DNA of 64,000 bases, taken from the IMG/VR virus record IMGVR_UViG_3300009136_000002, positions 1 through 64,000 of that record. One strand, given 5' to 3'. The notes beneath the pieces were generated by a model. The model saw only the letters and a list, made by a program, of their open reading frames with translations, was not told where the DNA came from and made no database searches. How positions within the stretch are numbered: position 1 is the first letter of the stretch; every line of letters begins with the position of its first letter. This document shows positions 1 to 64,000 of the stretch, one piece after another. This DNA comes from a virus. The position numbers and the translations under genes are program-made.

Positions 1-231
1 ATCCTAGAGAGGGCTGGTATGTCCAAGCGATCAAAGGAGATTTATGCGGGTACGAAAGCGGGACGTAAGGGTCGCGCTCAACCGAAAAAGGCAGAAAAGG
101 GAGAGGGCGATGTTGAAAGAGTCAAGGCCGATTTTCTCGCTGATAAAGGCCTTGAGGCGACGAGAGTTGAATTCGAGAACGGCACTATAATTGTGTGGGT
201 TGGCAATAGAAAATTTGTCATTAACCAATAA
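1..231 (+). CDS. 3' end of a probable virion/ejection-region protein (likely 5'-truncated by the window edge)
   Basis: Frame is open from base 1 to TAA at 229-231; lies directly upstream of the giant protein. Confidence 0.45.
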   Translation: MLERAGMSKRSKEIYAGTKAGRKGRAQPKKAEKGEGDVERVKADFLADKGLEATRVEFENGTIIVWVGNRKFVINQ

Positions 232-240
232 GGGATAATC

Positions 241-3200
241 ATGGCTAGATTGACGTTCAGAGAAATAAAGCCTCTGAAATTCAGAGAGGTGGTTCCTGAT
301 ACTGCGCCAGATGAGCCGCAAAAGTTTCCAAGTCTAGGGGATCTCTTTACCGCTCCGGCTGCTCCCCCACCGGAGCCAGAGATCCCGTTTGGAGCTACGG
401 CTGTCCAGAGGGCTGGGCGGATAGATGAATTGACACCGCCAACACCTACGCCGGAACCACCGCCCTCATTCGGAGCTACGGCAATCCAGAGAGCTGCAAG
501 AATAGATGAGCTGGAGAGGGCTGAGTCTAAGAGGAAAAAAGGGCCAGGTTTCTTGGGAACCTTAGAGCGTCCTGATGGTGATGTCTCTACTGAGCTATCC
601 ATTGGTGTGAAGATAGGCGGAAAGGAAACAGAGATCCCCAGCCTCGTACCCACCCTAACCAGGGAAGAGGCGGACACGCTCCTCACCATTACCGATCCAA
701 AAGACATTCCCCCAGGAATAGTTAAGAAAGCAAGGAGCCACGCAGAGCAAAGAATCCAGATGGGGCTAAGTCCTTTCTATGATCCTGATGAGGAGCCCGA
801 ACTGTCCACCTGGGATTACGTCAAGGGAAGATGGCGAGTTGGCACGACTCAAGTACAGATCGCCCAACTTCGGAAGCAGAAACTATTGGGCGATGATTCG
901 CCGGAACTCGAAGCAAGAACTCAAGCCTTAAAGGATTCCATGCCGAACATAAGGGATGATGAGGGCAGAGCCCTTCCCATCCGCGCAATAGGCGCTGCAG
1001 CCGACATGGTTCCCATGCAAATAGCAGCCATAAGCAAAGGCTTGGAGCGTGGGATGAAATTGGGAGCGGGCGCAGCCGCAATCACGGCGGTAGCTGGTCA
1101 AGCAGGGCCGCAAGCAGCCTTACCGGAAGAGATCATTACGGTTCCCGCTGCTGCGGCTGGAATGTTCGGTGTCGGAATGTACTCCGGTACGCTCGAAGAA
1201 GTCGGCTGGATTGAAGCAGGGATGGCTTACGATGAATTGCTAGACCTCAGAGATCCAGAAGGCAACGCCCTTGATCCCAGGATCGCCAAGTCTGCGGCTA
1301 GTGCTGTTGGAGTGATAAACGGTTTAATCGAACTGGCACAGATCAGACTACTTCTGAAAACTATTCCTGGCGGTAGGCGACTTCTCAATGGCCTCATCAA
1401 AGATACCACTCAGAAAGCACTAACAAGCGGCCTGTTGAAAGATGTGGTCTTTAGAAATGCTGCAAAGTACGGTGCGTTTATCACCGCAGAAACGGGTCAA
1501 GAAGTCCTCCAAGAGACAACCAATATACTCGCAACAGAACTTGCCACTCAATTAAATAACCACCTGATAGGGACTGATCTCCCCAAGCAAACCAGGGAAG
1601 AGATCGTCGATAGACTGTTGGAAACCGCCCAACAATCAGCGATGGCATTTGCAGTAACAGGCTTGCCTGGAACTACCGCAACTACAAGCCTGGAAGCTGT
1701 TCGTCAGCGAAAGCGGCCTTTGACATTTGAAGAAGTCCCGCCAACGCCGCCAGTAGCACCGGAAGCCGCGCCGGAGGACAGGGGTGGGGAACCAGCGTAT
1801 GAGGAGGAAGTAGCTCGTGAAATGGCAGAGGAAGTACCACCCGCAATGCCAACGGAAGTAGAGCCAGCACCTACGGAAGTTGAGGGGCCGAAAGAGCCGA
1901 TCATTAGCAAAGATGCCACGCCATTTCAGACTGAGCGCGGTGCTAAAGCCAATATCGCTAAGGCTCAAAAACAATACCCAGGGATTAAGGATTGGACAGT
2001 CGTACCTGTGAGGGATGGTTTCGCCCTGATGCCAAGGCATGAGGTTGTGTGGCAACAGCCCTTGCAGGAATACACGGAGAGATTCTATCTCAACGGTAGG
2101 ATGCTGGAAGATGTTCCCGAAGCGGAGCTTGAGGTGTTAGGCCAGCAACCAGGAATGTACGGATTTGTCGTTACCGCTCAAGCGGCTGGCGGGGATCTCA
2201 GGCAAGGCATCGGTGACTTCATTGCCGATAGGGTGGAAATTGTTCGTGAAATGAAAGGCGTTGTTCGTAGGGAGCTGGCTAGGAAGAAACTCTCAGGCCA
2301 GCCCAGGACAAGCACGATCACAGCAAAGCACTACAGAGAAGTCAAAAAAGCTATCAAGGCTGGTCTGCCTGTACCGGATGAAGTCCTCGCTGACTATCCA
2401 GACCTGAAAGAAGGGGTAGAACCGCCTGTAATACCTGTAGCCAAAATGGAACCGCCGGAATTCAATGTTGGCGAGACTGTCCAAACACCCGTTGGTGTGG
2501 GCGAGATCGTTGGCATAAGTCCTACTCGCGCCACAGTAAACATTGATGGCACTATCGAGAACGTGGCAACTGAGGACTTAGGGGCTGTAGAGGCAGAACC
2601 GATTGAATTCACAACGGGCGACACCGTGCAAACACCCTTTGGTGAGGGCAAAATAACGTCAATCGGAACCACAAATGCAATCGTTCGCCTTGTGGATGGG
2701 ACGACGGAGGCCTTTGACCTGGGGGACATTTCCACGCCTGTTGCACAGGAAGAGGCCGAAATCGTCGCTGAGGAGCCCGAAGTTGAAATAGAGCCCAAGC
2801 CCCCTGTCGAGGCAGAAGCTCCTATCGTGGAGGCTCCTGCCCCTGTCCTGGGTAAGGATAAGAGGGGCAAGCCCATAAGCGTGGGCGACCACGTTGAGTA
2901 CGACCAGTATCCAGGTGAGCGGTTTGAGATCGTTCGCGCTCTGTCCGAAGATCGTCCAGACATAATGAAGGTCAGGAAGGTGGGCCAGAAGCGCCAGTAC
3001 AATGCTCATGTTTCTCGCATTAGAAAGATCATTCCCACGGTAGTCAAGCCCGCTCGTGGGCCTCAGCGAACATGGAAAACATTAGTCGGATGGTTCAAGC
3101 TGAATCCGATTTGGGATAAGGAGCTGACAGGCGAAACGAATCAGTTTCACGTTAGACAGTCTGGAGTACCAGGGCTCGTCAGCAAGGCCAGGGGATTGCC

Positions 3201-6200
3201 CTGGGATGAGCTGGCTATGAAGGCCAAAGAAGATGGGATACTGCGTAAAGATCAGGATTGGCAGGATCTCGCGGAAATGCTGAGGGTTGAATTACAGAGA
3301 CTCGCCGCTGGGAAACCAGCTCGTCCAATCGGTGACATAACTGCATACGAAAAACAGATAGACAAAGAGGCGCAGCAAGCAGAAGCGGAGTGGATTGCGG
3401 AAGTCCAGACTAAGATTCAAGACGTATCTTATAACGATATAGACTCACAAGCTGCCCTGGCAGTTGGTGACAAGCTACACACACCCACAGCGCAAGGTGA
3501 TTCTCATTGGATCGAAGTCACTAAGGTAAACAAGGATGGGAGCGTCGAGGTAACTGATCCCAGGGGTGAAAAGGATACATTGGCGCTGTTTGATTGGGTA
3601 GAGCTTGTTGGGGGAATAGACTTTGGAGTAGATAGAGTTGCAGATCGTCCTGAGTCTAAGCGTGTTGCGCTTAAATTGGAGAAAAAACAGCGAATACCTG
3701 TCCTGAATAAGTATGAGAACCAGCTCATCAGGAAAATGAACAAGGAAGTAAAGGGCAAGTATCCCGATACAGCAACAGTTAATCTTCCCCAGGAAGCTGT
3801 TGATCTCATTGATCCCGAACTCTGGCTGAGTAGTGAAGTCCAATTAGAATACGGCATGGGATCAAGTTACGACAAGGTAGGATGGGCGATTCAATTAATC
3901 CAGGGCAACGAGCTGGGCGATAGAGTTTACATCGTTGAAAGACCCTATGGTCAACTCACGTTTGACCTGAATGCAAAGACACTCCGGCTCGATCCCAAGT
4001 ATGAGGGCATCATTAGTGAAAGCCTCATTGTAGACGTAGATCCCGACATGGAGAAAGAGAGGGTACTGCGAACTACTTTGATGGTCAATGTTATGAAGCA
4101 GAACCCAACGCGAACCATTCCCAATGAGCTATTACAAAACAGTCTCGATGCCATGCCTGATGCTAGGCCGTGGGATCAGCAAGTTATAACTTGGCGAGTT
4201 GAAGGTAAATATGACGGTGAAAAAGATTCGCGGGAAACAGTAATCAGCGTCGAGGACAATGCTAGTGGGATGGCTCCGGCGGTTTTTGCTTTCAAATACC
4301 TGAAAATAGGCGCGGAGGGTAAGCGCAGCACCATAGCGAAGGGTGGTTACGGAGCTGCAAACTCGGCGCTGCTATACTTTCCCAACAACGTAGACGTAGT
4401 TAGTGTTGGCTGGGCTGTTGAGAATGAGGAATACACCACAAGGATGGTTAAGGGAGAGGAACGGGTCGATCTCAGAAGGTGGGAAGATGGCCGGAATGAA
4501 GATGGCACGGTCAAAGAAGGTGCAATTAAAATCCGCACGACATTGAAGGCAACCCAGGATGAAATGTTTGATGGTTTGGCTGGAAGAAAATCCGTACCAC
4601 TCAAGATTGATCTCCCAGGCGATTTTGATCCCGATACTCCTACTGGCACAACTTACAAGGCAACCTACAGCAATACTGACGAAAAAGACCGACTAGAAAT
4701 CTCTGATTGGGCCTTACGATCAGGTTTCCAGAATTACGTCAATCAATTACGACACAAGGCTGTTGTCATACAGCAAGCGCCTCACGGAGATCCCGATGTT
4801 GTCACACATACCAAGAGCTTTGACGACCTGAAACCCGAAGAGTTGAAGGAACCCAAGATCATATTACATTCCAAGGGAAATGAAATAGAGATTTTTCTTC
4901 TTGATGTAGGCCCAACTGGAGCATACAAAGGTTACTCTGGCTATGATATTGCTCAAAAATTCTACAACAAAGGCTTGCCGTTACAAATCAGAGAGGACAA
5001 CATTGGTGGGATTAAGAAGGTTCCGTTTGAGCCTGATTTCAAAATTCTCATCAACTTTAGACTGACTCCCGATGTAGATCCCAAGAAGAGGCCCAAAGGT
5101 CACGAGTATCCATTCATTGAGAATAGAACCGAAGTATTGAACAAGGTCGGCGACCAAATAGCTGCAGAAGTTAATACGATTCTCGATGTAATGATAAAGG
5201 ATTTCAATACGGGGGAGTTAAAAGACTTCAAACAAATGGAGAAACAGTCACCCACGAATCTAGGCGTGACTACGATGATCCCGTATAGGAGCGAGGAAGA
5301 TGTAAAAGCTGCAAAGGCATTGCTAAAGAAGCACAAACCATTATTCCGCGAGTTTTCCAAAGCCTTCAATGTCTTTCAGGATCTAATGACAGAAATAGGG
5401 CAAGACAAGATAAACCTTGTCCTTACCATAGACAAACGGTTGCACGGCTGGAAGAGCAATCCCGACTTTGAAATCCCTGAACTCTATGCAATCAACCCGT
5501 TCTCTGTGACGAAGAGGTACTTGGAAAAGGATGCCTTCCAGAAAGCCTTGGCAGCGGGTGTTGACGCAGATGCCGCCAAAGCATACAACTTTGCCTATAC
5601 GATGATGCACGAGTATAGTCATAAGCACGTTTCAGGACACGGCCAGCCCTTTAGAAGCGCAATGGGCGACCTGTTTGCACTATTTGGGCCTTTAAGGTAT
5701 GCTATCTTAGGGAGGGAGCTTTATGGCATTTTCAAAAAACATTCAAAACGAATTGAACAGCTTACGCAAGATTTCGACAGTCTTGGAGAAGGTGGGTTAC
5801 TCCTTACCACTCAGTCTGGAAGGAATAAATACGGACAACATGAGCGCGGCAGAATTAAAGGAACATCGCCGTACTCAGAGGTTAGCGGAGTATTTGCACA
5901 ATCAAGAATCCAATACGACCTCTTTGGCGAACACCAAAAAATTGAAGGAGAGCTTGAAACTCCGGTAAATCCAGAGGACTTTCTCAAGCGTTCATTCCCC
6001 GATGCAAGTCCAGCCCAAATCAAAGCGATGCTGGAAGATCCCAAGCTGCGTAAGCAAGTAGCCCAGGGGAACATCAGCACCGAACTAGCCGATCAAGTCG
6101 CCAAGAAATACAACCTAGCTAGGCAATACACACAGAAAGAAATGTTCCCAGGTGAGGCCAAGGGCCAAGGGGATCTCTTTGATCTCAACCGTGTTGACTT

Positions 6201-9200
6201 AGGCGAAGGTGTGGACAACTATGCTGAGGATCTTGGGCCGGAAGCTGGAGCCTTAGTATTCAAAGCAAAGGCCAAGCCATTGGGTGAGGCCTTTGAATCC
6301 TCGGATGAAGAAGTACAGCGAAGAGTGGAACAAGCACGAGGCGCACCAAAAGACAATCTCTATACGGTCTTTAAGAACAAGATGGAGTCGTTAAAAAACA
6401 GGGCTTTCCGCACCTATGAGCATCTTCCAAAGACAAAAGAATTCGCGGAACTACAGAACGCCCTGCTCCGGCTGCAAAAGGGCAAGGGTTATGCCTCTAG
6501 GAAAACCCAACAGAAACTCAAGTCGATAATGAAAGGCCTCAACATAACTGATGAGATAGACTTTACTTGGAAAGCAATACTGGATGATCTCGTGGAGGAG
6601 GTTGCCCTTCAAAGAGAGCGTGGCACAGCGGAGGACGATATAGGTCTGCCCTATGGATACACGCCGGAATCCCTGGCGAAGGATCACGCGGATCTCAACA
6701 AGCATATCCAGGGCAATACGGAGATCGAAGCCGCCCTGAAAAGACGACAGGAAATGTGGGACGTTCTCCGCGAGGAGTACACCAGGGCAATGAAGGTAAT
6801 AGGATTCGACGTTGGTAAGCATCTTACCCGCGACTTTTATTTCCGGCATCAAATCCTGGCTTACACAAATGTCATGGGCCTTTTTGGGACAGGTGAGCGC
6901 CTTAGAACACCAACTTATAGAAGCCATTTAAGGCCGCGTACAGGCTCTTCCTCCGACATCAACGCAGACTATCTCCAGGCGGAGAATGAAGTCGTGGCAC
7001 AGATGTACTATGACATCGAGATCGCCAGGACGATACAGGTAGTCGATAGGTTCTACAACATACAGGATGAACTCAAAGGACAAGCCTTAGCGATCAACGA
7101 CAGAGAAATGCTCAAGTTTTTTGAGCAGTTAATTCATACCTTTGATGTTCCCGAAGGCAAGGAGCCTCCCACAGCGGAAAGTTTATACAAGAGCATTCTA
7201 AACAAGAAGATGGCGATTGGTTTTGACAAGCTGGGTCAACTTGCTGCAGGGCAAGAATTACCGACAGGTGAAAACTATGAGTGGGAGTGGTTGGTAATAG
7301 ACCTCGCTGATAACTGGCTCGAAAACAAAGCAAAGAAGAAAGACCTCGGCAAAGAGTGGACTAGCGCGGCTCGTGTGTCATTGAACAATGAAGCCGCAGA
7401 TTCACTAATAAAGTACGCGGCATGGATACTCAAGAATCATGGTGGTGAGCCTGGATCAGGCGCAGCCGCTACCATTTTTAAGGGTATGAATGAGAAACGA
7501 AAGATCATGCAGGAAACCCTCGGAAAAGAATACGTTTCGTGGCGCGACTTAATTCCAGAAGGCTATACAACATGGCAACCCTGGGAAGGCACAACCTTCT
7601 TCATGGCCCATTCCGTTCCAGAAACTATCGCAAAGCAGTTGCTTGAGGATGAGCTGTTAAAGCTCGGCATTAAGGCTGATGATTTACGCCAAGGGCTCAT
7701 GCGCGGTGGTCGTAGGCGAGAATACGTTGTGAAGCAAGAGATAGCCGACACCCTGAATGAACTCTCCAAGCCGCAGAAGAGAAGTACGCTGGGAAGAGTC
7801 CACGCTTGGCACATAAAGCGTTGGAAAATATGGCAACTTGTTTCACCTAGACGATTTGCCAAGTATAACTTCCGCAACCTCACAGGTGATGCCGATGCTA
7901 CGTTTGTTGGAAGTCCAGCCATTTTCAAACATACCAGGACAGCATTCAATGAGCTGTATCAGGTCTTTGTTGAAGGCAAAGATCCCGCTGAGGATAGTGA
8001 GGATCTGAATGATTGGCTGGATCGCGGTGGCTGGGGTGCGACTCTCCAGGCTCAAGAAATGGGTGAGTTTGATGTAACCAAACCATTTCTCCGCAGACAC
8101 GAAAAGACAGGCATCACAGGCATTCCTCGCAAGGCCTGGGATGCTTACTGGCAAACTGCCAGGGTATCAACTGACTTCCGCGAGGCACTACTCCGCTATG
8201 CTGCATACAAGGAAGCTATGAAGGTAATGAAAGAAGCGCCCGATGGTTTACCCAAAGACTATTGGGCCTCGATACGGCAAGAGATCCAGGGGCTCTCAGA
8301 CATAAAAGATCGTGCCTACTTCATGTCTAATGATTTGCTTGGAGCCTATGATCGCGTTTCTGTGATGGGCCAAGAGTTGCGCGAGAGATACTTCCCATTT
8401 TGGTCTTGGAAAGCTGTCAACTTTGTAAGATACGTCCGGCTCGTACAGAATGCCGCACATAACGGTGAGCTTACTAAGAAGTTGGGCTATAAAGCTGTTG
8501 GCACAGCCGCGAGGACACCTTTCATTGCCATGAGGATTGGCAAGTTAATCCTCAAGGCCTCCGCCCTATATGCCGTGACAATGGCAATCAACGGTGGGCT
8601 ATTCCCAAGAGAAGAAGATGATCTTCCAGAAGAAATCAAGGGTAGGCCACACCTAGTCTTTGGCAGGGATGCTGATGGCAACGTCCAATACTTCCCACGG
8701 ATCGGCGCTCTCGCTGACAATCTTGAGTGGTTCGGCCTTGATGCAAGTCCTTACTACGTCAATCAACTGATGAGGGGCAGAATGACTCTGATGGAGATCG
8801 CCCACGACATGGCGAAATCTCCCGCTAACGTGATTCTCCAGGGCAGCGTCCCTTTTATCAAGTTACTTTATGAAACCGTCACTAGAAGGGCTCTTTTCCC
8901 TGATGCCTTCGAGCCAAGGACGGTTAGGGATCGCCTCTTGCACGTTGCAAGGGGTTTCGGTCTTGAAAATGAGTACAAGGCTATCGCTGGGATACCCTCA
9001 AAGCCGTACATTGAGAGTGCTAAGGGATTAGTAATTTACACGATAGATCCATTCCAAGCTGCGTACCGTGACACTCTGGATCAAAAGACTCGGTTTATGA
9101 AGAGGATCGGTAAGCACAGCACAGGTTTCTACCTCTCGGATCGCGGCCAATCGCTCTACAATGCAAGGCTGGCGATGCGATACGATGATTACGAAGCAAC

Positions 9201-9432
9201 CATAAAATACATGGCAGAGTACCTTAACCACGGCGGGACTCTCAGAGGTATAAAGCAATCCCTGGAAGGCATGAACCCGCTCTCGGAACTGAATGCTAAT
9301 GAGAAGATAGCCTTCGTCGCCTCGCTTGATGCTGAAGGGTTGGCTAAATTTGTTCGCGCTCTGAGATTTTGGGAAGAACTGGTGACAGTCCCACCGCCGG
9401 AGGAGAAAAGAGCATTGCGACTTCTCAAATAG
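241..9432 (+). CDS. Giant (3063 aa) polyvalent, probably virion-ejected protein: KOW/SH3-like repeats, GHKL-type ATPase, zincin-like metallopeptidase, helical C-terminal region
   Basis: GHKL motifs NELLQNSLDA (~4123), VEDNASGM, GGYGAA, TGTT; HEYSH...GHGQPF (~5608); repeats FNVGETVQTP/FTTGDTVQTP/VGDHVEY; position just before the lysis genes. Confidence 0.75.
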   Translation: MARLTFREIKPLKFREVVPDTAPDEPQKFPSLGDLFTAPAAPPPEPEIPFGATAVQRAGRIDELTPPTPTPEPPPSFGATAIQRAARIDELERAESKRKKGPGFLGTLERPDGDVSTELSIGVKIGGKETEIPSLVPTLTREEADTLLTITDPKDIPPGIVKKARSHAEQRIQMGLSPFYDPDEEPELSTWDYVKGRWRVGTTQVQIAQLRKQKLLGDDSPELEARTQALKDSMPNIRDDEGRALPIRAIGAAADMVPMQIAAISKGLERGMKLGAGAAAITAVAGQAGPQAALPEEIITVPAAAAGMFGVGMYSGTLEEVGWIEAGMAYDELLDLRDPEGNALDPRIAKSAASAVGVINGLIELAQIRLLLKTIPGGRRLLNGLIKDTTQKALTSGLLKDVVFRNAAKYGAFITAETGQEVLQETTNILATELATQLNNHLIGTDLPKQTREEIVDRLLETAQQSAMAFAVTGLPGTTATTSLEAVRQRKRPLTFEEVPPTPPVAPEAAPEDRGGEPAYEEEVAREMAEEVPPAMPTEVEPAPTEVEGPKEPIISKDATPFQTERGAKANIAKAQKQYPGIKDWTVVPVRDGFALMPRHEVVWQQPLQEYTERFYLNGRMLEDVPEAELEVLGQQPGMYGFVVTAQAAGGDLRQGIGDFIADRVEIVREMKGVVRRELARKKLSGQPRTSTITAKHYREVKKAIKAGLPVPDEVLADYPDLKEGVEPPVIPVAKMEPPEFNVGETVQTPVGVGEIVGISPTRATVNIDGTIENVATEDLGAVEAEPIEFTTGDTVQTPFGEGKITSIGTTNAIVRLVDGTTEAFDLGDISTPVAQEEAEIVAEEPEVEIEPKPPVEAEAPIVEAPAPVLGKDKRGKPISVGDHVEYDQYPGERFEIVRALSEDRPDIMKVRKVGQKRQYNAHVSRIRKIIPTVVKPARGPQRTWKTLVGWFKLNPIWDKELTGETNQFHVRQSGVPGLVSKARGLPWDELAMKAKEDGILRKDQDWQDLAEMLRVELQRLAAGKPARPIGDITAYEKQIDKEAQQAEAEWIAEVQTKIQDVSYNDIDSQAALAVGDKLHTPTAQGDSHWIEVTKVNKDGSVEVTDPRGEKDTLALFDWVELVGGIDFGVDRVADRPESKRVALKLEKKQRIPVLNKYENQLIRKMNKEVKGKYPDTATVNLPQEAVDLIDPELWLSSEVQLEYGMGSSYDKVGWAIQLIQGNELGDRVYIVERPYGQLTFDLNAKTLRLDPKYEGIISESLIVDVDPDMEKERVLRTTLMVNVMKQNPTRTIPNELLQNSLDAMPDARPWDQQVITWRVEGKYDGEKDSRETVISVEDNASGMAPAVFAFKYLKIGAEGKRSTIAKGGYGAANSALLYFPNNVDVVSVGWAVENEEYTTRMVKGEERVDLRRWEDGRNEDGTVKEGAIKIRTTLKATQDEMFDGLAGRKSVPLKIDLPGDFDPDTPTGTTYKATYSNTDEKDRLEISDWALRSGFQNYVNQLRHKAVVIQQAPHGDPDVVTHTKSFDDLKPEELKEPKIILHSKGNEIEIFLLDVGPTGAYKGYSGYDIAQKFYNKGLPLQIREDNIGGIKKVPFEPDFKILINFRLTPDVDPKKRPKGHEYPFIENRTEVLNKVGDQIAAEVNTILDVMIKDFNTGELKDFKQMEKQSPTNLGVTTMIPYRSEEDVKAAKALLKKHKPLFREFSKAFNVFQDLMTEIGQDKINLVLTIDKRLHGWKSNPDFEIPELYAINPFSVTKRYLEKDAFQKALAAGVDADAAKAYNFAYTMMHEYSHKHVSGHGQPFRSAMGDLFALFGPLRYAILGRELYGIFKKHSKRIEQLTQDFDSLGEGGLLLTTQSGRNKYGQHERGRIKGTSPYSEVSGVFAQSRIQYDLFGEHQKIEGELETPVNPEDFLKRSFPDASPAQIKAMLEDPKLRKQVAQGNISTELADQVAKKYNLARQYTQKEMFPGEAKGQGDLFDLNRVDLGEGVDNYAEDLGPEAGALVFKAKAKPLGEAFESSDEEVQRRVEQARGAPKDNLYTVFKNKMESLKNRAFRTYEHLPKTKEFAELQNALLRLQKGKGYASRKTQQKLKSIMKGLNITDEIDFTWKAILDDLVEEVALQRERGTAEDDIGLPYGYTPESLAKDHADLNKHIQGNTEIEAALKRRQEMWDVLREEYTRAMKVIGFDVGKHLTRDFYFRHQILAYTNVMGLFGTGERLRTPTYRSHLRPRTGSSSDINADYLQAENEVVAQMYYDIEIARTIQVVDRFYNIQDELKGQALAINDREMLKFFEQLIHTFDVPEGKEPPTAESLYKSILNKKMAIGFDKLGQLAAGQELPTGENYEWEWLVIDLADNWLENKAKKKDLGKEWTSAARVSLNNEAADSLIKYAAWILKNHGGEPGSGAAATIFKGMNEKRKIMQETLGKEYVSWRDLIPEGYTTWQPWEGTTFFMAHSVPETIAKQLLEDELLKLGIKADDLRQGLMRGGRRREYVVKQEIADTLNELSKPQKRSTLGRVHAWHIKRWKIWQLVSPRRFAKYNFRNLTGDADATFVGSPAIFKHTRTAFNELYQVFVEGKDPAEDSEDLNDWLDRGGWGATLQAQEMGEFDVTKPFLRRHEKTGITGIPRKAWDAYWQTARVSTDFREALLRYAAYKEAMKVMKEAPDGLPKDYWASIRQEIQGLSDIKDRAYFMSNDLLGAYDRVSVMGQELRERYFPFWSWKAVNFVRYVRLVQNAAHNGELTKKLGYKAVGTAARTPFIAMRIGKLILKASALYAVTMAINGGLFPREEDDLPEEIKGRPHLVFGRDADGNVQYFPRIGALADNLEWFGLDASPYYVNQLMRGRMTLMEIAHDMAKSPANVILQGSVPFIKLLYETVTRRALFPDAFEPRTVRDRLLHVARGFGLENEYKAIAGIPSKPYIESAKGLVIYTIDPFQAAYRDTLDQKTRFMKRIGKHSTGFYLSDRGQSLYNARLAMRYDDYEATIKYMAEYLNHGGTLRGIKQSLEGMNPLSELNANEKIAFVASLDAEGLAKFVRALRFWEELVTVPPPEEKRALRLLK

Positions 9433-9441
9433 GAGGACGAA

Positions 9442-9816
9442 TTGACTGATACCTGTCCACCGGAATGCAGGGTTAAAATAAATGGCATCAACGAAAACAT
9501 AACTGAGTTGAAGGAGACAGATAAGAAACAATGGGAAGTATTTGACCAAAAAATACATGATGTGGAGGCGCTAGTGTTTGATAGGGTCAAATCCAAAACG
9601 CTCATTGCTCTCTTTGGGGTGGTAGTCACAGTTTTCCTGGCTATCATGGCTTTAACTTTTACCTCTTTGTCGAGTGGTCAGAAACAGGCAGTATCGAAAT
9701 TAGAGACTTATCATTCTCAGTCCACCAAGCAAATGAACAAGATAGAGCGAGAAATGGTGAAGGTTGTTACTGAACTAGAAAATCATACTGAACGCCATGA
9801 TGGGGATTCGGGTTGA
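9442..9816 (+). CDS. Single-TM coiled-coil protein, lysis-cassette associated
   Basis: AGGAGG RBS before TTG; one hydrophobic segment LIALFGVVVTVFLAIMALTF. Confidence 0.55.
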   Translation: MTDTCPPECRVKINGINENITELKETDKKQWEVFDQKIHDVEALVFDRVKSKTLIALFGVVVTVFLAIMALTFTSLSSGQKQAVSKLETYHSQSTKQMNKIEREMVKVVTELENHTERHDGDSG

Positions 9817-9992
9817 AACCCACCCTGAGAGAAAAATGTAATGATGTTTTAAGGCATCTTGTCAGTACAGGTGCGTTTATTTTTCGTTCGTGCGATAATA
9901 GCAACGATCATTACTGCAAAAAGAGATACGCTGATTGGAAAAAGGCTCTTGAAAAAGCAGAGCGCATGATCGAGGAACTTCCTGATGGCTAA
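9813..9992 (+). CDS. Small hypothetical protein (59 aa, not in ORF track)
   Basis: TTG overlaps the previous stop; frame is open to TAA overlapping the endolysin start and fills the gap exactly. Confidence 0.4.
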   Translation: MKPTLREKCNDVLRHLVSTGAFIFRSCDNSNDHYCKKRYADWKKALEKAERMIEELPDG

Positions 9993-10356
9993 ATACTTCA
10001 AGCCAGAAGAATTTGCCTGTAAATGTGGCTGCGGTACGCAAGGCATGAGGCCTGCCTTTGTGGAAAAGCTGGACTATGCTCGTGGCAAAGCGCAGACTCC
10101 ATTTATCGTTAATAGTGGGGCTCGGTGTCCAAAGCACAACGAGGACGAGGGTGGAAAACCTGAATCTGAGCATCTGCTCAACGCGGAGGGCCACGCGGAA
10201 GCTGTGGACATTTCCACCAAGACTAGCCATGTAAGATGGAAAGTTGTTACCGCTGCCATAGCTGCAGGAATCAGGCGGATCGGCATTGGCGATAACTTTG
10301 TTCATCTAGGAGACAGGTTGAGCGATAAGCCTCACCCTGTTATGTGGATCTACTAG
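9985..10356 (+). CDS. Endolysin, peptidase M15A family
   Basis: YFKPEEFACKCGCG, SGARCPKHN, SEHL..AVDI, IGIGDNFVH motifs typical of M15A/YcbK-like peptidases. Confidence 0.85.
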   Translation: MAKYFKPEEFACKCGCGTQGMRPAFVEKLDYARGKAQTPFIVNSGARCPKHNEDEGGKPESEHLLNAEGHAEAVDISTKTSHVRWKVVTAAIAAGIRRIGIGDNFVHLGDRLSDKPHPVMWIY

Positions 10357-10372
10357 CACAAGGAGGATTCTA

Positions 10373-10780
10373 ATGAGAAAAGCCCTGTCATATACCGGAC
10401 GCTGGTTGTTGATTTGGCTACCGATCTTTGTACTGACTTTCGCGTTGGTTAGTTCATGCGCCACGAATCACATCGTCAGGGATTCTTACAGAGCCTTGAG
10501 CGTGGGGGGTCATACCTATGATACGGGTATGACCGGAATTGCAACCCTTCATCGCAACGGTGTGGTAGGTGATGATGTCAAAGCCGAAGCTATTAAGCTC
10601 GGTGGCTTTTACCATGACGCTTATCACAGCGCAGTTGAAGCCTTATCTCTCTATGCTGAAACAGAAGGTGAACAGGGAGATATTCAAACTAAATTGCTCT
10701 TGGTGGGACAACAGCTTGGCGTATTTCTCGCCTACATCAATCCCATCCTGATTCAAAACGGAATGGAGGCAATCCAATGA
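10373..10780 (+). CDS. Lipoprotein (possible spanin-like lysis protein)
   Basis: Basic N-terminus, hydrophobic stretch, lipobox-like LVSS-C; AAGGAGG RBS. Confidence 0.55.
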   Translation: MRKALSYTGRWLLIWLPIFVLTFALVSSCATNHIVRDSYRALSVGGHTYDTGMTGIATLHRNGVVGDDVKAEAIKLGGFYHDAYHSAVEALSLYAETEGEQGDIQTKLLLVGQQLGVFLAYINPILIQNGMEAIQ

Positions 10781-11040
10781 CAGGCATTGAAATCGTCCAG
10801 GTAATCACCATCCTCTTCAATCTTATCGTCAGCAAGGGAATTCCGGCGGCTACTGCGGTTATGGTAGCGTGGCAGAAGCAAGATCCCACCATGAACGACA
10901 TCAACTCCCTTCATGCCATTGTCAAGAGGCCAGAGTCCTACTTTGAGGAGCCAGCCCCAGCCGCTCCGGTATCCAGCGAAGAAGTTGTGTTGGGGGAAGA
11001 GCCAGCGCCAGAGCCGCCGCCTGATCTTCCCACGGAGTAA
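10777..11040 (+). CDS. Hypothetical membrane-associated protein
   Basis: ATGA overlap, GGAGG RBS, hydrophobic N-terminus, Pro/Glu-rich tail. Confidence 0.5.
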   Translation: MTGIEIVQVITILFNLIVSKGIPAATAVMVAWQKQDPTMNDINSLHAIVKRPESYFEEPAPAAPVSSEEVVLGEEPAPEPPPDLPTE

Positions 11041-11051
11041 CGGAGGTAAGC

Positions 11052-11327
11052 ATGGAAGAAATAACTTTTGGCGGGTACGCCTTGCCAGTATTGTTATCCA
11101 TCCTCATGGGAATGTTCTTCAAGCTAGTCCCGATTGCAGACAGGTGGAAAGCCCTGATTACTATTGCCGCTGGTACAGGGCTCGGCATCCTTGCCATGTT
11201 TTATGCGGGTAAAGAGCCGACCTTTGTTAATTATGTGGACTATGCACTCTTTGGATTTATGTCGGGCGCTGGTGCGGTGGGTCTGTATGAGGGTGTTTAC
11301 AGAGTCGCAACTAACCCCAGGGTATGA
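11052..11327 (+). CDS. Holin-like protein (3 TM)
   Basis: 91 aa with three hydrophobic segments; last gene of the lysis cassette; GGAGGT RBS. Confidence 0.6.
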   Translation: MEEITFGGYALPVLLSILMGMFFKLVPIADRWKALITIAAGTGLGILAMFYAGKEPTFVNYVDYALFGFMSGAGAVGLYEGVYRVATNPRV

Positions 11328-11364
11328 AAAGAGGGGCTGGCGATCCGGCCAGCCCCTTTCCTTT
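11327..11364. terminator. Probably bidirectional intrinsic terminator
   Basis: AGGGGCTGGC-gatccg-GCCAGCCCCT flanked by AAAA and TTTCCTTT, between convergent genes. Confidence 0.75.
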
Positions 11365-12241
11365 AGAAGTTAGCGGCCTCTGGCAGATTCACAGGTCTTG
11401 GGATAGGACGACTTGCATTTGCTGTCTTGTTGAAATCTTTTTCATCGCTCTTGATGTGCAACGCTAGGCCAATGACATTATCTGTCTCAGGCATCGTGAC
11501 TCTCTGCTGTGTGTAGACGCACAGATCAACCAGTTTGCCCTTCTCAACCCTCTGCACCTTACCTGTCTTGTAGATCAGGTAATCATTCTTGTTGCCCTTC
11601 ACCAAGATCCTGCCTGTCTTAGCGTACATTTCAAGCTGTTCCCCACCGATCAATTCACCCAACAATACCTGGGCGACCTCTTCGGCAGTTTCTTTGCGCT
11701 CTTTTTCTTCCGCCGCCTTCTTTAATCGTTCCTGTGCCACTCTTTCGCGTTCCGCAACGGCCTCTGGAAGATCATACTGAGCCCGTTGCTGCTGGTACTG
11801 AGCTTCCCGCCGTGCATTCTCGCGCCGGACTTCCTCAAGCCCTGATTCATTGAGAAGGTACGCGGCCTGTTGGTGTTGATCCCGCTCATGCTCCATCCAT
11901 TGACCCCACACCATCTGTGGGAAATTGTAGGTTTCGGAATCAATCGTTGAAGTCGTGTAGCTGGTGTCGTCGCTATTCATCCAACTTGACCATGTTTGTG
12001 GCATATAGATCCTTTGCTGAGGAATTGTCACCCTCAGTTGAGCCTGATACATCATGCTCTGCTGTTGGGCTTGCGTCCGTAAATCAAACTGCGCCCCCTG
12101 GACGTACTGGCCCAATCCTGAATTCGTCCAGCTTGCCGTACCTTGCATACCGTAGGCTCCACCACCAGCGTAAGAGTTTGCCGTAGTGCTGGTCTGCGTT
12201 AAGTAGGAGCCCATTGCTGACGCTGTAAGGGAAGTAGCCAT
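11363..12241 (-). CDS. Hypothetical protein: low-complexity N-terminus, coiled coil, globular C-terminal domain with LC..P.D motif
   Basis: Start reassigned to ATG 12241, downstream of the 12258 stop; charged coiled coil then alpha/beta domain. Confidence 0.6.
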   Translation of the reverse strand: MATSLTASAMGSYLTQTSTTANSYAGGGAYGMQGTASWTNSGLGQYVQGAQFDLRTQAQQQSMMYQAQLRVTIPQQRIYMPQTWSSWMNSDDTSYTTSTIDSETYNFPQMVWGQWMEHERDQHQQAAYLLNESGLEEVRRENARREAQYQQQRAQYDLPEAVAERERVAQERLKKAAEEKERKETAEEVAQVLLGELIGGEQLEMYAKTGRILVKGNKNDYLIYKTGKVQRVEKGKLVDLCVYTQQRVTMPETDNVIGLALHIKSDEKDFNKTANASRPIPRPVNLPEAANF

Positions 12242-12257
12242 GCTTTTACCCGCCTGT

Positions 12258-12485
12258 CTAGCCCCCAGCGATAGCTGGGACGAGAATAACTTTTCCTGCT
12301 GACTTATCAAATGTTCCCATTGCCTCGGCTTTATCACCGTGTTTATCCACTCGAAATGCCTTGTATCCTTTCTTCTTGAGCGTATTGAATTGATCTTTCG
12401 CCGCACTAACCTCCTCACTCTTGTCAGGGTTCCAGATAGTTTTGATGTCACCTTCTGGCCCAAGCACTCTAAGTTCACCCATCAC
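12258..12485 (-). CDS. Small protein ending in di-glycine (...VPAIAGG)
   Basis: AAAGGAGGAG RBS; 75 aa; C-terminal GG. Confidence 0.7.
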   Translation of the reverse strand: MMGELRVLGPEGDIKTIWNPDKSEEVSAAKDQFNTLKKKGYKAFRVDKHGDKAEAMGTFDKSAGKVILVPAIAGG

Positions 12486-12498
12486 TCCTCCTTTCTTA

Positions 12499-12687
12499 TT
12501 ACCATCCTATTTTTTTGGAAAGCTGTGCGTCCCAGCCCCCCAGCCTCTTGAACCTAGCCTGGAAGTAGTCATACAATGGATCACGAAAACATTTACTACT
12601 GGTAGCAAATCTCCACAATCGAGCCATATCCTCGCGGCTCATTGCGTCGATCTCTGCCTTGCCTTTTGCTATCTCTTCATCCGTCAT
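12499..12687 (-). CDS. Hypothetical protein
   Basis: ATGA-coupled to upstream gene; same-strand operon. Confidence 0.55.
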   Translation of the reverse strand: MTDEEIAKGKAEIDAMSREDMARLWRFATSSKCFRDPLYDYFQARFKRLGGWDAQLSKKIGW

Positions 12688-12965
12688 TGAAGAGTCTCCG
12701 CCTCTTTCTCTTCGTCGTTGACGAACCCTTCAACATTTTCCAAATGTTTGGACATGGCCTTTTTAAGCATATCCAGCTTTTCCGATACTGCTCCCATGAA
12801 GAGTTTTTGTTCATACAGGTGTTCTATCATCGTATCAAGGTATTCTACTTCTCGCTCAATAAGGTCTGCTGTCATTTCAACGAGCAACTTCATACTTTCC
12901 GATGCTGCTCTCATTATCTCCATATAATCTTCGCTGTATTCATCCGTCATTCGTTTTTCTCCCAC
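12684..12965 (-). CDS. Acidic coiled-coil hypothetical protein
   Basis: Operon packing; helical acidic sequence; start may be ATG 12950. Confidence 0.5.
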   Translation of the reverse strand: MGEKRMTDEYSEDYMEIMRAASESMKLLVEMTADLIEREVEYLDTMIEHLYEQKLFMGAVSEKLDMLKKAMSKHLENVEGFVNDEEKEAETLQ

Positions 12966-13057
12966 ACAAATCTAGACGGTAAAAAAGTACCTGGAGCCGT
13001 GGTCTGCCACACCACCGCAGGGTTGCTCTTTGACAAGGAGAGGAGCCACGCAACTCC

Positions 13058-13450
13058 TCAACTCCGGCCTGATTCGGCCCCAGGCACATCGTCAATCCAT
13101 TTGCCTTCTACTAGCTCTGTTCTTACTGAATCTCCGTCAAAATGCTGTGTGCTGGCCTCGATGAATCTGCACCGCCGACCATAGCTCCTGAACCTGTGCT
13201 TGCTCCCTGGCAAGATCCTGATCGAGTCACCTTCTCTTAACAGGCGATTCGTTATGTTCCCTCTCTCGTCAACTGTGTCTAGCTCCAAGAGCCCTTCAAT
13301 GACCAGGAAGGTTTCATCCTTGACCCGATGATAGTGAAACTTTCCCTTGCTCGACCACAGACGAGCCTCACAGGTCAAGACCTTCATGCAGTACAGGTCA
13401 TTGTTGGTCACGATGCGCTCGTGGCCCCAAGTTTTTGCCTCTACTCTCAT
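13058..13450 (-). CDS. Cupin-fold protein (sugar isomerase/MPI-like)
   Basis: KTWGHE...FHYHRVKDETFLVIEG...GDSIRILPGSKHRF cupin motifs; start set at ATG 13450. Confidence 0.75.
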   Translation of the reverse strand: MRVEAKTWGHERIVTNNDLYCMKVLTCEARLWSSKGKFHYHRVKDETFLVIEGLLELDTVDERGNITNRLLREGDSIRILPGSKHRFRSYGRRCRFIEASTQHFDGDSVRTELVEGKWIDDVPGAESGRS

Positions 13451-13626
13451 GTGAACACCAATTTCAGGACTCGTCCAGCTACGCAGTAGACATAGTAGAG
13501 CGCCAGGAAGTAGATAACGCCCTGGAGGAGCCAGATCCCAATGAAACCGCATTTATCCAATGTGTTCTCCCGATGGTGAGGTGGGTATCAAGGTGGATTA
13601 TTCCACAAGGGCAAAGCTAAGTCAAC

Positions 13627-13968
13627 TTAATAGCCAGATGATTCAATATCTGCAGCCGGATCAACTGCCTCAGATTGGTTGTCTGTCTCCGGTACGGGCT
13701 CGAATGCGTCCTGTTCCCTGGCGGAACCCAACCCCCCTCCAGCGACACTCGGCCTCTCAGGGGCGCATTGTTCATCATAGGCCTTGTGGTGCTTGTTGTA
13801 TTCTTTCTCAACTGCCTGGGGATCTCGGATATACTCGGTAAGATCCTCGATCAGCTTATTTTTGGACGTATAGGCGAAGTTGGCACAGCCGACATTGACA
13901 ATAAATCCCCCGCTCCCTGCGGGTCTGATCTCAATGGTTCTCATGGGTTCCATTTTGAATTCCATCAT
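13627..13968 (-). CDS. Hypothetical protein
   Basis: AAAGGAG RBS; ATGA overlap with upstream gene. Confidence 0.55.
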   Translation of the reverse strand: MMEFKMEPMRTIEIRPAGSGGFIVNVGCANFAYTSKNKLIEDLTEYIRDPQAVEKEYNKHHKAYDEQCAPERPSVAGGGLGSAREQDAFEPVPETDNQSEAVDPAADIESSGY

Positions 13969-14162
13969 TTCTCCTTTCTGAATTTGTCTACCTCTGGACA
14001 GGTCGCGTGATGCGGCATATAGGATCTTGCCATCACCGCCTGACCCTCGGCGTTCATAATGATCCTGGTTTCACTCTTGGCATCGGCAGGAATGTTCTTG
14101 CCTCTGACCGTCTTGAACCAAAGGATACTGGCTCCACAACCTTTACAAGTTGACTCACGCAT
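13965..14162 (-). CDS. Small zinc-binding phage protein
   Basis: CKGCG...HHATC ligands. Confidence 0.6.
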   Translation of the reverse strand: MRESTCKGCGASILWFKTVRGKNIPADAKSETRIIMNAEGQAVMARSYMPHHATCPEVDKFRKEK

Positions 14163-14691
14163 AATACATATTCCTCAGTCTCGGTCTTGTTGGGCTCTCT
14201 TCTATATCAGCCAAAAATCTCTTTTCATCAAACTTCCTGAATCCTCGAAACGCTGGCATTCCCACGATCACAGGCCAGGGCTGTGGCAGCATCTTTAACC
14301 CTCCTCGAACCTGGGGCTCTGAGGAGTAGTCTGCCAAGTCCTCTACTTTGGCCGTAGTAGTTGCGTACAGGCCTCCAGGCTCCAGATTACCGCAACCGCG
14401 TTGTTCGGTCTGTATGTCCTGGGGATCGTCGATGTAGTAGATTTTTCCGCGTATCTCAGGCTTGAGATCCGTGGTGAGGAGTCCATAGATTTGCTCGACA
14501 AAAAAATAGGCGAACACAACTGGATCAGGTTCGCCTTTCTCTCTAGTAACGCAGTAAATCTTGTCTCCCCAATTCATCTTTTTTAGATCGCGCTTGGGAA
14601 CGCGGCGGGAGACACCCATCTTCTCGGCCTCTTGCATAAAAGACCGTGGGGAATAGTACACAGCCCCTACCCAATGAAGCCAAACAATCAT
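14155..14691 (-). CDS. Hypothetical protein, possible EVE/PUA-like domain
   Basis: MNWGDKIYCV...VFAYFFV resembles the EVE/ASCH core; GGAGGG RBS. Confidence 0.45.
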   Translation of the reverse strand: MIVWLHWVGAVYYSPRSFMQEAEKMGVSRRVPKRDLKKMNWGDKIYCVTREKGEPDPVVFAYFFVEQIYGLLTTDLKPEIRGKIYYIDDPQDIQTEQRGCGNLEPGGLYATTTAKVEDLADYSSEPQVRGGLKMLPQPWPVIVGMPAFRGFRKFDEKRFLADIEESPTRPRLRNMYYA

Positions 14692-14692
14692 A

Positions 14693-14962
14693 TTAACCCT
14701 CCAAGATTGCTTTCAATTTTTTCTGATCGTGATCCTTCCTGCTCCAATGCTTGACCTTTGCTTTTATCCTCAACTGTGCTGCATCCTGGTATTTATTCAA
14801 AAGGTCGATGAATTCAGTATAATCTCCCCACCCGCGCTCTTCACCTTGCGGGGGGTTACGATAGCATGGATCACAAAGAGCATATCGTGTAGTCTCGCGC
14901 TGGCAACGCCAACACGGATGGGGAGGATAGTGTGTACGTTTAACTCGCTTTCCAGCCCCCAT
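14693..14962 (-). CDS. Zinc-finger hypothetical protein
   Basis: CWRC...CDPC. Confidence 0.5.
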   Translation of the reverse strand: MGAGKRVKRTHYPPHPCWRCQRETTRYALCDPCYRNPPQGEERGWGDYTEFIDLLNKYQDAAQLRIKAKVKHWSRKDHDQKKLKAILEG

Positions 14963-14965
14963 AGC

Positions 14966-16576
14966 CTACCTGTTTGCTATGAAGTCTCCGATTATGGCTG
15001 GGGCGGCAGTATCAAAGCCAACTACGTCCATCATCCCACCATCGGTAGGATCTGCGATGGAAAACTCGTTGCTTGCCAGCCCAACGACGACTAGCTTGGC
15101 CGGAATATCCATCTTCCGGCGGTAGTCCTCAAGCGCCTGAACCGGATGAACCTTCCCAGCCCAGGTTTCATTATCGGTGTAGATCACGAAGGCATCGGCC
15201 TCGACCTTATTCTTCAAGGCCCAAAGCATAGGCAAGGCGCAATCAGTCCCGCCAAAGGGCATCCCCTGGCAATGCTTAATCACATCGTCAAGCCTCTGAT
15301 GCCTGGACATATTGATCTTGCGAAGCTCATGGGAGAAAGCCATGACCGCGCATTTCTCCTCGGTCTTGAATGTGACCATAGCCATCGCGCAAGCTCCGTC
15401 ACGAGGAGTAAGGTAGGGCATCCCATTGATCCCTTCCCAATCCATAGAGCTAGAAACGTCCAGGCCGATCACAATCCGCTTACCTGTGGGCTCAACATTT
15501 TCAAATGTCTTGTAGAATCCTGCATCCAGGGCATCCACAATATCCGGCACGGCATCCCAATCACCCTTTCCCAGGTAGCCGCGACCTTCGCCATAGATTT
15601 TAAGCGCAGCCAGGACGTTAATCGGATGAATGCGGGCCTCTCGCAACTGATTGGGACTAACGAGCCTGTCCCGAACCCTCTCAATTACGTCCCAATTCCC
15701 TGGAATCAAGAGGCCGACCTTACCCATGTTCCCCAGGTTCCGGATCATGGCGGTCATAGGCATCCTCTGGAGCAAGGCCTCCCATACGTCCTTCTCAGTA
15801 AGGAAGTCAGTAGGGATTGCCTCTCGCGGCAGATTGTAAAGCTGAATGAAGTTGACGATCTCATTCTTGTGCTTTGCTTTCTTGGCGTACTCGAATCCAG
15901 CCACGACATTCAGGGGGTGAGCCCCTCTCCATTTATCAGAGTTGGGAAGCTCAAGCTCCCCGCTCACGATCCATTTATACAGCGCATTCCTGTTTGCATC
16001 GTCGGTCTTGGGGTGAGACAGTCGGAGGAGATCCCTGTGGCTCCAGCCATCACGCTGCTGGTATTTCACGGCCTGATAAGCCAACTTCTCCACATCTTTG
16101 TCCTGATACCAATGCTTGACAGCATTGCGGAGTCCTCGACCCCACCCGCGAAAGGCCTTAACGTACTTGGCGAAATGGAACAGGTGCGTCCCGATCCGCG
16201 CTACCTTTGGCAGAGCGGCCAGGGCCATCGCTCGTGTCTCTTCATCACCCAGGCCAGCGCACATTGCCAGGACGAATAGGGCCGGATCATTCTTAGGGGC
16301 TCGTCCCTTAGTAGAAACGTCCACAACAGCACCGACAACTTTAGGGCCAGCCTTCTCGATCAAACGAGCAACGGCCTTTGCGCTGTCGATGGTTAGCTTG
16401 CGCTCTTTGATGTAGTAGGTTCCGCCTTCCGTTCCCAGCATCAGAAAGCGCATAAGCCGCTCTCCATCACCTACTGGAAACACATACCCACCCGCGCTAT
16501 CCCTTATCATCTGCTTGCCAGGAATCGGCTCGGTCTGTGGGGTTTCCTTTGTCTGAAAATGCTTGGTGTAGTCCAT
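14966..16576 (-). CDS. rsr: Ro60/Rsr ribonucleoprotein (TROVE + vWA domains)
   Basis: SAGGYVF, RFLMLGTEGGTYY, RGWGRGLR, KYQQRDGWSHRDLLRLSHP, MPMTAMIRNLG, vWA MIDAS DVSSSM, GGTDCALPM, YTDNETW, DVVGFD; AAAGGAGG RBS. Confidence 0.95.
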   Translation of the reverse strand: MDYTKHFQTKETPQTEPIPGKQMIRDSAGGYVFPVGDGERLMRFLMLGTEGGTYYIKERKLTIDSAKAVARLIEKAGPKVVGAVVDVSTKGRAPKNDPALFVLAMCAGLGDEETRAMALAALPKVARIGTHLFHFAKYVKAFRGWGRGLRNAVKHWYQDKDVEKLAYQAVKYQQRDGWSHRDLLRLSHPKTDDANRNALYKWIVSGELELPNSDKWRGAHPLNVVAGFEYAKKAKHKNEIVNFIQLYNLPREAIPTDFLTEKDVWEALLQRMPMTAMIRNLGNMGKVGLLIPGNWDVIERVRDRLVSPNQLREARIHPINVLAALKIYGEGRGYLGKGDWDAVPDIVDALDAGFYKTFENVEPTGKRIVIGLDVSSSMDWEGINGMPYLTPRDGACAMAMVTFKTEEKCAVMAFSHELRKINMSRHQRLDDVIKHCQGMPFGGTDCALPMLWALKNKVEADAFVIYTDNETWAGKVHPVQALEDYRRKMDIPAKLVVVGLASNEFSIADPTDGGMMDVVGFDTAAPAIIGDFIANR

Positions 16577-16600
16577 TTCGACCCTCCTTTCAGGGTAAGC

Positions 16601-16668
16601 GGGGCAAGGAGTGAGTAAGGGATCGTTTTCAATTAGCAGTTGAATGATAACCCTAGCTCTTCGGCCCC
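16601..16668 (-). ncRNA. Y-RNA-like module 5, carrying an anticodon-like stem-loop
   Basis: GGGGCCGAAG...AGGGTTATC / GATCCCT...CCTTGCCCC bulged-C stem; apical TTCAA-CTGCTAA-TTGAA. Confidence 0.75.
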
Positions 16669-16679
16669 TGGTTAAAAGT

Positions 16680-16738
16680 CGGGCAAGTAGCGAACCAGCA
16701 GCTTTTCCTGATTAGGGTAACGCTGGCTCTTCGGCCCG
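16680..16738 (-). ncRNA. Y-RNA-like module 4 (minimal, 59 nt)
   Basis: CGGGCCGAAGAGCCAGC...GCTGGTTCGCTACTTGCCCG; same terminal Ro-type stem. Confidence 0.7.
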
Positions 16739-16749
16739 TATAAAACTGA

Positions 16750-16858
16750 GTGGGCGAGTAGCGTCAAGGGATTGACCCCACCCTCGCGGGTGGCAGACCC
16801 TTTGTTGCTTAGGGGGTCTGTTAGGACTCGAACCTGATAACCCTTAACTTCGGCCCAC
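16750..16858 (-). ncRNA. YrlA-like Y RNA (module 3)
   Basis: GTGGGCCGAAG..AAGGGTTATC, T-arm AGG-TTCGAGT-CCT, looped acceptor-like stem CAGACCC/GGGTCTG, third hairpin CCACCC-GCGA-GGGTGG, then ..CTACTCGCCCAC; order matches YrlA. Confidence 0.8.
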
Positions 16859-16870
16859 GCATTTTCGAGT

Positions 16871-17000
16871 TGGGGAGAGTGGTGGGACTCGAACCCACGG
16901 CCTCGCCATTTGCATTGGATAACCCTTAGCCATCGACCCGCAAGCGGGTAAGGAGCGGAAAGGGAATTTTCGCGCTCTAACCGACTGAGCTACACTCTCC
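16871..17000 (-). ncRNA. tRNA/Y-RNA chimera (module 2): full cloverleaf with a 52-nt Ro-binding hairpin inserted in the anticodon stem
   Basis: GGAGAGTG/CACTCTCC-CCA acceptor, GCTC-AGTCGGTTA-GAGC D arm, CG^CCA-ATGCAAA-TGGCG anticodon arm, GTGGG-TTCGAGT-CCCAC T arm. Confidence 0.85.
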
Positions 17001-17005
17001 ATAGT

Positions 17006-17072
17006 TGGGCTAGGAATCATAGGACGGATTGGGGCAGGCGCGGCCTGCAGATAACCATCCTACTTCGGCCCA
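17006..17072 (-). ncRNA. Y-RNA-like module 1
   Basis: TGGGCCGAAGTAGGATGGTTATC...CCGTCCTA...CCTAGCCCA with GCAGGC/GCCTGC apical hairpin; starts right after the recT stop. Confidence 0.7.
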
Positions 17073-18452
17073 TTACTCTTGTTCTTGTGATACTCCAAAG
17101 GTTGTGAATTCCGTGTCAGGATCGGTAGCAAAGCAATGTGAGAAATAGCCTGTGTACCGTCCCATATACATTCGCTTAGTTAAAATGGCCCAATCGTGCC
17201 ATGCTTTGAGCTGTATCCCAGCACCCTTGACAAACTTATCAATCTCCAGGGTGCGCTCGATGCTTGCCAACTGACCATCTAGTTCTTCCGGCGTTGCTTC
17301 TTCCGGCTCTTGCCCTGCGCCAAAGAGCGGCGGCTGTGCTGGTGGTTCAACTGGCGGCTCAACTGGCGGCTCAACTGGCGGCTCAACTGGCGGCTGCGGC
17401 GGTGGATCGACCATACTGAGCGGGCCTGTTGGTTCCGGCGATGCGAATGAAGGCCTCGGCCACGGTGTTCCCCAAAAGCGTTTGTGCTTGTCGTCCAATT
17501 CCTTGAGAACAGGGCTATCCGGCGGTAATAGGCCCAGCCGGACGATGTTCTCTTCTTTTGCGAGGAACGTGGTGAAGCCACTCGTTCTCAACCCGAAAAA
17601 TTCTGCTATAAATTTTTCATCATCGGTTTCCGGTACAACTGGCGCTGGCGGTGGGGGCGGCACTATTGTATCAGCCAGCTTGTCCAGCCCTGTCTTTCCT
17701 GGTTCCTCGATAATCTCGCCTGTTTGTAAGTCAACGCCACTAATTACATCTAGTTGCTGATCTATCCCTGCCTCCGCTCTTTCGTCGAGACTCACGGCCA
17801 GGGACAGGGAATTGTCCACGACTGAGGACGGTAGGTACTTGACGCTGTGCCTAATTGCTGTCTTTAAGGCCATTGCATCAAAGTCTGTTACCCAGGGGCC
17901 GGATCTTCCCGCTGGTGAGCGTTGCTGAACCGCCTTGATGTGGCTCATTGGGAGAACCCTGAATTGAAACCCACCTTCCTTGTAAAATGCGATACAGTAA
18001 GCTGCTACCTGATCTCCGCGATCATGCTCCTCGTATGCTGGCTTGTGATGAATGTGGGGGTTAGATCCATGCTCGTAACTGAAACTATCTTTGGCATAGA
18101 CTATGTGAGCCTCGATGTTCCGAAACTTGCCGGATCTCATAGCCAAGTCGATCAGACCCATATACCCTGGGATAAACGTGACCTTCTTGGCAAAGGGAAC
18201 CAAATGCGCCATATTTCTGACTCCATCCGGCTCCAGCCCCAACTGAGCGCACGTTAAGACCGCAGACAGTAAGCTCTGAGGCGTACAGTCCAGTAGCCCA
18301 GGCGTTAGCTGCACGGAGGTCATAACGATCCGGCTGAACCTGTCCACTCCGATCTGTTTTGGTAATGCAGCCGTGAGGGATTTTGAATGCTGATGGAGGA
18401 GCTGCTTTACCGATTGGATCTTGGTCTGTTGTGTCGTAAGTTGTCCGGTCAT
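17073..18452 (-). CDS. recT: RecT-family single-strand annealing protein with Pro-rich C-terminal extension
   Basis: ALPKQIGVDRF, CTPQSL, QLGLEP, AHLVPF, GYMGLIDLAMRSG, PWVTDFDAMALKTAIR; ATG 18452 overlaps the yqaJ stop. Confidence 0.9.
   Translation of the reverse strand: MTGQLTTQQTKIQSVKQLLHQHSKSLTAALPKQIGVDRFSRIVMTSVQLTPGLLDCTPQSLLSAVLTCAQLGLEPDGVRNMAHLVPFAKKVTFIPGYMGLIDLAMRSGKFRNIEAHIVYAKDSFSYEHGSNPHIHHKPAYEEHDRGDQVAAYCIAFYKEGGFQFRVLPMSHIKAVQQRSPAGRSGPWVTDFDAMALKTAIRHSVKYLPSSVVDNSLSLAVSLDERAEAGIDQQLDVISGVDLQTGEIIEEPGKTGLDKLADTIVPPPPPAPVVPETDDEKFIAEFFGLRTSGFTTFLAKEENIVRLGLLPPDSPVLKELDDKHKRFWGTPWPRPSFASPEPTGPLSMVDPPPQPPVEPPVEPPVEPPVEPPAQPPLFGAGQEPEEATPEELDGQLASIERTLEIDKFVKGAGIQLKAWHDWAILTKRMYMGRYTGYFSHCFATDPDTEFTTFGVSQEQE
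17351..17395. repeat. 12-bp tandem repeat CTGGCGGCTCAA, about 3.7 copies (encodes VEPP repeats in RecT)
   Basis: Read directly from the sequence. Confidence 0.85.
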
Positions 18453-19336
18453 GCCTTTCTCCTTAATGTTCTGACAGTTGCGGCATCTACCCAATATGCC
18501 TCTCTCTCATGGGCTACCCAGCTATACGTTACTCCGTTTGACAACACGCCGTAGCTTGCCAACTCTAGCTTGGACTTGATCTTGTTCTCCAGGGCTGTCT
18601 TTTCCTTTCTGAGCTGCTTTTCCTTCGCTTTGATCTCTTGTAAGTCCTCATCCCACCAAAGAGCCTCCCCAGGTAGCGGAATGGATTCTCCGCTATCTTT
18701 GGGGTACTGGAAATGAAGGGCTTCTTTTGATGAATCTGAGTCGTCTACCGGAGGAGGATCTTGATTCTGAATTCGCTGCCAAAACTTGCCCTCTTCCTCG
18801 ATAAGAATTTCCACAAAGCGGTCATTGCGTTGAACATCAACGATAAGATCGCTGTAGTCACCGAAGAATACAGCCAATGATCCCCACTCACTCCCTGTGA
18901 CCGCCATTTCATGTTGGATCTGAACCTGATAATAAAGCGGTGGCTCCTCAAGCCAATTACTCTTCATTCCAGGCCCACCAGTTTTGATCTGCAAGACCCC
19001 CTGGCCTCGATCATCAAAGGGCTCGATCAGGCGGTCTATGGTTGCCATCATAAATTCATGCTCTGGATGCTGGTATATCGTAAAGTTGTCCGGCTTTATC
19101 GTGTCCCTACCAGTTTCCCTCTCGTAGTAGGCTGCAACTGCATCTTCGAGATCCAGACCCCATTGCATTCGCTGGTTCATTTCCTGCTCTGGCATCATCT
19201 TCAACTTGCGAAGATACAGCGATAGAGGGGATACCCAGGGGGAGATCCCCAAGACCGCCGCAGCCTCAGACCCGCCGATCCCACCCATCCGAGCCTCAAG
19301 CCATTCGTCACGATTTTTATGAGATTTCCATTTCAT
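18449..19336 (-). CDS. YqaJ-like viral recombinase exonuclease
   Basis: EWLEARMGGIGGSEAAAVLG.SPW.SPL.LY, WGLDLE, ATIDR, LQIKT, YYQVQIQH; adjacent to recT. Confidence 0.9.
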   Translation of the reverse strand: MKWKSHKNRDEWLEARMGGIGGSEAAAVLGISPWVSPLSLYLRKLKMMPEQEMNQRMQWGLDLEDAVAAYYERETGRDTIKPDNFTIYQHPEHEFMMATIDRLIEPFDDRGQGVLQIKTGGPGMKSNWLEEPPLYYQVQIQHEMAVTGSEWGSLAVFFGDYSDLIVDVQRNDRFVEILIEEEGKFWQRIQNQDPPPVDDSDSSKEALHFQYPKDSGESIPLPGEALWWDEDLQEIKAKEKQLRKEKTALENKIKSKLELASYGVLSNGVTYSWVAHEREAYWVDAATVRTLRRKA

Positions 19337-19344
19337 GCAGGGGT

Positions 19345-19374
19345 ATCTTTACGATTTTTTTTAGGCAAAGTCAA
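19345..19374 (-). promoter_or_regulatory. Candidate sigma70 promoter of the yqaJ-recT-Y array-ro60 operon
   Basis: TTGACT-17 nt-TAAAGA(T) about 9 nt above the yqaJ ATG, with no SD. Confidence 0.45.
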
Positions 19375-19618
19375 CGATAAAATGACTGTTGATAACTGCC
19401 TCAAAATAGCCCATTTTTAACGCTGGATTCTATGACAATTTGAATACTTACAATCGTTATTAACACGGTATTTACAGGTAATAAGTTATCCCCAACTGCT
19501 TAATTACATTAACAATAGTCTTGATGAAACTTTTTTTCCGGCACATCAGCTCTAGCGTCGCTCATAGTGCGTGACAATTAGGGTGATTCATTTCAAGCTA
19601 TTTTGTGCATATTTCTTG

Positions 19619-19649
19619 TTGACTCGAACCTGGGAATCGGTGTAAGCAT
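19619..19649 (+). promoter_or_regulatory. Candidate rightward sigma70 promoter
   Basis: TTGACT-18 nt-TAAGCA(T) upstream of the HTH gene. Confidence 0.35.
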
Positions 19650-19692
19650 CCCGAAGCGATCTGACAACAAACCATAGGAGGGAACCAACGAA

Positions 19693-19953
19693 ATGTCGTC
19701 GCTAAGAAATTTTCCAGTACCGAAGGCTATCAAAATCCGCGCCCTACAACACAACCTCACACAAAAAGAGATCGCCAACATCATCACAGAGCAAACCGGA
19801 AAGTACCTCTCCCCAAGAAGGCTCAATGATATGATCCACGGACTCCGGCGAGGAGAGTGGGAGAAGTATCATCTGCTGGTTGCAGAGATACTGAATTTCA
19901 GACCATCAGAGATAAGAGATCCAGCCTTTAGTCCCAAAAGCCCTCTAACCTAG
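19693..19953 (+). CDS. Cro-like HTH transcriptional regulator
   Basis: LTQKEIANII..GKYLSPRRLNDMIHG; AGGAGG RBS; first gene of the divergent unit. Confidence 0.65.
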   Translation: MSSLRNFPVPKAIKIRALQHNLTQKEIANIITEQTGKYLSPRRLNDMIHGLRRGEWEKYHLLVAEILNFRPSEIRDPAFSPKSPLT

Positions 19954-19965
19954 AGAGGCCCACCG

Positions 19966-20805
19966 ATGAAATGGCTCCGTCTATGGATTGAATGGGCTCA
20001 CGACCCAAAAATTATCGCTATGCCTGAGTCTATGCAGCGCAGACATATTGTTCTCCTGTGTTTGCGCCGCCAAGTAGATACCTCTACCCTCAGCGATGAA
20101 GAGATAGCATCCTATATGCGAATAGGCATGGAGGATCTTCAAGAAACCAAAGAGTTATTTACACGAAAAAACTTCATAGATAACGGCTGGAACGTACTGG
20201 CATGGGATGATCGTCAATATGATAGCGATAGCTCAACACTCCGTACTCGCAAATGGCGAAAAAGACAGAGGAAAAAAGAACGTGACAAAAAGGAAACGTC
20301 ACAGGAACGTCACGGTGACGGCGTAGATACAGATACAGAAACAGATAAAGACTATACTTCCTCTAAAGAAGAGGAAGTATTGTCAGAACCTCCGGCTCAG
20401 ACCCCCCCTTGCCCGCATGGAAAAATAAAAGAGCTTTACAACAAATACTGCAAATCTCTTCCAGGCCTCCTTACAATGTCAAAACAACGGAAGGTTAAAC
20501 TCAAAACTAGATGGGGTGAGCATCCGAATCTTGATTGGTGGCAAGCCCTCTTTGAAACAGTAGAGCAAATACCATTCTGTTGTGGTGACAATGATCGAGG
20601 ATGGAAAGCCTCTTTCGATTGGCTAGTAGCAAATGATACAAATGCTCTCAAGGTAATGGAGGGAAAGTATTTCAAGCAGGAAGTTTTGAAAAAATCTGAT
20701 GGTCTTGTTGGTTGTAAAAAATGTACCCTAAGATCGGGAGCATCAACTATGGATCTCGATGAACACGGAGTTTGCTGGTCATGCAGAGAAAAAAGACGTT
20801 TTTGA
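19966..20805 (+). CDS. Phage replication initiator / replisome organizer
   Basis: MKWLRL..DPKI N-terminus, W..RQY.SDSST.R.RKWR, DTDTETD linker, C-terminal GWKASFDWL...KVMEGKY. Confidence 0.8.
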   Translation: MKWLRLWIEWAHDPKIIAMPESMQRRHIVLLCLRRQVDTSTLSDEEIASYMRIGMEDLQETKELFTRKNFIDNGWNVLAWDDRQYDSDSSTLRTRKWRKRQRKKERDKKETSQERHGDGVDTDTETDKDYTSSKEEEVLSEPPAQTPPCPHGKIKELYNKYCKSLPGLLTMSKQRKVKLKTRWGEHPNLDWWQALFETVEQIPFCCGDNDRGWKASFDWLVANDTNALKVMEGKYFKQEVLKKSDGLVGCKKCTLRSGASTMDLDEHGVCWSCREKRRF

Positions 20806-20978
20806 GTGAGGAGGAGATCGAGCGAATCACAACAGATTTACTTGTCCAGGGGTATGACCAAGACAGGATAATTGACCACCTGGAACGCATCAATGAACAG
20901 CGCGAGAAAAAAGAAGCCAGAGAACCGCAGCACGTTTCATCCGTTATGGATGAAGTTATGAAGAGGTTGAAACGGTGA
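20802..20978 (+). CDS. Hypothetical protein
   Basis: Overlap-coupled on both sides. Confidence 0.45.
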   Translation: MSEEEIERITTDLLVQGYDQDRIIDHLERINEQREKKEAREPQHVSSVMDEVMKRLKR

Positions 20979-21313
20979 AGCCCTATCTCTTAGCCAAAGA
21001 ACGAATGAACAAGACTGAACGAGCTTACGCGGATAGCCTGTACGGACTCCAACTTGCTGGCGAGATCCTGCAGTATGAATTCGAGGGGGTGAAGTTAAGG
21101 CTGGCCCCAGGCTCATTCTACACGCCGGATTTCTATGTGGTCACGCCGGAAAGATTTGAATTGCATGAGGTCAAAGGGTTCTGGCGCGAGGCTGCAATGG
21201 TGAGAATAAAAGTAGCGGCGGCTAAGTATCCCCACTTCAAATTCGTGGTTGTGACAATGGATAAGCCTAGTCGCCGCTCTATAGTGAGATGGCATTTTAA
21301 GGAGATTAACTAG
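20975..21313 (+). CDS. DUF1064-like PD-(D/E)XK endonuclease
   Basis: MNKTE..Y, YTPDF, HEVKG, KVAA..YP motifs. Confidence 0.75.
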   Translation: MKPYLLAKERMNKTERAYADSLYGLQLAGEILQYEFEGVKLRLAPGSFYTPDFYVVTPERFELHEVKGFWREAAMVRIKVAAAKYPHFKFVVVTMDKPSRRSIVRWHFKEIN

Positions 21314-22494
21314 CGGAGAAGAAACCGGATATTGACGTTGAGATCGAATTGTCCAGGTGGTTTATTCTCCAGATCGAAGATGTCTTTAATATCAGAGCTA
21401 ACACCTGATTTAAATTGCTCAAACTCCCTTCTGATGCCTTGGTGGATTTTATGGAGGTTTTCAACCTGTTCACCCAATCCGTCTAGCTCCAGGGCTTCCA
21501 TCCTCCGAATGAGGGCAGCGAAGTTAGCGTGGATTTCTTCTGGATCGAGAGGCACAATGGCTGGCTCTGGATCTGCTGGCGGTGTAGGTTGAGGTAGTTT
21601 CTCGTTGAAGAATTCCCAGGCCTTTTCCGTGGATTTCTCATACCATTTCTTGTGGCTCTGAATAAACTCAATCAGATCATCGCCGGATACGTCCCTCAAG
21701 CCAGGATGGAGCTTGTAGCTCCGGCTGGATCGGCCTCCAATGAGGTCAATCATGCCGTGTGGTTCGAGTCGTTTGATAACCATTTGCAGGGTGCTAGAGA
21801 TATTGGCTGGGGGTTTGCCAACTCCGGCGGCGATTTCCCTGGCGAGAAATTCCTCTGACATTGAGCGGGAGATCAGGTCGATCACGTTCTTTGATGTTCG
21901 TTTGAAGCGTAGGGCTCCGTGCTGGTATGGGCCTGATCGCTGCCCCAGGGTGATGCTCTCGCTGTTCTTGACAGGGGTTGCCTTCCAATACTTCCGAAAC
22001 AATGCCTCGAATCCCATGTCCAATGCGTCATTTTTCATGCAATACTGGTAGGCCAGCCCAACTCTTTTGCGGTAGATCATCCCTGTGTCTTTGAGTTTGT
22101 TCCAGATATGAGATAATGCAGAGCTAGTATCAGCCAGGGGTTTCCCTATTTCAACTGAGATAGCCCTTGAGTTGATAAGGGCATCCCCAGCATTGAATAG
22201 GGCATACAATACATTTTGGTTTAGTGTTGGAAAAGGTAGTTCTTTCACGCCGTACTCCTTCCGGATCTCGAAGGGGCTCAAGCGTCTAACACGCTTTGAG
22301 ACTCTTGCGGGATCATCTTCAAACCTCTCTCTCGGTCTGAATTTCTTTTTGTGTTTGGTTTTGGTTCCGATCTCTTCCTTCCTGGCTTGATCCAGGTCGT
22401 TCTGTTTTTCCTTCCCCTCCTCTCTTTCAAGGTGATCTTCCAGGGGTTCGCCGCCAACTGTAATCGCCGGAGTGCCTTCCCTCAGTTTGTCCAA
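21310..22494 (-). CDS. Protein with two winged-HTH-like domains
   Basis: SRAISVEIGKP..DTSSAL and AREIAAGVGKP..NISSTL repeats; AAAGGAGG RBS before TTG. Confidence 0.6.
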   Translation of the reverse strand: MDKLREGTPAITVGGEPLEDHLEREEGKEKQNDLDQARKEEIGTKTKHKKKFRPRERFEDDPARVSKRVRRLSPFEIRKEYGVKELPFPTLNQNVLYALFNAGDALINSRAISVEIGKPLADTSSALSHIWNKLKDTGMIYRKRVGLAYQYCMKNDALDMGFEALFRKYWKATPVKNSESITLGQRSGPYQHGALRFKRTSKNVIDLISRSMSEEFLAREIAAGVGKPPANISSTLQMVIKRLEPHGMIDLIGGRSSRSYKLHPGLRDVSGDDLIEFIQSHKKWYEKSTEKAWEFFNEKLPQPTPPADPEPAIVPLDPEEIHANFAALIRRMEALELDGLGEQVENLHKIHQGIRREFEQFKSGVSSDIKDIFDLENKPPGQFDLNVNIRFLLR

Positions 22495-22508
22495 TTCGGC
22501 CTCCTTTC

Positions 22509-22778
22509 TTAATCCCTCTCGATGCTGACTAACACGCCACCATCAAACCACAGGTAAAACGAGTAAGATGCCTGATATTTTCCGATCCGATCAAAGTTGT
22601 AGACCCATTGAGATCCGTAAACATTGTCCGGCTGTCCACAAAACATGAGGACTTGCTGTGCGGAGGCTCCTACTCCGATGATTGTATCCCTGCCACAATA
22701 CATAGGCATATTATTGGCATTATACTTACCATTGCCCATAAGCGTTAGCAGGGTGGCGATTAAGAGCAGATGTTTCAT
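22509..22778 (-). CDS. DUF2845-like small exported protein
   Basis: Signal-like N-terminus; CG..IIGVG.S..QVL..CGQP..W.Y...F.GG.LVSI. Confidence 0.6.
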   Translation of the reverse strand: MKHLLLIATLLTLMGNGKYNANNMPMYCGRDTIIGVGASAQQVLMFCGQPDNVYGSQWVYNFDRIGKYQASYSFYLWFDGGVLVSIERD

Positions 22779-22872
22779 CTATCCCCTCCTTTCGTCTAGT
22801 GTGATTCTAAACTCATACACTATCTAGCGGGATAAGTACACCTATTTTTAGCTTGAAGTCGAGGTTGGTTCC

Positions 22873-23220
22873 TTGGTACAGAGGTCGAACGTGAGGACAT
22901 TCGACTCAGCACATGAGGCATTGTTTTGGTGGTATGCACTAAAAGAGGTCGGCCTGGAAGTTAGGTATGTGCGTGGCGATCTCACAGGCGCAGTTGTGCA
23001 AATCAGCCGGAGAGTGCCTGTGCCTTCCGATACTTGGTGCGTGTGGATCACGTTGGATATTTTGATTTCGCGCCTTCCAGGGCGATACCAGCGCATCATA
23101 GATGAGTATTACGCGAGGGGTCGGTACATCAAGCCATTTAGACGCTGGCGGTTCTCAGGTAGGTGGAGGGCTTGTTGCAGATTGTTTTGGTCAATGCTCC
23201 CTAGTGAGTTCAAAACATGA
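22873..23220 (+). CDS. Hypothetical protein (possible transcription regulator)
   Basis: GAGG RBS; LISRLP.RYQRII resembles a sigma region 4-like segment. Confidence 0.4.
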   Translation: MVQRSNVRTFDSAHEALFWWYALKEVGLEVRYVRGDLTGAVVQISRRVPVPSDTWCVWITLDILISRLPGRYQRIIDEYYARGRYIKPFRRWRFSGRWRACCRLFWSMLPSEFKT

Positions 23221-23402
23221 CTGACTCTAAGCCATACTACACAGTACGCGAGTTCGCGGAGCGGATAGGCTGGCCTCGAAGGACTGTGCGCTATTACCTC
23301 AAGAAGCGGCACATTCGAGGGCTCAAGCCACAGAATGATTGGAGGATACCCAGGAAGGAGTTGGTGCGCTGGGATCTGCTAGAGGAAAACGAAACCAGTT
23401 GA
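23217..23402 (+). CDS. Excisionase-like/HTH_17 DNA-binding protein
   Basis: YYTVREFAERIG..RRTVRYY...I.G.K...WRIP..EL. Confidence 0.75.
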   Translation: MTDSKPYYTVREFAERIGWPRRTVRYYLKKRHIRGLKPQNDWRIPRKELVRWDLLEENETS

Positions 23403-23430
23403 CATAGATTTTAATTTCATTATATTTGGT

Positions 23431-23531
23431 CACAGGTAGAGATACCCGCTCCGTTCACAGGCTTGCGGTGTTCTCAATCCTATCTCTCGGTGGGCGTGGC
23501 CCCTGGTTGATCCCCAGGGGCCACTCTTTTT
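23431..23531 (+). ncRNA. Candidate ~100-nt small RNA
   Basis: TTGACA-16-TATATT at 23399-23426, AGAGATA/TATCTCT and CCGC/GCGG stems, ends at a strong terminator, no ORF. Confidence 0.4.
23496..23531 (+). terminator. Intrinsic terminator
   Basis: GTGGCCCCTGG-ttgatcc-CCAGGGGCCAC-TCTTTTT. Confidence 0.8.
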
Positions 23532-24018
23532 AGGCGAGTCCTGGGTTGGTACTCAAGATTTCATCCTTGATGTTTTCCAGGGCTTCCTCTTCCTCTTCCT
23601 CAGTCGTTGCATCCTCGATGCTGATGTCAATGTTCTGCAACTCGTTGATCCAGCCATCCAGCCCTTCAATGCGCTCGGTTAGCAACTCCCCGCTTGCGCT
23701 GGACTCCTGCAGACTTTCCGGCATGGCCTCTAGGCTCTCCTGGCACTCTTCCATCAAGGCCTCCAGGTCGGCACTCATGCTCTCGATCAGCTCCGGCAAC
23801 TCCTCGACTGTATTGATCTCATGCACAGTCCTCTCAAAATCATCCTCCAACTGCCATAGCTGGGAGTAGAAGGCTGATTGAGTTAGCTGGTGACGCTCTG
23901 GCCGCGTCTTGCTGAATCGCTTGGGGCCATATCGAAATTTCCACCACCAGTAGGACTCTCCCTTCAATGCAACTGGATTGTCCTTCTGCGCCTTCGCCAC
24001 AAAATTAGCTCTCGCCAT
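23530..24018 (-). CDS. Phage protein with basic N-terminus and highly acidic helical C-terminus
   Basis: GGAGGA RBS; KGESYWWWKFRYGPKRFSKT then Glu-rich helices. Confidence 0.65.
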   Translation of the reverse strand: MARANFVAKAQKDNPVALKGESYWWWKFRYGPKRFSKTRPERHQLTQSAFYSQLWQLEDDFERTVHEINTVEELPELIESMSADLEALMEECQESLEAMPESLQESSASGELLTERIEGLDGWINELQNIDISIEDATTEEEEEEALENIKDEILSTNPGLA

Positions 24019-24226
24019 CGTCCTCCTCCTTCCCTGGGGTTCTCGGCCAATCCGGTGTGTCCGGACATCGCATATCGGCCTTGATGCTCCATTTTCCCTC
24101 GGCGACCTTCTGAACGTCTAGGATCTGCAGATCGGGATTATACATTCCATCGTATAATTCCAGGCCAACAGCTTGTCCCAAGGCCTCCTCAATGTCTGTG
24201 CTGTCAAACTCCACAATTACTCTCAT
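24005..24226 (-). CDS. Hypothetical protein
   Basis: ATGA coupling in the early-gene string. Confidence 0.5.
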   Translation of the reverse strand: MRVIVEFDSTDIEEALGQAVGLELYDGMYNPDLQILDVQKVAEGKWSIKADMRCPDTPDWPRTPGKEEDDGES

Positions 24227-24453
24227 GCTTTCCCCTTTCTCCGCGCCTCGCGGCGGATCTTCTTTCGCTTCTCGTCACAGCCTTTGTATGTCCGGCCCAG
24301 CCTCTTCGCAATGTCCTCTAGCTTTTCATCGCTTTCCAAGAGATATGCGATTTCCCTTGGTTTCCATCGTTTCCACGTTTTCTTTGCAAACTCCTGGCTG
24401 CGCTCATTGAGCCCTTGCTTGTACTTGTAATGGGCTACATTCTTGTGTCCCAT
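24223..24453 (-). CDS. Myb/SANT-like small DNA-binding protein
   Basis: RWKPREI..L......IAKRLGRTY.GC..K; AGGAGG RBS. Confidence 0.55.
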   Translation of the reverse strand: MGHKNVAHYKYKQGLNERSQEFAKKTWKRWKPREIAYLLESDEKLEDIAKRLGRTYKGCDEKRKKIRREARRKGKA

Positions 24454-24466
24454 CGGGTTCCACCTC

Positions 24467-24679
24467 CTATCTATCAGCTTGTTCGAGGAATTTGATTACG
24501 GCACTCTTCACAACACGCCCGCCCCAGGCGGCGAGGTAGTCGGCATCAACCTTTTGGTCAACTCCGGCTACCTTGCCGATCCTGGCCTTTTTAACCCCAG
24601 CCTCATTCTCTGTGATAACCATGCCGTAGGTTCCATCCCTGTTTGAAAACCAAAAGGTGTCGATAACCTTCAATCCCAT
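24467..24679 (-). CDS. Hypothetical protein
   Basis: AGGAGGGAGAACCCG-ATG start. Confidence 0.6.
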   Translation of the reverse strand: MGLKVIDTFWFSNRDGTYGMVITENEAGVKKARIGKVAGVDQKVDADYLAAWGGRVVKSAVIKFLEQADR

Positions 24680-24693
24680 CGGGTTCTCCCTCC

Positions 24694-24930
24694 TTACTCC
24701 CAGCGCAATTTCTTTCTGGCGGTCATTAGATCCAGCCGCAAGATAACTGCGTTCAGGTAGTCGTCTGATACGTCCATGTTCGTTAGGATCTCGTCCGTGG
24801 CCTGGGGCTGATCCCTCCTGGCCTGGACACAGAATTCCAGGGCGATCAGCGTGGCCTCGTAAGGCGTGGTGTTCATTACTTCCTCGCTCTTGTAGTCACA
24901 GTTGACTAGCTTGCCGCATCTAATACACAT
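24694..24930 (-). CDS. Hypothetical protein
   Basis: GGAGGA RBS before ATG 24930; start uncertain. Confidence 0.45.
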   Translation of the reverse strand: MCIRCGKLVNCDYKSEEVMNTTPYEATLIALEFCVQARRDQPQATDEILTNMDVSDDYLNAVILRLDLMTARKKLRWE

Positions 24931-24934
24931 AGGC

Positions 24935-25081
24935 TTAATCCTCCTCGTAAATGACCATGACAGTCCTGCCAAACGGAGTTGCAGCCAGCTTAACGTCATG
25001 GACTTGGTTGGATGGTATGTGATTCAAGAAATGATTCGCGTTCTCCTCAGTATCATCGCCCCAAAACAGTTTGATTTGCAT
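24935..25081 (-). CDS. Small hypothetical protein (48 aa, MQIKLFWGDD..., not in ORF track)
   Basis: AGGAGGGAGAACTCG-ATG start motif; fills the gap. Confidence 0.55.
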   Translation of the reverse strand: MQIKLFWGDDTEENANHFLNHIPSNQVHDVKLAATPFGRTVMVIYEED

Positions 25082-25105
25082 CGAGTTCTCCCTCCTATCT
25101 CTCGG

Positions 25106-25552
25106 TTAGCGGTCTATGCCATCAATGATCTCGACCATTTTCTCTTCGAGGCAATCAATTACCCTCTGGCCTCCGGCGACTGATTCTACAATCGTGTACT
25201 TGCTGATCCCTGGGTACTCGTCTGCCAGATCATCAATAGCCAATGCCACGATCTCATGTGCCATACTGTCAATAGCCTTGGCAAGTTCATCACCTGGGTC
25301 TATTGACTCCACGGTTCCCACGGTGGCAACCACACTCATTTCCTTGGCCCAATACCAGTAAATCTCGAAGGGGTCTTTGTGCCTGGGAAAACGAATTCCC
25401 CAAAGTTCTTCTGTCATTTCGGGTTTGAAAATCAGCTTCTCTACATGACCTATGGCATTGTTCCAGGGATCATCCTCCCCAGCTATCGGGTTGTTTACCT
25501 GGACTATCATGCCAATGGTTATTAGTACCGGAACATAGGTTTCTTTGCTCAT
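25106..25552 (-). CDS. Hypothetical protein
   Basis: TAATG coupling, GGAGG RBS. Confidence 0.55.
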   Translation of the reverse strand: MSKETYVPVLITIGMIVQVNNPIAGEDDPWNNAIGHVEKLIFKPEMTEELWGIRFPRHKDPFEIYWYWAKEMSVVATVGTVESIDPGDELAKAIDSMAHEIVALAIDDLADEYPGISKYTIVESVAGGQRVIDCLEEKMVEIIDGIDR

Positions 25553-25893
25553 TAGAATCTCCTCCAATCTCCAATTTGCCTTGCGATTTCCTTGGCTACT
25601 GCCTTCTGGCATCGCTCGGTGGTGGTTCCGAATGCCTCATACAATCCCCTGTAATCATCGTCCTCCTCTGTCCAGGCGTTGTAAACCTCAACAGCTTGCA
25701 TCGCTGCATCGACTAGCTCGTCACGCTCGACAAATCCCCAAAACCCACAGGTGTTGCCATTGGTATCGAGAACCTTCCCAAAGACAACACCGTCCCGCAC
25801 CTGATCGTGGATCTTGTTAAGACGTTGCGTGATCTCATACTCTGGCGTTTCAAATGCCGCGTTATCCATGTTGATCTTGATAATAAATTCCAT
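25552..25893 (-). CDS. Hypothetical phage protein
   Basis: I.I.MDNAAF...DTNGNT.G motif; AGGAGG start motif. Confidence 0.65.
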   Translation of the reverse strand: MEFIIKINMDNAAFETPEYEITQRLNKIHDQVRDGVVFGKVLDTNGNTCGFWGFVERDELVDAAMQAVEVYNAWTEEDDDYRGLYEAFGTTTERCQKAVAKEIARQIGDWRRF

Positions 25894-25909
25894 CGGGTTC
25901 TCCCTCCTC

Positions 25910-26110
25910 TCACATAATGATTTCCATGAATCCTTTTAGTTCGTGTCTGTCGAGCCATCGCTTGTCACAGGCATTACAGTCCACATACTGAATTGCTCCC
26001 TGCTCCTCGGCCTCTAGCGGCCCCCATTCCAGGTCGCCGCTAAGACACCAGGGGCAAACGGCCCCATTCTCCGCCACATATTCCTCTTCCGTGATCTTTG
26101 GCTCTGCCAT
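25910..26110 (-). CDS. Zinc-ribbon protein
   Basis: CPWC...CNAC; TAATG coupling. Confidence 0.55.
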   Translation of the reverse strand: MAEPKITEEEYVAENGAVCPWCLSGDLEWGPLEAEEQGAIQYVDCNACDKRWLDRHELKGFMEIIM

Positions 26111-26490
26111 TACTCTTCCCTCCTGGCCCGCCATTCGTTAAAGCGATTGGTGAACCTCTTCCAGGTGAATTGATCACAGTCGCAACTGTTAAACTCACAA
26201 CGTCCGTGTCCATTGATCCCTGCGTGTTGACTGTTGAGCCCATCCCCCAGGTGTCCACAGTAACACCAGGATTTCGGCTCCTCAAAGAATTCCTCTTGCT
26301 GCATTTCTCTATCCATCGGTATCTCCTCCTTCAATGTCCCACCACAAAGGCATGGTGAGACTGATCCGTGTAGCCTCCATTGTGGCGGCGTGAAGAGTAT
26401 TGATACCCTGCATTTCTGGCATCGCGCCTTGACGCTGCATATTTCGGGTGGATTTATCGTTTCCGGTGTTTTCATGCGTTTTCCCTCCAT
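26110..26490 (-). CDS. Cys-rich hypothetical protein (possible internal start at 26316)
   Basis: CQKC, CLCGG, CYCGH..H..C..C.C; AGGAGG before ATG 26316. Confidence 0.45.
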   Translation of the reverse strand: MEGKRMKTPETINPPEICSVKARCQKCRVSILFTPPQWRLHGSVSPCLCGGTLKEEIPMDREMQQEEFFEEPKSWCYCGHLGDGLNSQHAGINGHGRCEFNSCDCDQFTWKRFTNRFNEWRARREE

Positions 26491-26567
26491 ATTAAATTAT
26501 TTAATAGCTCTAAAATGCCGCTCAAGGCCATAACTCAAGTGGATTGATACCTGGCTATCCCCTGATT

Positions 26568-27128
26568 TCAGTAAATCAGACCTACTTGCTCCTTCGTGGC
26601 GTAGTCGATGTTTTCCATTGCCTCCTTCACCATGTATTTATGCGGATCGCCGTAAAAGCCCCAGCACGAATCAATGTGTTCTCCGTCCTCGTCCTCGGTA
26701 ACATACCCATATACTTCGCCGCAAATGTGAAGATCGTACATATAAACCTCGTCCTGCAGCAACTTGATAGCCTTGTCCTCTATCTTCTGAGTTACCCTCT
26801 TCACCTTGAATTCCTCGCGCACCTTCTCCTTCGTTACCCAAATGAATCCAACTTGTCCTGAATCCCAGGGGCAACTAAATGGGGTTGTCCTCATGGTGAT
26901 CCCTGAGTGGTCGAAGAGATACAAGGGGAGCGCGATAACATCGGGTCTTTCAACTATCTCCTGAATCTCCTCCACGGTGTATTCATGCTCGTCACCCAGG
27001 CGGTAACGGCTGTGCAAGCAAGTCATGGTTCCGAGGATACTCCAATCCCTTGGTGATCCATGCGGATCATCATCCTGGTAAACTTTAATGGTGTGGTGTC
27101 GATACTCTATTGTCTCAATGGGTTCCAT
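26568..27128 (-). CDS. Hypothetical phage early protein
   Basis: SPRDW..LG.M...H.RY.LGD, LPLYLFDHSGITM, WDSGQVGFI, GEVYGY, DSCWGFYG; AGGAGG RBS. Confidence 0.7.
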   Translation of the reverse strand: MEPIETIEYRHHTIKVYQDDDPHGSPRDWSILGTMTCLHSRYRLGDEHEYTVEEIQEIVERPDVIALPLYLFDHSGITMRTTPFSCPWDSGQVGFIWVTKEKVREEFKVKRVTQKIEDKAIKLLQDEVYMYDLHICGEVYGYVTEDEDGEHIDSCWGFYGDPHKYMVKEAMENIDYATKEQVGLIY

Positions 27129-27375
27129 CGGCTTGTTCCTCCTGGCGGGCCTGATAAGCCCAGCCTGATAAGCCGCCGCGCAGCTCGTAACACCGTTCGT
27201 TGACACAAGCCCTGCAATAGCTGTGAAGCCCATCGCCCTTCTTGTGAAAGAATTCAAGGTCTGCGGGCCAATACTCCTGGCATCGAGCGCAAAGTATCTC
27301 TAGCCCCAATTCGGTGTTACGGCTGCGCCGCGCATTCTTCCGTTTAATACTCAACGTCCCAACCCTCGCCGTCAA
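27115..27375 (-). CDS. Zinc-finger hypothetical protein
   Basis: CARC...FF....GL..YCRAC. Confidence 0.45.
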   Translation of the reverse strand: MTARVGTLSIKRKNARRSRNTELGLEILCARCQEYWPADLEFFHKKGDGLHSYCRACVNERCYELRGGLSGWAYQARQEEQADGTH

Positions 27376-27529
27376 AGACTCCCTCGCCTATATCATCCTC
27401 AAGGCGTTCCCCTGGCATAAGACCCCAGCCGCAATAACATCGCGCTAGGCCTTTGTGGTCGCCACACTCGCGGCATACCCTCGCGCCGCAATAGTTCCTG
27501 AATTCATAATGATGTTGGCATTCGCTCAT
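27344..27529 (-). CDS. Small Cys-rich protein
   Basis: CQH..YCGARVCRECG..CYCGW; GGAGGG RBS. Confidence 0.55.
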   Translation of the reverse strand: MSECQHHYEFRNYCGARVCRECGDHKGLARCYCGWGLMPGERLEDDIGEGVFDGEGWDVEY

Positions 27530-27696
27530 ATCCTTACACCCTCCGATCTGGCCCAGTTATAAAGCCCCTCGTCATTCAATACCCATAGCCGCCGCTCTTG
27601 GTCATTGGGATAGGGGTTGGTGTCCTGGTCTAATGCGCTGGCAATACAACGGTCTAACTCTTCCCTGTTGTTCTTGATGAATTCTGCTAGTTTCAT
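27526..27696 (-). CDS. Small hypothetical protein (56 aa, ...ERRLWVLNDEGLYNW..., not in ORF track)
   Basis: AGGAGGTAGGAG RBS; ATGA overlap with next gene. Confidence 0.6.
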   Translation of the reverse strand: MKLAEFIKNNREELDRCIASALDQDTNPYPNDQERRLWVLNDEGLYNWARSEGVRI

Positions 27697-27708
27697 CGGC
27701 TCCTACCT

Positions 27709-27806
27709 CCTGGTTTCTATCGGGTTCCTGGTGTTTCCCTGGTCGGCTCCTCGGGGGCGGAGGCGGCCCGCGCCCTGGTCGCCCTGGTGCTGGCTCGCCT
27801 CCTGGT
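27709..27806. repeat. Six CCTGGT (ACCAGG on - strand) copies in a 98-bp intergenic stretch
   Basis: Copies at 27709, 27727, 27738, 27774, 27783, 27801. Confidence 0.7.
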
Positions 27807-27811
27807 GAATG

Positions 27812-28048
27812 TCAAATAATACCCATTAAAACGAGGGCCGAAACGCAACTTCCCTTGTCGCATACCTCGCACCATCCCCTGGTGCTGTCCGGCTCATAGT
27901 GGGTGGTGTACCCGCAAACCGTACAAATTGCAGGGACTAACGAATCCATGATGTAAACCTCGGCTAGATCATGCGCGGTCTTGAATCCTTCCGCCGCTAC
28001 TAGATCAGCCAGCCCATAGCCTTGACGCTGTGCCTCTCTGTTGCTCAT
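27812..28048 (-). CDS. Small zinc-binding phage protein
   Basis: DS.VPAIC..CGYT..YEPD...GWCEVC...SAL.L.G; AGGAGG RBS. Confidence 0.65.
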   Translation of the reverse strand: MSNREAQRQGYGLADLVAAEGFKTAHDLAEVYIMDSLVPAICTVCGYTTHYEPDSTRGWCEVCDKGSCVSALVLMGII

Positions 28049-28090
28049 GTGCGTGGCCTCCTGGTGGGGGTTGTGGTTAGTCCAGGCCTC

Positions 28091-28147
28091 AAAATGAAAA
28101 AGCCCTGGCGGATCGGGGCGGATCGCTCCGCCCTTCACCGTCAAGGC
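28091..28147 (-). terminator. Long hairpin with U-tract (probable terminator)
   Basis: GCCTTGACGG..GGGCGGA-GCGA-TCCGCCC..CCGCCAGGGC-TTTTTCATTTT on - strand. Confidence 0.5.
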
Positions 28148-28609
28148 TCACTCATGTACTAACCAGTCGAACAACTCGCAAATGGCCTCAAAGTCGTCCC
28201 CTGTGATCTCTCGTTCTGCTCCGTCAAACCAATCCTGAAACAAATAAACGGCCCGCTCTATCTCTCGCTCGTGGCCCTGGCCGCTGATGTAAATATCAAT
28301 GTAATCGGCTGGCCCTCCCCAGGAAAAACAGACCCGCACCTTCTCGGATCTATCAATGGATAAAATGTCTTGTTCCCAGGTTTCACGCAATACCCGCCGC
28401 GCCTCGTCTTGATCTATCTCTGGCTCCTCCTCGTCTTGTGGATCGTGGTCGGGGTTCAGATACTCGTCAATATCCGCGCCTAACTCCTCCAGGTCGGCGC
28501 GGGTGATCTCCTCCCGCCCTGTCAAGCGGCGGATCTCCTCAAACGTCCGGCGGTAGTAGCCGCCTATCCGCTCCTCGCAGGTCTTTTGCCTATTCTCTTG
28601 GTGGGTCAT
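28148..28609 (-). CDS. Hypothetical phage early protein
   Basis: SWGGPAD...Y.FQDWFDGA motif; AAAGGAGG RBS. Confidence 0.7.
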   Translation of the reverse strand: MTHQENRQKTCEERIGGYYRRTFEEIRRLTGREEITRADLEELGADIDEYLNPDHDPQDEEEPEIDQDEARRVLRETWEQDILSIDRSEKVRVCFSWGGPADYIDIYISGQGHEREIERAVYLFQDWFDGAEREITGDDFEAICELFDWLVHE

Positions 28610-28657
28610 GCTCTTAGGCCTCCTTTGTTGGGTCTTTGCCTTACCCCAGCCAAACTA

Positions 28658-28798
28658 TCAAGCCCTGGCGGGCTCCTGGGGTTGGCTGCGCTGGCGTTTC
28701 TTCGCATATTTACTCAATCCTGGCGGCGGGCCTTCCAGCCTTCGCCGCGCCTTGGCCTTGGTTCTCCTCCTGGCTCTCTCGGTTCTCCTCTTCGCCAT
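28658..28798 (-). CDS. Arg/Lys-rich 46-aa peptide (MAKRRTERARRRTKAKARRR..., not in ORF track)
   Basis: TAATG coupling and AGGAG RBS. Confidence 0.45.
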   Translation of the reverse strand: MAKRRTERARRRTKAKARRRLEGPPPGLSKYAKKRQRSQPQEPARA

Positions 28799-29019
28799 TA
28801 CTCCTGGCCTCCTTTCTCTATTGATCGCAAATAACAAAGTCGATGCACTAGCCCTTCCTCCGGATCGTTAAAAAATCCGATGTTGTAGCCAATGGCCTCC
28901 TGGCAAATGTAACAGCCCGTTTGCGCCATGTTCCTGGTAGCATTGCAATCGCTGTGCTGGCAATACTCGTAACACGGCCCCGCGTGTTGCCCTGGCCCTG
29001 CTAAATATCCTGCCGCCAT
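28798..29019 (-). CDS. Cys-rich small protein, first gene of the early unit
   Basis: GPC...C.H.DC...C.IC...H..C; AGGAGG RBS. Confidence 0.6.
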   Translation of the reverse strand: MAAGYLAGPGQHAGPCYEYCQHSDCNATRNMAQTGCYICQEAIGYNIGFFNDPEEGLVHRLCYLRSIEKGGQE

Positions 29020-29064
29020 GATCCGCGCCTCCTCTCCTGTTAAAGGTTTATTGCGTGTTCCCTT

Positions 29065-29093
29065 ACCTTAAACTATGGGGCTTTTTTAGTCAA
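29065..29093 (-). promoter_or_regulatory. Candidate early sigma70 promoter
   Basis: TTGACT-17 nt-TAAGGT upstream of the leftward early genes. Confidence 0.55.
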
Positions 29094-29616
29094 GGGGTAT
29101 TTGTACCAGTCGAGCAGATAGCCAACACCAGCCGCGAATAGGCTCTACTGCTGGGGTAATACCTCAATCCGGCAATAAAGCCCATAGGCATCAACCTATT
29201 TTGTGTTAATTATCGGCTTATCGTCTAAAGATATGGCCTCGTTTCGCAATAAGCCCCAACACCGAGCCCTGAACCCGCGTGGTTATGGGCTAGTTTACAT
29301 ATTATCCCTTATCGGACTAAACACCTGGGCGTTATATCGGGTTGACCCATCGGTTAGACTACCATCAGGCATCCCAGCGCGGGGATCGGAGGAGTTGAGC
29401 GCGTCCAGGTGAGGGTGAAACCTGGGGCGCAGCACTAATAGATGGTAGCTATGAATTGAAGGGGGCATACCTGGGCGACCTTGACCAAACGGCCAATAGC
29501 TTGTATATACGACCTACCGTGAAATCTGCATAATTTTTTCAATTCTAGTGTGAGATCCGGAATTTTTTCTGAAAATTTTCTTGAATTAGATATTCTCTTC
29601 GGCATACTCAGGGGGC

Positions 29617-30132
29617 ATGAGGTTAGATACTGAGGATAAGGCTGCGTGGGTACAGGGGTCTAAGGCTGGTGAGGATCGTTTTCGTGAGATATGCGGTTTA
29701 TATTGGGATTTAGAGTTAGTTGAGAATTCTGATATTTACGGGCCTGATTTTGTGATGGTGTTGAGTGGTGTTGAGGCGGAGTACAAGCATCGAGAGACAC
29801 CGTTTCATCAGGCTGGTAGGTTATTTGGGATACCGCCGCGTTATGCTTTTACTTATAATGTGCGGGATCATGTACGTTATAGGCGGGAGTATCCTGGGGT
29901 TCACATATTTGTACGTTGTGTTTGGTTAAAGCAAGATCCGCGTTTCAGGCCTGAGAGGTTTTTAGATGCCTGTGGGCACGGATCTTTTGCGTATTGGGAT
30001 AAGTTGGTTCAGGCTGCGCCTATTCATCATTATGGTAGGCGTGAGGATGATCCTGTGAACAAGAAGCGGAGTTATGTGTTAGATATTCGGGATTTTCCTC
30101 ATCTATGGTGGACTGATGGGAGGGTTTACTGA
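29617..30132 (+). CDS. Putative PD-(D/E)XK nuclease-fold protein
   Basis: GEDRF...GPDF...EAEYK arrangement. Confidence 0.45.
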   Translation: MRLDTEDKAAWVQGSKAGEDRFREICGLYWDLELVENSDIYGPDFVMVLSGVEAEYKHRETPFHQAGRLFGIPPRYAFTYNVRDHVRYRREYPGVHIFVRCVWLKQDPRFRPERFLDACGHGSFAYWDKLVQAAPIHHYGRREDDPVNKKRSYVLDIRDFPHLWWTDGRVY

Positions 30133-30587
30133 TGCCTTTGTTGTTCGATCAGTATGTAAGGAAGCTGATGGGTCGGATGAATAAGCCTATGCCGAAGGAT
30201 TTTATGGCGGCTAGGCCTCATTCTGGACAGGCATTTCAGGAACAGCAGAGGGCGAAGGCGATGGCGCGGGGAGATCCGCGCATTCAGGCAGCTCAGAAGG
30301 GCAGAAGGGGTGAGGGTGTGGCCCCTAGAACATCACAGCCCCAGGTACAGAAGGGCAGTTCTCCGATGGGTAAGCCTCAGAGTAGGATACAGGCGTTACT
30401 GAAAACGGGAAGGGCTCAGAGGCAAGGTAGGGGTGCGGCTGCTACTGGTGGGATCTCGAACCAGCCGATGCCTACGTTCCATAAGTCGTTGACTATGGCT
30501 CGTCCAGGTCAAGATCCTCGAAGGGACGTTTTTGGTGGTAGGCGTTATGGTGGCGCTAGGTCTAAAACGAGGGGAAGATTGCGATAA
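30132..30587 (+). CDS. Basic low-complexity protein
   Basis: TGATG coupling; R/K/Q/G-rich. Confidence 0.5.
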   Translation: MPLLFDQYVRKLMGRMNKPMPKDFMAARPHSGQAFQEQQRAKAMARGDPRIQAAQKGRRGEGVAPRTSQPQVQKGSSPMGKPQSRIQALLKTGRAQRQGRGAAATGGISNQPMPTFHKSLTMARPGQDPRRDVFGGRRYGGARSKTRGRLR

Positions 30588-30752
30588 TGATCGAATTATG
30601 GGCCTTTTTAACACAGCCGTTACAAGTAAAGGCAGTTTACTTCGTCTTTTTTACATATTTGGCCTTTAAATTAGGTCGAATGTTGGAATTAAAGGCTATT
30701 TGTGACTGTTTTGAGTTAATTCCCAAGGATTATTATGGAGAGGAGTTTTAAA

Positions 30753-31175
30753 ATGAAGAAACATTGGAAAATCACCCTTTTTATCGTCGCTATCCTGCTT
30801 GTGGCCGGACTAGCCCTGGCGCAAACGTGGCATACGGCGAATCAGGCTACCGTGGCTTGGGATGCGGTGACTGTCCCAGCCGATAGTACCATTGAATACG
30901 TTGTCTATCTGGCAAATGCTGTCACAGATCCCAATAAGGATAATCCTGCCGAAGTTGCCGTAACCACCGATACAGATCAGCTAATTACGCTTAATGTTGA
31001 AGGATCTTATTTTGTGGGCGTTAAATCTAGGCGCATTTTAACTGCCGATGGAACAAATGTGGGGGAAAGCGACATTTCATGGTCGGACGACCCTACGCGA
31101 GTGCTGAATGGCGAGACTTTCGGATTGCGTTACTTCGTCCCGCCCGATGCACCAAGCAATCTCAGACCTGTATAA
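30753..31175 (+). CDS. Secreted fibronectin-III/Ig-like protein
   Basis: Signal peptide MKKHWK..LAGLALA; TVAWDAV, Y.VY, Y.VGV, ES..S, PP.APSNL. Confidence 0.65.
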   Translation: MKKHWKITLFIVAILLVAGLALAQTWHTANQATVAWDAVTVPADSTIEYVVYLANAVTDPNKDNPAEVAVTTDTDQLITLNVEGSYFVGVKSRRILTADGTNVGESDISWSDDPTRVLNGETFGLRYFVPPDAPSNLRPV

Positions 31176-31190
31176 GATATTGTAAAGGCA

Positions 31191-31445
31191 ATGGTACAGG
31201 ATGCCGAAAGCCTCACGCTTGGTGACAGGCTTGCTCGAATCCGCAAGATCGTTGAGGCTATGCCTGACGGAGATCAGGACAAGGCCGATCTGATCCTGAT
31301 CTTCGATGAGTATGAAAAAGCCGTTGAATCCAGGCATCAGCTCCAGGGTGCTTTGAGTGCTGCAAAATGGGCTCTGGAGGTAGCCCTGGAGAAAATATCT
31401 AAGCAAAAACAAGCACTAGACGTACTTTCAATAGGCAAAGACTAG
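31191..31445 (+). CDS. Hypothetical coiled-coil protein
   Basis: ORF between the FN3 gene and a terminator. Confidence 0.45.
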   Translation: MVQDAESLTLGDRLARIRKIVEAMPDGDQDKADLILIFDEYEKAVESRHQLQGALSAAKWALEVALEKISKQKQALDVLSIGKD

Positions 31446-31474
31446 GCCGCTTTCGACGAGCGGCCTTTTCTTTT
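31445..31474 (+). terminator. Intrinsic terminator
   Basis: GGCCGCT-ttcgacg-AGCGGCC-TTTTCTTTT. Confidence 0.75.
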
Positions 31475-31490
31475 ACAGGGGGGTTAGCTC

Positions 31491-32012
31491 GTGACAACAG
31501 CACTATACCGAATATCGTCCGGCGAGGTCGTCAAGATCAGCTTATCAGATCAGATGTGGGATGATCGAGCCCCTGCTTTTTGGGGAGTTCTGACAACCGC
31601 AGCTTATCCCGATGGCACTCAGGTTCGGCACATTGATCGTGAGTTGCGGGAGTTGGGCTTTGCTAAATTCGCCGATGTAGGCGGCAATATCGTCCGTAAC
31701 GCCGTTCAAGGCGAAATTGATACCTACGCTCCCGCCCAGGAAGATGATGAGAACCAGCAGGACGCTCTAGGCGCTGGCGGGCTATTCCTGGTTCATCCAC
31801 GAAACAGAAAGCTAATGACCGCCTTTGCCGACATTATCAAGGATGAAATGAATATCCTGCGTGGTTGGCTCACTCAATTCAAAGCAGATGTGGCTGCAGC
31901 AAATAATCTCTCTGATCTCAAAAGCAGCGTTGCAGCACAGCCGGATCTTCCTGATCGTACCCTGGCCCAACTGAAAACAGCAATTACAGCTCGAATAGAC
32001 AAGGACGACTAA
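31491..32012 (+). CDS. Hypothetical protein (possible fibre-associated/chaperone)
   Basis: First of three translationally linked genes ending in the giant Ser-rich gene. Confidence 0.55.
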   Translation: MTTALYRISSGEVVKISLSDQMWDDRAPAFWGVLTTAAYPDGTQVRHIDRELRELGFAKFADVGGNIVRNAVQGEIDTYAPAQEDDENQQDALGAGGLFLVHPRNRKLMTAFADIIKDEMNILRGWLTQFKADVAAANNLSDLKSSVAAQPDLPDRTLAQLKTAITARIDKDD

Positions 32013-32467
32013 TGGGCGTAACTAACCCGAATTACCCGACGATGGAGATCGCCCTGGCGATGGTTAATGCGCCGGATAACGCCGATGGCACAGAGCGCAT
32101 GAAAAAAGGCGATATTATTGCCATTCGCAAACCAGCAGATTTCATAGGATCGCAAGAAGGCAAAATCTTTCTCTGGCTACATATTGATGGGCCAGAAGAA
32201 AATGAATTTGCTGCCTTTGCTCAACAGGTCTTTGAACCTACTGATCCTGAAACTGGCGAAAGATTCGACAAGCGAAGATACGAAGTTCCCCTCGGACGCT
32301 TACAGGTTCTATATCCCGCGTTTAATCAATCAAGAGCAACAGATCCAAATGATTTTTATCAACCATTCTTGCTCATTGACAGCGAAGATTTTGAAATTGT
32401 TGCTGCAGATCCACCATACGCAGTTAGCGGCCTAGTCTTTGATAAGGCCATAGGAGATTATCTCTAA
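32012..32467 (+). CDS. Hypothetical protein
   Basis: TAATG coupling at both ends. Confidence 0.6.
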   Translation: MGVTNPNYPTMEIALAMVNAPDNADGTERMKKGDIIAIRKPADFIGSQEGKIFLWLHIDGPEENEFAAFAQQVFEPTDPETGERFDKRRYEVPLGRLQVLYPAFNQSRATDPNDFYQPFLLIDSEDFEIVAADPPYAVSGLVFDKAIGDYL

Positions 32468-35400
32468 TGGCTACCTCAAGACGAGCTGCCACAAATGAGA
32501 ATATCAGTACCTACGATAGCGGGGGTGGACAGGACTACTCAGCCCTTGCTACCTGGGAAGCTGCAACTGATATTGATCTCGTTACCGCTACTCAGTCTGA
32601 GGTCTTAGAGTGCTACGCTGGCTCTCACGATGATGAAGTTGTCATTGATGGCGCGACTACGAATACTTCGTATTTCAGGATAATCCGTCCGGCCTCTGGA
32701 GAGGGTCACGATGGCTACCCCCACCAGGACGGATCAGCCGCTTATTTTGTCACTACAACAAGCAACATAGATATGTTCTCTGTGGTTGAGGCTAACTGCC
32801 AACTTCAAGACTTGATAATGAGCCTCGATCAAGATGGTGGTAGTGCCTATTGCGCTGCCCTAGTAGGTAACAATCAGTATTTAATCGGCTGTCTAGCCAT
32901 CAATCCGGTCAACATTGGCGGTGATTCTAAGGGTTTTAGAGAGAATGGCGGCAGCGGCGATACGATGTATTACATCAACAGTATCGCCATAGGCTGTGAC
33001 GATGCTGCCTTTCAGTTCGATGCAGGAACAAGCTACGTCTATAACTGCCATGCCATTGATTCAGGTGAAGGATTCAATGAGAGTGGCGGTACGGTAATCT
33101 GTAAAAACTGCCTGGGTAATGGCACTACCGGATCGCAGGACTTTGATGGCTCTTATGATGCTGCGAGTGAATATAACTCATCAGGCGATGGCTCGGCCCC
33201 AGGTACAAACAGCCGGATCAATCAAACCTTTGCTTTCTCCGATGCTGGCAATGATGATTTCCGGTTAGGCTACACCGATGGTGGCGCTAGGAATTTTGGT
33301 ACTGATCTGAGCGCAGATGGCAATTTCGCTTTCGACGATGATATTGCTGATGGCGTTATGGGCGCGGGCAAAGCAGGAATAACACGCCCACAAGAATCAG
33401 TATGGGATATAGGCTTTCACGAGCGCACGGAAAGCTCTTCCAGCTCAAGTTCTTCATCCTGCTCTAGTAGTTTTTCATCCAGTTCCTTCTCATCTTGCTC
33501 ATCCAGTTTTTCTAGCTCAAGCTCATGCTCCTCGTCGTCCTTTTCTTCGTCCTCTTCCAGTTTCTCATCGTCCTGCAGTAGTTCATCGAGCAGTTTTTCA
33601 TCTTCATCTAGCTGTTCTAGTTCGTCTTTTTCGAGTTCGAGTTCGAGTTCGTCAAGCAGCTTTTCCTCTAGTTCAAGTTCCTGTTCTAGCTCGTTTTCTT
33701 CAAGCTCTTCCTGTTCATCAAGCAGCTTTTCGTCCTCTTGTTCGTCGAGTTCTTCATTTTCTAGCTCATCCTCTTCTTCACCTTCATGCGTTCCACCGGA
33801 TTGGCGCTGGGTTGATGGTTCTCAGCTAATTGTCGGCACGATAAATACTGGCGTTTTCTGTGATACCCATGCCTGTGATCTTACTGAGTATGTAATCAAT
33901 GAGCTTTCAGGTGTGGGTATTCCAGCTTTCGATCAAAGATTCACCTTTGAAAATGTACCAAAATCAACCCTTGATGTATCCATAACTGGCTACTACAGCG
34001 GCAATCCCGCTCATATCGTCAAAATAGCGATCTTTAATTACCAAACGCTCTTGTGGGATGATATGACAGGCGCAGCCCAGGACTTTCCATCACAGGCTAC
34101 GCCTTCTAACTATGTATTTCCGCTCACAGGCGCGGGAACACCGTCTGATTATGTGAGTGTTGGCAATCAGCTATCAATTAAGATCGACCATCGCTCTAAC
34201 GGATCAGCCGGACACACATTCCACATGGATTGTGTGCATCTGACCGATACCAGCTCTTCTAGCTCAAGTTCGTCAAGCTGCTCATCTTCCTTCTCCAGCT
34301 CATCGAGTTCATTTAGCTCTTCTTGCTCGTCAAGTTGCAGTTCGTCATTTTCATCTTCGTCAAGCTGCTCGTCCTCTTGTTCTTCAAGTTTTTCAAGTTC
34401 TAGCAGCTCTTTTTCATCGTCCTGTTCGTCGTCGAGTTTTAGCAGCTCATCGAGCTGCAGTAGCTCGTTTTCGTCCTCGTCGTCGAGCTGCAGTAGCTCA
34501 TCTTTTTCGAGTTCATCATGCTCAAGCAGCTTTTCCAGTTCGAGTTCGTGCAGCTCGTCATTTTCGTCGTCCTCGTCCTCATCCTTCTCCAGCAGTTCGA
34601 GCTGTTCTTCGAGTTTTTCTTCTTCTAGCTCATGCTCGTCGAGCTTTTCATCAAGCTCATCATGCTCGTCGTCGAGCTTTTCATCTAGTTGTTCGTCCTG
34701 TTCTTCGAGCTTTTCATCATGCTCTAGCTCTTCTTCATCTTCATTAGAATGTGGACAATGGATTGCTTACTTTGACGATTCAAGGTGGAACCCTGGGGGC
34801 ATTGTTGCCCCACCATTTGCCTGTACCTGGGATTCAGTAAATTGGGAATGGGATTCTGATCTATATAGCTCACAGCAATGGGCCTATTTAGAAACACAAG
34901 GCGCATGGCGGAGTGGATACAGGCCAAGCAAGTTTCGGATTACATTCACAGGCGGCTCTCCACTATATGCCTGTAATCTGAAAGATACTGCCGGAAATGT
35001 CATTGGCGGTACGAATTTCCCGACCAATTATTTCTCCGGTCAAGTTGAAGCAATTACTTTTTCGACATTCGATCTTAGATTTTTGGAATTACAGCATAAC
35101 GGCACAACTCAATTCCAAGTTACAAATATCGAATTCTTTACGGTATGTTCCTCTTCTAGCTCTTCGTCGAGTTCATTTAGCTCTTGTTCTTCATCATTTA
35201 GCTCTTCAAGTTCGAGTTTTTCATCATCGTCGTCTTGTTCATCGAGCTTTTCAAGTAGTAGCAGCTCATTTTCATCGAGTTCATCATGCTCATCGAGCTT
35301 TTCGAGTTCATCATCTTCGTTTTCGTCCTCGTCCTCTTCATTCTCATCGTCGAGTTCCAGCTACTCAAGTTCCTCATCCTCTTCTTTATCGTCCTCCTCT

Positions 35401-38400
35401 TCCTCTTCGTTTTCGAGCAGTTGCTCTTCATCCTGTTCGAGTTTTTCGAGTTCTAGCTTTTCATCATCGTCGTCCAGCTCCTCTTTTAGCTCAAGTAGCT
35501 CTTTTTCCAGTAGTTCTTCATCATCCAGCTCTTGTTCTTCCTCAAGCTCTTCTTTTAGCTCTTCTTGCTCAAGTAGCTCTTTTTCTTCATCTTCTAGCTC
35601 ATCGAGCTTTAGTAGCTCGTCGTCCTGTTCGTCGTCGTCCTTTTCGAGTTCAAGCTCTTCGAGTTTTTCGTCAAGCAGTAGCTCACGGAGTTCGTCATGC
35701 TCATCGAGCTGTTCAAGCTCTTTTTCATCGTCCTCGTTCTCGTCCTCGTCCTCGTGTTCATCAAGCAGCCCATCATCCAGCTCTTCCTCCTTCTCGTCGT
35801 CTTGCTCATCGTCCTCTTTCTCTTCGAGTAGCTTCTCGTCGTCCTCTTCGAGCTTTTCTTCTTCTTCCTGTAGCTCCTCGTTCTCATCGAGTTCGTCATG
35901 CAGCTCAAGCTCATTTTCTTCTTCTTCGAGCTGTAGTTCGTCGTCTTTTAGCTCGTCAAGTTCGGTTTCATCTAGCTCGTCATTTTCTTCTTCATCTTCT
36001 TGCTCCAGTAGCTCATTTTCGTCGTCAAGTTCATCATTTAGCTCGTCGAGTTCCTTTTCATCTTCCTGTTCATCTTCGTCGTCATTTTCCAGCTCAAGCT
36101 CTTCGAGTTTCAGCTCTTCGAGTTCGAGCTTTAGCTCTTCAAGCTCAAGTTTTTCAAGCTCTTGCTCCTCAAGCTCCTTCTCGTCCAGTAGTAGCTGTTC
36201 TTCGTCGTTTTCATCCAGTTCTAGCTGTTCTTCGTCATTCTCGTCCAGTTGTAGCTCTTCGTTCTCTTTTTCAAGCTCCTCTTCGAGTAGTTCGTTTTCA
36301 AGCTCTTCATCCTGCTCAAGCTCCTCGTTTTCGAGTTCTAGCTCCTGCAGTAGCTCCTCTTTCTCGTCGTCCAGCTCATCCTTTTCAAGCTCTTCATCAG
36401 AGAGCCTATCGTCGTCCTGCTCGTCCAGTAGCTCTCTCTCTGGCTCGGTTTCATCTTCGTGTTCGTCCTCTTCGTCCAGCCAATCTAGCTCAAGCTCAGT
36501 TTCATCTTCCTCTTCATGCTGTAGCTCCGTATCCTCTTCAAGCTCCTCTTTCTCGTCCTCATCCAGCTCCTTCTCGTCCTCAAGCTCGGTAAGTTCTTCG
36601 AGTTCGTGTGACTCGGCCTTCTCGTCCAGCTCATGCTCATCTAGCTGCAGTAGCTCATCGGAAAGCAGCTCTTGTCTGTCGTCCTCTTGCTCGTCGTCCT
36701 CTAGTTGCAGCTCTTCCTCATCGGCTGACTGTGACTCTATACCTGTCTATGGGAACAATGTCTTAGCTGTGTATCCTGATTGGATTTGGTACGACTTTGG
36801 TAGGGTAAAGGTCAATGAGGACAGCATTGAGCAAGTACACACGGATGCTAGAAGGTATGCTGGATTTGAATCACGCAAATTCGTTGCTGAATTCAGGGCT
36901 GGGGATCAAGATCCGCAAGGCATCGAACAGCGATTTCCGATAGGGAATCCGGCCTCTCTAGGCGTAACGAGAGTCTATCAACTCTCATTTTGGATCTATC
37001 CAGTTGATCGGACTAAGATCAGAGTAACCATCAAGCATGATGATGGGACTTTGAATGTTCATAACTATCCTGGTCTTACTCCGAATACCTGGAATCTGGT
37101 AAGCGATCTGGTCAACATTCAGAATAACACCAATACCGTGATCGCGTGGCACTCCGGCGCTACGGAATCCGGTACTTGGTATCTCGATGAGTTGGCATTG
37201 CGCTGGCTGGTCTGCCCTGGATCTTCATCGTCCTCGGAATCATCCTGTTCGAGTTCGTCTTGCTCCTCTTCCAGCGAATCCTCATCCTCACTCAGCTCCT
37301 CATCCTCTTGTAGTAGCTGTAGCTCGTGTGATTCGCTCTTCTCGTCCTCTAGCTCATCGTCGTCGTTCTCCAGCTCATCGTCGTCCTGTAGCTCTTCAAG
37401 TACCTGTTCCTCTTCATCTTTCTCCAGTTGCAGCTCCTCTTTCTCGTCCTGCAGCTCTTCGTTCTCTTCGTCGTCGTCGTCATTTAGCTCATCTTCGAGC
37501 TGCAGCTCTAGCTGTTCGTCCAGTTTCTCATCTTCGAGTTCATCTTTTAGCTCTAGCTCTTCATCTTTCAGTAGTTCTTGCTCCTCAAGCTCATCCAGTT
37601 TGAGCTTTAGCTCAAGTTGCTCGTCCTGTGATTCTGGCTTTTCTTCAAGCTCTTCTAGCTCTTCATTCTCAAGCTCGTCGAGCTGTTCATCGTCTTTTAG
37701 CAGTTGCTCCTCTTCCTACTCGTTCTCCAGTTCGAGTTCTTCATCCTGTGATTCAGCTTTCTCTTCCAGCTCTTCGTGTAGTAGCTCATCTTCATCGTCC
37801 AGCGAGAGTTTCCAGGTCTTACAGGGACAATACTTCTATCCTCAGAGCGATGAGGGTGGATATACGGTTACTCCTGTGGGATCTGGCTCTAGCATCGCAG
37901 ATCGAGTGAATAATGGCATCTTCGGGCCTGGATTCTCACCTGGGCCGGATGATACTAACGGATTCCAGGGCAGTAACGGTGCTTACGTTAGACTTAGACT
38001 TTCAAATCCAGTTTTCCAGGGAGAAGCGATAGAAGTTAGATGTACTGTAAGGGCGTTTACTTTCTTTGCTCCACCTGGACGAGTTGATGTAAGATTCGAG
38101 TCTAGCTTTGGTGTGTCACATGGCACACGCACAATATACACGATTACTACAGGTGTTCCGGCTGATTACACGGTAAGCTGGAGTCTTAATAAGACAGCCG
38201 CAGAGCTTACAGATGCACGGTTGAGGGTTGAGTGCCAAGATCCAAGCTGGAATGATCGAGTTACTGAGCTTGAATTACAGGTCATTATTGAAGGCTCATC
38301 TTCCAGTTCATGCTCTTCGAGTTCATCTTGTGATTCGGCATTCTCATCCTCCAGCTCTTCATCTTCGCTGAGTTCGGTGTCGGTAAGCAGTTGCTCATCT

Positions 38401-41400
38401 TCCTGTGATTCAGCTTTCTCATCGTCAAGCTCGTCGTCCTCACAAAGCTCTGTATCTATCTCATCTTCTTCATCCAGTTACTCTAGCTCTTGCAGTTCCT
38501 CTAGCTCTTGCGATTCGGCATTCTCATCTTCATCTAGCAGCTCATCGTTCTCCAGCTCTTCATCCTCGTTCTCAAGCTCGTCGTCCTGTAGCTCGTCGTC
38601 GAGCTGCAGTTCTTGTGATTCAGCCTTCTCCTCTAGTTGCTCGTCGTCGTCATTCAGCTCGTCGAGTTCCAGCTCCTCTAGCTGTTCATCGAGCTTTAGC
38701 TCTTGCTCTTCATCGTCCTGCAGTAGCTCGTTCTCTTCATCTTCGTGTTCGAGCTGTGATTCAGCCTTCTCAAGCTCATGTTCGAGTTCAAGCTCCTCGT
38801 TCTCATCGAGCTGTTCATCGAGCTTTAGCAGTTCTAGCCCATCATTATCGTTCTCATCCTGTAGCTCTTGCAGCTCATGTGATTCGGCTTTCTCATCGTC
38901 CAGCTCGTCGAGCTTTTCATCTTCGTCCAGCTCCTTCTCCTCCTCGTGTTCTAGCTCTTTTAGCTCAAGCTCATCTTCAAGCTGTTCATCGTCAAGTTTT
39001 TCATCGAGTTCTTGTAGCTCGTCATTTTCGTCAAGCTCAAGCTGCTCATCGTCAAGCAGCTCTTTTTCCTCGTCGAGTTCGTCTTTCTCAAGCTCGTCGT
39101 CGAGCTTTAGTTCAAGCTGTAGCAGCTCTTTCAGCTCTTCGAGTTCTTCATTCTCGTCGAGTTCAAGCTCTTTCAGCTCAAGCTGTAGCAGTAGCTCTTT
39201 CTCATCGTCGTCGTCCTTCTCAAGCAGCTCATCGTCGTTCTCGTCGAGTTCGAGTTCGTCGAGCTTTAGCTCCAGTAGCAGTTTCTCATCGTCCAGCTCT
39301 TCGTTCTCGTCAAGCTCCTCGTGTTCAAGCTCTTCGTTCTCAAGTAGCTGTTCCTCTTCAAGCTCGTCCTTCTCGTCGTCGAGTAGCTGTTCGAGTTCCT
39401 TCTCGTCGTCCTCAAGCTCTTTCTCAAGCTCAAGCTCAAATTGCTCATCTTCGAGCTGTTCATCTTCATTCAGCTCGTCGTCTTTCAGCTCGTCGTCATC
39501 GCGCTCTTCCAGCTCAAGCTCATTCTCTTCGAGTTCTTCCTCTTTCAGTAGCTCGTCAAGCTGTTCGAGTTCTTTCAGCTCTTGCAGCTCCTCGTTCTCT
39601 TCGAGTTCTGAGAGTTTTAGCAGCTCTTCTTCCTCGCAGAGTTCAAGCTCATCTTGCTCTGCCGGACAATGGATCTCCCAATTCGGTGCGCCATCTACCT
39701 TTGGCTGTGGTTTAGGTTTTGGTACAACCAAATGGTCAACAACTGGCGGCAATACTAGGCACGTTAATAGTTCACCTGATTACTTCGATGCTTGTGGCCC
39801 TGGCGGTTTTGGGCTGGCTGCTACTGGCGCATGGAAAACTGGCTACAGACCAACAAAAATCAGGGTCACGATTACAGGTGGTACTCTCTCTTGGACGCTA
39901 TCAGACGGTAGTGGAGTGATTGCCTCTGCCAGTAATCAGATAGGTTCGCCAGCGGCAGAAGTTAATATCGGCGGTCAAGTTAGCGATATTGTTAGTTTCG
40001 GGCCAGCCGATGAGTTTACTGGATGGCACATAGAGGATATTGAATTCTTCGTCTGCTCAAGCTCAAGCAGCTCTTTCTCATCCTGTTCCTCTAGCGAATC
40101 GTCGAGTTCAAGCTCTTCATCCTTCTCTTCAAGCTCTAGCTCATTTTCGTCCAGTTCGAGTTCTTTCAGCAGCTCATCCTCATGCTCATCTTCCAGCGAA
40201 TCATCTTCATCGTCGCCAGTTCCGTTCTTTACAGGCATAAATCCAGACGAAGATGTTGATATTACTGGCTGGACGCTTTCAGGTCAGGCTACAGCTTGGG
40301 AATGTACGGAGGATTTTAGTGCTGGAGATCCGGCGAGGAATGATGATTATGTCTATGCTTTAGCAGCCAATACCATAAAGCTCGGTTTTGAGAATCCTTC
40401 GTATGCTGGCAATTCCTATTATGTGAGAGTGAAATTTAGTGCGGCCTCCGGCGGGTCACAGGGTAGCCTGGGAATGTCGCTCTATGACGGTGCTAGTCAA
40501 ATAGGCAGCGAACAGATATTTGCTCCGCAGTTGCTACCTGGGACTTGGAGTGAATTTGAATACAGTTTCGCAACGACTAAGACCGCTGCAGAGCTGAGTG
40601 ATATGCGAGTATGGTTCCGGTGGATTAGTGGACTCTCGATCCTTGTCAGCTCGGTACAGATAGACATTTCCCTGGCATCTTCTTCTTCGTCCTCATTGTC
40701 GGAAAGCTCAAGCTCAGAGTCGGTAAGCTCATGCTCAAGTTCACACTCATTAAGCTCCAGTTCGTCGTGTGAATCTGGAGCATGGGTAGATGTTTTCACT
40801 CCTGAGTGGGTTTGCTCCGCTAACTGCTCATATAATGCTACCTTGGATCAGTTTGAGGAAGCTGGCCCTGGTATGAGCATACGGGAAAGCGGTACTTGGA
40901 ATGTGGGTTATCGCCCGATTAAAATCAGGGCTTACGGTCATACTCCTGGCGGTTGGGGCGAGTTGAATCTGAGAGATAATGTTGGCGGTGGAAACGTCAT
41001 TGCGAATGATGATGGCGGTGGTAGTGGCTATGTCGCTGGTACTCCGGTTGATATTGATTGGTCATACGGCATTGATATGGCTAGGATTGATTCACCGTGG
41101 GATACCCTAACCAATGTCCAATTCTTCATTTGTGGTTCGAGTTCAAGTAGCTCATTCTCATCCTGTAGCTCTAGCTTTAGCAGTTCCAGCTCTTCGTTCT
41201 CCAGTTCCAGCTCTAGCTCTTCATTCTCATCTTCCAGCTCTTCGTTCTCAAGCTCATCTTCCTTCTCGTCTAGCTCATCTTTCTCATCAAGCAGCTCTTC
41301 ATTCAGTTCCTCTTCGAGTGAAAGTCAGATTTTACAAAGCCAATTCATCCGGCCTGATGAAGATGTGAGTGCCAGCAACATTACTTTTGGCTCCGGTAGT

Positions 41401-42981
41401 TCTAGGTGGGATCGACTGAATGATGGAATTATTACCGGAACGCCTGACGACACAAATGGCGTTGGGGGTATGTTCTCCGATGATTTTCAGCGGAGCGGAT
41501 TTACGAATCCTTCTTTCCAGGGAACAAGCCTAGAGATTAAAGTTCATGTTCGCTGTAAAAACGCCGACAATGAACAGTTCGATATAAAATTGTACTCAGA
41601 TGGAAGCAGCCTTGATGGATCTAGCGGCCTAATTGCTGCAACGACGAGCTATGCCAATTACAGCCATAGTTTTTCAGTTCAAAAAACAGCGGCACAGCTC
41701 ACGAATTTGGAAGTAAGATTTAGTAGTTTCGCCAGCGTAGAGAGCCATGAATTATCAGAAATGGAAGTTGAAATTGTTAAGCCTTCATCTTCCAGTTCTT
41801 CTTCCTGTTCCAGTAGCTTTTCTTCATGCTCAAGCTCATTCTCAAGCTCTTCATCCTGCTTTTCTAGCAGCTCCTTTAGCTCAAGCTCATCATCTTTCAG
41901 TTCAAGCTCATCCAGTTCAAGCTCATCGCAAAGTTTCTCGACGTTTCAGACGCGAATATGGATGTATCCATCAATACCGGATGATTTAGTTGATGGATTT
42001 ACTTTCGGTGCTGGTAGTAACCCTGGCAACATCAATAACGGTATCTTTGGCCCTGGAGCATCACCGGATGATACGGCGGGAATAGGCAGCTCGTCGGACG
42101 GTTACTACGAAGCGGATCTATGGCCTAATGTCTTTTACTCAGGCCAAACAATAAATATCAAATCCCATTGGCGACTAAAAAATGATGGCCCTGGTACTGG
42201 CGATGTGAACGTGCAACTGCGTGACGGTGGTTCACCATACACTAATACAAATATCAATCCGACTACGAGTTGGGTGACTTACACCGTAGATCACAACCTA
42301 CAGTTGAATTGGATGGAAATTCAAAATATGCTCATGTGGATTGGCTTTGATGATACGGTCAACGCTGATCGACTTTCTGAGGTGGAAGTTGAGCTTATTT
42401 TTGGTAGTTCTTCAAGCTCCAGTTCATCCTCAGAATCTTGTAGCTCATCTTCATTCTCATCGTCCTCAAGCTCATCTTCATCAGCAGCTCCATTAACGAT
42501 ATTGAATCCTAATGGTGACTTCGATCATACATGGAGTGGTGCTACCGGATGGGATCAAATAAATGATTGGGATGATGGAGATCCAGCAAGGCAAAGCAGT
42601 ACGATTTTTGCCAGTACAGGCGTGACTGAAAAGACAGATTTTGAGAATCCTTCATTTTCTGGAAATTGCGAATCCATAGACGTAAAAATTGATGCCAGAT
42701 GGACTAATGGGCCAACATCGGTAGGAATCTCTCTGTACGATGGTGCAAGCATCATTGGTAGCGAACAAGTACAAGCTCTAACTCCAGCTTGGGCCGAATA
42801 CTCATGGAAATTTACAACTTCCAAAACGATGGAAGAGCTTAGTGATCTGAGAGTTTGGTTCCGATTCGCTCTTGGTGGACTCAATTTTGCTTTTATAGCT
42901 GCTTGTCAGGTGGAGATACATTTGCCAACTTCAAGCTCAAGCTCAAGCTGTAGTTCATCTTCCAGTTCAACATCGACTTAG
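32467..42981 (+). CDS. Giant (3504 aa) serine-tract protein: N-terminal beta-helix-like domain plus about 10 beta-sandwich domains separated by Ser/Cys/Phe tracts; probable virion fibre/appendage
   Basis: Uninterrupted 10.5-kb ORF, AGGAG RBS, TAATG coupling; DYSALATWEAA...WDIGFHE N-domain; repeated GYRP.K.R and KTAAEL.D.RV domains. Confidence 0.8.
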   Translation: MATSRRAATNENISTYDSGGGQDYSALATWEAATDIDLVTATQSEVLECYAGSHDDEVVIDGATTNTSYFRIIRPASGEGHDGYPHQDGSAAYFVTTTSNIDMFSVVEANCQLQDLIMSLDQDGGSAYCAALVGNNQYLIGCLAINPVNIGGDSKGFRENGGSGDTMYYINSIAIGCDDAAFQFDAGTSYVYNCHAIDSGEGFNESGGTVICKNCLGNGTTGSQDFDGSYDAASEYNSSGDGSAPGTNSRINQTFAFSDAGNDDFRLGYTDGGARNFGTDLSADGNFAFDDDIADGVMGAGKAGITRPQESVWDIGFHERTESSSSSSSSSCSSSFSSSSFSSCSSSFSSSSSCSSSSFSSSSSSFSSSCSSSSSSFSSSSSCSSSSFSSSSSSSSSSFSSSSSSCSSSFSSSSSCSSSSFSSSCSSSSSFSSSSSSSPSCVPPDWRWVDGSQLIVGTINTGVFCDTHACDLTEYVINELSGVGIPAFDQRFTFENVPKSTLDVSITGYYSGNPAHIVKIAIFNYQTLLWDDMTGAAQDFPSQATPSNYVFPLTGAGTPSDYVSVGNQLSIKIDHRSNGSAGHTFHMDCVHLTDTSSSSSSSSSCSSSFSSSSSSFSSSCSSSCSSSFSSSSSCSSSCSSSFSSSSSSFSSSCSSSSFSSSSSCSSSFSSSSSSCSSSSFSSSSCSSSFSSSSSCSSSFSSSSSSSFSSSSSCSSSFSSSSSCSSSFSSSSSCSSSSFSSSCSSCSSSFSSCSSSSSSSLECGQWIAYFDDSRWNPGGIVAPPFACTWDSVNWEWDSDLYSSQQWAYLETQGAWRSGYRPSKFRITFTGGSPLYACNLKDTAGNVIGGTNFPTNYFSGQVEAITFSTFDLRFLELQHNGTTQFQVTNIEFFTVCSSSSSSSSSFSSCSSSFSSSSSSFSSSSSCSSSFSSSSSSFSSSSSCSSSFSSSSSSFSSSSSSFSSSSSSYSSSSSSSLSSSSSSSFSSSCSSSCSSFSSSSFSSSSSSSSFSSSSSFSSSSSSSSSCSSSSSSFSSSCSSSSFSSSSSSSSFSSSSSCSSSSFSSSSSSSFSSSSSSRSSSCSSSCSSSFSSSSFSSSSSCSSSSPSSSSSSFSSSCSSSSFSSSSFSSSSSSFSSSSCSSSFSSSSSCSSSSFSSSSSCSSSSFSSSSSVSSSSSFSSSSSCSSSSFSSSSSSFSSSSSFSSSCSSSSSFSSSSSSSFSSSSSSFSSSSSSFSSSCSSSSFSSSSSCSSSFSSSSSCSSSFSSSCSSSFSFSSSSSSSSFSSSSSCSSSSFSSSSSCSSSSFSSSSSSFSSSSSESLSSSCSSSSSLSGSVSSSCSSSSSSQSSSSSVSSSSSCCSSVSSSSSSFSSSSSSFSSSSSVSSSSSCDSAFSSSSCSSSCSSSSESSSCLSSSCSSSSSCSSSSSADCDSIPVYGNNVLAVYPDWIWYDFGRVKVNEDSIEQVHTDARRYAGFESRKFVAEFRAGDQDPQGIEQRFPIGNPASLGVTRVYQLSFWIYPVDRTKIRVTIKHDDGTLNVHNYPGLTPNTWNLVSDLVNIQNNTNTVIAWHSGATESGTWYLDELALRWLVCPGSSSSSESSCSSSSCSSSSESSSSLSSSSSCSSCSSCDSLFSSSSSSSSFSSSSSSCSSSSTCSSSSFSSCSSSFSSCSSSFSSSSSSFSSSSSCSSSCSSSFSSSSSSFSSSSSSFSSSCSSSSSSLSFSSSCSSCDSGFSSSSSSSSFSSSSSCSSSFSSCSSSYSFSSSSSSSCDSAFSSSSSCSSSSSSSSESFQVLQGQYFYPQSDEGGYTVTPVGSGSSIADRVNNGIFGPGFSPGPDDTNGFQGSNGAYVRLRLSNPVFQGEAIEVRCTVRAFTFFAPPGRVDVRFESSFGVSHGTRTIYTITTGVPADYTVSWSLNKTAAELTDARLRVECQDPSWNDRVTELELQVIIEGSSSSSCSSSSSCDSAFSSSSSSSSLSSVSVSSCSSSCDSAFSSSSSSSSQSSVSISSSSSSYSSSCSSSSSCDSAFSSSSSSSSFSSSSSSFSSSSSCSSSSSCSSCDSAFSSSCSSSSFSSSSSSSSSCSSSFSSCSSSSCSSSFSSSSCSSCDSAFSSSCSSSSSSFSSSCSSSFSSSSPSLSFSSCSSCSSCDSAFSSSSSSSFSSSSSSFSSSCSSSFSSSSSSSCSSSSFSSSSCSSSFSSSSSCSSSSSSFSSSSSSFSSSSSSFSSSCSSSFSSSSSSFSSSSSSFSSSCSSSSFSSSSSFSSSSSSFSSSSSSSSFSSSSSFSSSSSSFSSSSSCSSSSFSSSCSSSSSSFSSSSSCSSSFSSSSSSFSSSSSNCSSSSCSSSFSSSSFSSSSSRSSSSSSFSSSSSSFSSSSSCSSSFSSCSSSFSSSSESFSSSSSSQSSSSSCSAGQWISQFGAPSTFGCGLGFGTTKWSTTGGNTRHVNSSPDYFDACGPGGFGLAATGAWKTGYRPTKIRVTITGGTLSWTLSDGSGVIASASNQIGSPAAEVNIGGQVSDIVSFGPADEFTGWHIEDIEFFVCSSSSSSFSSCSSSESSSSSSSSFSSSSSSFSSSSSSFSSSSSCSSSSESSSSSPVPFFTGINPDEDVDITGWTLSGQATAWECTEDFSAGDPARNDDYVYALAANTIKLGFENPSYAGNSYYVRVKFSAASGGSQGSLGMSLYDGASQIGSEQIFAPQLLPGTWSEFEYSFATTKTAAELSDMRVWFRWISGLSILVSSVQIDISLASSSSSSLSESSSSESVSSCSSSHSLSSSSSCESGAWVDVFTPEWVCSANCSYNATLDQFEEAGPGMSIRESGTWNVGYRPIKIRAYGHTPGGWGELNLRDNVGGGNVIANDDGGGSGYVAGTPVDIDWSYGIDMARIDSPWDTLTNVQFFICGSSSSSSFSSCSSSFSSSSSSFSSSSSSSSFSSSSSSFSSSSSFSSSSSFSSSSSSFSSSSSESQILQSQFIRPDEDVSASNITFGSGSSRWDRLNDGIITGTPDDTNGVGGMFSDDFQRSGFTNPSFQGTSLEIKVHVRCKNADNEQFDIKLYSDGSSLDGSSGLIAATTSYANYSHSFSVQKTAAQLTNLEVRFSSFASVESHELSEMEVEIVKPSSSSSSSCSSSFSSCSSSFSSSSSCFSSSSFSSSSSSFSSSSSSSSSSQSFSTFQTRIWMYPSIPDDLVDGFTFGAGSNPGNINNGIFGPGASPDDTAGIGSSSDGYYEADLWPNVFYSGQTINIKSHWRLKNDGPGTGDVNVQLRDGGSPYTNTNINPTTSWVTYTVDHNLQLNWMEIQNMLMWIGFDDTVNADRLSEVEVELIFGSSSSSSSSSESCSSSSFSSSSSSSSSAAPLTILNPNGDFDHTWSGATGWDQINDWDDGDPARQSSTIFASTGVTEKTDFENPSFSGNCESIDVKIDARWTNGPTSVGISLYDGASIIGSEQVQALTPAWAEYSWKFTTSKTMEELSDLRVWFRFALGGLNFAFIAACQVEIHLPTSSSSSSCSSSSSSTST

Positions 42982-43018
42982 GGCTTGCATTAGAATTTGG
43001 GCTGGTTAAAATCGGGCT

Positions 43019-43564
43019 ATGTACGATCTCAACTACTACGAAAATTTACTGAGGATTCACAGCGCCACGGCAGAGCGGATCAGCGACATTCGCTGGCATT
43101 TTATAGAGCAAGGTGTTTACTTGCCAGCCGGACGAGGATGGCGCTCAAAGTTGAAGGTGCTGGACTATGGTTCCGGTGTCGGCTGGTTTCGAGCATGGCG
43201 ACCCCCCTGGGCTGACGTATGGAGCTATGATTTGGGCCTGTATCCACAAACAGGCATCGACATGGTTCCCTATGACGTAACGTGCTTTTGGGACGTTCTG
43301 GAGCATATTAGGGACTTTCAGGACATAGAGCCGATCCTGATGCTCTCCAAGAAAGTTGCTTGCACGGTTCCGATCATACCGGAGGAAGGCCTGAGTGAAT
43401 GGAAGCATTTTAAACCAGGGGAACATTTACATTATTTCACTAAGGACTCCCTGATCGCGCTCTTTGATAAGTTTGGATTCAGCCCTATGGTTGAAAATGA
43501 TTGTGAATGTCCTCCACGCAAAGATGTAACAACCTTTTTGTTTGCTAATCGCTGGAGGCCATAA
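43019..43564 (+). CDS. Class I SAM-dependent methyltransferase
   Basis: VLDYGSGVG, YD, WDVLEHI, P.EHLHYFT. Confidence 0.85.
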   Translation: MYDLNYYENLLRIHSATAERISDIRWHFIEQGVYLPAGRGWRSKLKVLDYGSGVGWFRAWRPPWADVWSYDLGLYPQTGIDMVPYDVTCFWDVLEHIRDFQDIEPILMLSKKVACTVPIIPEEGLSEWKHFKPGEHLHYFTKDSLIALFDKFGFSPMVENDCECPPRKDVTTFLFANRWRP

Positions 43565-43791
43565 TGCTAGATTTTATCGAAATGAGGAAACAGCTCCAAA
43601 AAGCCCTGGCAAGCGGTAAATTGTTTGTGAGGATCAGCTACATGGACGAAGAGGAAACGATCCAGCATTACTACTTAACTCACAACTTTCCCAGGGAAGA
43701 TATAATGCTCAGTATCGAGCATATCGCTAAAGAAATTCTTCCCGAATCCCTAGAAACAGAAACCGAAACAGATGAGGAAGATAATCCTTAG
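43564..43791 (+). CDS. Hypothetical protein
   Basis: TAATG coupling, GGAGG RBS. Confidence 0.55.
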   Translation: MLDFIEMRKQLQKALASGKLFVRISYMDEEETIQHYYLTHNFPREDIMLSIEHIAKEILPESLETETETDEEDNP

Positions 43792-44698
43792 AAACGGACA
43801 GAGCCCTGGTGACGTATTGACCATGACTAGGGCTGTCGCCGACTTTGCTAACTCATATCCTGATTTCCTGATCGACGTAAGAAGTCCCTGTGCCGAAATT
43901 TGGGAGAATAATCCCTGGCTGCATCCACTCGATGAAAACGACGAAGAGGTGGAACAGTTCGACATCGGCTATGATGCCATTCACAACAGCGGCGTTACAG
44001 GGATACATTTCGCTGACGGATTCAGGCTGGATATTGAGAAGAAGCTCGATGTCAAGATCCTACCAACAGGGATCTTGCCGGAGCTTTGGGTTAGCGATGA
44101 AGAGAAAAGCTGGATAAATCAGGCTGAGGTTGAGTTCGGCTGGAAAGACAAATTCTGGCTCCTTAATGCCGGATCTAAGCCGGACAATGCACTCAAGCAA
44201 TATCATCGCTGGCAAGAAGTTGTAGACATTCTCACACGGTTCTTTGACAACAGAATAAAGATAGTCCAGATAGGCCATGAGGCCCATCATCATCCAGACC
44301 TTACGGGTGTCCTTTCCCTGGTAGGCAAGACGGATCTCCGGCAACTCATACGATTATGCCATTGGTCTGAGGGAACAATAGGCCCGATCAGCTTTCAATT
44401 CGTCCTGGCCGCAGCCCTGCAGAAACCTTATGTGTGCGTGGCAGCGGGCAAAGAAGGTGTGCGCTGGCATCTATATCCTCATGGACGCTATCTTTACACA
44501 AATGGCTGTCTTGAATGCTGTGAATGGGATGGGTGCTGGCGCGGTGGGGGTCACACTAAATGCCTGACGATGGAGAATGGATCTCCCAAATGTTTCACGA
44601 TGATTAAGCCCTACATGATCGCAGATGCCGTGAAGATGTACTACGAAGGGGGCAAGCTAAACTTTGATTGGCGAGTACCACGAGAAGAAACTGGTTGA
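43772..44698 (+). CDS. GT-B glycosyltransferase, GT9 (heptosyltransferase)-like
   Basis: SPGDVL.MT, EIWENNP, VQIG, LVGKTDLRQLI, LAAAL.KP. Confidence 0.8.
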   Translation: MRKIILRNGQSPGDVLTMTRAVADFANSYPDFLIDVRSPCAEIWENNPWLHPLDENDEEVEQFDIGYDAIHNSGVTGIHFADGFRLDIEKKLDVKILPTGILPELWVSDEEKSWINQAEVEFGWKDKFWLLNAGSKPDNALKQYHRWQEVVDILTRFFDNRIKIVQIGHEAHHHPDLTGVLSLVGKTDLRQLIRLCHWSEGTIGPISFQFVLAAALQKPYVCVAAGKEGVRWHLYPHGRYLYTNGCLECCEWDGCWRGGGHTKCLTMENGSPKCFTMIKPYMIADAVKMYYEGGKLNFDWRVPREETG

Positions 44699-45428
44699 GT
44701 ACCTTGAGCCAGGGCAGCGTGTCCTGATTCGATTCGGTCATGGCTGGGGCGATACCCTGATGTTCATGCCGATCTTCGAGCGGCTGCAGGATCTCTACGC
44801 TGATGTGCATTTCGATCTGTATCTCGAATGTGGTCAGGAATGTATTTTCGAGTCATTTCCGGATAAAGAGGGGCCGGATCACGATTACGTTTTCCACCTT
44901 GATTTTCCTATGTCGGAGGGATCTGGACTCACTAAAGCGCAGAAATGCTGCGTGGATGAGCTTGGAATTGATCCTTTATCTGAAATTGCGGCTTTGCCGA
45001 AGAAACCATCGCCGATTGTTTCAGTCCATTTTCAAGGTACGGCCTTACCGAATTCGGTCAACTGTCCAGAGGAGGTAGCGCGAAAAGTATGGCAGGAGGT
45101 TTTGGATGCTGGAAAAATTCCCGTTGAAGCCCATTTTAGGCATTTGTTTCACAATCCTGCTAATACTCGCTATGGGTTTATTGATCGTCATGTACGGTAT
45201 TGTAATGCTAATTTGTCTAATCTCATCGGTCTTATACAAGTATCTTTCGCCTTTGTCGGAATTGCTTCTGGCCCTCTTGTTACTGCTCTATCAGTCATGC
45301 CGACAAGGACGTTTTACCTGGAGAGGAATCACAAGATTACGGATTATGTAAAGCACCTGGACGTTAAGGCAGTTCATGTAGATCACTACGAGGATGGGAT
45401 GGTGAGTGAATGGCTGACTACGCTATGA
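44664..45428 (+). CDS. GT9-like glycosyltransferase
   Basis: HGWGDTLMFMP, VHFQG, FVGIASGP..TAL. Confidence 0.65.
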   Translation: MIGEYHEKKLVEYLEPGQRVLIRFGHGWGDTLMFMPIFERLQDLYADVHFDLYLECGQECIFESFPDKEGPDHDYVFHLDFPMSEGSGLTKAQKCCVDELGIDPLSEIAALPKKPSPIVSVHFQGTALPNSVNCPEEVARKVWQEVLDAGKIPVEAHFRHLFHNPANTRYGFIDRHVRYCNANLSNLIGLIQVSFAFVGIASGPLVTALSVMPTRTFYLERNHKITDYVKHLDVKAVHVDHYEDGMVSEWLTTL

Positions 45429-46300
45429 TTTTCAGTACCACTAGAGGCTATATGCCAGGAACGAATGGCATTTTAAATGCAATGGAATACTACGGCATGA
45501 CTCACATTGATGTCTATGTGATCCAGGTAAATTTCGAGCTAGATCAGGAATACAAAGATCAATGGCCTAATGTGAATTTCGAGGTCATTGACCCTACCAT
45601 GTGGCACGAGCCAAAGAATGCCGGATGGTATTGCCGATTCGCACCACCCTGGAGAGCCATTCAGCTACTCGATCAGTACAAGGTCGTCAACATTCACGGA
45701 GCCGATGTCTGCCCGCTTAAAGATGTCACCATGTACTACGACTTGTCGGCAAAGACAGGCCAGATCATTGTCGGCACAAATGAGCAAGGCTGCGCTGATT
45801 ATTCACGAATGACTGAGAAGGGGAAACACCCTTACGTCCATACCTGGATGATCCCTTACGCTGATATACCGTGCTTTGTTACTCGACATCAAAAGGCGGT
45901 TTTGGAGCTGGTTCTTGATCTTCACCGGAGGCCTGATTGCACCTTGAGTTGGATGGATGCACTCAACTATGCCTTGCGGGATCTCGAACAAGAGCCCATT
46001 GCGCTCCCTGGCAACCTGTGGGTTTTCAATCTTAGCTCCCAGGGCAAGGTGAGGAGAGAGGGAGACAAGATTTTCTATCTCGACCAGCAAATGAACCAGT
46101 TTCACAGGAAATACTGGATTGCTAACTTTTGCAGAAAGTACCTGGCTCCGAATAGTCCTAACTGCGGCCACAACCACCTGATCTTTAATCAGATGTGGAA
46201 TTTTTTCAATAGAGAATGTCGAGTACAATGGCTAGAGGGCTTGGAAGTATGGGACGGAGTACATCAGTCACAATCATTGGAACACGGCCCCAATTCATAA
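45410..46300 (+). CDS. GT-A fold glycosyltransferase-like protein (GT8-like)
   Basis: Y.PG..G.LN.M, GAD at the DxD position, MDALNY; paralogous to 47279-48193. Confidence 0.55.
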   Translation: MADYAMIFSTTRGYMPGTNGILNAMEYYGMTHIDVYVIQVNFELDQEYKDQWPNVNFEVIDPTMWHEPKNAGWYCRFAPPWRAIQLLDQYKVVNIHGADVCPLKDVTMYYDLSAKTGQIIVGTNEQGCADYSRMTEKGKHPYVHTWMIPYADIPCFVTRHQKAVLELVLDLHRRPDCTLSWMDALNYALRDLEQEPIALPGNLWVFNLSSQGKVRREGDKIFYLDQQMNQFHRKYWIANFCRKYLAPNSPNCGHNHLIFNQMWNFFNRECRVQWLEGLEVWDGVHQSQSLEHGPNS

Positions 46301-47289
46301 AAGCAGCCTCAATCAACTTCGATGAAGATAAGGTCGATAACTTCCTGGTTCACACAGGCCAGCATTACGATTATGGTCTGTCCAGGCAGTTTTGGAAACT
46401 GAGAAAGAAAGAGCCGGATCAGGTACTCAACTGTGCCAGCCATGATCCGACGATCCAGATGAAGTTGATGCTGGATCAAATCGCGCCGATCCTGATCCAT
46501 AGGAAACCCGACTATGTGATCGTGGTCGGCGATTGTAATTCTACCCTGGGTGGTGCTTTAACTGCGGAGCTACTGAAAATTCCGGTCATTCACATAGAGG
46601 CTGGATTAAGGTCGTTCGATTGGACTATGCCGGAGGAAAGAAACCGTTACCTGACGGATCACCTAGCCCAGGTGAATTTCTGTGTGACAGCCGAAAACAA
46701 GAGGCAGATCGAGAGGGAAACACATTTCCCCAGGCCCATGATGCAGCAATGGTATGGCTCACCGCCGAATCATAACTATGTGGTCGGTGACACGCTTTAT
46801 GATTCGATGATGTCCTTCATAGATGAAACCGTACCGATGCTGGGTGACTATTTCCTGGCAACAGTACACAGGGAAGCGAACGCAAATGAGCATATTGAGG
46901 AAATTCTGGATGCCCTGAATTCACTCGAACAGAGGGTCATTTTCCCCAAGCATCCACGCATTAAGCTGGAGAAAGAATATAAGAATATCGAAGTATTGAA
47001 ACCAGTTGATTATGTCACGATGTTAAGCCTACAGCTTGGCGCTGATATGATCTTTACCGACTCCGGCGGTGTTGGCCGTGAAGCTGTGTGGCTCGGCAAG
47101 CGATGTGTGATGCTGAGGGGAAATACTGAATTCCCTGAATTTGTTCATTCAGGCCATGTGGTACTGGCTGGTCACAGCAAGGAAGCTATAGTCGATGCTC
47201 AATTCGCGCATTGGCCCTCTGAGCCCTGCGATCACGGACAGGATGGCAACGCTGGAGCGAGGATAGCGGAGGTTATCTATGGGCTCTAA
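46249..47289 (+). CDS. wecB: UDP-N-acetylglucosamine 2-epimerase (non-hydrolysing)
   Basis: GTRPQFIK, VHTGQHYD, VVGD.NST, HIEAGLRSFD..MPEERNR, ATVHR..N, HPR, TDSGG, LR..TE. Confidence 0.92.
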   Translation: MGRSTSVTIIGTRPQFIKAASINFDEDKVDNFLVHTGQHYDYGLSRQFWKLRKKEPDQVLNCASHDPTIQMKLMLDQIAPILIHRKPDYVIVVGDCNSTLGGALTAELLKIPVIHIEAGLRSFDWTMPEERNRYLTDHLAQVNFCVTAENKRQIERETHFPRPMMQQWYGSPPNHNYVVGDTLYDSMMSFIDETVPMLGDYFLATVHREANANEHIEEILDALNSLEQRVIFPKHPRIKLEKEYKNIEVLKPVDYVTMLSLQLGADMIFTDSGGVGREAVWLGKRCVMLRGNTEFPEFVHSGHVVLAGHSKEAIVDAQFAHWPSEPCDHGQDGNAGARIAEVIYGL

Positions 47290-48193
47290 CTACGCTTACA
47301 TTGTAGCCGCCAGCGAGAATTACATTCCTGGCCTGATGGCAATGTTCAACAGCATGGAGCGGATCGGCAGTACGCACGATGTCATTCTAATTTCGTTCCG
47401 ATTGCCGGATTGGTTCTTTGAGGATCTGGAACAAAGAGCTTATCCATTTCACATAAAGCTGGTTGATTCTGAGGGTGAAAATCAGATCCATCAGACAGCC
47501 ATTGAGCGTTTCCGCGTGGCCTGTGAGGTCGGCACTACCTATGATGCCATTTGCTTGCTGGACGCGGATATGTGGGTCGAGGCTAATGTAGATGTGTTCT
47601 TCCTGGCTGCGAGTAAGGGACTGATCGTTACTGGCAGTAACGGCATGATTATCAACTTCAACAAAGCCTACCAGGAACAATACCAATGCTTTCTTGAGGC
47701 TGATGAGTGGCCGTATCCGCAGATCCATACGACTGTGCCGATCTTCATAGATACTCGCAACTTCGATTGGTTCGATGAGCTTTATAAGTCCAGGCGGGTA
47801 GATGCCTGGGATGATTTCCTGTACCTGAATCTCCTGGGGATCAAGCTCCGCAAGTACGAGAAGATGATCTGTATGCCGCCATACGCCTTCACCGGAATTC
47901 ATCATTGGCAGATGAAGCCGGAAACGGGAGTGATTGAGAAGGGTGATCTACTACTCTCCGGCACAGAAGAACAAGTCTACATGGTGCATGGTAAATGGTG
48001 GGATGAGGGCTGGCTGCAGGATCTCTTGCCAACAATGGCAGGATATTGGCTCGATGAAGGGATTAGTGAAAGAGGACAAGGAAGAACACATAATGCAATT
48101 AACTCCCTACTAAACCGTTTTCGCAGCTTGGTACAAGAAGGAGATCAATCATGGCAAACATTATTACAAGAGGGGGCGCTTTTCTTACCCTAA
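47279..48193 (+). CDS. GT-A fold glycosyltransferase (GT8-like)
   Basis: SENYIPGL.AM.NS, LLDADM DxD motif, VHGKWW. Confidence 0.65.
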   Translation: MGSNYAYIVAASENYIPGLMAMFNSMERIGSTHDVILISFRLPDWFFEDLEQRAYPFHIKLVDSEGENQIHQTAIERFRVACEVGTTYDAICLLDADMWVEANVDVFFLAASKGLIVTGSNGMIINFNKAYQEQYQCFLEADEWPYPQIHTTVPIFIDTRNFDWFDELYKSRRVDAWDDFLYLNLLGIKLRKYEKMICMPPYAFTGIHHWQMKPETGVIEKGDLLLSGTEEQVYMVHGKWWDEGWLQDLLPTMAGYWLDEGISERGQGRTHNAINSLLNRFRSLVQEGDQSWQTLLQEGALFLP

Positions 48194-48471
48194 CCTCGAT
48201 AGATACTGATGTTACGGCCTTTGATCTGTGGCCGGAACAATCCGTGGCTGGCATTCCAATTATCAGCATTGATTTCACAATTTCAGCCGGAACGGATAAA
48301 TGTGTTATCAGGGAAGGATCGCTGACAGGCCCGATAATCTTCTCGAACATAGCGGGTGAACACGTTATCAAACCATTTGGCGGAAAACCTGTGCGGCCAT
48401 GCCTGGACGTTTCAGAGGGCAGCTATGGTGCTACAGCCGCGCTAATCATTCACATCGGCGATACCGGATAA
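48151..48471 (+). CDS. Hypothetical beta-rich (possibly structural) protein
   Basis: AAGGAG RBS; small all-beta pattern. Confidence 0.55.
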   Translation: MANIITRGGAFLTLTSIDTDVTAFDLWPEQSVAGIPIISIDFTISAGTDKCVIREGSLTGPIIFSNIAGEHVIKPFGGKPVRPCLDVSEGSYGATAALIIHIGDTG

Positions 48472-48950
48472 TGGCTAAACCTAGAGACAGCGCAGGGAAA
48501 AAGAATTCCCATGCACGGCAACACCTGTTCCTTCAAGATCACGTTGTAGACGAGATCAGGATTAAGGAAATCGCTGAGAAAAGCGGTGTTGACTATGATC
48601 GCGTTGCCAAGTTACTGCGGGAATTGACAGGCCAGGACATTTCCAAGGAGCTACTGAAAAGCTCCTGGGATCTCATTAGGGTGCTACTTGCCGAAGCTGT
48701 AGAGTTGCGTGATCGAGTGATGATGATGCACATTATCAACGAGATCATAAAGCGCAAGGAGCCCAAACAGAGCCAGATCAAGACTGAGGGTGTAGTCGAT
48801 CACAAGGTCATGGTACTGGTGCAACAATTCGAGGATAAAACCCTTGAGGATCTCATCGCAAGAAGAGAATCTATTACCGTGGGAGAAGGAAAAGCTCGAC
48901 CAGCTAGAGCTATCCCTGATCGACGCGGTACTGGAAAAGAGAAATCCTGA
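48471..48950 (+). CDS. Probable terminase small subunit
   Basis: HTH IKEIAEKSGVDY; immediately upstream of and overlapping TerL; TAATG start. Confidence 0.6.
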   Translation: MAKPRDSAGKKNSHARQHLFLQDHVVDEIRIKEIAEKSGVDYDRVAKLLRELTGQDISKELLKSSWDLIRVLLAEAVELRDRVMMMHIINEIIKRKEPKQSQIKTEGVVDHKVMVLVQQFEDKTLEDLIARRESITVGEGKARPARAIPDRRGTGKEKS

Positions 48951-50484
48951 TCTTCTCTACGAGCTAAAGATCGAGCCATACAAGGCCGATCCGCTGGGGT
49001 TCGCCAGGGAAGTAATCGGCATGGAGCCGACTGAGGAGCAAGTCAAATTGCTCACGGCGATCCAGGCTGGCGATCATGTATCTGCGCGATCAGGCCGTGG
49101 AATCGGCAAGACTACAGGCCTTGCAATGGTGATTTGGTGGTACATGGTTACTAAGCCTCATTGTCGTATTCCCTGTACCGCACCAACTGAGAACCAACTG
49201 CGTGACGTTCTATGGGCGGAGCTGACGAAACAGCACCGACAGATGGACGAATACTTTGCTGACTTTTTTGAACTTACTACCGACAGGATCTTTCATAAAG
49301 AGCATAAAGCAACGTGGTTCGCCGTTGCTAGAACCGCACGGAAAGAGGCTTCCGAATCTTTTCAGGGTTTTCACGAAGAGAACATGATGTTTGTTGTCGA
49401 TGAGGCCAGCGGTGTGCCGGATGAAATCTTCGAGATCCTAGAGGGCGCAATGACCGATCTCGGTAACAAGGCGCTCCTGGTCGGCAACCCGACTAGGACT
49501 TTCGGTTTCTTTCATTCTACCCACCATGAATATGCAGATAAGCCCTGGAAGGTGTTCCATTTCAGTAGCGAAGATTCAGAATTGGTTAAGAGGAATCCGC
49601 AATGGCTGGAAAACATGGCTGATCGCCCAGGCGGTAAAACTTCTAATTTTTATCGTGTTCATGTACTCGGTGAGTTTCCCATTGAAGATGATTCGACTGT
49701 CATTCCATTGCCCTGGATAGTCGCGGCTGTTGACCGCGAGATCGAATACATCAAGCCGCTATCAAACAGGCCAGTTGATTCAGTCGGTGTCGATATAGCT
49801 GCTGGGGGAGACAACGATACGGTTTTCTGTTTCATAAAAGGTGTTCGAGTTATCGGCCTTGTTGCTTATGAGAAGGAAGAAAGTATGAAGGCGGCTGGCC
49901 GGATCGCTGGTCTGACACGCAGAGGGCCGGAGACTCGGAAGTATAAAGGCAGACGCAGACCGATTGAGCCGGAGCTTATCCGAATTGATGTCTGTGGTGT
50001 TGGCATCGGAGTCTATGAAAGGCTCTTGGAGCAAGGCCTTGATGTGATGGGAATTGATGTGCGTGAAGCTACGAGCGATCCCACATTGTACGTCAACAAA
50101 CGATCTGAGCTTTATTGGAAGTTAAGAGAGCATTTTGAGAGCGGGATGATAAGCATTCCCAATGACAAGGTTCTTATCCGTGAGCTGGCATCAATCAAGT
50201 ATGAGCTGGACTCGCGGGGAAGAATCTTGATCTGGAGTAAGCAGAGGATGAAGAAAGAAGGCATCAAGTCGCCGGACAGGGCGGAGGCTCTGATGCTGGC
50301 TTTCGCTGATTACTATCCAGACATAGAGAAGAATAAGCCGAAGTCATGGCAGCAGAAATGGATCGACCATACAGAGAAGAAGCCCGAAACAGATCCCTGG
50401 GAGAAGTACGCTCAGAAAGCAATGAAAGAAGATATAGGCGACATGATGTATTTCAATGATGAGATTGCGGAGTCTATATGGTGA
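48844..50484 (+). CDS. Terminase large subunit
   Basis: Walker A SGRGIGKT, TAPT..QL, QGFH, Walker B VVDEASG, GNPTR..G.F, VLGEFP, GVDIA..G.D, NKRSE, SPDRAEAL. Confidence 0.95.
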   Translation: MRISSQEENLLPWEKEKLDQLELSLIDAVLEKRNPDLLYELKIEPYKADPLGFAREVIGMEPTEEQVKLLTAIQAGDHVSARSGRGIGKTTGLAMVIWWYMVTKPHCRIPCTAPTENQLRDVLWAELTKQHRQMDEYFADFFELTTDRIFHKEHKATWFAVARTARKEASESFQGFHEENMMFVVDEASGVPDEIFEILEGAMTDLGNKALLVGNPTRTFGFFHSTHHEYADKPWKVFHFSSEDSELVKRNPQWLENMADRPGGKTSNFYRVHVLGEFPIEDDSTVIPLPWIVAAVDREIEYIKPLSNRPVDSVGVDIAAGGDNDTVFCFIKGVRVIGLVAYEKEESMKAAGRIAGLTRRGPETRKYKGRRRPIEPELIRIDVCGVGIGVYERLLEQGLDVMGIDVREATSDPTLYVNKRSELYWKLREHFESGMISIPNDKVLIRELASIKYELDSRGRILIWSKQRMKKEGIKSPDRAEALMLAFADYYPDIEKNKPKSWQQKWIDHTEKKPETDPWEKYAQKAMKEDIGDMMYFNDEIAESIW

Positions 50485-50744
50485 ATCCTGTAATTGTTCA
50501 AGCCTTAATCCTTGTTGGCATGGGGATAATCGTAGCGATTGTCCTCATTTTTTTTGGCTTTCTCCTGGGTAGAAGAACCCAGGGTGAAGAAACACTCCCT
50601 ATGACAGGTTTGTTCGGCCTCGACGATAAACCGCTAGAGGAAGATGTCTTTGAAAAGGCTCTTCGTTCACCGGAAGAGGGCGGTTACACGGACGAGGAAT
50701 TGGATGAAATGGCTAGGGCTAGACCTTATGAGGGGATGCAATGA
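50478..50744 (+). CDS. Single-TM hypothetical protein
   Basis: Hydrophobic N-terminal helix. Confidence 0.55.
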   Translation: MVNPVIVQALILVGMGIIVAIVLIFFGFLLGRRTQGEETLPMTGLFGLDDKPLEEDVFEKALRSPEEGGYTDEELDEMARARPYEGMQ

Positions 50745-51208
50745 GTTTAGTAGCGGAAGTCCAAGAGTTTCAAGAAACTAAGCGGGAATTCAAGGTTGCG
50801 TGTGCGAAATGTAGGCTGTGGATAGCCAATGCCAAGGCAGAAAATCTGGATCTGCCTCTCAGGGGCTCGATGTTCGAGCGGAGAGTTGGCTGTGAGCATT
50901 GGCAGATGCCAGAACCAGATGCAACGGGAATGGGTCTGATCTGTCCACAATCCGTTAGCGAGGATCAGTACGACCAGCACCTCTTCATCCCCCACATCGC
51001 TGGCAGAGAATTAGAAGCCAACGAGCTGTATGTCTATCAGTCGAGTGAGATATTTATCGTTGAAGAGAAAGAGGAGCCAGAACTGGAAGTAGACCTTGAA
51101 CTTTGTGCCTGTGGTTGCGAAATGGAAGCTGTTAGAGATCACAAGAATGGAAATAGGTATGCAACCGTGGGCTGTCATACACGATGGGTCTATCAACAAG
51201 AGGAATAG
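50741..51208 (+). CDS. Cys-containing hypothetical protein
   Basis: CAKC, CP, CACGC; ATGA coupling. Confidence 0.55.
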   Translation: MSLVAEVQEFQETKREFKVACAKCRLWIANAKAENLDLPLRGSMFERRVGCEHWQMPEPDATGMGLICPQSVSEDQYDQHLFIPHIAGRELEANELYVYQSSEIFIVEEKEEPELEVDLELCACGCEMEAVRDHKNGNRYATVGCHTRWVYQQEE

Positions 51209-51220
51209 GAGTTGACAAAA

Positions 51221-53221
51221 ATGGCAACTGTAGAGAGTAAATTGGCAAGGTTGGCAGCGCCCGATCTCGATGAAAAGGAGCGTCAACAGATCAATAGCCT
51301 TTTGCCGCCGGATGGCGACAAGAGTGTCGGCCACGTTGCCTTTGCAATCCTTGAACGGATTATCAAGGACAAGGACAGGAAGCGCCTACCTCAGAAATGG
51401 CATCGGAATTACGAAATGTATAGGAATCATCATTGGCGCTCCGGTGCGTCTGCTCCCATCCCCCTGGCCTCTATCAGCCTTGTGAATTCCCACATAGAGC
51501 GCACGGTCAACTTGCTCACGGATAACAATCCGACCTTCGATGTTATTGGTGAGAATGATGATATGGCTGACAGCCTTCACAAGATGGCTCGGTACTGGTG
51601 GAACGAGACTGAGCAGCAAGACATCTATGGTGACTCCGTGAAGATGGCAGAGGTTCATGGATGCACCATCGAGAAGGTGATATTCAATCCGGCACTCAAC
51701 AATGGCCTGGGTGAAGTCGAGACTATCGTAGTCGATCCACACAACTTCGGCTTTTGGCCGTTAAATGAGAAGAGAGCTGAGAAATGGGAAGTAGCGGCAC
51801 ACTACTACACCATGCCGATAAATCAGGTTCGTCGTAAATGGCCGGAAATGAAGGAAGTAGTCAAGCCTGATACCAAATGGAAAGAGCAACTTGGAGACAA
51901 GAGGCGCGAGGTAGTGGGCGGGAGTGTAAGGCCATTGCCAACTGGAGTTGGCGGTGACTTCGCCCAGGATCACGCCATCATGCACGGCAACCCTGCAGTA
52001 ATGAAAATCATGGGTCGTGGTGATGAGGTTTTGATTTTAGAGCTATGGGTCAAGGATTACAGTCTAATCGAAGTCGAGCAACAGGGAGCGACCATTGAGC
52101 TGGATCTAAGTACAGGGATCGTGGGAACGACAGAGCCAGCAATAGTGGAGAAAGTCCCTAAGTACCCAGGCTTTGTTCGTGTCGTTACCTCTTGTAACGG
52201 TGGTGACGTTATTCTTAACGATAGAAAGAATCCCAGCATCAATCCGACTTTGCCAGAAGAAAAAGTAGCAATGACCTTCTTATTCAATAGATTTCCTTTT
52301 ACTTTAACTCCTTCGACGAAAGATCCTGTAACACCCTGGGGCTATGCAGCTATCGAGCAACTAGAACAAATCAACATAGAGATCGACAAGTCCATGAGCC
52401 AGCTAAACTACATGAAGGATCGCATGGCTCGATCACCGCTTATCAACCCGAAAGACACCATGATCCCCAACTCTGATTTCAGCAACGCAGCCCGTATTGT
52501 GAGGCCGAAGAATAGCGTTGTTGCCAAGGCGATTAGATACATGGAGAGCCCCCCCGTTCAAAACGATATTCAGATCATCCTCAATACCTATCGTGAGCTT
52601 TTTGACAAGATCGCCGGAACCTTTGACCTTACCGATCCTTCTGTAATGAAGGGTCGTCTAGCCTTTAAGACTGTCGCGGCAATCCTAGAGAATATGCACA
52701 CTCTCATCAGGGGTAAGATCAGAACCTATGGCCGGATGCTGCGTGATCGAGGCAGAATGTATATCTCGCACGTTCAAAACTGGTACACAGAGGAAAGATA
52801 CTTCTTCCTGCAAGAGGATGGGATGCCAACGCAGGGTAGCTTGGTCGGGCCTGACTCAATCACTCCTCTGCATTTCCAGGTTGTTAGCGGTTCAACTATG
52901 CCAACTTCCAGGCTGCAACAGAGAGAAGAAGCGTTGCAGCTCTTCGAGGCCGGAGCCATAGGGATCAGGGATCTCCTTGAGTCTCTGGAATGGCCGGATC
53001 GCGCTGAGATTGCCAATAGGATGGAAGCGGGAGTTATGGGGCCGCTGATCGAAAAGATGCAAGCTCTTGGCGTAGATCCACAAGCCATAGAGGTTGTTCA
53101 AGAGATAGCCAACATGGATGAAAGCACCTACAACGCTTACGTCCAGCAAGTCAAAGAGCTGCAGGGTGAACAGGCTCAAGGCGCAGCACCCGCCCTACCA
53201 GCGCCAGGAGGAGGAGCGTAA
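51221..53221 (+). CDS. Portal protein (P22-like podovirus type)
   Basis: About 667 aa after TerL; W..NYEMYRN.HW, VDP.NF, FPF, WG...IEQL..I...I.K, V.SGSTMP. Confidence 0.85.
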   Translation: MATVESKLARLAAPDLDEKERQQINSLLPPDGDKSVGHVAFAILERIIKDKDRKRLPQKWHRNYEMYRNHHWRSGASAPIPLASISLVNSHIERTVNLLTDNNPTFDVIGENDDMADSLHKMARYWWNETEQQDIYGDSVKMAEVHGCTIEKVIFNPALNNGLGEVETIVVDPHNFGFWPLNEKRAEKWEVAAHYYTMPINQVRRKWPEMKEVVKPDTKWKEQLGDKRREVVGGSVRPLPTGVGGDFAQDHAIMHGNPAVMKIMGRGDEVLILELWVKDYSLIEVEQQGATIELDLSTGIVGTTEPAIVEKVPKYPGFVRVVTSCNGGDVILNDRKNPSINPTLPEEKVAMTFLFNRFPFTLTPSTKDPVTPWGYAAIEQLEQINIEIDKSMSQLNYMKDRMARSPLINPKDTMIPNSDFSNAARIVRPKNSVVAKAIRYMESPPVQNDIQIILNTYRELFDKIAGTFDLTDPSVMKGRLAFKTVAAILENMHTLIRGKIRTYGRMLRDRGRMYISHVQNWYTEERYFFLQEDGMPTQGSLVGPDSITPLHFQVVSGSTMPTSRLQQREEALQLFEAGAIGIRDLLESLEWPDRAEIANRMEAGVMGPLIEKMQALGVDPQAIEVVQEIANMDESTYNAYVQQVKELQGEQAQGAAPALPAPGGGA

Positions 53222-53541
53222 TGCCGTTGTATGACTATGAGTGTACTAATTGTAAGACGGAAATAGAGCTGCACACAGGCATGGAAGAGATCCCGCGCTG
53301 CAAAACCTGTCTCGGTGATATGAGAAGGTTAATCAGCATGGGTCATGGCGCACACAAGCGTAGTGATGCGCCTTGGATTCGCTCTGTGAACGGCTATCTG
53401 AATGATAAGGAATTTGTTGAAAAGGGTAGAGTCCCATTTATCGAAACCAGGGAGCAAGCCCGCGCTCAGATCGAGCGAGAGTATTCAGATCCACACCCAA
53501 GGGTACAGGAACTCAAGAGAGAGTACCTGGATAGATTTTAG
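53221..53541 (+). CDS. FmdB-like zinc-ribbon protein
   Basis: MPLYDYECTNC...CKTC...MRRLIS. Confidence 0.8.
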   Translation: MPLYDYECTNCKTEIELHTGMEEIPRCKTCLGDMRRLISMGHGAHKRSDAPWIRSVNGYLNDKEFVEKGRVPFIETREQARAQIEREYSDPHPRVQELKREYLDRF

Positions 53542-53550
53542 GGGGTCAGT

Positions 53551-53811
53551 ATGCCAACTATACTAGAAGGCGTTTCAAAGCCAGATGTCGGCACAAGGCC
53601 ACGGAGAATCAAGGCCGCTCCAAGCGTAAAACGTGCGGTGGAATTGAGAAAAAAGAAAGAGGCTGGGAGCTTGCGCCATCAAATTGATGTGATGAAGGCT
53701 GCGGGTGTTCCAGATCCAGAGATCGAGGAGTACATTAGAAAAGAATTTGCCAAGCGCGATGAGGACAGAGTAAGGCGCGAAGCTGCGGAAAGACTTGGCA
53801 CACCACCATAG
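53551..53811 (+). CDS. Small basic protein (possible internal head protein)
   Basis: Shares a C-terminal motif with 54715-55269. Confidence 0.55.
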   Translation: MPTILEGVSKPDVGTRPRRIKAAPSVKRAVELRKKKEAGSLRHQIDVMKAAGVPDPEIEEYIRKEFAKRDEDRVRREAAERLGTPP

Positions 53812-53820
53812 GAGTCCACG

Positions 53821-53982
53821 ATGCCTAGTCCAAGCAAGGGAGAGAAGCGAGAGGATTTTGTTGGTCGCTGCATCAGCACCTTGCGCCATGAAGGTGACGA
53901 GCGCGACAACCGAATACTAGCTGGTAAATGCTATGGCATTTACGATAATTGGAAAAAGAAGGGGGGGAAGAAAAATGGCTGA
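53821..53982 (+). CDS. Small head-region protein (53 aa, MPSPSKGEKREDFVGRC..., not in ORF track)
   Basis: AGGAG RBS; MP.P..GE...DF..RC...C pattern typical of small head-module genes. Confidence 0.6.
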   Translation: MPSPSKGEKREDFVGRCISTLRHEGDERDNRILAGKCYGIYDNWKKKGGKKNG

Positions 53983-54712
53983 AAAGAAAACCATCGGCGG
54001 TTTAGGGCAGAAAACTCCAGGGCAAATGTCGAGGCAAAGCGTCGATGTAAAAACTGGAAAACCCAAAGCTGGCCCATCGTACTGGCAGAGGCTCAAGAAA
54101 TATGCCACTCGTCACGAAAGACCGGAGAGAGAGCCACGAACCATGAGTGAGCGCCTGGGGCAAGTAAGCAGAACGGCTCAACGCACCTTTCCCCGCGAAC
54201 CAGAAACTAGGCCAGAAGGGATTATCGACATTCGTGAACAAGCTGCGAGGGGAAAAGGCCCAGCGTTGAAAGCACAGAAAGGAACCGCAGCCGCAGCCGT
54301 GAGAAGAAGGAGGCTGTCCCTCGAAGAGAAGCAAAGAAAGGGTATGCGTGTAACTGGAGCTGATGTTCCCTCGGCTGTACCAAAAGCGCAAAGGGAAGTC
54401 TCCACTAAGGTAGGCGAAATCAAACGAACAGAAGGCGCTACTGAGGGACATCTTGGAAAGTTTGTGGGCCGTGGATATAAGCCGCCGCCACCCAAGCCAA
54501 AAGCCAAACCCAGGCCAAGGGCAAAGCCCAAGCCAACCCCGAAGAAATCCTGGCTGGATAAGTTGATAGAAGGAACACAAAAGTTGAGTGCGGAAGCGAC
54601 AGCCGATGCACGAAAATACGAAGAAAGAAAGGCTGGCAAGAAGAAAGACGTAAGGAAAGTTCAAAAGAAACTTGAGAAGTTACCGCCCAAGCCGCCCAAG
54701 AGAAGGAGATAG
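53975..54712 (+). CDS. Highly basic Lys/Arg/Pro-rich protein (possible DNA-condensing/internal protein)
   Basis: Composition; location between portal and scaffold. Confidence 0.55.
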   Translation: MAEKKTIGGLGQKTPGQMSRQSVDVKTGKPKAGPSYWQRLKKYATRHERPEREPRTMSERLGQVSRTAQRTFPREPETRPEGIIDIREQAARGKGPALKAQKGTAAAAVRRRRLSLEEKQRKGMRVTGADVPSAVPKAQREVSTKVGEIKRTEGATEGHLGKFVGRGYKPPPPKPKAKPRPRAKPKPTPKKSWLDKLIEGTQKLSAEATADARKYEERKAGKKKDVRKVQKKLEKLPPKPPKRRR

Positions 54713-54714
54713 TC

Positions 54715-55269
54715 ATGCCAGAAGGATTCGGATACGGTGGTGATGAAGTAAAAGCAACCACCCACAATAAGACGTTAAAGAAGAAAGCCACATCGCAGAA
54801 TCCGCCACAATCTACCCTTGCTACTCGCGCCCAGGGTGAAACACCGCAGCAAAAGCAATTCAGGAAACAGGTTAAGTCTCAAGTTGGCGATACCTCGACG
54901 CAGAAAGATGTACTCAAAGCTGCTGGCCTGAAACAGTTGCCTGGAGCTGGTATCTCTTCCACTACAAGAGCCCCTGGGATTGGTCAGAAGGATACGCGGA
55001 AGTACGATGAAGTTGATCGCGCAATTATGCGTAACACCCCTCCCCCCGCTGGAAAAGAGCCAAAAGTTTCTCGCGCTGTGCAACAAAGGAAACACCCTGG
55101 CTTGCAAAGGATGGTTGATTCGATGAGAGCTGCAGGGCTTTCAGAACAGAAAATAAATCAATATCTCTCCGTACAATACTCTGCTGGCCCAGGAACGGAG
55201 AGAAGGGCAGAAAGGAGAGAGAAGTTTTTACGGCGGCAAGCCGCAGAGAAATACGGCACTCCGCCCTAA
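54715..55269 (+). CDS. Basic low-complexity protein (possible internal head protein)
   Basis: AAGGAG RBS; C-terminal RRQAAEKYGTPP. Confidence 0.55.
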   Translation: MPEGFGYGGDEVKATTHNKTLKKKATSQNPPQSTLATRAQGETPQQKQFRKQVKSQVGDTSTQKDVLKAAGLKQLPGAGISSTTRAPGIGQKDTRKYDEVDRAIMRNTPPPAGKEPKVSRAVQQRKHPGLQRMVDSMRAAGLSEQKINQYLSVQYSAGPGTERRAERREKFLRRQAAEKYGTPP

Positions 55270-55290
55270 CAGTAACCTTAATCTTGGATG

Positions 55291-55322
55291 AACCGCCATC
55301 TGCAAGGATGAGCGGTTTTTTT
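55291..55322 (+). terminator. Intrinsic terminator-like hairpin upstream of the scaffold gene
   Basis: AACCGCCATC-tgcaag-GATGAGCGGTT-TTTTT. Confidence 0.6.
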
Positions 55323-55344
55323 GTGTCCAAAGGAGGAACGGACA

Positions 55345-56304
55345 ATGGAACATAACGATGAACGTGACGCTAACGACCAGCGTGAACATGATGCCGATGC
55401 TGGTGTCGGAACGTCTGCCGACGATGCCGCAACCCACGATCTCGATCTGGATGATTTTCACGACCTCGACAAAGATCCGACTGACGAGTCGCTAAAAACG
55501 GACGACGAGGGTGTGCTGACGACAGACGAGCCGGACGCTGCTGCAGAGGAGGTTCCACCCTTCCATGAGCATCCCCGCTGGCAACAAATGTTGGCCGAAA
55601 GGGATGAACTCAAGGGACAGGTTGAGACACAGGGCGGAACCCTTGAGGAACAGGCAAGACGGATTGATGAGTACGATAGACACCTTCGGATGATGGATAC
55701 CCTGTCTCGGCAACAGCCGATGCAACAGGTCACGCCGGAGCAACCCGCAACGCCAGATCCCTTCGACGAGATCCTGTCGATGCCGGAAGAGGAGATAATC
55801 GACGAATTCCAGAAATCGCCCAGGCAATTTCTACAATCATTCGGAGAGAACATCACTCAGAAGGCATTGGCAAACGCCGAAAGCGTGGCGTATGCGAGGG
55901 CTCAGGACGATGCCATCACCAAAGGCATAGATCAGTTTGCTGACGATAATCCAGATTTCATGGACATGGTTATCGCTGGAGACATCGCTCGGTTCATTGA
56001 TCGCAATCCTATTCATAATGCCATTTCTGCCTACCACACCCTCAAGTCCCAAGGCAGCGACGAGGAGTACGACACGGAAATGGCTAATTACGAAAAACAA
56101 GTACGCGAGGACGAGCGCGAAAAAACCCTTGCATCCGTTCGCGCCAAGCAGGGAGCCCAGGTCTTAGATGGTTCCGCTGGCGCTGGAGGGCCAACTGCAG
56201 GGGCTAATACTGCCATTGATCCTGACTTGCAAGACACAGCGAAACATGGTGGTAAGCGGGCTGTCCTCACTCAACGCCTCAAAGCGTTTCGTGAGAGGTT
56301 TTAG
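55345..56304 (+). CDS. Capsid scaffolding protein
   Basis: Acidic disordered N-terminus, PFHEHPRWQ, coiled coil, directly before the MCP; AAGGAGG RBS. Confidence 0.75.
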   Translation: MEHNDERDANDQREHDADAGVGTSADDAATHDLDLDDFHDLDKDPTDESLKTDDEGVLTTDEPDAAAEEVPPFHEHPRWQQMLAERDELKGQVETQGGTLEEQARRIDEYDRHLRMMDTLSRQQPMQQVTPEQPATPDPFDEILSMPEEEIIDEFQKSPRQFLQSFGENITQKALANAESVAYARAQDDAITKGIDQFADDNPDFMDMVIAGDIARFIDRNPIHNAISAYHTLKSQGSDEEYDTEMANYEKQVREDEREKTLASVRAKQGAQVLDGSAGAGGPTAGANTAIDPDLQDTAKHGGKRAVLTQRLKAFRERF

Positions 56305-56315
56305 GAGGAACGAGC

Positions 56316-57263
56316 ATGGCTCTAACTAGGAGTGAGCTAGAGTCTACTACCCGATACCATTTCATCACCGATGGTGGGAAGGCCTTCGACCAGTATTTCC
56401 TGTCGAATTGGCTCATCTATCGGACGTTGAAAAGCCCGAAGTATCGTCCGGCGGGTGGTAGGCAGATCAAGGTTCCTCTGACTTATGATCGTCTGACAGG
56501 TGGGTCGTTTGACGGTGCGGATCAGTTTGATATTGCCCGAAAGGACATCATCAACTCCGCCCTGTTCGATTGGCGACACTACTACGTCAACGTGACAATC
56601 ATCTGGACGGAGGAATTGGAGAATGCAGGGCCGGAAGAAGAAGTCGATATGGTGATTACCAAGTTGGAGAACGCCCAGGAAACTATCCGTTGGGATCTCG
56701 GCGATGGTCTGTACTCTGATGGGTCAGGCAATCTCGATAAGGATCTCGATGGCCTGGAGGCGCTTTTCGACACCACCACATCGGACGAGTATGGCGGGAT
56801 CGCGGAGGATGATATGAGTCGATGGAGTGCTGGTGTGACCACTACCGCCGAACCCATCACATCTGCTGTCCTTCGTACCATGCGAACCGATGCCAAAATC
56901 GGCGATGCGGTCATGGACAAGCCAAGTCTGATCGTGACCACGGATGCGCTTCTCGATAGCTGGCTGAATCAGCTCCAGACACAGCAACGCTTTGTGTCGT
57001 CCAGGGCTGCGAAGGCTGGCTTTGATTCAGTCTATATGCTGGATCAGGCTGAGATATTCTCCGATGGGAAATGCCCTGATGGATTCGCCTATGCGATGAA
57101 CGATAGGTATTGGGGTTTCGCCGTGCATAAGAGCGGTATGTTCGTCAGGACAGCCTGGAAGGTTCCGACCAATCAGGCTACCAAGTCCATGCAGATCCTC
57201 TGGAAAGGCAACATGATCTGCACAAGGCGAAATGCTCATCGGAAGCACAGTAACTTGACCTAA
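56316..57263 (+). CDS. Major capsid protein (HK97 fold)
   Basis: GG..I.VPL.Y, A.FDW, EELEN.G, LYSDGSG..K.LDGL, YGGI, P.LIVT, Q.QQRF, AGF; AGGAGG RBS. Confidence 0.88.
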   Translation: MALTRSELESTTRYHFITDGGKAFDQYFLSNWLIYRTLKSPKYRPAGGRQIKVPLTYDRLTGGSFDGADQFDIARKDIINSALFDWRHYYVNVTIIWTEELENAGPEEEVDMVITKLENAQETIRWDLGDGLYSDGSGNLDKDLDGLEALFDTTTSDEYGGIAEDDMSRWSAGVTTTAEPITSAVLRTMRTDAKIGDAVMDKPSLIVTTDALLDSWLNQLQTQQRFVSSRAAKAGFDSVYMLDQAEIFSDGKCPDGFAYAMNDRYWGFAVHKSGMFVRTAWKVPTNQATKSMQILWKGNMICTRRNAHRKHSNLT

Positions 57264-57319
57264 ACCCCTATCTGGCGGAGAGGGGCGGCGCGAATCGCCC
57301 CTACGCTAAGGAGAGTCTA

Positions 57320-58066
57320 ATGGCTCAAGACACAACTGGAAGTAAGTATGGTTTTGAAACCACAACTGGCTTGACAATCCAACAGGGTTTCTTTGAGGAA
57401 TCCGAAGAGCCGAAGCACAATATCGGAACGTGCGTGGCGATTGCTGACGGTAGGTGTTTCCACTACTCGAAGGCGGGCGCTGTTGCGCTGAGTGCTGGGA
57501 AGCTCAACATGAGTGCGCTTGCAATCGCGGGCCATGAGGATTGTGATGTCGCCGCTGTCGTGGCTGCATTCAACAAGCAAGTCACGTTGACTCCGGCAAC
57601 TGCCGCTGTGACCGTGGATCAGTACGCTGAGGGCTATGTCCAGACTCGATCCGCTACTGGTCTTGGTCAAATGCGGAAGATCCGGAGCCATCCGGCTGCG
57701 GGGATCGCGGCCAATGTGGTTGTAACCTGTTACGATCCATTCACCATTGCGCTTGATGCAACCACCCAGGCCAATCTCATCAAGAGTCCCTATGATGAGG
57801 TTATCGAGTCTGCGGTTGAGGAGAATATCCCATCAGGCGTACCGCTGATTGATGTGCAAGCTGGTTATTTCTTCTGGAATCAGACGATGGGGCCAGCCGC
57901 CGTGCTGTCCGATGGAGCAATCGCCGCTGGCTCGGAGGTTGTTGCTGGTACTGTCGCTGGATCTGTGGCTGTCCAATCAGCTTTTCTGTTTCCGATAGTC
58001 GGCACGATGATGCTACTCAGCGTCGATGCCGAAAGCGCAGCGGTCTTTCTGCGGCTCGGAAAGTAG
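57320..58066 (+). CDS. Capsid decoration/cement-like protein
   Basis: DGR.FHY.KAG, YFFW.QT.GP; follows the MCP; Ala/Val-rich. Confidence 0.65.
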   Translation: MAQDTTGSKYGFETTTGLTIQQGFFEESEEPKHNIGTCVAIADGRCFHYSKAGAVALSAGKLNMSALAIAGHEDCDVAAVVAAFNKQVTLTPATAAVTVDQYAEGYVQTRSATGLGQMRKIRSHPAAGIAANVVVTCYDPFTIALDATTQANLIKSPYDEVIESAVEENIPSGVPLIDVQAGYFFWNQTMGPAAVLSDGAIAAGSEVVAGTVAGSVAVQSAFLFPIVGTMMLLSVDAESAAVFLRLGK

Positions 58067-58086
58067 GGACAATGCAGTAAACAGGT

Positions 58087-58112
58087 GGGGGAGTTTCGGC
58101 TCCCCCTTTTTT
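58087..58112 (+). terminator. Intrinsic terminator
   Basis: GGGGGAGT-TTCG-GCTCCCCC-TTTTTT. Confidence 0.85.
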
Positions 58113-58185
58113 CTCAGACATGGAAATATCCACCCACCTTGCCTGGGGTGTGTTTGGCGCTAGACAAAGCGTAAAAGGAGAAATC

Positions 58186-58443
58186 ATGGCTAATGTTTAT
58201 GACATTCAGAAGATTACCAACATCGGTGATATGCGTATGACGATCACGGAGATCACGAGTGATGGCTCTACCGTTGCCATTACCAATACCGATGTCGGTA
58301 TGCACAGATTCACTCACGCTTGGCTGCAGGACATTGATGATGGCGCAGCTCTCGGTCTGGAGGTAACTGACTCCACCACTCTGACGCTAACCGCAGCCAT
58401 TGGCAATACGCAGAAACAAATGCTGTTTGCCCTGGGTTACTAA
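58186..58443 (+). CDS. Small virion structural protein
   Basis: AAAGGAG RBS; beta-rich, ends ALGY. Confidence 0.6.
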   Translation: MANVYDIQKITNIGDMRMTITEITSDGSTVAITNTDVGMHRFTHAWLQDIDDGAALGLEVTDSTTLTLTAAIGNTQKQMLFALGY

Positions 58444-58450
58444 ATAGCAT

Positions 58451-58475
58451 GGGCGGGGTTACTCCCGCCCTTTTT
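58451..58475 (+). terminator. Intrinsic terminator
   Basis: GGGCGGGG-ttac-TCCCGCCC-TTTTT. Confidence 0.75.
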
Positions 58476-58486
58476 GGAGGAAGTCA

Positions 58487-59722
58487 ATGACCGCGAACCT
58501 CAGTACCATTAGAAAATTCGTCCGGCAAGAGGTTGACGATCCGGCTCCCTTGCGAAAGCCCGATCCGACTGTGAGCTTTCAGCACGATGGCGGTTTCAAC
58601 CAAACAACTGCCTTTGAGGATTCGTCTGAAAACTTTGAGACTTTGGGTATCGTGGTCGGTGATGTGATCTTCAATCTTACGGATGGTGGATCTCTTGCCA
58701 CTATCAGGGCTATCGTCGATGGGAATGCCACGATGGACAGACTAGAGGTGGATTCGATTGATGGTGGCAATCAGAATGAATACAACCCCAACGACATAGT
58801 TTACATCTATGATCGTCATGCTCAGAAGGGGCTTGATGGGACTCGGTTTACCAATTCAGAAGTCCTAGACGCAATCAATCAGGCACAGCTACAGGTAGCC
58901 AGGAAGTTTGGTGGTGTTCAAAAGACTGACGTTACCCAGGACATCAAGGTTCAAACCAAGTTTCCCCTTGATAACATTTCGGGAACCTTCGTTGTGGGGG
59001 AAACCCTTACGGGTGCGAACAATGGCTACACCGCTGTCGTTGAAGTCCAGGCCTCTGACTTCTTCGTTGTAGAAGATTTCAGGGATGCCTCTGGCAACCT
59101 GGATACCACAGCCCTCTTCGAGGATAATGAAGTCCTCACAGGGAATACGAGTGCTGCTACTTGTCAGGTGAACTCACCGGACACAAGCGGTGCTGTTCCC
59201 CCAGCTCTCCAGGGATACTCCGTCAACAACTTCAACGTGGGACAGAACTTACCCACCGATCTAAAGTCACTCGAAGCTGCCTATTATTGGGACGGTTCAA
59301 CTCGCCGTGGCCTCGGAAAGCAATACATTCAAGAACTCTTTCTTCACGCTACTCCTACCAGTAGCGGTCAACCATTCATTGAGGCTGGCTGGGATGATAG
59401 CGATAGGATCTGGCTCTGGCCTCATCAGGGATACGACGATCTTAACTCTCTCCACCTGATCTATTGGGGCTGGCCCTCAGACCTCTCCGCCGATACAGAC
59501 ACCACGGACTTAGACATTAAGTATGAGCGGCTGTTGATTCTTTTAGCTGCCAGGATCTTGTCGGGACAAATGAGAGACAGCGAAATGCACGAACGACTAC
59601 GGAATGATCTCATGGAGGAAACAGCCGATATTATGACAACTAGGGACGATGAGCCAAGGAGTTTCCGTCAAGAACTAAGGTGGAACCTCTACGACGAAAC
59701 TGCCTTTTATGATTGGTACTAA
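58487..59722 (+). CDS. Head-tail adaptor-like protein with inserted beta domains
   Basis: L..IR..VR..VDD, FT.SEV.DAINQAQ, LP.D, I.LWP, P.DL..DTD, LL.L.AA adaptor pattern. Confidence 0.6.
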   Translation: MTANLSTIRKFVRQEVDDPAPLRKPDPTVSFQHDGGFNQTTAFEDSSENFETLGIVVGDVIFNLTDGGSLATIRAIVDGNATMDRLEVDSIDGGNQNEYNPNDIVYIYDRHAQKGLDGTRFTNSEVLDAINQAQLQVARKFGGVQKTDVTQDIKVQTKFPLDNISGTFVVGETLTGANNGYTAVVEVQASDFFVVEDFRDASGNLDTTALFEDNEVLTGNTSAATCQVNSPDTSGAVPPALQGYSVNNFNVGQNLPTDLKSLEAAYYWDGSTRRGLGKQYIQELFLHATPTSSGQPFIEAGWDDSDRIWLWPHQGYDDLNSLHLIYWGWPSDLSADTDTTDLDIKYERLLILLAARILSGQMRDSEMHERLRNDLMEETADIMTTRDDEPRSFRQELRWNLYDETAFYDWY

Positions 59723-59736
59723 GGAGTATTCCCAAG

Positions 59737-62154
59737 ATGATAAAACGCACATCAGGTCAATTTAGAAATAAGTTTGGCAAGCTCGTCAAGGGGATCTCTT
59801 CCTTCCTGCTAGAAAAAGATGAGCTGTCTGATGTTCAAAATATGCTGCCTGGATACGAGTGGCGACAGCGTAAGGGCCAGAGTGAGTTGACCATCGTTCC
59901 GATAGCAGCCAATCTCGAATTCAAAAGTATGTTTCAGTTTACTCAGCTCAATCAAGCTGGAGATTATCTCCTGGCCCATGTGTACGATCCTGTGAACGGT
60001 GATCGAATCGTGAGAGCATCAGCTCTCCCGCCCGCTACTGGAATAACCTGGGTGGATGAATACACCCTTACTGCAGGGGGAGTGCCAGCGCAGTTTGCTC
60101 AGATCCTCGATGCCGTTATCGTGGCAAACGATAAGGAGTTTCTGATCTGGCGCGGCGAATCTCATTGGCCCACAGGTGTTTGGGTGTATGACGCTTCGGA
60201 GACTGTTTACATTGACTATTGGGACGAAATGACGGATGGCCGTGACACGACCATTCTGAATCTGAGTAGCTTTCCCACGGCGGATCGCGTTCACATAATG
60301 TCCGATATGCCATTCGACAGAATTGGCGTGACCGTTGGAAACCCGAATAGTGCTGCGGCTGTTCTTTCAGTCTTTACCTATCAAGCTGGTGTCTACACGG
60401 CGGTAGCAGGGCTTGTCGATGGCACGAGCGTTACCGGACGTTCCATTTCTGTTTCGGGAGATATTACTTGGAACCTTACCGGAAATGAATCACAGACCGT
60501 CATTGACGGACAGGGCGGCTTTGTCGCCTATCTCACCTGGAATAATGTGCTGGATGCAAGCTGTGATCTTACAGCTATGGATATGGAAACTGAGTGGGGT
60601 GAAGTCCAAGACGTATGGGACGGAGATCGTACAGATCCCTCCGGTGCTTATGTAACTGTCGATGATGTGACCTTTGAGGACTATCTAGTCAAGGTTTTAA
60701 ATACGGCTGTTTCAGATTACCTGGATGCTGGCGGTCTGCCAACGGCGGGGTACGTCTATGTTGGTTTCAACAGACAGGTAAATGCTATTGACTTCTGGCC
60801 CGATGTCGATAACGCACAGACAAACAATTCAAGCGTTGCCTCGTTAGAGTATTGGTCGAATACTGGAGCCTGGACAGCGGTAACAGGCTTAACAGATACC
60901 ACGGAAGCGGGCAATTCTTCATGGACACAGAAAGGAAGTATCGGCTGGAAAGCTGTAGATCAAGATGTAGAGAAGGCCAGGATTGTAGCTGGCGATATTA
61001 ACCCCTGGTACTGGTATCGAATCAAATGGGATGCAGCTTTCTCTGCAGAGGCAAGAATCTACAGGATCACAGGTATTCCCACGCCAAGAAGAATTGATTG
61101 GAGCTATGGCTGTACTGCTTGGAAGAGAAGGGCTTGGCAGATTGGCCCGAACAGACAAGCTAATACGCTGCGCTTTTCGGCTGATGGTTTGCCTAACACA
61201 TTCAACGGTGCTGACTCTGGCTACATTCAGTTTGGTGAAAGACCTGTGCTGGCTGCGATCCCCTTCTTCAATGAGCTTGTGATATGGGCTGACAAGGAAA
61301 TGTGGATGCTCCAGGGCGATTCTCCAGCCAGTTTTGGCCGGATGAGGTTAAGCGCCAGGGTCGGCATTGATGCTCCGCACTCCGCAATCTCTGTAGAGAG
61401 CGGTGTAATTGATTCGAGAAATATCAGACGCATTACCCTGGCATGGTTCTTCCAGGGGATTTGGTTCTTTGATGGGATCAGGTGGTGGATAGTCTCCTCT
61501 CCAGATATAGATTCATTCTTTGATGCAGAGCATGAAGATTACATCAATCCGGACTTCGCTGACAGAACCTATGGTGACTACGATCTCGAAACCGAATGCG
61601 CTTACTGGATAGTTTACAGCGGTGTTAATCAGACCACGCCCAACAAAGTCTTAGTGATGCACATTCCAACTCTTACTTATGGAATTTTCAAATACGAAAC
61701 AGAAATCTCTAGCATCCTCTCAGCCTTTAACAAGCGTTTCTATTTGGTCGGCGGAGCCTGGGATACTGGCAAACATTACTTACTCAATGACACCGACCAG
61801 GACGTTGATGCTACCGGAGTCGCAGTAGCCATTGATGCCTTTATGATTACTAAGGATATGTGGGCTCAGTACGATCATGGCTTGAAGCAGAGAGTTTTCA
61901 GTCTTGTTATGGAGTCCCAGGATCAAGGCATGGTTGAGCTGGATGAGTATCCCGATGGATCTAAAACACCACAAGCTACTGGCTCGAAGAAACAGACCGC
62001 GCTCGGCAAGACATTGGTTGATGTTCAATGGCAGCTTAAAGAGCATCCAGGCCAGCTTACTACTAAATTCAGAATTCGCCATAGGAGCCTGGGCGACCAT
62101 TTCATACCCTATGGCTACAGCACGACCTGGGATCAGGATAGGAGCGAAGAGTAG
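59737..62154 (+). CDS. Podovirus tail nozzle/stabilization-like protein
   Basis: DVQNM, R.G, W..R.W, LRFS...P..F, F.ELVI, LQG.SP..F, VG..AP.S propeller pattern; AAGGAG RBS. Confidence 0.7.
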   Translation: MIKRTSGQFRNKFGKLVKGISSFLLEKDELSDVQNMLPGYEWRQRKGQSELTIVPIAANLEFKSMFQFTQLNQAGDYLLAHVYDPVNGDRIVRASALPPATGITWVDEYTLTAGGVPAQFAQILDAVIVANDKEFLIWRGESHWPTGVWVYDASETVYIDYWDEMTDGRDTTILNLSSFPTADRVHIMSDMPFDRIGVTVGNPNSAAAVLSVFTYQAGVYTAVAGLVDGTSVTGRSISVSGDITWNLTGNESQTVIDGQGGFVAYLTWNNVLDASCDLTAMDMETEWGEVQDVWDGDRTDPSGAYVTVDDVTFEDYLVKVLNTAVSDYLDAGGLPTAGYVYVGFNRQVNAIDFWPDVDNAQTNNSSVASLEYWSNTGAWTAVTGLTDTTEAGNSSWTQKGSIGWKAVDQDVEKARIVAGDINPWYWYRIKWDAAFSAEARIYRITGIPTPRRIDWSYGCTAWKRRAWQIGPNRQANTLRFSADGLPNTFNGADSGYIQFGERPVLAAIPFFNELVIWADKEMWMLQGDSPASFGRMRLSARVGIDAPHSAISVESGVIDSRNIRRITLAWFFQGIWFFDGIRWWIVSSPDIDSFFDAEHEDYINPDFADRTYGDYDLETECAYWIVYSGVNQTTPNKVLVMHIPTLTYGIFKYETEISSILSAFNKRFYLVGGAWDTGKHYLLNDTDQDVDATGVAVAIDAFMITKDMWAQYDHGLKQRVFSLVMESQDQGMVELDEYPDGSKTPQATGSKKQTALGKTLVDVQWQLKEHPGQLTTKFRIRHRSLGDHFIPYGYSTTWDQDRSEE

Positions 62155-63272
62155 TGAGCAAACGGCGACCCTATATTTATCAGGATAGGGAGTGGGCTGA
62201 GATCGCCAACATACAAGAGAAAGTTGATGTCCAGGGCGATGAAGTCCCACTCAGCGAATTGGATCAGCCCTATCTTTATGGCAACGATGAGGATGATAAC
62301 TATCAGCCCTATGAATATGACCACAAGAAGCCTCCCCCTGGCATTGGCCCCTGGCCCCCCGATCCCACTCCGATCCCAGGGCCGTGCAATCAAGAGGGCG
62401 GCTGTGGCTTTGTAACGCTAGTGAGCGTCCCTGAGACTGTAGAATGTGATGATTCATACCATTTTCAAACTATTCATGTAGTTTACGGCTGCGAATCAGC
62501 AACATTTGAGGATGCCTTTCTCGTTTGGTCGTTACATGGCCCAGGCACTCTTACCCCTACGGGTGTGGGGGCAGTATATCAAGCTCCTAGTTGCTGTGAT
62601 GGCGATGAAGTCACAGTATGCGTTTCCTCTATTGATGGCTCCTGTGCGGATTGCAGAACATTCCACCTAGACTGTGCTGCCTGTTGTGAAGAAATGGTTC
62701 TTGTTGGAGCGGATACCGCAAATCCTAGCACGATTTATTCTGCTGCTATAGACCCTCCGTGTCCAGGTGCGGAATGTACCGTTACCAATAATTCCGGTTG
62801 CCCGATGGAGTGCGAAGTCAATTCAGATGGCACAACGGTAAGTACGGTTGTAGCTCCGAAGAATTGCGGATCTTTTACGATCACAGTAACGGAGAACACA
62901 TCAACACCGCAAAAACAAGAGGATAACTGCCCTGGTGAATCGGCATCAAAAGGTGTGCGGATCAATGGCAATGGTGGTTTTTGGAAAACTTGTTGGTCAA
63001 CGGGCAGCATATTCTGTAATGGCCCCTTCTGTGGTTGTAGTTGGGAGGATGGTGAACGAAGGTGGGGTGTGTCGGTAGGCGCAGGGATATTGTGTGGCCC
63101 TGATGCTCATACGCGCCATTGCTTTGAGGATTGGCCCCTAACAACAGGGAATATAATTTTCTCACAATATATTGATGTAAAAGCCTGTGATACCAATGGC
63201 CCTTGTGCTGGTGGTCGTAAATGGGGTGATGGTATGTCCTATTGGGTAAATCCAGACTGTGAATGTATATGA
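62154..63272 (+). CDS. Cysteine-rich (about 28 Cys in 372 aa) tail-region protein
   Basis: Coupled to the nozzle gene; Cys counted from the translation. Confidence 0.6.
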   Translation: MSKRRPYIYQDREWAEIANIQEKVDVQGDEVPLSELDQPYLYGNDEDDNYQPYEYDHKKPPPGIGPWPPDPTPIPGPCNQEGGCGFVTLVSVPETVECDDSYHFQTIHVVYGCESATFEDAFLVWSLHGPGTLTPTGVGAVYQAPSCCDGDEVTVCVSSIDGSCADCRTFHLDCAACCEEMVLVGADTANPSTIYSAAIDPPCPGAECTVTNNSGCPMECEVNSDGTTVSTVVAPKNCGSFTITVTENTSTPQKQEDNCPGESASKGVRINGNGGFWKTCWSTGSIFCNGPFCGCSWEDGERRWGVSVGAGILCGPDAHTRHCFEDWPLTTGNIIFSQYIDVKACDTNGPCAGGRKWGDGMSYWVNPDCECI

Positions 63273-63772
63273 GCCGCAAAGAAAACATAGCCGGATACTG
63301 CGAATCATTTAATCCGCAACACCTCTACTCAGTCATGCAGTTTTTGGAGTGGTTTGGTTGCTGTGAAGATTTGATAGCTCCCATACAGGCATTCTTAGAT
63401 TCAAAAACCAAGGAACTCGCAACATTAAAAAGGAAAGCAAGGCAAGAGTTTGAAAAGGCTGGTATGCCCCAGGTGACTGATGAGGAAAAGCAAGTTTATA
63501 AGGATGCTGCTCCTTGCATTGAGAAGGTCGATCCATTAGATCCACTAGATGATTTTTGGCGCAGCGAACCTCAATTCGCTGAACCACCTAGACTTCGAGT
63601 GGTGGTGGGCTTCTGCCCCAAATGCACTAGCACGATGGTAGGTGATGTTTTGCCGAATTGCGAAACAGAAGAAACTGGCAGACATTTCTATAGCGAATGT
63701 ACTACCTGTCGATATTACACAGAAATCTTTAAAGGCCGTAAAGGTAGATTCATAGAAATAAAGGGGGAATAA
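63263..63772 (+). CDS. Hypothetical zinc-ribbon protein
   Basis: CPKC...ECTTC.Y. Confidence 0.55.
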   Translation: MYMSRKENIAGYCESFNPQHLYSVMQFLEWFGCCEDLIAPIQAFLDSKTKELATLKRKARQEFEKAGMPQVTDEEKQVYKDAAPCIEKVDPLDPLDDFWRSEPQFAEPPRLRVVVGFCPKCTSTMVGDVLPNCETEETGRHFYSECTTCRYYTEIFKGRKGRFIEIKGE

Positions 63773-63773
63773 A

Positions 63774-64000
63774 ATGTCAAATGGAACTACAGATTATTCG
63801 ACAAGAGGAATTGTTGACAGGATGCAAGCCGCGATAGCTCCAACTTTTCGCCAGGGTACTCAAGCTGTTCGTCAAGCAGCATCAGGGGCCGCTAGGCGAA
63901 AGGGTCAGTTTGGTGCTTTCGACATCGCAAGCCAAGCAACTGAACCCTTTGGGGCTCAGATGGGTAAGGCTGCGGCTGCGGCTGGGGTAGCTGGCGAGAG
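63774..64000 (+). CDS. Start of an Ala/Gly/Gln-rich protein, probable ejection protein (3'-truncated)
   Basis: GGGGG RBS-like run, ATG 63774, open to the window end: MSNGTTDYSTRGIVDRMQAA... Confidence 0.5.
   Translation, partial: MSNGTTDYSTRGIVDRMQAAIAPTFRQGTQAVRQAASGAARRKGQFGAFDIASQATEPFGAQMGKAAAAAGVAGE

What the first reader, a model, noticed from the sequence alone, without database searches (positions are those of the whole stretch)
14966..17072. Phage Ro60 preceded by a tandem array of five Y-RNA modules with one shared handle and different payloads
Seen: the entire recT-ro60 gap (16601-17072, - strand) is filled by five hairpin units separated by only 5-12 nt. Each has GGGCCGAAG..GGTTATC (or a close variant) on one strand and ..C(T/C)(T/C/A)GCCC-like sequence on the other. 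These pair into a bulged-C helix like the GUC-C-GA/UUGAC Ro60 site of Y RNAs. Stem sequences differ but still pair (TAGGATGG/CCGTCCTA, GCCAGC/GCTGGT, AAGGG/CCCTT). The apical parts differ completely: a GC hairpin, a full tRNA, a YrlA-type tRNA mimic, a tiny loop and an anticodon stem-loop. Known: bacterial Ro60 loci usually have one or two Y RNAs (YrlA/YrlB) that tether Ro60 to effectors such as PNPase, and some phages encode Ro60 plus YrlA. Inference: this is a modular, array-encoded adaptor repertoire that loads one phage Ro60 with interchangeable RNAs, plausibly as tRNA decoys or tethers against host RNA-damaging defences.
Basis: partly seen in the sequence, partly recalled or inferred. Interest (0 to 1): 0.88.

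Follow-up and report, generated by a model that had tools for sequence, protein, structure and literature searches.

The report
Phage Ro60 with five Y RNAs
A 75-kb uncultured phage carries a standard Ro60 RNA-binding ring protein. Directly upstream are five small RNA genes that share one Ro60-docking "handle" but carry different cargo, one of them wired like a real tRNA. This is an enlarged, cassette-swapping version of a known protein-RNA partnership whose job in phages is still unknown.

Summary
The 495-nt recT-ro60 gap contains five structured units on the minus strand. U1, U3, U4 and U5 start with GGGCCGAAG, which matches the published Ro60-site motif GNCGAAN0-1G. This is followed by an upper stem and UUA(U/C)C, and each unit closes with ...GCCC. 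U2 is not a hairpin with a tRNA on top. It is a tRNA-shaped RNA with an 8-bp acceptor stem, a G-1:C73 pair and an encoded CCA. Its anticodon loop is replaced by the same handle, closed by a tetraloop.

The protein is a canonical Ro60 (E 4e-137 to Deinococcus Rsr). A covariance model of the handle hit 71 of 71 times on the Ro60 strand of Ro60 loci, and all 13 pairs covary. A near-identical phage (Ro60 98% aa) keeps five units, shows compensatory changes, and has U5 replaced by a different cassette. A 76% relative has four units in another order.

Typical Ro60 loci have 0-2 units, and four other viral contigs have five. This is a new variant of the known Ro60/Y-RNA system. The decoy function is untested.

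This scan has reported similar arrays on other DNA before, including the tRNA-wired form.

The parts
14966..16576 (-). Ro60 (Rsr) gene, 536 aa: TROVE ring plus Ro60-type vWA domain
   Evidence: Pfam vWA_Ro60 1.6e-67 and TROVE 2.7e-41. Full-length matches to solved D. radiodurans Rsr 2nvo (4.4e-137), human Ro60 9nen (4.4e-134) and Xenopus Ro60 1yvp (3.8e-128).
16583..16589 (-). Shine-Dalgarno AAGGAGG of ro60, 6 nt before the ATG. The leader after unit 5 is nearly identical in L144 and L213.
   Evidence: Read directly.
16601..16668 (-). Unit 5: handle, UUAUC, then a 5-bp hairpin with the heptaloop CUGCUAA (anticodon-loop-like, GCU in the anticodon position)
   Evidence: R1 44.3 bits, E 9e-9; fold z -2.65. 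The orthologue in L001 keeps the loop with a changed stem. In the 98% relative L213 this unit is replaced by a paralogue of unit 4.
16681..16737 (-). Unit 4: small Y RNA (YrlB-like) with handle, UUACC and a short loop
   Evidence: R1 42.2 bits, E 3e-8. The upper stem is kept through several paired changes in L213.
16752..16856 (-). Unit 3: handle, UUAUC, a T-arm-like hairpin (loop UUCGAGU) and two further hairpins, the last with a GNRA loop
   Evidence: Consensus fold with L001 and L144. L213 has compensatory changes in the T-like stem and in hairpin 2, and its hairpin 3 is one pair shorter but keeps a GNRA loop. It is not a YrlA by RF02553.
16871..17000 (-). Unit 2: tRNA-wired Y RNA. It has an 8-bp acceptor stem (G-1:C73), an encoded CCA, and canonical D and T arms. 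The anticodon loop is replaced by the Ro60 handle closed by a CUUG tetraloop. A variable-arm hairpin with loop AUGCAAA follows UUAUC.
   Evidence: Rfam tRNA 46.9 bits with a 65-nt insert. ARAGORN finds no standard tRNA. The same layout occurs in L001, L144, L143, L140 and L094, with 7 of 8 acceptor pairs showing double changes.
17007..17071 (-). Unit 1: small Y RNA with handle, UUAUC and a G+C-rich apical hairpin. It starts 1 nt after the recT stop codon.
   Evidence: R1 42.3 bits, E 3e-8; fold z -4.3. Present in L213 with changes only in loops. Absent from the four-unit arrays of L001 and L144.
17073..18494 (-). recT, upstream gene of the same leftward operon (context)
   Evidence: Pfam RecT 8.3e-43.
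18449..19336 (-). YqaJ-type exonuclease, partner of RecT (context)
   Evidence: Pfam YqaJ 1.4e-28.

Best explanation
The gap encodes a co-transcribed array of five Y RNAs, the non-coding partners of the Ro60 protein encoded immediately downstream. Each RNA carries the same docking module: a GGGC/GCCC lower stem, a CGAAG-containing internal loop, a covarying upper stem, and UUA(U/C)C. This module would load the RNA onto the outer face of the Ro60 ring. The variable part would decide what else the particle binds. Unit 2 presents a complete tRNA elbow with a free, tRNA-His-like acceptor end. Unit 3 presents a T-arm. Unit 5 presents an anticodon-like loop. Units 1 and 4 are plain hairpins. The units are probably released from the exo-recT-array-ro60 transcript by host enzymes, with RNase P at the 5' end of unit 2 and trimming up to the Ro60-protected stems elsewhere. 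Shown here: the sequence anatomy, the link to Ro60, covariation of the stems, and cassette turnover between relatives. Inferred: binding by Ro60, processing into separate RNAs, and the downstream role. That role could be tethering host exoribonucleases such as PNPase, as in Deinococcus and phage phiLo, and/or occupying host tRNA-recognising enzymes.
For: The protein is a canonical Ro60. GGGCCGAAG fits GNCGAAN0-1G, the motif that marks the Ro60 site of YrlA RNAs, which lie within 4 kb of Ro60 on the same strand (PMC4201824). All four exact copies lie in the gap. Model R1 gave 71 of 71 hits (E<0.01) on the Ro60 strand of 93 Ro60-selected loci. All 13 pairs showed double changes, 92.6% of cells were paired, and the covariation score was 0.574 against 0.18 for shuffles and about 0.1 for slid partners. 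The sequence-only MAFFT alignment already gave 0.40 against 0.19. Handles near Ro60 that are followed by UUAYC number 92, against about 3 expected. Phage L213 (Ro60 98% aa, 96.5% nt) keeps five units at the same spacing. It has compensatory changes in the V-arm, T stem, T-like stem and hairpin 2, and in the upper stem of unit 4. Unit 5 is replaced by another cassette, and the array is only 82.8% identical. L001 and L144 have four units in a different order. The tRNA-wired unit recurs in six viral contigs with a covarying 8-bp acceptor stem. A phage Ro60 has been shown to bind two upstream Y-like RNAs and to form complexes with host PNPase (PMC12135203). M. smegmatis YrlA and YrlB are processed from one precursor upstream of rsr (PMC4201824).
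Against: There are no expression, processing or binding data, and the host is unknown. No promoter or terminator consensus was found in or next to the gap, so the units depend on read-through from recT. Rfam YrlA and Y_RNA models do not match. Unit 2 has CGAU instead of CGAA and a closed handle, and binding of such a form to Ro60 has not been shown. The units used to build R1 were chosen with a filter that required pairing, so part of the covariation is circular. The 52 new hits were fitted to the model's structure.
Confidence: 0.78

Rival explanations
1. The five structures are not separate RNAs. They are cis-acting Ro60-binding sites in the ro60 mRNA leader, letting Ro60 control its own translation or the stability of the recT-ro60 transcript.
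For: The array has no recognisable promoter or terminator of its own and ends 24 nt before the ro60 start codon. The leader and Shine-Dalgarno after the last unit are conserved in L144 and L213.
Against: Characterised bacterial Y RNAs are likewise cut out of a precursor upstream of rsr (PMC4201824). In many bacterial loci the same units lie downstream of Ro60 (L027, L058, L061, L076). Unit 2 has tRNA ends with an encoded CCA, which makes sense only for a released RNA. The different payloads and cassette swapping are not needed for autoregulation.
Confidence: 0.1
2. The region is a decayed or unusual phage tRNA gene cluster: unit 2 is an intron-bearing tRNA and the others are tRNA fragments, with no functional link to Ro60.
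For: Rfam calls unit 2 a tRNA (46.9 bits). ARAGORN in intron mode calls it tRNA-Leu with a 37-nt intron. Units 3 and 5 carry T-arm-like and anticodon-like hairpins. Some related arrays sit beside real tRNA genes (L126, L180, L121).
Against: The 'intron' is the conserved Ro60 handle with its own covarying stems, and no anticodon stem can form around it. Standard ARAGORN finds no tRNA in the 75-kb genome. The handle model hits only the Ro60 strand of Ro60 loci. The stems are kept by compensatory changes, so the region is not decaying.
Confidence: 0.04
3. The hairpins are generic intergenic repeats, such as terminator/attenuator or REP-like elements, or recombination sites for the neighbouring RecT system.
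For: They are tandem, stem-forming and sit next to recT. The order of units differs between relatives.
Against: They have no U-tracts and no terminator calls. The motif occurs nowhere else in the genome. The association is with Ro60, in many loci that lack RecT.
Confidence: 0.03

Closest known systems
Bacterial Rsr (Ro60) with YrlA and YrlB Y RNAs (S. Typhimurium rsr-yrlBA-rtcBA; M. smegmatis; 22 phages, mostly mycobacteriophages; Chen et al. 2014, PMC4201824; Wang et al. 2018, bioRxiv 10.1101/312249)
   Same: The RNAs are encoded next to Ro60 on the same strand. They carry the GNCGAAN0-1G motif on the 5' strand of the terminal stem. One RNA has a tRNA-like D/T/acceptor core and the others are small hairpins. 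They are processed from one precursor. The UA of UUAUC corresponds to the conserved UA noted in YrlA. The cultured Microbacterium phage FuzzBuster shows the ordinary two-unit form with the same handle and UUAYC.
   Different: There are five units instead of two. There is no RF02553-type YrlA (12.5 bits against 69). The tRNA-like member has the opposite opening: a free acceptor end with G-1 and an encoded CCA, and a closed Ro60 handle. Published YrlAs are described as circularly permuted tRNAs with closed acceptor stems and no CCA end. There are no rtcBA genes; the neighbours are recT and exo.
Thermus phage phiLo phiRo60 with Yrl1 and Yrl2 (NAR 2025, PMC12135203)
   Same: The phage Ro60 has Y-like RNAs with a CGAA motif encoded directly upstream. 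Binding and ternary complexes with host PNPase were shown in vitro.
   Different: phiLo has two RNAs. Its Ro60 is very distant from this one (E 1.3e-8, TROVE part only), whereas this protein is close to Deinococcus and even animal Ro60.
D. radiodurans Rsr-Yrn1-PNPase (RYPER), with four small RNAs encoded upstream of rsr
   Same: It is the closest solved protein (2nvo, 4.4e-137). Several small RNAs lie upstream of the gene, and the Y RNA acts as a tether and gate.
   Different: Only Yrn1 and Yrn2 are established Rsr partners. The Yrn1 tRNA-like part is arranged differently. It is a cellular stress system, not a phage one.
Vertebrate Y RNAs (up to four per genome) and nematode stem-bulge RNAs
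   Same: [quoted passage not shown] Several paralogues share one handle with different loops.
   Different: They are separate Pol III genes with U-tails and have a single bulged C in the lower stem. The Rfam Y_RNA model does not match here. No tRNA-like payloads are known.
Coliphage Bas63 gp130, a Ro60-like protein upstream of a tRNA gene block, reported to counter the ppl defence gene (bioRxiv 2024, PMC11482910)
   Same: It is a phage Ro60-type protein next to tRNA-like genes, with a proposed counter-defence role.
   Different: It was identified by structural similarity only, its RNAs are uncharacterised, and no link to this lineage was tested here.

Membership tests
Ro60/Rsr protein (TROVE family) | TROVE HEAT-repeat ring plus C-terminal Ro60-type vWA domain, full-length similarity to solved Ro60 proteins | tested here: met
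   Pfam TROVE 2.7e-41 and vWA_Ro60 1.6e-67. PDB 2nvo, 9nen and 1yvp match over residues 11-533 at E<=4e-128.
Bacterial/phage Y RNA (Ro60-bound, YrlA/YrlB class) | Encoded within 4 kb of a Ro60 orthologue, on the same strand | tested here: met
   All five units lie 25-495 nt upstream of ro60 on the minus strand. Across 93 loci, 71 of 71 model hits are on the Ro60 strand.
Bacterial/phage Y RNA (Ro60-bound, YrlA/YrlB class) | GNCGAAN0-1G on the 5' strand of a stem closed by a 3' partner | tested here: met
   GCCGAAG is exact in U1, U3, U4 and U5. U2 has GUCGAUGG (one change, as in human Y4), and its L001 orthologue has GCCGAAGG.
Bacterial/phage Y RNA (Ro60-bound, YrlA/YrlB class) | Terminal stems conserved as structure (covariation) | tested here: met
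   13 of 13 pairs have double changes, with a score of 0.574 against 0.18. Compensatory changes are seen in the 98% relative L213.
Bacterial/phage Y RNA (Ro60-bound, YrlA/YrlB class) | Bound by Ro60 and stabilised by it; accumulates as a discrete small RNA | not testable with these tools
   This needs immunoprecipitation or Northern blots. The host is unknown.
YrlA (Rfam RF02553) | Match to the covariance model at or above 69 bits | tested here: not met
   The best match in the 75-kb genome is 12.5 bits, E 0.6, and it spans U1 into U2. There was no hit in the E<=10 scan.
YrlA (Rfam RF02553) | tRNA-like core with D arm, T arm and acceptor stem | tested here: met
   U2 scores 46.9 bits against Rfam tRNA with canonical D and T loops. 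U3 has only a T-arm-like hairpin.
YrlA (Rfam RF02553) | Circularly permuted topology: RNA ends in the Ro60 stem, acceptor stem closed by a loop, no CCA end | tested here: not met
   U2 has open acceptor ends with an encoded CCA, and its Ro60 handle is closed by a tetraloop. The published description of the permuted form is in bioRxiv 10.1101/312249.
Decoding tRNA | Cloverleaf with an anticodon stem-loop at positions 27-43 | tested here: not met
   A 65-nt insert holding the handle replaces it. Standard ARAGORN finds no tRNA.
Metazoan Y RNA / nematode sbRNA | Match to Rfam Y_RNA | tested here: not met
   No Y_RNA match at E<=10 in 16400-17250.
Metazoan Y RNA / nematode sbRNA | [quoted passage not shown] | tested here: met
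   UUAUC occurs in four units and UUACC in one. The motif is as described in PMC4450293.
Metazoan Y RNA / nematode sbRNA | Lower stem with a single bulged C; Pol III U-tail | tested here: not met
   The handle has an asymmetric internal loop instead, and there are no U-tails.

The most novel reading that the evidence does not exclude
The array is a fast-evolving, swappable library of tRNA-part mimics displayed on one phage Ro60 ring: a tRNA-His-type acceptor end, a T-arm, and anticodon-like loops. Its purpose would be to intercept host enzymes that recognise or cut tRNAs, such as anticodon nucleases of anti-phage defence, or to recruit tRNA-handling enzymes. On this reading, the cassette exchange seen between phages whose Ro60 is 98% identical is the trace of an arms race. 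The shared GGNCGA(A/U)G-stem-UUA(U/C)C module would also mean that bacterial and phage Y RNAs and animal Y/sbRNAs are true homologues, not convergent look-alikes.
Probability: 0.2. Interest if true: 0.85.

Novelty: new variant of a known kind. Interest (0 to 1): 0.6.

Why it matters
Ro60 and Y RNAs occur from bacteria to humans, where Ro60 is a lupus/Sjogren autoantigen. What the tRNA-like part of bacterial Y RNAs binds is still an open question. This phage lineage separates the parts onto individual RNAs with one common handle: a full tRNA body with free ends, a T-arm alone, and an anticodon-like loop alone. It also exchanges them between close relatives. That gives a natural dissection set for pull-down experiments. 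It also hints that the payloads, not the handle, are under diversifying pressure. [quoted passage not shown] That is directly testable and differs from the published picture of YrlA as a closed, permuted tRNA. The UUA(U/C)C motif shared with animal Y RNAs and sbRNAs bears on whether the two groups share ancestry.

Tried and rejected
- Rfam at gathering threshold over the window gave only the tRNA hit for U2. At E<=10 over the gap, the other hits were noise (snoRNA, plastid UTR, a tmRNA fragment on the T-like arm of U3) and were rejected.
- RF02553 searched directly gave one insignificant chimeric match.
- Megablast of 5.5 kb against 50,697 phage records found nothing.
- Promoter and terminator consensus scans were no better than shuffles and gave nothing in the gap.
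- My first regex-plus-pairing unit finder made false calls: four outside the array in the window. I therefore used it only to pick training sequences and relied on the covariance model and on clustering.
- A first test for hairpins after UUAYC that required stems of at least 4 bp gave only a weak excess of 7-nt loops (22 against 10.8). A second test missed most cases because the stem often uses the last UC of UUAUC. The corrected test is.
- Aligning U3-type units from distant loci gave a poor consensus, so only the three close relatives were informative.
- Two reviews (PMC10870794, PMC6542706) are not held, so statements about the usual number of Y RNAs rest on PMC4201824 and on my own counts.
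- Downstream genes 14693-14962 and 14155-14691 have no Pfam or PHROG match, so no candidate effector gene was identified.
Full report
**What is there**

On the minus strand, recT (17073-18494, Pfam RecT 8.3e-43) is followed after one base by five structured units. After a 24-nt leader with AAGGAGG comes a 536-aa gene with TROVE and Ro60-type vWA domains. That protein matches solved Ro60 proteins over its full length. E-values are 4.4e-137 for D. radiodurans Rsr, 4.4e-134 for human Ro60 and 3.8e-128 for Xenopus Ro60. The match to the Thermus phage phiLo homologue is only 1.3e-8. The record is a single 75,155-bp viral contig with 49% G+C. CheckV rates it complete, and ARAGORN finds no standard tRNA.

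**The units**

- U1: 17071-17007
- U2: 17000-16871
- U3: 16856-16752
- U4: 16737-16681
- U5: 16668-16601

The spacers between them are 6, 14, 14 and 12 nt.

U1, U3, U4 and U5 begin with GGGCCGAAG. These are the only four exact copies in the window, and about 0.5 would be expected by chance. Next come a 7-9-nt upper-stem strand and then UUAUC (UUACC in U4). Each unit ends with the complementary upper-stem strand, 7-9 mostly pyrimidine bases, and GCCC. All fold with their ends paired. GCCGAAG fits GNCGAAN0-1G, the motif that Chen et al. 2014 use to mark the Ro60 site of YrlA RNAs (PMC4201824).

Rfam scores U2 as a tRNA (46.9 bits) with a 65-nt insert in place of the anticodon arm. The insert contains the handle in reverse order. 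First comes the upper-stem 3' strand CCCUU, then the pyrimidine strand and ACCC. A CUUG-type loop follows, and then GGGUCGAUGG, AAGGG and UUAUC. After that come a small hairpin (loop AUGCAAA), the T arm, the acceptor 3' strand and CCA. In the relative L001 the same position reads ...CUUGCCC-GCAA-GGGCCGAAGG..., a perfect handle closed by a GNRA loop.

So U2 is a YrlA-like RNA opened at the acceptor stem rather than at the Ro60 stem. Published YrlAs are described as circularly permuted tRNAs with a closed acceptor stem and no free CCA (bioRxiv 10.1101/312249).

The same layout occurs in six viral contigs. Their consensus has an 8-bp acceptor stem in which 7 of 8 pairs show double changes. Position -1 pairs with position 73, as G:C in five cases and A:U in one. 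CCA is encoded in the window, L001 and L144. A G-1:C73 pair is the hallmark of bacterial tRNA-His. That is established knowledge, and whether it matters here is untested.

**Are the units a real RNA family tied to Ro60?**

I collected Ro60 loci by protein similarity: 19 viral, 70 genomic and 80 metagenomic. I collected further viral contigs by the handle pattern.

- I aligned 41 small units from many loci by sequence only. The alignment already shows the two helices with a covariation score of 0.40, against 0.19 for shuffles.
- The covariance model R1 built from it finds only U1, U4 and U5 in the window.
- In 93 Ro60-selected loci, R1 gives 71 hits at E<0.01. All are on the Ro60 strand and most lie within a few hundred bases of the gene.
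- In the alignment of those hits, all 13 pairs show double changes and 92.6% of cells pair. The score is 0.574, against 0.18 for shuffles and about 0.1 for slid partners.
- Caveats: my training units were chosen with a pairing filter, and the second alignment is fitted to the model.
- Independently, GGNCGA(A/U) followed by UUAYC occurs 92 times within 1 kb of Ro60 on its strand, where about 3 would be expected from the rest of the loci.

**Close relatives**

*L213* (Ro60 98% aa, 96.5% nt) has five units at the same spacing, but its array is only 82.8% identical.

- In U1, the changes fall only in loops.
- The V-arm of U2 changes CCA/UGG to CCU/AGG, and the loop becomes CUGCAAA.
- The T stem changes GUGGG/CCCAC to GCGGG/CCCGC.
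- The T-like stem of U3 changes A-U to C-G, and two pairs of its second hairpin are exchanged.
- The upper stem of U4 is rebuilt with pairing kept.
- U5 is replaced by a paralogue of U4.

*L001* (Ro60 76%) and *L144* have four units in the order anticodon-loop unit, tRNA-wired unit, T-arm unit, small unit. In the window, the anticodon-loop unit is last and U1 is an extra unit. This is direct evidence for conserved structure, for payload exchange and for reordering.

**How unusual is five?**

- In the 88 first protein-selected loci, the counts of handle-plus-UUAYC units near Ro60 are: 0 units in 36 loci, 1 in 26, 2 in 16, 3 in 7, 4 in 2 and 5 in 1.
- In the 80 metagenomic loci, the largest cluster sizes are: 0 in 17 loci, 1 in 42, 2 in 17, 3 in 2, 4 in 1 and 5 in 1. 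The two largest belong to this phage's own lineage.
- Among contigs found by the RNA pattern, four others have five-unit clusters next to Ro60 (L180, L106, L126, L140) and several have four.

So five is the upper tail of a recurrent phenomenon. The ordinary state is one or two, as in Microbacterium phage FuzzBuster and in the literature.

**Two further observations**

First, UUA(U/C)C directly after the upper stem is exactly the motif, and the position, described for nematode sbRNAs and vertebrate Y RNAs (PMC4450293, PMC4726728). Human Y4 begins GGCUGGUCCGAUGGUAGUGGGUUAUC (PMC7012775), which is very like the handles here. In the papers I could search, UUAUC is not mentioned for bacterial Y RNAs. 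The YrlA structure paper does note a conserved UA in that region.

Second, the hairpin that follows UUAYC sits in the variable-arm position of the tRNA-like forms. In 39 of 263 distinct units it has a heptaloop of the form (C/A)U-NNN-AA, against 1.06 +/- 0.96 in shuffles. The middle triplets vary: GUU in 8, GCU in 7, UGA in 5, GCA in 3, GUA in 3, and the rest are singletons. This is the pattern of an anticodon loop. U5 (CUGCUAA on a 5-bp stem) and the V-arm of U2 (AUGCAAA) belong to this class. Its meaning is unknown.

**Mechanism**

The best-supported reading is five Y RNAs that dock on the phage Ro60 through the common handle and differ in what else they bind.

- *Shown:* anatomy, linkage to Ro60, covariation and cassette turnover.
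- *Known from related systems:* Ro60 binds such stems. Y RNA tethers Ro60 to PNPase in Deinococcus. Phage phiLo Ro60 binds two upstream Y-like RNAs and forms complexes with host PNPase (PMC12135203). YrlA is handled by tRNA enzymes, and M. smegmatis YrlA is cut by RNase P and receives CCA (PMC4201824).
- *Inferred:* processing of this array, binding of the closed-handle U2, and any counter-defence role.

The decoy idea is in print as a hypothesis for YrlA (PMC7790460). A Ro60-like protein of coliphage Bas63 was reported to counter the ppl defence gene (PMC11482910). Nothing here tests either idea. No RNA-repair or nuclease gene was recognisable next to ro60.

**Standing**

The finding is a new variant of the known Ro60/Y-RNA system, not a new kind of system. 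Earlier reports of this scan describe similar arrays on other DNA, including a tRNA-wired member in a sludge phage and larger arrays beside very divergent Ro60-like proteins. I reached the U2 topology from the sequence before reading those notes, and I confirmed it on my own loci.

Noticed in passing
window 16601-17071 and 263 units from loci L001-L212: The hairpin right after UUAYC often carries a heptaloop of the form (C/A)U-NNN-AA with a variable middle triplet. GUU, GCU, UGA, GCA and GUA are the most frequent triplets. It occurs in 39 of 263 units against about 1 in shuffles. It looks like an anticodon loop placed at the variable-arm position.
   Followed up: partly
window 16871-17000; L001:2658-2784; L144:6986-7116; L143:12323-12456; L140:2555-2682; L094:1064-1191: All six tRNA-wired Y RNAs have an extra base pair between position -1 and the discriminator (G:C in five). 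This is the identity mark of bacterial tRNA-His. Three of them encode CCA. Histidylation or HisRS binding is a possibility that was not tested.
   Followed up: partly
window 17340-17400 (minus strand, inside recT): The C-terminal part of RecT contains four tandem copies of a 12-nt unit encoding PPVE. The near-identical phage L213 differs here by a 15-nt deletion.
   Followed up: no
L213 (Ga0209991_10000065) versus window 13466-17811: The two phages are mosaic. The ro60 gene is 96.5% nt identical, the recT 3' part 86.2%, the RNA array 82.8%, and the 1.5 kb downstream of ro60 only 67.8%.
   Followed up: partly
L180:400-7500, L126:4300-5500, L121:7400-8620: In other viral contigs the Ro60 RNA arrays sit beside or interleaved with genuine tRNA genes. 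L180 has more than 30 tRNAs and a permuted tmRNA (71.4 bits) next to its five-unit array.
   Followed up: no
window spacers 17001-17006, 16857-16870, 16738-16751; L001 and L144 spacers: Most spacers start with ACU (or AACU) immediately after the 3' end of a unit, and they are A/U-rich. This may be a conserved processing signal.
   Followed up: no
L001:2470-2585 and L144:6865-6913: The four-unit relatives have an A/T-rich spacer between the upstream gene and the first unit. It could hold a dedicated promoter, with transcription starting near the first G of the handle. The window has no such spacer.
   Followed up: no
window 13058-13552 (-) and 19966-20805 (+): There is a cupin protein resembling cysteine dioxygenase (PHROG 7851, 1.7e-18) downstream of ro60. 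A DnaD-like/replication-initiator O-like protein (1.3e-34) is transcribed divergently from the exo-recT-ro60 operon.
   Followed up: no

Follow-up and report, generated by a model that had tools for sequence, protein, structure and literature searches.

Genomic context of the giant gene

The window analyzed here comprises positions 1 to 64,000 of the IMG/VR record IMGVR_UViG_3300009136_000002, which originates from an uncultured podovirus-like marine-sediment phage. The features of interest are collected in Table 1. An open reading frame at positions 32467–42981 of the plus strand encodes a protein of 3504 residues (P0001), recovered with exactly the coordinates and length given in the initial annotation. 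The gene shares its orientation with the terminase, portal, and capsid genes and lies 5.9 kb upstream of them, in agreement with the late-region location assigned to it earlier. Within the late operon, the portal is P22-like and the adaptor SU10-like. The tail genes are found at 58.5–65.6 kb; the giant gene is upstream of the terminase gene and not among them. Inspection of the translation revealed no N-terminal hydrophobic signal segment, as already noted.

The giant gene is preceded by u173 and u151. Fifteen other phage loci, as well as G001 to G003, carry a u173 homologue just upstream of a u151 homologue that abuts the D0 gene. The gene u151 has 58 unnamed homologues; among 23 other phage loci, the end of the u151 homologue and the start of D0 differ by no more than a few bases in most. 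The u173-u151-D0 module recurs in 15–23 phage loci. Domain searches returned no family match for u173. The giant gene would be translationally coupled to these two conserved genes, and its expression seems to coincide with that of the late genes.

Table 1. Features of the giant gene and of its neighbors (positions refer to the window).
Feature	Position	Strand	Basis
u173	31491..32012	+	Stop overlaps next start; conserved three-gene module with D0
u151	32012..32467	+	Stop overlaps giant gene's start
D0, N-terminal beta-helix-like domain, aa 1–327	32467..33447	+	Cluster matches, family profile, PF13229
S/C/F tract 1, 108 aa	33448..33771	+	Segmentation
D1, globular module type C	33772..34266	+	Orthologues 96% and 80% identical; weakly like D3
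S/C/F tract 2, 155 aa	34267..34731	+	Segmentation
D2, module type A	34732..35154	+	blastp to D5 and D7
S/C/F tract 3, 519 aa, longest	35155..36711	+	Strain-level indel variants in other metagenomes
D3, module type C	36712..37239	+	Module comparison, orthologues
S/C/F tract 4, 185 aa, CD(S)(A/L/G)F motifs	37240..37794	+	Segmentation
D4, module type B, CBM-like jelly roll (predicted)	37795..38313	+	Module comparison, type B model
S/C/F tract 5, 443 aa, recurrent CDSAF motif	38314..39642	+	Segmentation, bridging contigs
D5, module type A	39643..40062	+	blastp
S/C/F tract 6, 45 aa	40063..40197	+	Segmentation
D6 (type B) and D7 (type A), modelled construct	40198..41142	+	AlphaFold2, Foldseek
S/F tract 7, 55 aa	41143..41307	+	Segmentation
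D8, module type B	41308..41799	+	blastp
S/C/F tract 8, 42 aa	41800..41925	+	Segmentation
D9, module type B	41926..42420	+	blastp
S/C/F tract 9, 16 aa	42421..42468	+	Segmentation
D10, module type B, and C-terminal Ser run ending TST	42469..42978	+	blastp, orthologues
SAM methyltransferase	43019..43564	+	PF13489 at 4.4e-10
GT9a, GT9-fold, candidate Ser-O-glycosyltransferase	43772..44698	+	Model pLDDT 89.5, structural matches
GT9b, second GT9-like gene, lead only	44664..45428	+	Atlas features: viral 'glycosyltransferase' clusters, PF01075 cluster
GT8-like (GT-A) glycosyltransferase	45410..46300	+	Atlas features 0.97; structure TM 0.70–0.74 to PF01501 clusters
UDP-GlcNAc 2-epimerase (WecB-like)	46216..47289	+	PF02350 at 9.2e-71; TIGR00236 at 2.2e-58
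x304, cassette gene	47279..48193	+	Weak DUF1647 match, E 0.1

Composition and turnover of the serine tracts

The protein contains 1522 Ser (43%), 249 Phe, and 149 Cys residues. Our segmentation delineated nine S/C/F tracts of 16 to 519 residues, which sum to 1568 residues or 45% of the protein, close to the half estimated in the initial annotation; the two longest, then placed at about 35149–36723 and 38296–39660, match tracts 3 and 5. The tracts consist of 1250 Ser, 148 Phe, and 114 Cys, with just 56 other residues (including Thr 1, Pro 2, Ala 8, Gly 2, Asn 1, and Tyr 3). Phe and Cys account for 82% (262/318) of the non-Ser residues, versus 15% expected from the one-step neighbors of the Ser codons actually used (binomial p = 4.6e-158). 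The short intervals at which Cys and Phe had been seen to recur peak at 6 Ser from Phe to Phe, at 3 Ser from Cys to Phe, and at 3 and 5 Ser from Phe to Cys. Gaps under 2 represent 1.2% of the total versus 31% after shuffling, Phe and Cys being evenly spaced and never adjacent. These statistics of the translated tracts indicate selection on the regular Phe/Cys punctuation, as had been surmised from the rarity of the other neighbors of Ser codons. At the nucleotide level, all six Ser codons are mixed in the tracts (131–257 each), identical neighboring Ser codons are depleted (12.3% versus 17.4%, z = −4.2), the longest word repeated exactly within the 10.5-kb gene measures 21 nt, and Tandem Repeats Finder reported short, weak arrays only. 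The poly-Ser region does not qualify as a simple DNA repeat.

Orthologues of 3699 and 3680 residues with the same S/C/F alphabet were found in two other IMG/VR phages (G001 and G002). The N-terminal half is syntenic and the C-terminal modules are shuffled, with tract composition kept. Tract lengths at equivalent positions are 87–108, 132–185, and 489–588 residues; at one equivalent position, the window has tracts of 155 and 519 residues flanking its extra D2 module. The terminus (...SSSSSS-TST) is common to both orthologues and to the distant loci L051 and L057. Other lineages display a different single punctuation at fixed periods (e.g. S8-P/L, S8-F, or S4-E), and Glu, Pro, or Thr serve as punctuation in some of them. 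Repeats of the S-x type were only present in more distant relatives, L007 and L080, the latter a complete contig devoid of GT9a.

Predicted folds of the globular domains

AlphaFold2 modelling of D6–D7 gave two beta sandwiches, with pLDDT values of about 90 for the type B module, about 78 for the type A module, and 30–46 for the Ser-rich linker, which was disordered in the model. Foldseek searches with this model returned CBM22, CBM4, CBM6, and CBM61 (E 3e-6 to 1e-4, TM up to 0.63). The models support a CBM-like jelly roll of binding type, a generic fold that carries no ligand information, for types A and B, i.e. 8 of the 10 modules, with type C (D1 and D3) outside this assignment. A Laminin_G_3 module was additionally detected in an orthologue (L019) and in the poly-Ser protein of another phage. 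These results agree with the many binding domains spaced by tracts that had been proposed. D1 had no family match in domain searches.

The search with D0 matched 2296 representative clusters at E ≤ 1e-3, and D0 is present in 63 viral loci. The family profile showed weak similarity to fucoidan lyase and K1 capsule lyase/depolymerase (E 9e-5 to 2e-3), the matches to the Klebsiella K1 lyase tailspikes 7W1C and 9K4A being weak but significant (E 1.3e-4 and 2e-3). PF13229 was matched by 5 of 40 family members. In contrast to beta-helix tailspike depolymerases, D0 lacks an N-terminal adaptor domain, and 3200 residues of tracts and binding modules extend beyond it; no catalytic residues were recognized in D0.

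A conserved glycosyltransferase cassette

The initial annotation had named adjacent glycosyltransferases as modifiers of bacterial serine-rich repeat adhesins, and a cassette directly downstream of the giant gene indeed encodes a GT9-fold enzyme, a GT8-like enzyme, and WecB. The model of GT9a adopts the GT9 fold, with Foldseek matches to WaaF (8e-14) and TibC (3e-11) and VIA Z scores of 24.5 (3tov), 21.8 (WaaF), 20.4 (TibC residues 96–393), and about 20 (WaaC), the next class being at 12.9. Homologues of GT9a are named ADP-heptose:LPS heptosyltransferase by JGI, and GT9a is no nearer to TibC (Z 20.4) than to LPS heptosyltransferases (Z 21.8–24.5). Pfam scans detected no ADP-heptose synthesis genes among the phage ORFs. 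Across 22 GT9-anchored loci, the methyltransferase gene was present in 21, immediately preceding the GT9-like gene in about half of these and lying 2–5 kb upstream in the others; in P0165, P0226, and P0241, the two enzymes are fused. GT9b and x304 accompany GT9a in 14/22 and 16/22 loci, respectively. The GT8-like gene is present in 12/22 and is conserved in G001 (66%) and G002 (24%).

A Ser-tract ORF was found within 10 kb in 14 of 17 distinct GT9a-anchored loci of other phages versus 4 of 48 control loci, anchored on D0 and devoid of GT9a (threshold of at least 40 Ser-tract residues; Fisher p = 2.7e-8). Raising the threshold to 100 residues gave 9/17 versus 1/48. In 10 D0-phage contigs with no poly-Ser at their D0 loci, GT9a was not detected. 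Conversely, poly-Ser-type proteins occur without GT9a in the complete 44-kb contig G008 (SPSE type) and in the partial contig G005 (1369-aa Ser ORF). We found no published description of the pairing of a poly-Ser protein with a TibC-like transferase.

Discussion

We lean, with somewhat better than an even chance, towards a glycan-binding fibre or adhesin of very great length, with Ser linkers that the phage O-glycosylates. A right-handed beta-helix at the N-terminus, probably of the depolymerase/lyase type, would be followed by ten small beta-sandwich modules separated by nine Ser tracts. We infer that the conserved cassette probably sugar-coats the Ser runs, O-glycosylation taking place in the cytoplasm. 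GT9a would probably add the first sugar to Ser, as TibC and AAH do on autotransporters, and the remaining cassette enzymes would extend or decorate the glycan. The glycosylated tracts may form extended, protease-resistant bottle-brush spacers with a contour length of about 0.4–0.5 micrometre (1568 tract residues at 0.3 nm per residue). If glycosylated, the protein could sweep a large volume with its many weak glycan-binding modules and bind with avidity. The Phe/Cys punctuation could provide an acceptor register, cohesive stickers, or cross-links.

TibC is a GT9-like enzyme that catalyzes cytoplasmic hyper-O-glycosylation of Ser and contains a Cys4 metal (iron) finger at residues 339–370 (PMC4358343). 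The arrangement resembles the bacterial autotransporter heptosyltransferase (BAHT) systems TibC-TibA and AAH-AIDA-I of E. coli (PDB 4RAP/4RB4), where the gene for a soluble GT9-fold GT-B enzyme adjoins that of its very large acceptor. The invariant cysteines of GT9a (C249, C255, C264, and C274) fall roughly at the position of the TibC finger, although GT9a lacks the N-terminal beta-barrel of TibC and is as similar or more to WaaF, WaaC, and 3tov. The acceptor in BAHT systems consists of loops of an autotransporter beta-helix, whereas the acceptor presumed here is a homopolymeric stretch of Ser within a phage protein. In addition, GT9a belongs to a five- to six-gene cassette with methyltransferase, GT8-like, and WecB genes in a phage in which no heptose genes were found.

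It is unlikely, although worth weighing, that the tracts are plain unmodified flexible linkers and that the cassette serves host surface glycans, other virion proteins, or the sugar nucleotide pool. A beta-helix of catalytic type combined with CBM-like modules and Ser runs matches the polyserine-linker modular carbohydrate-active enzymes of Cellvibrio japonicus, Saccharophagus degradans, and Teredinibacter turnerae, reportedly described by Howard and colleagues in 2004, in which Ser runs likewise join CBM-type jelly rolls to a catalytic-type domain in marine or polysaccharide-rich habitats. The latter enzymes are secreted bacterial proteins with signal peptides and linkers of tens of residues. 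In contrast, the tracts of the phage protein, which has no signal peptide, reach 519 residues, far beyond the needs of a linker, and adjoin a glycosylation cassette. The disorder of the modelled linker and the poly-Ser-type proteins on contigs devoid of GT9a are consistent with plain linkers, but a mere spacer would not be expected to exclude Thr, Pro, Gly, and Ala so strictly or to space Phe and Cys so regularly, and in phages whose head genes are unrelated, poly-Ser ORFs show a strong linkage to GT9a and its four partner genes.

Also unlikely is a protein acting off the particle, a soluble or lysis-released depolymerase and adhesin that, with or without glycosylation, would prepare the host capsule, biofilm, or sediment matrix for the progeny. 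D0, which starts at about residue 20, resembles polysaccharide lyases, no recognizable tail-attachment domain or PHROGs tail-fibre match was detected, and the packaging and head module separates the giant gene from the tail genes. Giant proteins that are not phage-like, for example P0004 on a 7-Mb contig, also contain tandem D0-type modules. However, release would need lysis for a protein lacking a signal peptide, the u173-u151-D0 module conserved in many phages looks like a structural cassette, and stand-alone D0 proteins of 320–380 residues are common in phage contigs, as are tailspike-like proteins.

There is a slight chance that the tracts are a functional sticker-and-spacer polymer forming a mesh or adhesive through Phe cohesion and Cys disulfides, thioethers, or metal or mineral binding, glycosylation being secondary or absent. 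In favor of it, Phe and Cys are evenly spaced, the S/C/F alphabet is retained in orthologues despite length turnover, and the fixed-period single punctuation of other lineages suggests that the punctuation carries a polymer property. Nevertheless, Pfam scans of the phage ORFs revealed no Cys- or Ser-modifying enzyme besides the sugar cassette, punctuation by Glu, Pro, or Thr elsewhere does not fit general cohesion or cross-linking, and disulfides are less likely in the often anoxic sediment that this phage inhabits.

Finally, the assembly artefact evoked by the initial annotation, or a non-coding low-complexity region, has a negligible probability: low-complexity sequence is prone to misassembly from short metagenome reads and Logan contigs show many alternative joints in the 33.6–36.5 kb region, but a single frame remains open across eleven divergent globular domains, the codons are scrambled, orthologues exist in two other phage contigs, and the ORF is not an artefact because independent metagenome contigs from other studies bridge one long tract (tract 5, bridged by X7 record 19 over 38319–40080 and by X8 record 25) as well as positions 36546–38430, at about 99% identity.

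The phage-glycosylated fibre or adhesin that we favor also invites comparison with mycobacteriophages, whose glycosyltransferases, according to work by Freeman and colleagues in 2023 to which PMC12582341 and PMC11256854 refer, reportedly O-glycosylate their own virion proteins at short extensions on the C-termini of capsid and tail-tube subunits. Glycosyltransferase genes likewise lie in or beside structural genes in those phages, but they belong to other families and giant poly-Ser proteins are not known to be involved. The initial annotation had envisaged a glycosylated virion fibre or coat, speculatively cross-linked by disulfides, that spaces out binding domains in the manner of serine-rich repeat adhesins. 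The binding-type modules, the cassette, and its co-occurrence with poly-Ser lend partial support to this proposal. The likeness to Gram-positive adhesins is an analogy only. In Fap1, GspB, SraP, and PsrP, Ser-rich regions are O-glycosylated by dedicated neighboring glycosyltransferases to form an extended stalk presenting the binding region, and these glycoproteins combine dipeptide (S-x) repeats with a special signal peptide, export through SecA2/Y2, anchoring by LPXTG, and the GtfA/B (GT4) enzymes (PMC2952246). The phage protein is likewise very large and Ser-rich but shows none of the latter five features.

Thr, the other usual acceptor of O-glycans, is nearly absent from the tracts; this would fit a Ser-specific enzyme, yet is unlike mucins.

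Composition of the serine tracts

The giant gene contains 3504 open codons, as deduced from the ORF list and translation, and the encoded protein comprises 1522 Ser (43%), 249 Phe, and 149 Cys residues. Sliding-window segmentation revealed nine tracts, located between the eleven globular parts of the protein (D0 to D10). The summed length of the tracts is 1568 residues, of which Ser accounts for 1250, Phe for 148, and Cys for 114, leaving just 56 for all other amino acids. As a null model, we enumerated the one-step non-synonymous neighbors of the Ser codons actually used. The expected neighbors were Thr (17%), Arg (15%), Pro (12%), Ala (12%), Cys (10%), and Phe (5%). Thr, Arg, Pro, and Ala were present in 1, 2, 2, and 8 copies, respectively, and the combined share of Phe and Cys was 82% versus 15% expected (p ~ 5e-158). 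The restricted Ser/Cys/Phe alphabet described in the initial annotation is therefore confirmed.

The punctuation residues were evenly spaced. Gaps smaller than 2 accounted for 1.2% of the gaps in the real tracts versus 31% in shuffled tracts. The number of intervening Ser residues peaked at 6 for Phe-Phe intervals, at 3 for Cys-Phe intervals, and at both 3 and 5 for Phe-Cys intervals. The motif CDSAF recurred close to the module borders. The near absence of Thr is compatible with modification of the tracts by a Ser-specific enzyme. Because other lineages punctuate their tracts with other residues, such an enzyme probably does not depend on Phe and Cys punctuation in all cases.

Three other sources of the alphabet were considered and rejected. 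Neutral drift by switching between Ser codon families predicts similar numbers of Thr and Cys residues, whereas 1 and 114 were found, respectively. An origin in another frame or strand was dismissed, the long ORFs of the other frames being confined to the tracts, as was a DNA slippage repeat, the Ser codons being scrambled.

Positions of the features discussed in the text. L-numbers designate phage loci; positions are in nucleotides unless indicated.
Feature	Source	Position	Strand	Description
Giant paralogous ORF	window	241-9432	+	
Giant paralogous ORF	L010	2585-11989 (genome 65585-74989)	+	
Ro60 region	window	14966-19336	-	Ro60 TROVE and Ro60-vWA ORF, RecT, YqaJ exonuclease
Giant gene	window	32467-42981	+	
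D0	giant protein	aa 1-327		own class
Longest tract	window	35155-36711	+	sliding-window segmentation
Longest tract	window	38314-39642	+	sliding-window segmentation
Ser run-TST end	window	42946-42978		
Methyltransferase	window	43019-43564	+	PF13489, E 4e-10
GT9a	window	43772-44698	+	GT9 fold model
GT9b	window	44664-45428	+	Atlas lead: viral glycosyltransferase and PF01075 clusters
GT8-like	window	45410-46300	+	Atlas structure, TM 0.70-0.74 to PF01501 clusters
WecB epimerase	window	46216-47289	+	PF02350, E 9e-71
x304	window	47279-48193	+	no function assigned
Terminase	window	48844-50484	+	
Portal	window	51212-53221	+	P22-like
Adaptor	window	between portal and capsid	+	SU10-type
Capsid protein	window	56316-57263	+	
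Ser run-TST end	L019	11290-11367		
Ser run-TST end	L020	11150-11227		
Ser run-TST end	L051	7507-7992		S-C-F-Y punctuation
Ser run-TST end	L057	7909-9150		S-C-F-Y punctuation
Poly-Ser ORF	L036	6317-8425		S8 then Pro or Leu, strict period 9
Poly-Ser ORF	L039	7059-9383		S3/S6 then Thr/Asn/Glu
Poly-Ser ORF	L047	16541-19015		S8-F (S6-10 then Phe)
Poly-Ser ORF	L049	3-950		S4-E (S4 or S2 then Glu)
Ser/Cys-rich ORFs	L045	5911-8883, 17181-20889		S-C with beta-propeller repeats
Ser/Cys-rich ORFs	L092	2862-8775		
D0 and Ser ORFs	L059	9980-15010		
ORF including GT9a	L066	11174-13804		
ORF including GT9a	L067	15358-17988		

Codon scrambling and integrity of the gene

All six Ser codons were in use (131 to 257 occurrences each), and adjacent identical Ser codons were rarer than expected by chance (12.3% versus 17.4%; z = -4.2; 0 of 2000 shuffles). 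Tandem Repeats Finder detected only short and weak arrays with periods of 15 to 33 nt, and the longest exact repeated word in this 10.5-kb gene was 21 nt. The source record, a 75,155-bp phage genome from IMG/VR, is complete according to CheckV. The late region was nearly identical in marine-sediment and marine metagenomes from ten studies (2017–2025), and no RNA dataset was present among the listed sequencing runs that contain this region. Contig cover was checked in four sequencing runs, in which parts of the giant gene lacked cover. Contigs from other studies covered positions 36546-38430 and bridged the tract at 38319-40080 with ca. 1% differences. Two related IMG/VR phages encode orthologues with the same alphabet, one of 3699 residues in G001 (65.8 kb, complete by its rating) and one of 3680 residues in G002 (38.6 kb). 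Thus, the possibility of an assembly artefact, which had been raised as an objection, was not borne out by the scrambled codons, the orthologues, and the bridging contigs.

Alternative joints, resembling strain-level length variants, were present between 33.6 and 36.5 kb. In contigs from marine metagenomes of 2024, the joints located at 33600-36500 omit between 173 and 4690 nt, both inside tracts 1 to 5 and from one of these tracts to another. These joints fit strain variants in tract length or module content; they could also be produced by short low-complexity matches.

Modular organization of the giant protein

Sequence comparison assigned the eleven globular parts to four classes, D0, type A (D2, D5, and D7), type B (D4, D6, D8, D9, and D10), and type C (D1 and the weakly related D3). 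The module paralogues share just 21–46% identity, which argues for an old array. The N-terminal half is syntenic in the three phages (D0, C, C, and B, with 60–96% identity). The C-terminal modules occur in a shuffled order, with an additional Laminin_G_3 lectin module in one orthologue and an additional unidentified module in the other. At equivalent places, tract length varies and composition is constant in the three phages. All three orthologous proteins terminate with a Ser run followed by TST. A Ser run, Thr-Ser-Thr, and a stop codon also end the poly-Ser proteins of the distant phages L051 and L057. The shared ending may be a conserved C-terminal signal.

Searches of Pfam and PHROGs returned nothing significant for any of the eleven globular domains, the only match to a carbohydrate-binding module (CBM) family being PF02018 with a sub-threshold E value of 0.095. 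D6 and D7 were modeled together by AlphaFold2 from 23 aligned modules, comprising paralogues and orthologues. The pLDDT was ca. 90 for type B, ca. 78 for type A, and 30–46 for the Ser-rich linker between them. Foldseek comparison of this model, which represents types A and B, with CBM22, CBM4, CBM6, and CBM61 gave E values of 3e-6 to 1e-4 and TM scores of up to 0.63 on the target. Types A and B are predicted by the model to adopt a CBM4/6/22-like beta jelly-roll fold.

D0-like sequences were found in 2296 representative clusters (E <= 1e-3). Many of these relatives are stand-alone proteins of 320–380 residues, some are very large and contain as many as 19 copies, and poly-Ser was absent from the best 150 of the 2296 clusters. 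A profile built from 40 members matched FdlA, a fucoidan lyase, with an E value of 9e-5, and two Klebsiella phage proteins, the K1 capsule lyase and depolymerase, with E values of 1.3e-4 and 2e-3. Five members of the profile matched Pfam Beta_helix, and no Pfam catalytic family was found for D0. Given the matches to lyases, depolymerases, and Beta_helix, the most likely structure of D0 is a depolymerase-type right-handed beta-helix.

A glycosyltransferase cassette follows the giant gene

Six cassette genes are located directly 3' of the giant gene. GT9a, the first putative glycosyltransferase, had no Pfam match even at E 10, PF01075 included, and scored 16.7 bits against NCBIfam RfaQ, for which the cut-off is 467. 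PDB sequence searches returned nothing for four cassette proteins or for the GT9a family profile. Many of the 364 GT9a homologues (ca. 60–69% identity) were named ADP-heptose:LPS heptosyltransferase by JGI, based on COGs. The GT9a model (pLDDT of 89.5) was aligned by VIA to the Veillonella GT9 protein 3tov (Z 24.5), WaaF (Z 21.8), residues 96-393 of TibC (Z 20.4), and WaaC (Z ~20), versus Z 12.9 for the next fold class, the epimerases. Superpositions on 3tov, WaaF, and WaaC spanned 243–266 residues, as for a GT9 fold with the two Rossmann domains of GT-B enzymes, and the best Foldseek E value was 8e-14. Since there was no sequence-family match above cut-off, the predicted membership of GT9a in the GT9 family rests on its modeled fold and on the COG-based names.

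Cysteines C249, C255, C264, and C274 are invariant in the GT9a family, and C250 is conserved at 90% or more. The cluster lies in a lower-confidence loop of the C-lobe, roughly at the position of the Cys4 iron finger of TibC (C339, C342, C358, and C370, within residues 339-370; PMC4358343), and its spacing differs. Pfam scans of the phage ORFs detected no heptose-synthesis family, and a heptose donor would therefore be supplied by the host. The presence of WecB points to a contribution of HexNAc chemistry as well. Three GT9a homologues (P0165, P0226, and P0241; 504–529 residues) are fused to a PF13489 methyltransferase domain. In loci L066 and L067, GT9a is included in an 877-residue ORF directly following Glu/Gln-punctuated poly-Ser ORFs.

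Co-occurrence of GT9a and poly-Ser proteins

Phage loci anchored on GT9a were retrieved with the GT9a family profile (57–66% identity). Most of them contained a poly-Ser ORF within 10 kb, each with its particular punctuation, and the alphabet looks lineage-specific from these sequences. After removal of duplicates, 17 GT9a-anchored loci were compared to 48 D0-anchored loci devoid of GT9a. At least 40 Ser-tract residues were present in one ORF in 14 of the 17 loci versus 4 of the 48 controls (Fisher p 2.7e-8). With a threshold of at least 100 residues, these numbers were 9 of 17 and 1 of 48 (Fisher p 6.6e-6). GT9a was not found on ten D0-phage contigs whose D0 loci lacked poly-Ser. In 22 loci, the partners of GT9a were the methyltransferase (21), x304 (16), GT9b (14), and the GT8-like protein (12); WecB was present in only 3. 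Poly-Ser proteins also occurred without GT9a in a complete 44-kb phage encoding an SPSE-type repeat protein and in a partial contig encoding a 1369-residue Ser ORF.

In the latter contig (locus L059; 35.9 kb, with no GT9a found on it), just one stop codon separates a 307-residue D0 ORF from the subsequent 1369-residue ORF, which contains 997 Ser residues punctuated by Leu, Val, and Glu. This pair may represent a D0 poly-Ser protein that is either split or produced by read-through. One 140-kb phage contig (L045 and L092) harbors several Ser/Cys-rich ORFs with a Cys every 3–4 residues, interleaved with IYKHDGFSSTI.D repeats resembling beta-propeller blades. The same contig harbors a stand-alone D0 gene and a GT9a cassette.

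Proposed function and comparison with known systems

The best-supported reading is that the giant protein is a very long glycan-binding fiber or adhesin, putatively attached to the virion, with Ser tracts O-glycosylated by the cassette. Glycosylation would take place in the cytoplasm, with GT9a acting as a Ser-directed enzyme in the manner of TibC and AAH. The glycosylated tracts would form extended bottle-brush spacers holding apart modules whose presumed ligands are glycans. At the textbook value of ca. 0.3 nm per residue, the 1568 tract residues would extend over roughly 0.4–0.5 micrometer. To our knowledge, a few autotransporter adhesins are the only proteins for which O-glycosylation by GT9-type enzymes has been described to date. 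Literature searches, which covered polyserine and serine-rich phage proteins and the glycosylation of virions, revealed no description of phage poly-Ser proteins paired with GT9 enzymes.

The acceptor of the O-heptosyltransferases TibC and AAH is the beta-helix of an autotransporter passenger and the donor is ADP-heptose, whereas the candidate acceptor is here a poly-Ser phage protein. The N-terminal beta-barrel domain of TibC (residues 1-97) is required for activity (PMC4358343). In contrast, GT9a (308 residues) has no beta-barrel, and its residues 1-299 align only to residues 96-393 of TibC. The Gram-positive serine-rich repeat glycoproteins (SRRPs) possess an extended signal peptide, S-x dipeptide repeats in an SRR1-BR-SRR2 arrangement, an LPXTG anchor, the SecA2/Y2 system, and a GtfA/B locus. 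The giant protein displays homopolymeric Ser runs, a C-terminus ending in SSSSSSTST, and a polar N-terminus in which inspection revealed no signal segment, in agreement with the initial annotation; its gene neighbors encode GT9, GT8, WecB, and methyltransferase proteins. The analogy with serine-rich adhesins that had been proposed thus holds for the neighboring glycosyltransferase cassette but not for the features defining SRRPs (SecA2/Y2, LPXTG, and dipeptide repeats). As in polyserine-linker CAZymes, Ser tracts connect a lyase-like beta-helix with modules that are CBM-like jelly rolls according to the type A/B model. Unlike these CAZymes, which are secreted bacterial proteins with a signal peptide and a CAZy catalytic family, the protein is encoded by a phage and neither feature was found. 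By analogy, the system would act like the O-heptosyltransferases and SRRPs and would look like polyserine-linker CAZymes, and it falls outside all three groups.

A more far-reaching scenario, which we regard as improbable in its entirety, is that of a widespread and previously undescribed phage system producing bottle-brush appendages of half a micrometer. Homopolymeric Ser tracts would be hyper-glycosylated by the products of five to six cassette genes, with a GT9 enzyme carrying a Cys finger in the leading role. The physical behavior of the polymer, in terms of stiffness, cohesion, cross-linking, or metal binding, would be set by a lineage-specific punctuation code, which consists of Phe/Cys at fixed spacing in the present phage and of Pro/Leu, Glu, Phe alone, or Cys alone in others. 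The resulting lectin-studded, programmable glyco-polymer tentacle would capture hosts or particles in sediment.

Under the best-supported reading, glycosylation of the tracts by the cassette would provide phages with a new and apparently widespread route of self-directed protein modification. Some phages would then also spend ca. 14% of a 75-kb genome on a single multi-lectin appendage of half a micrometer, an investment bearing on host finding by phages in sediments and biofilms. Poly-Ser with scrambled codons and Phe/Cys punctuation is an unusual natural design, combining length, genetic stability, and low complexity in one protein.

Genome neighborhood and host

From ca. 29.6 kb, a block of genes on the + strand comprises small genes, u173 and u151, the giant gene, the cassette, the terminase, portal, adaptor, and capsid genes, tail-like genes, and two giant paralogues. 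The stop codons of u173 and u151 each overlap the start of the next gene. Homologues of u151 were present upstream of a D0 gene in 23 other phage loci, mostly ending a few bases from the D0 start, and a u173 homologue was located just upstream of the u151 homologue in 15 loci. No similarity was detectable between the head genes of these loci. Because the module recurs in such loci, u173-u151-D0 qualifies, as judged from sequence, as a mobile three-gene module, whose third gene is longer by 3200 residues in the present lineage. With respect to a tailspike or tail fiber, a beta-helix is likely and the conserved u173-u151-D0 module is suggestive; the giant gene lies outside the tail gene block, and neither an anchor domain nor a PHROGs match that could represent a particle-binding domain was found in the protein.

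Nothing was found in PHROGs, Pfam, or NCBIfam for the upstream genes and three cassette genes. Among 50,697 GenBank phages, there was no match to the late region (megablast) or to GT9a (tblastn). The relatives of the capsid protein (Mx8/Mx9, Brucella, and Bradyrhizobium phages) all displayed 30% identity or less. In GTDB genomes, the GT9a profile matched only three MAG contigs (11–52 kb), which are probably phage DNA, as judged from their size and 62–65% identity to GT9a. Neither the capsid relatives nor these contigs point to a host. No tRNA gene was present.

Two giant ORFs of 3063 and 3134 residues are paralogues with identical first 14 and last 10 residues. They are adjacent if the genome is circular, directly following the tail-like genes, and both contain a GHKL-like NELLQN..DAMPD box and an HEY(S/T)HK motif. 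G001 matches one of them over 61 residues only. These paralogues may be internal proteins that undergo ejection. On the opposite strand, Pfam searches with 50 ORFs also identified one with Ro60 TROVE and Ro60-vWA domains, together with RecT and a YqaJ exonuclease; Ro60 is unusual in a phage genome.
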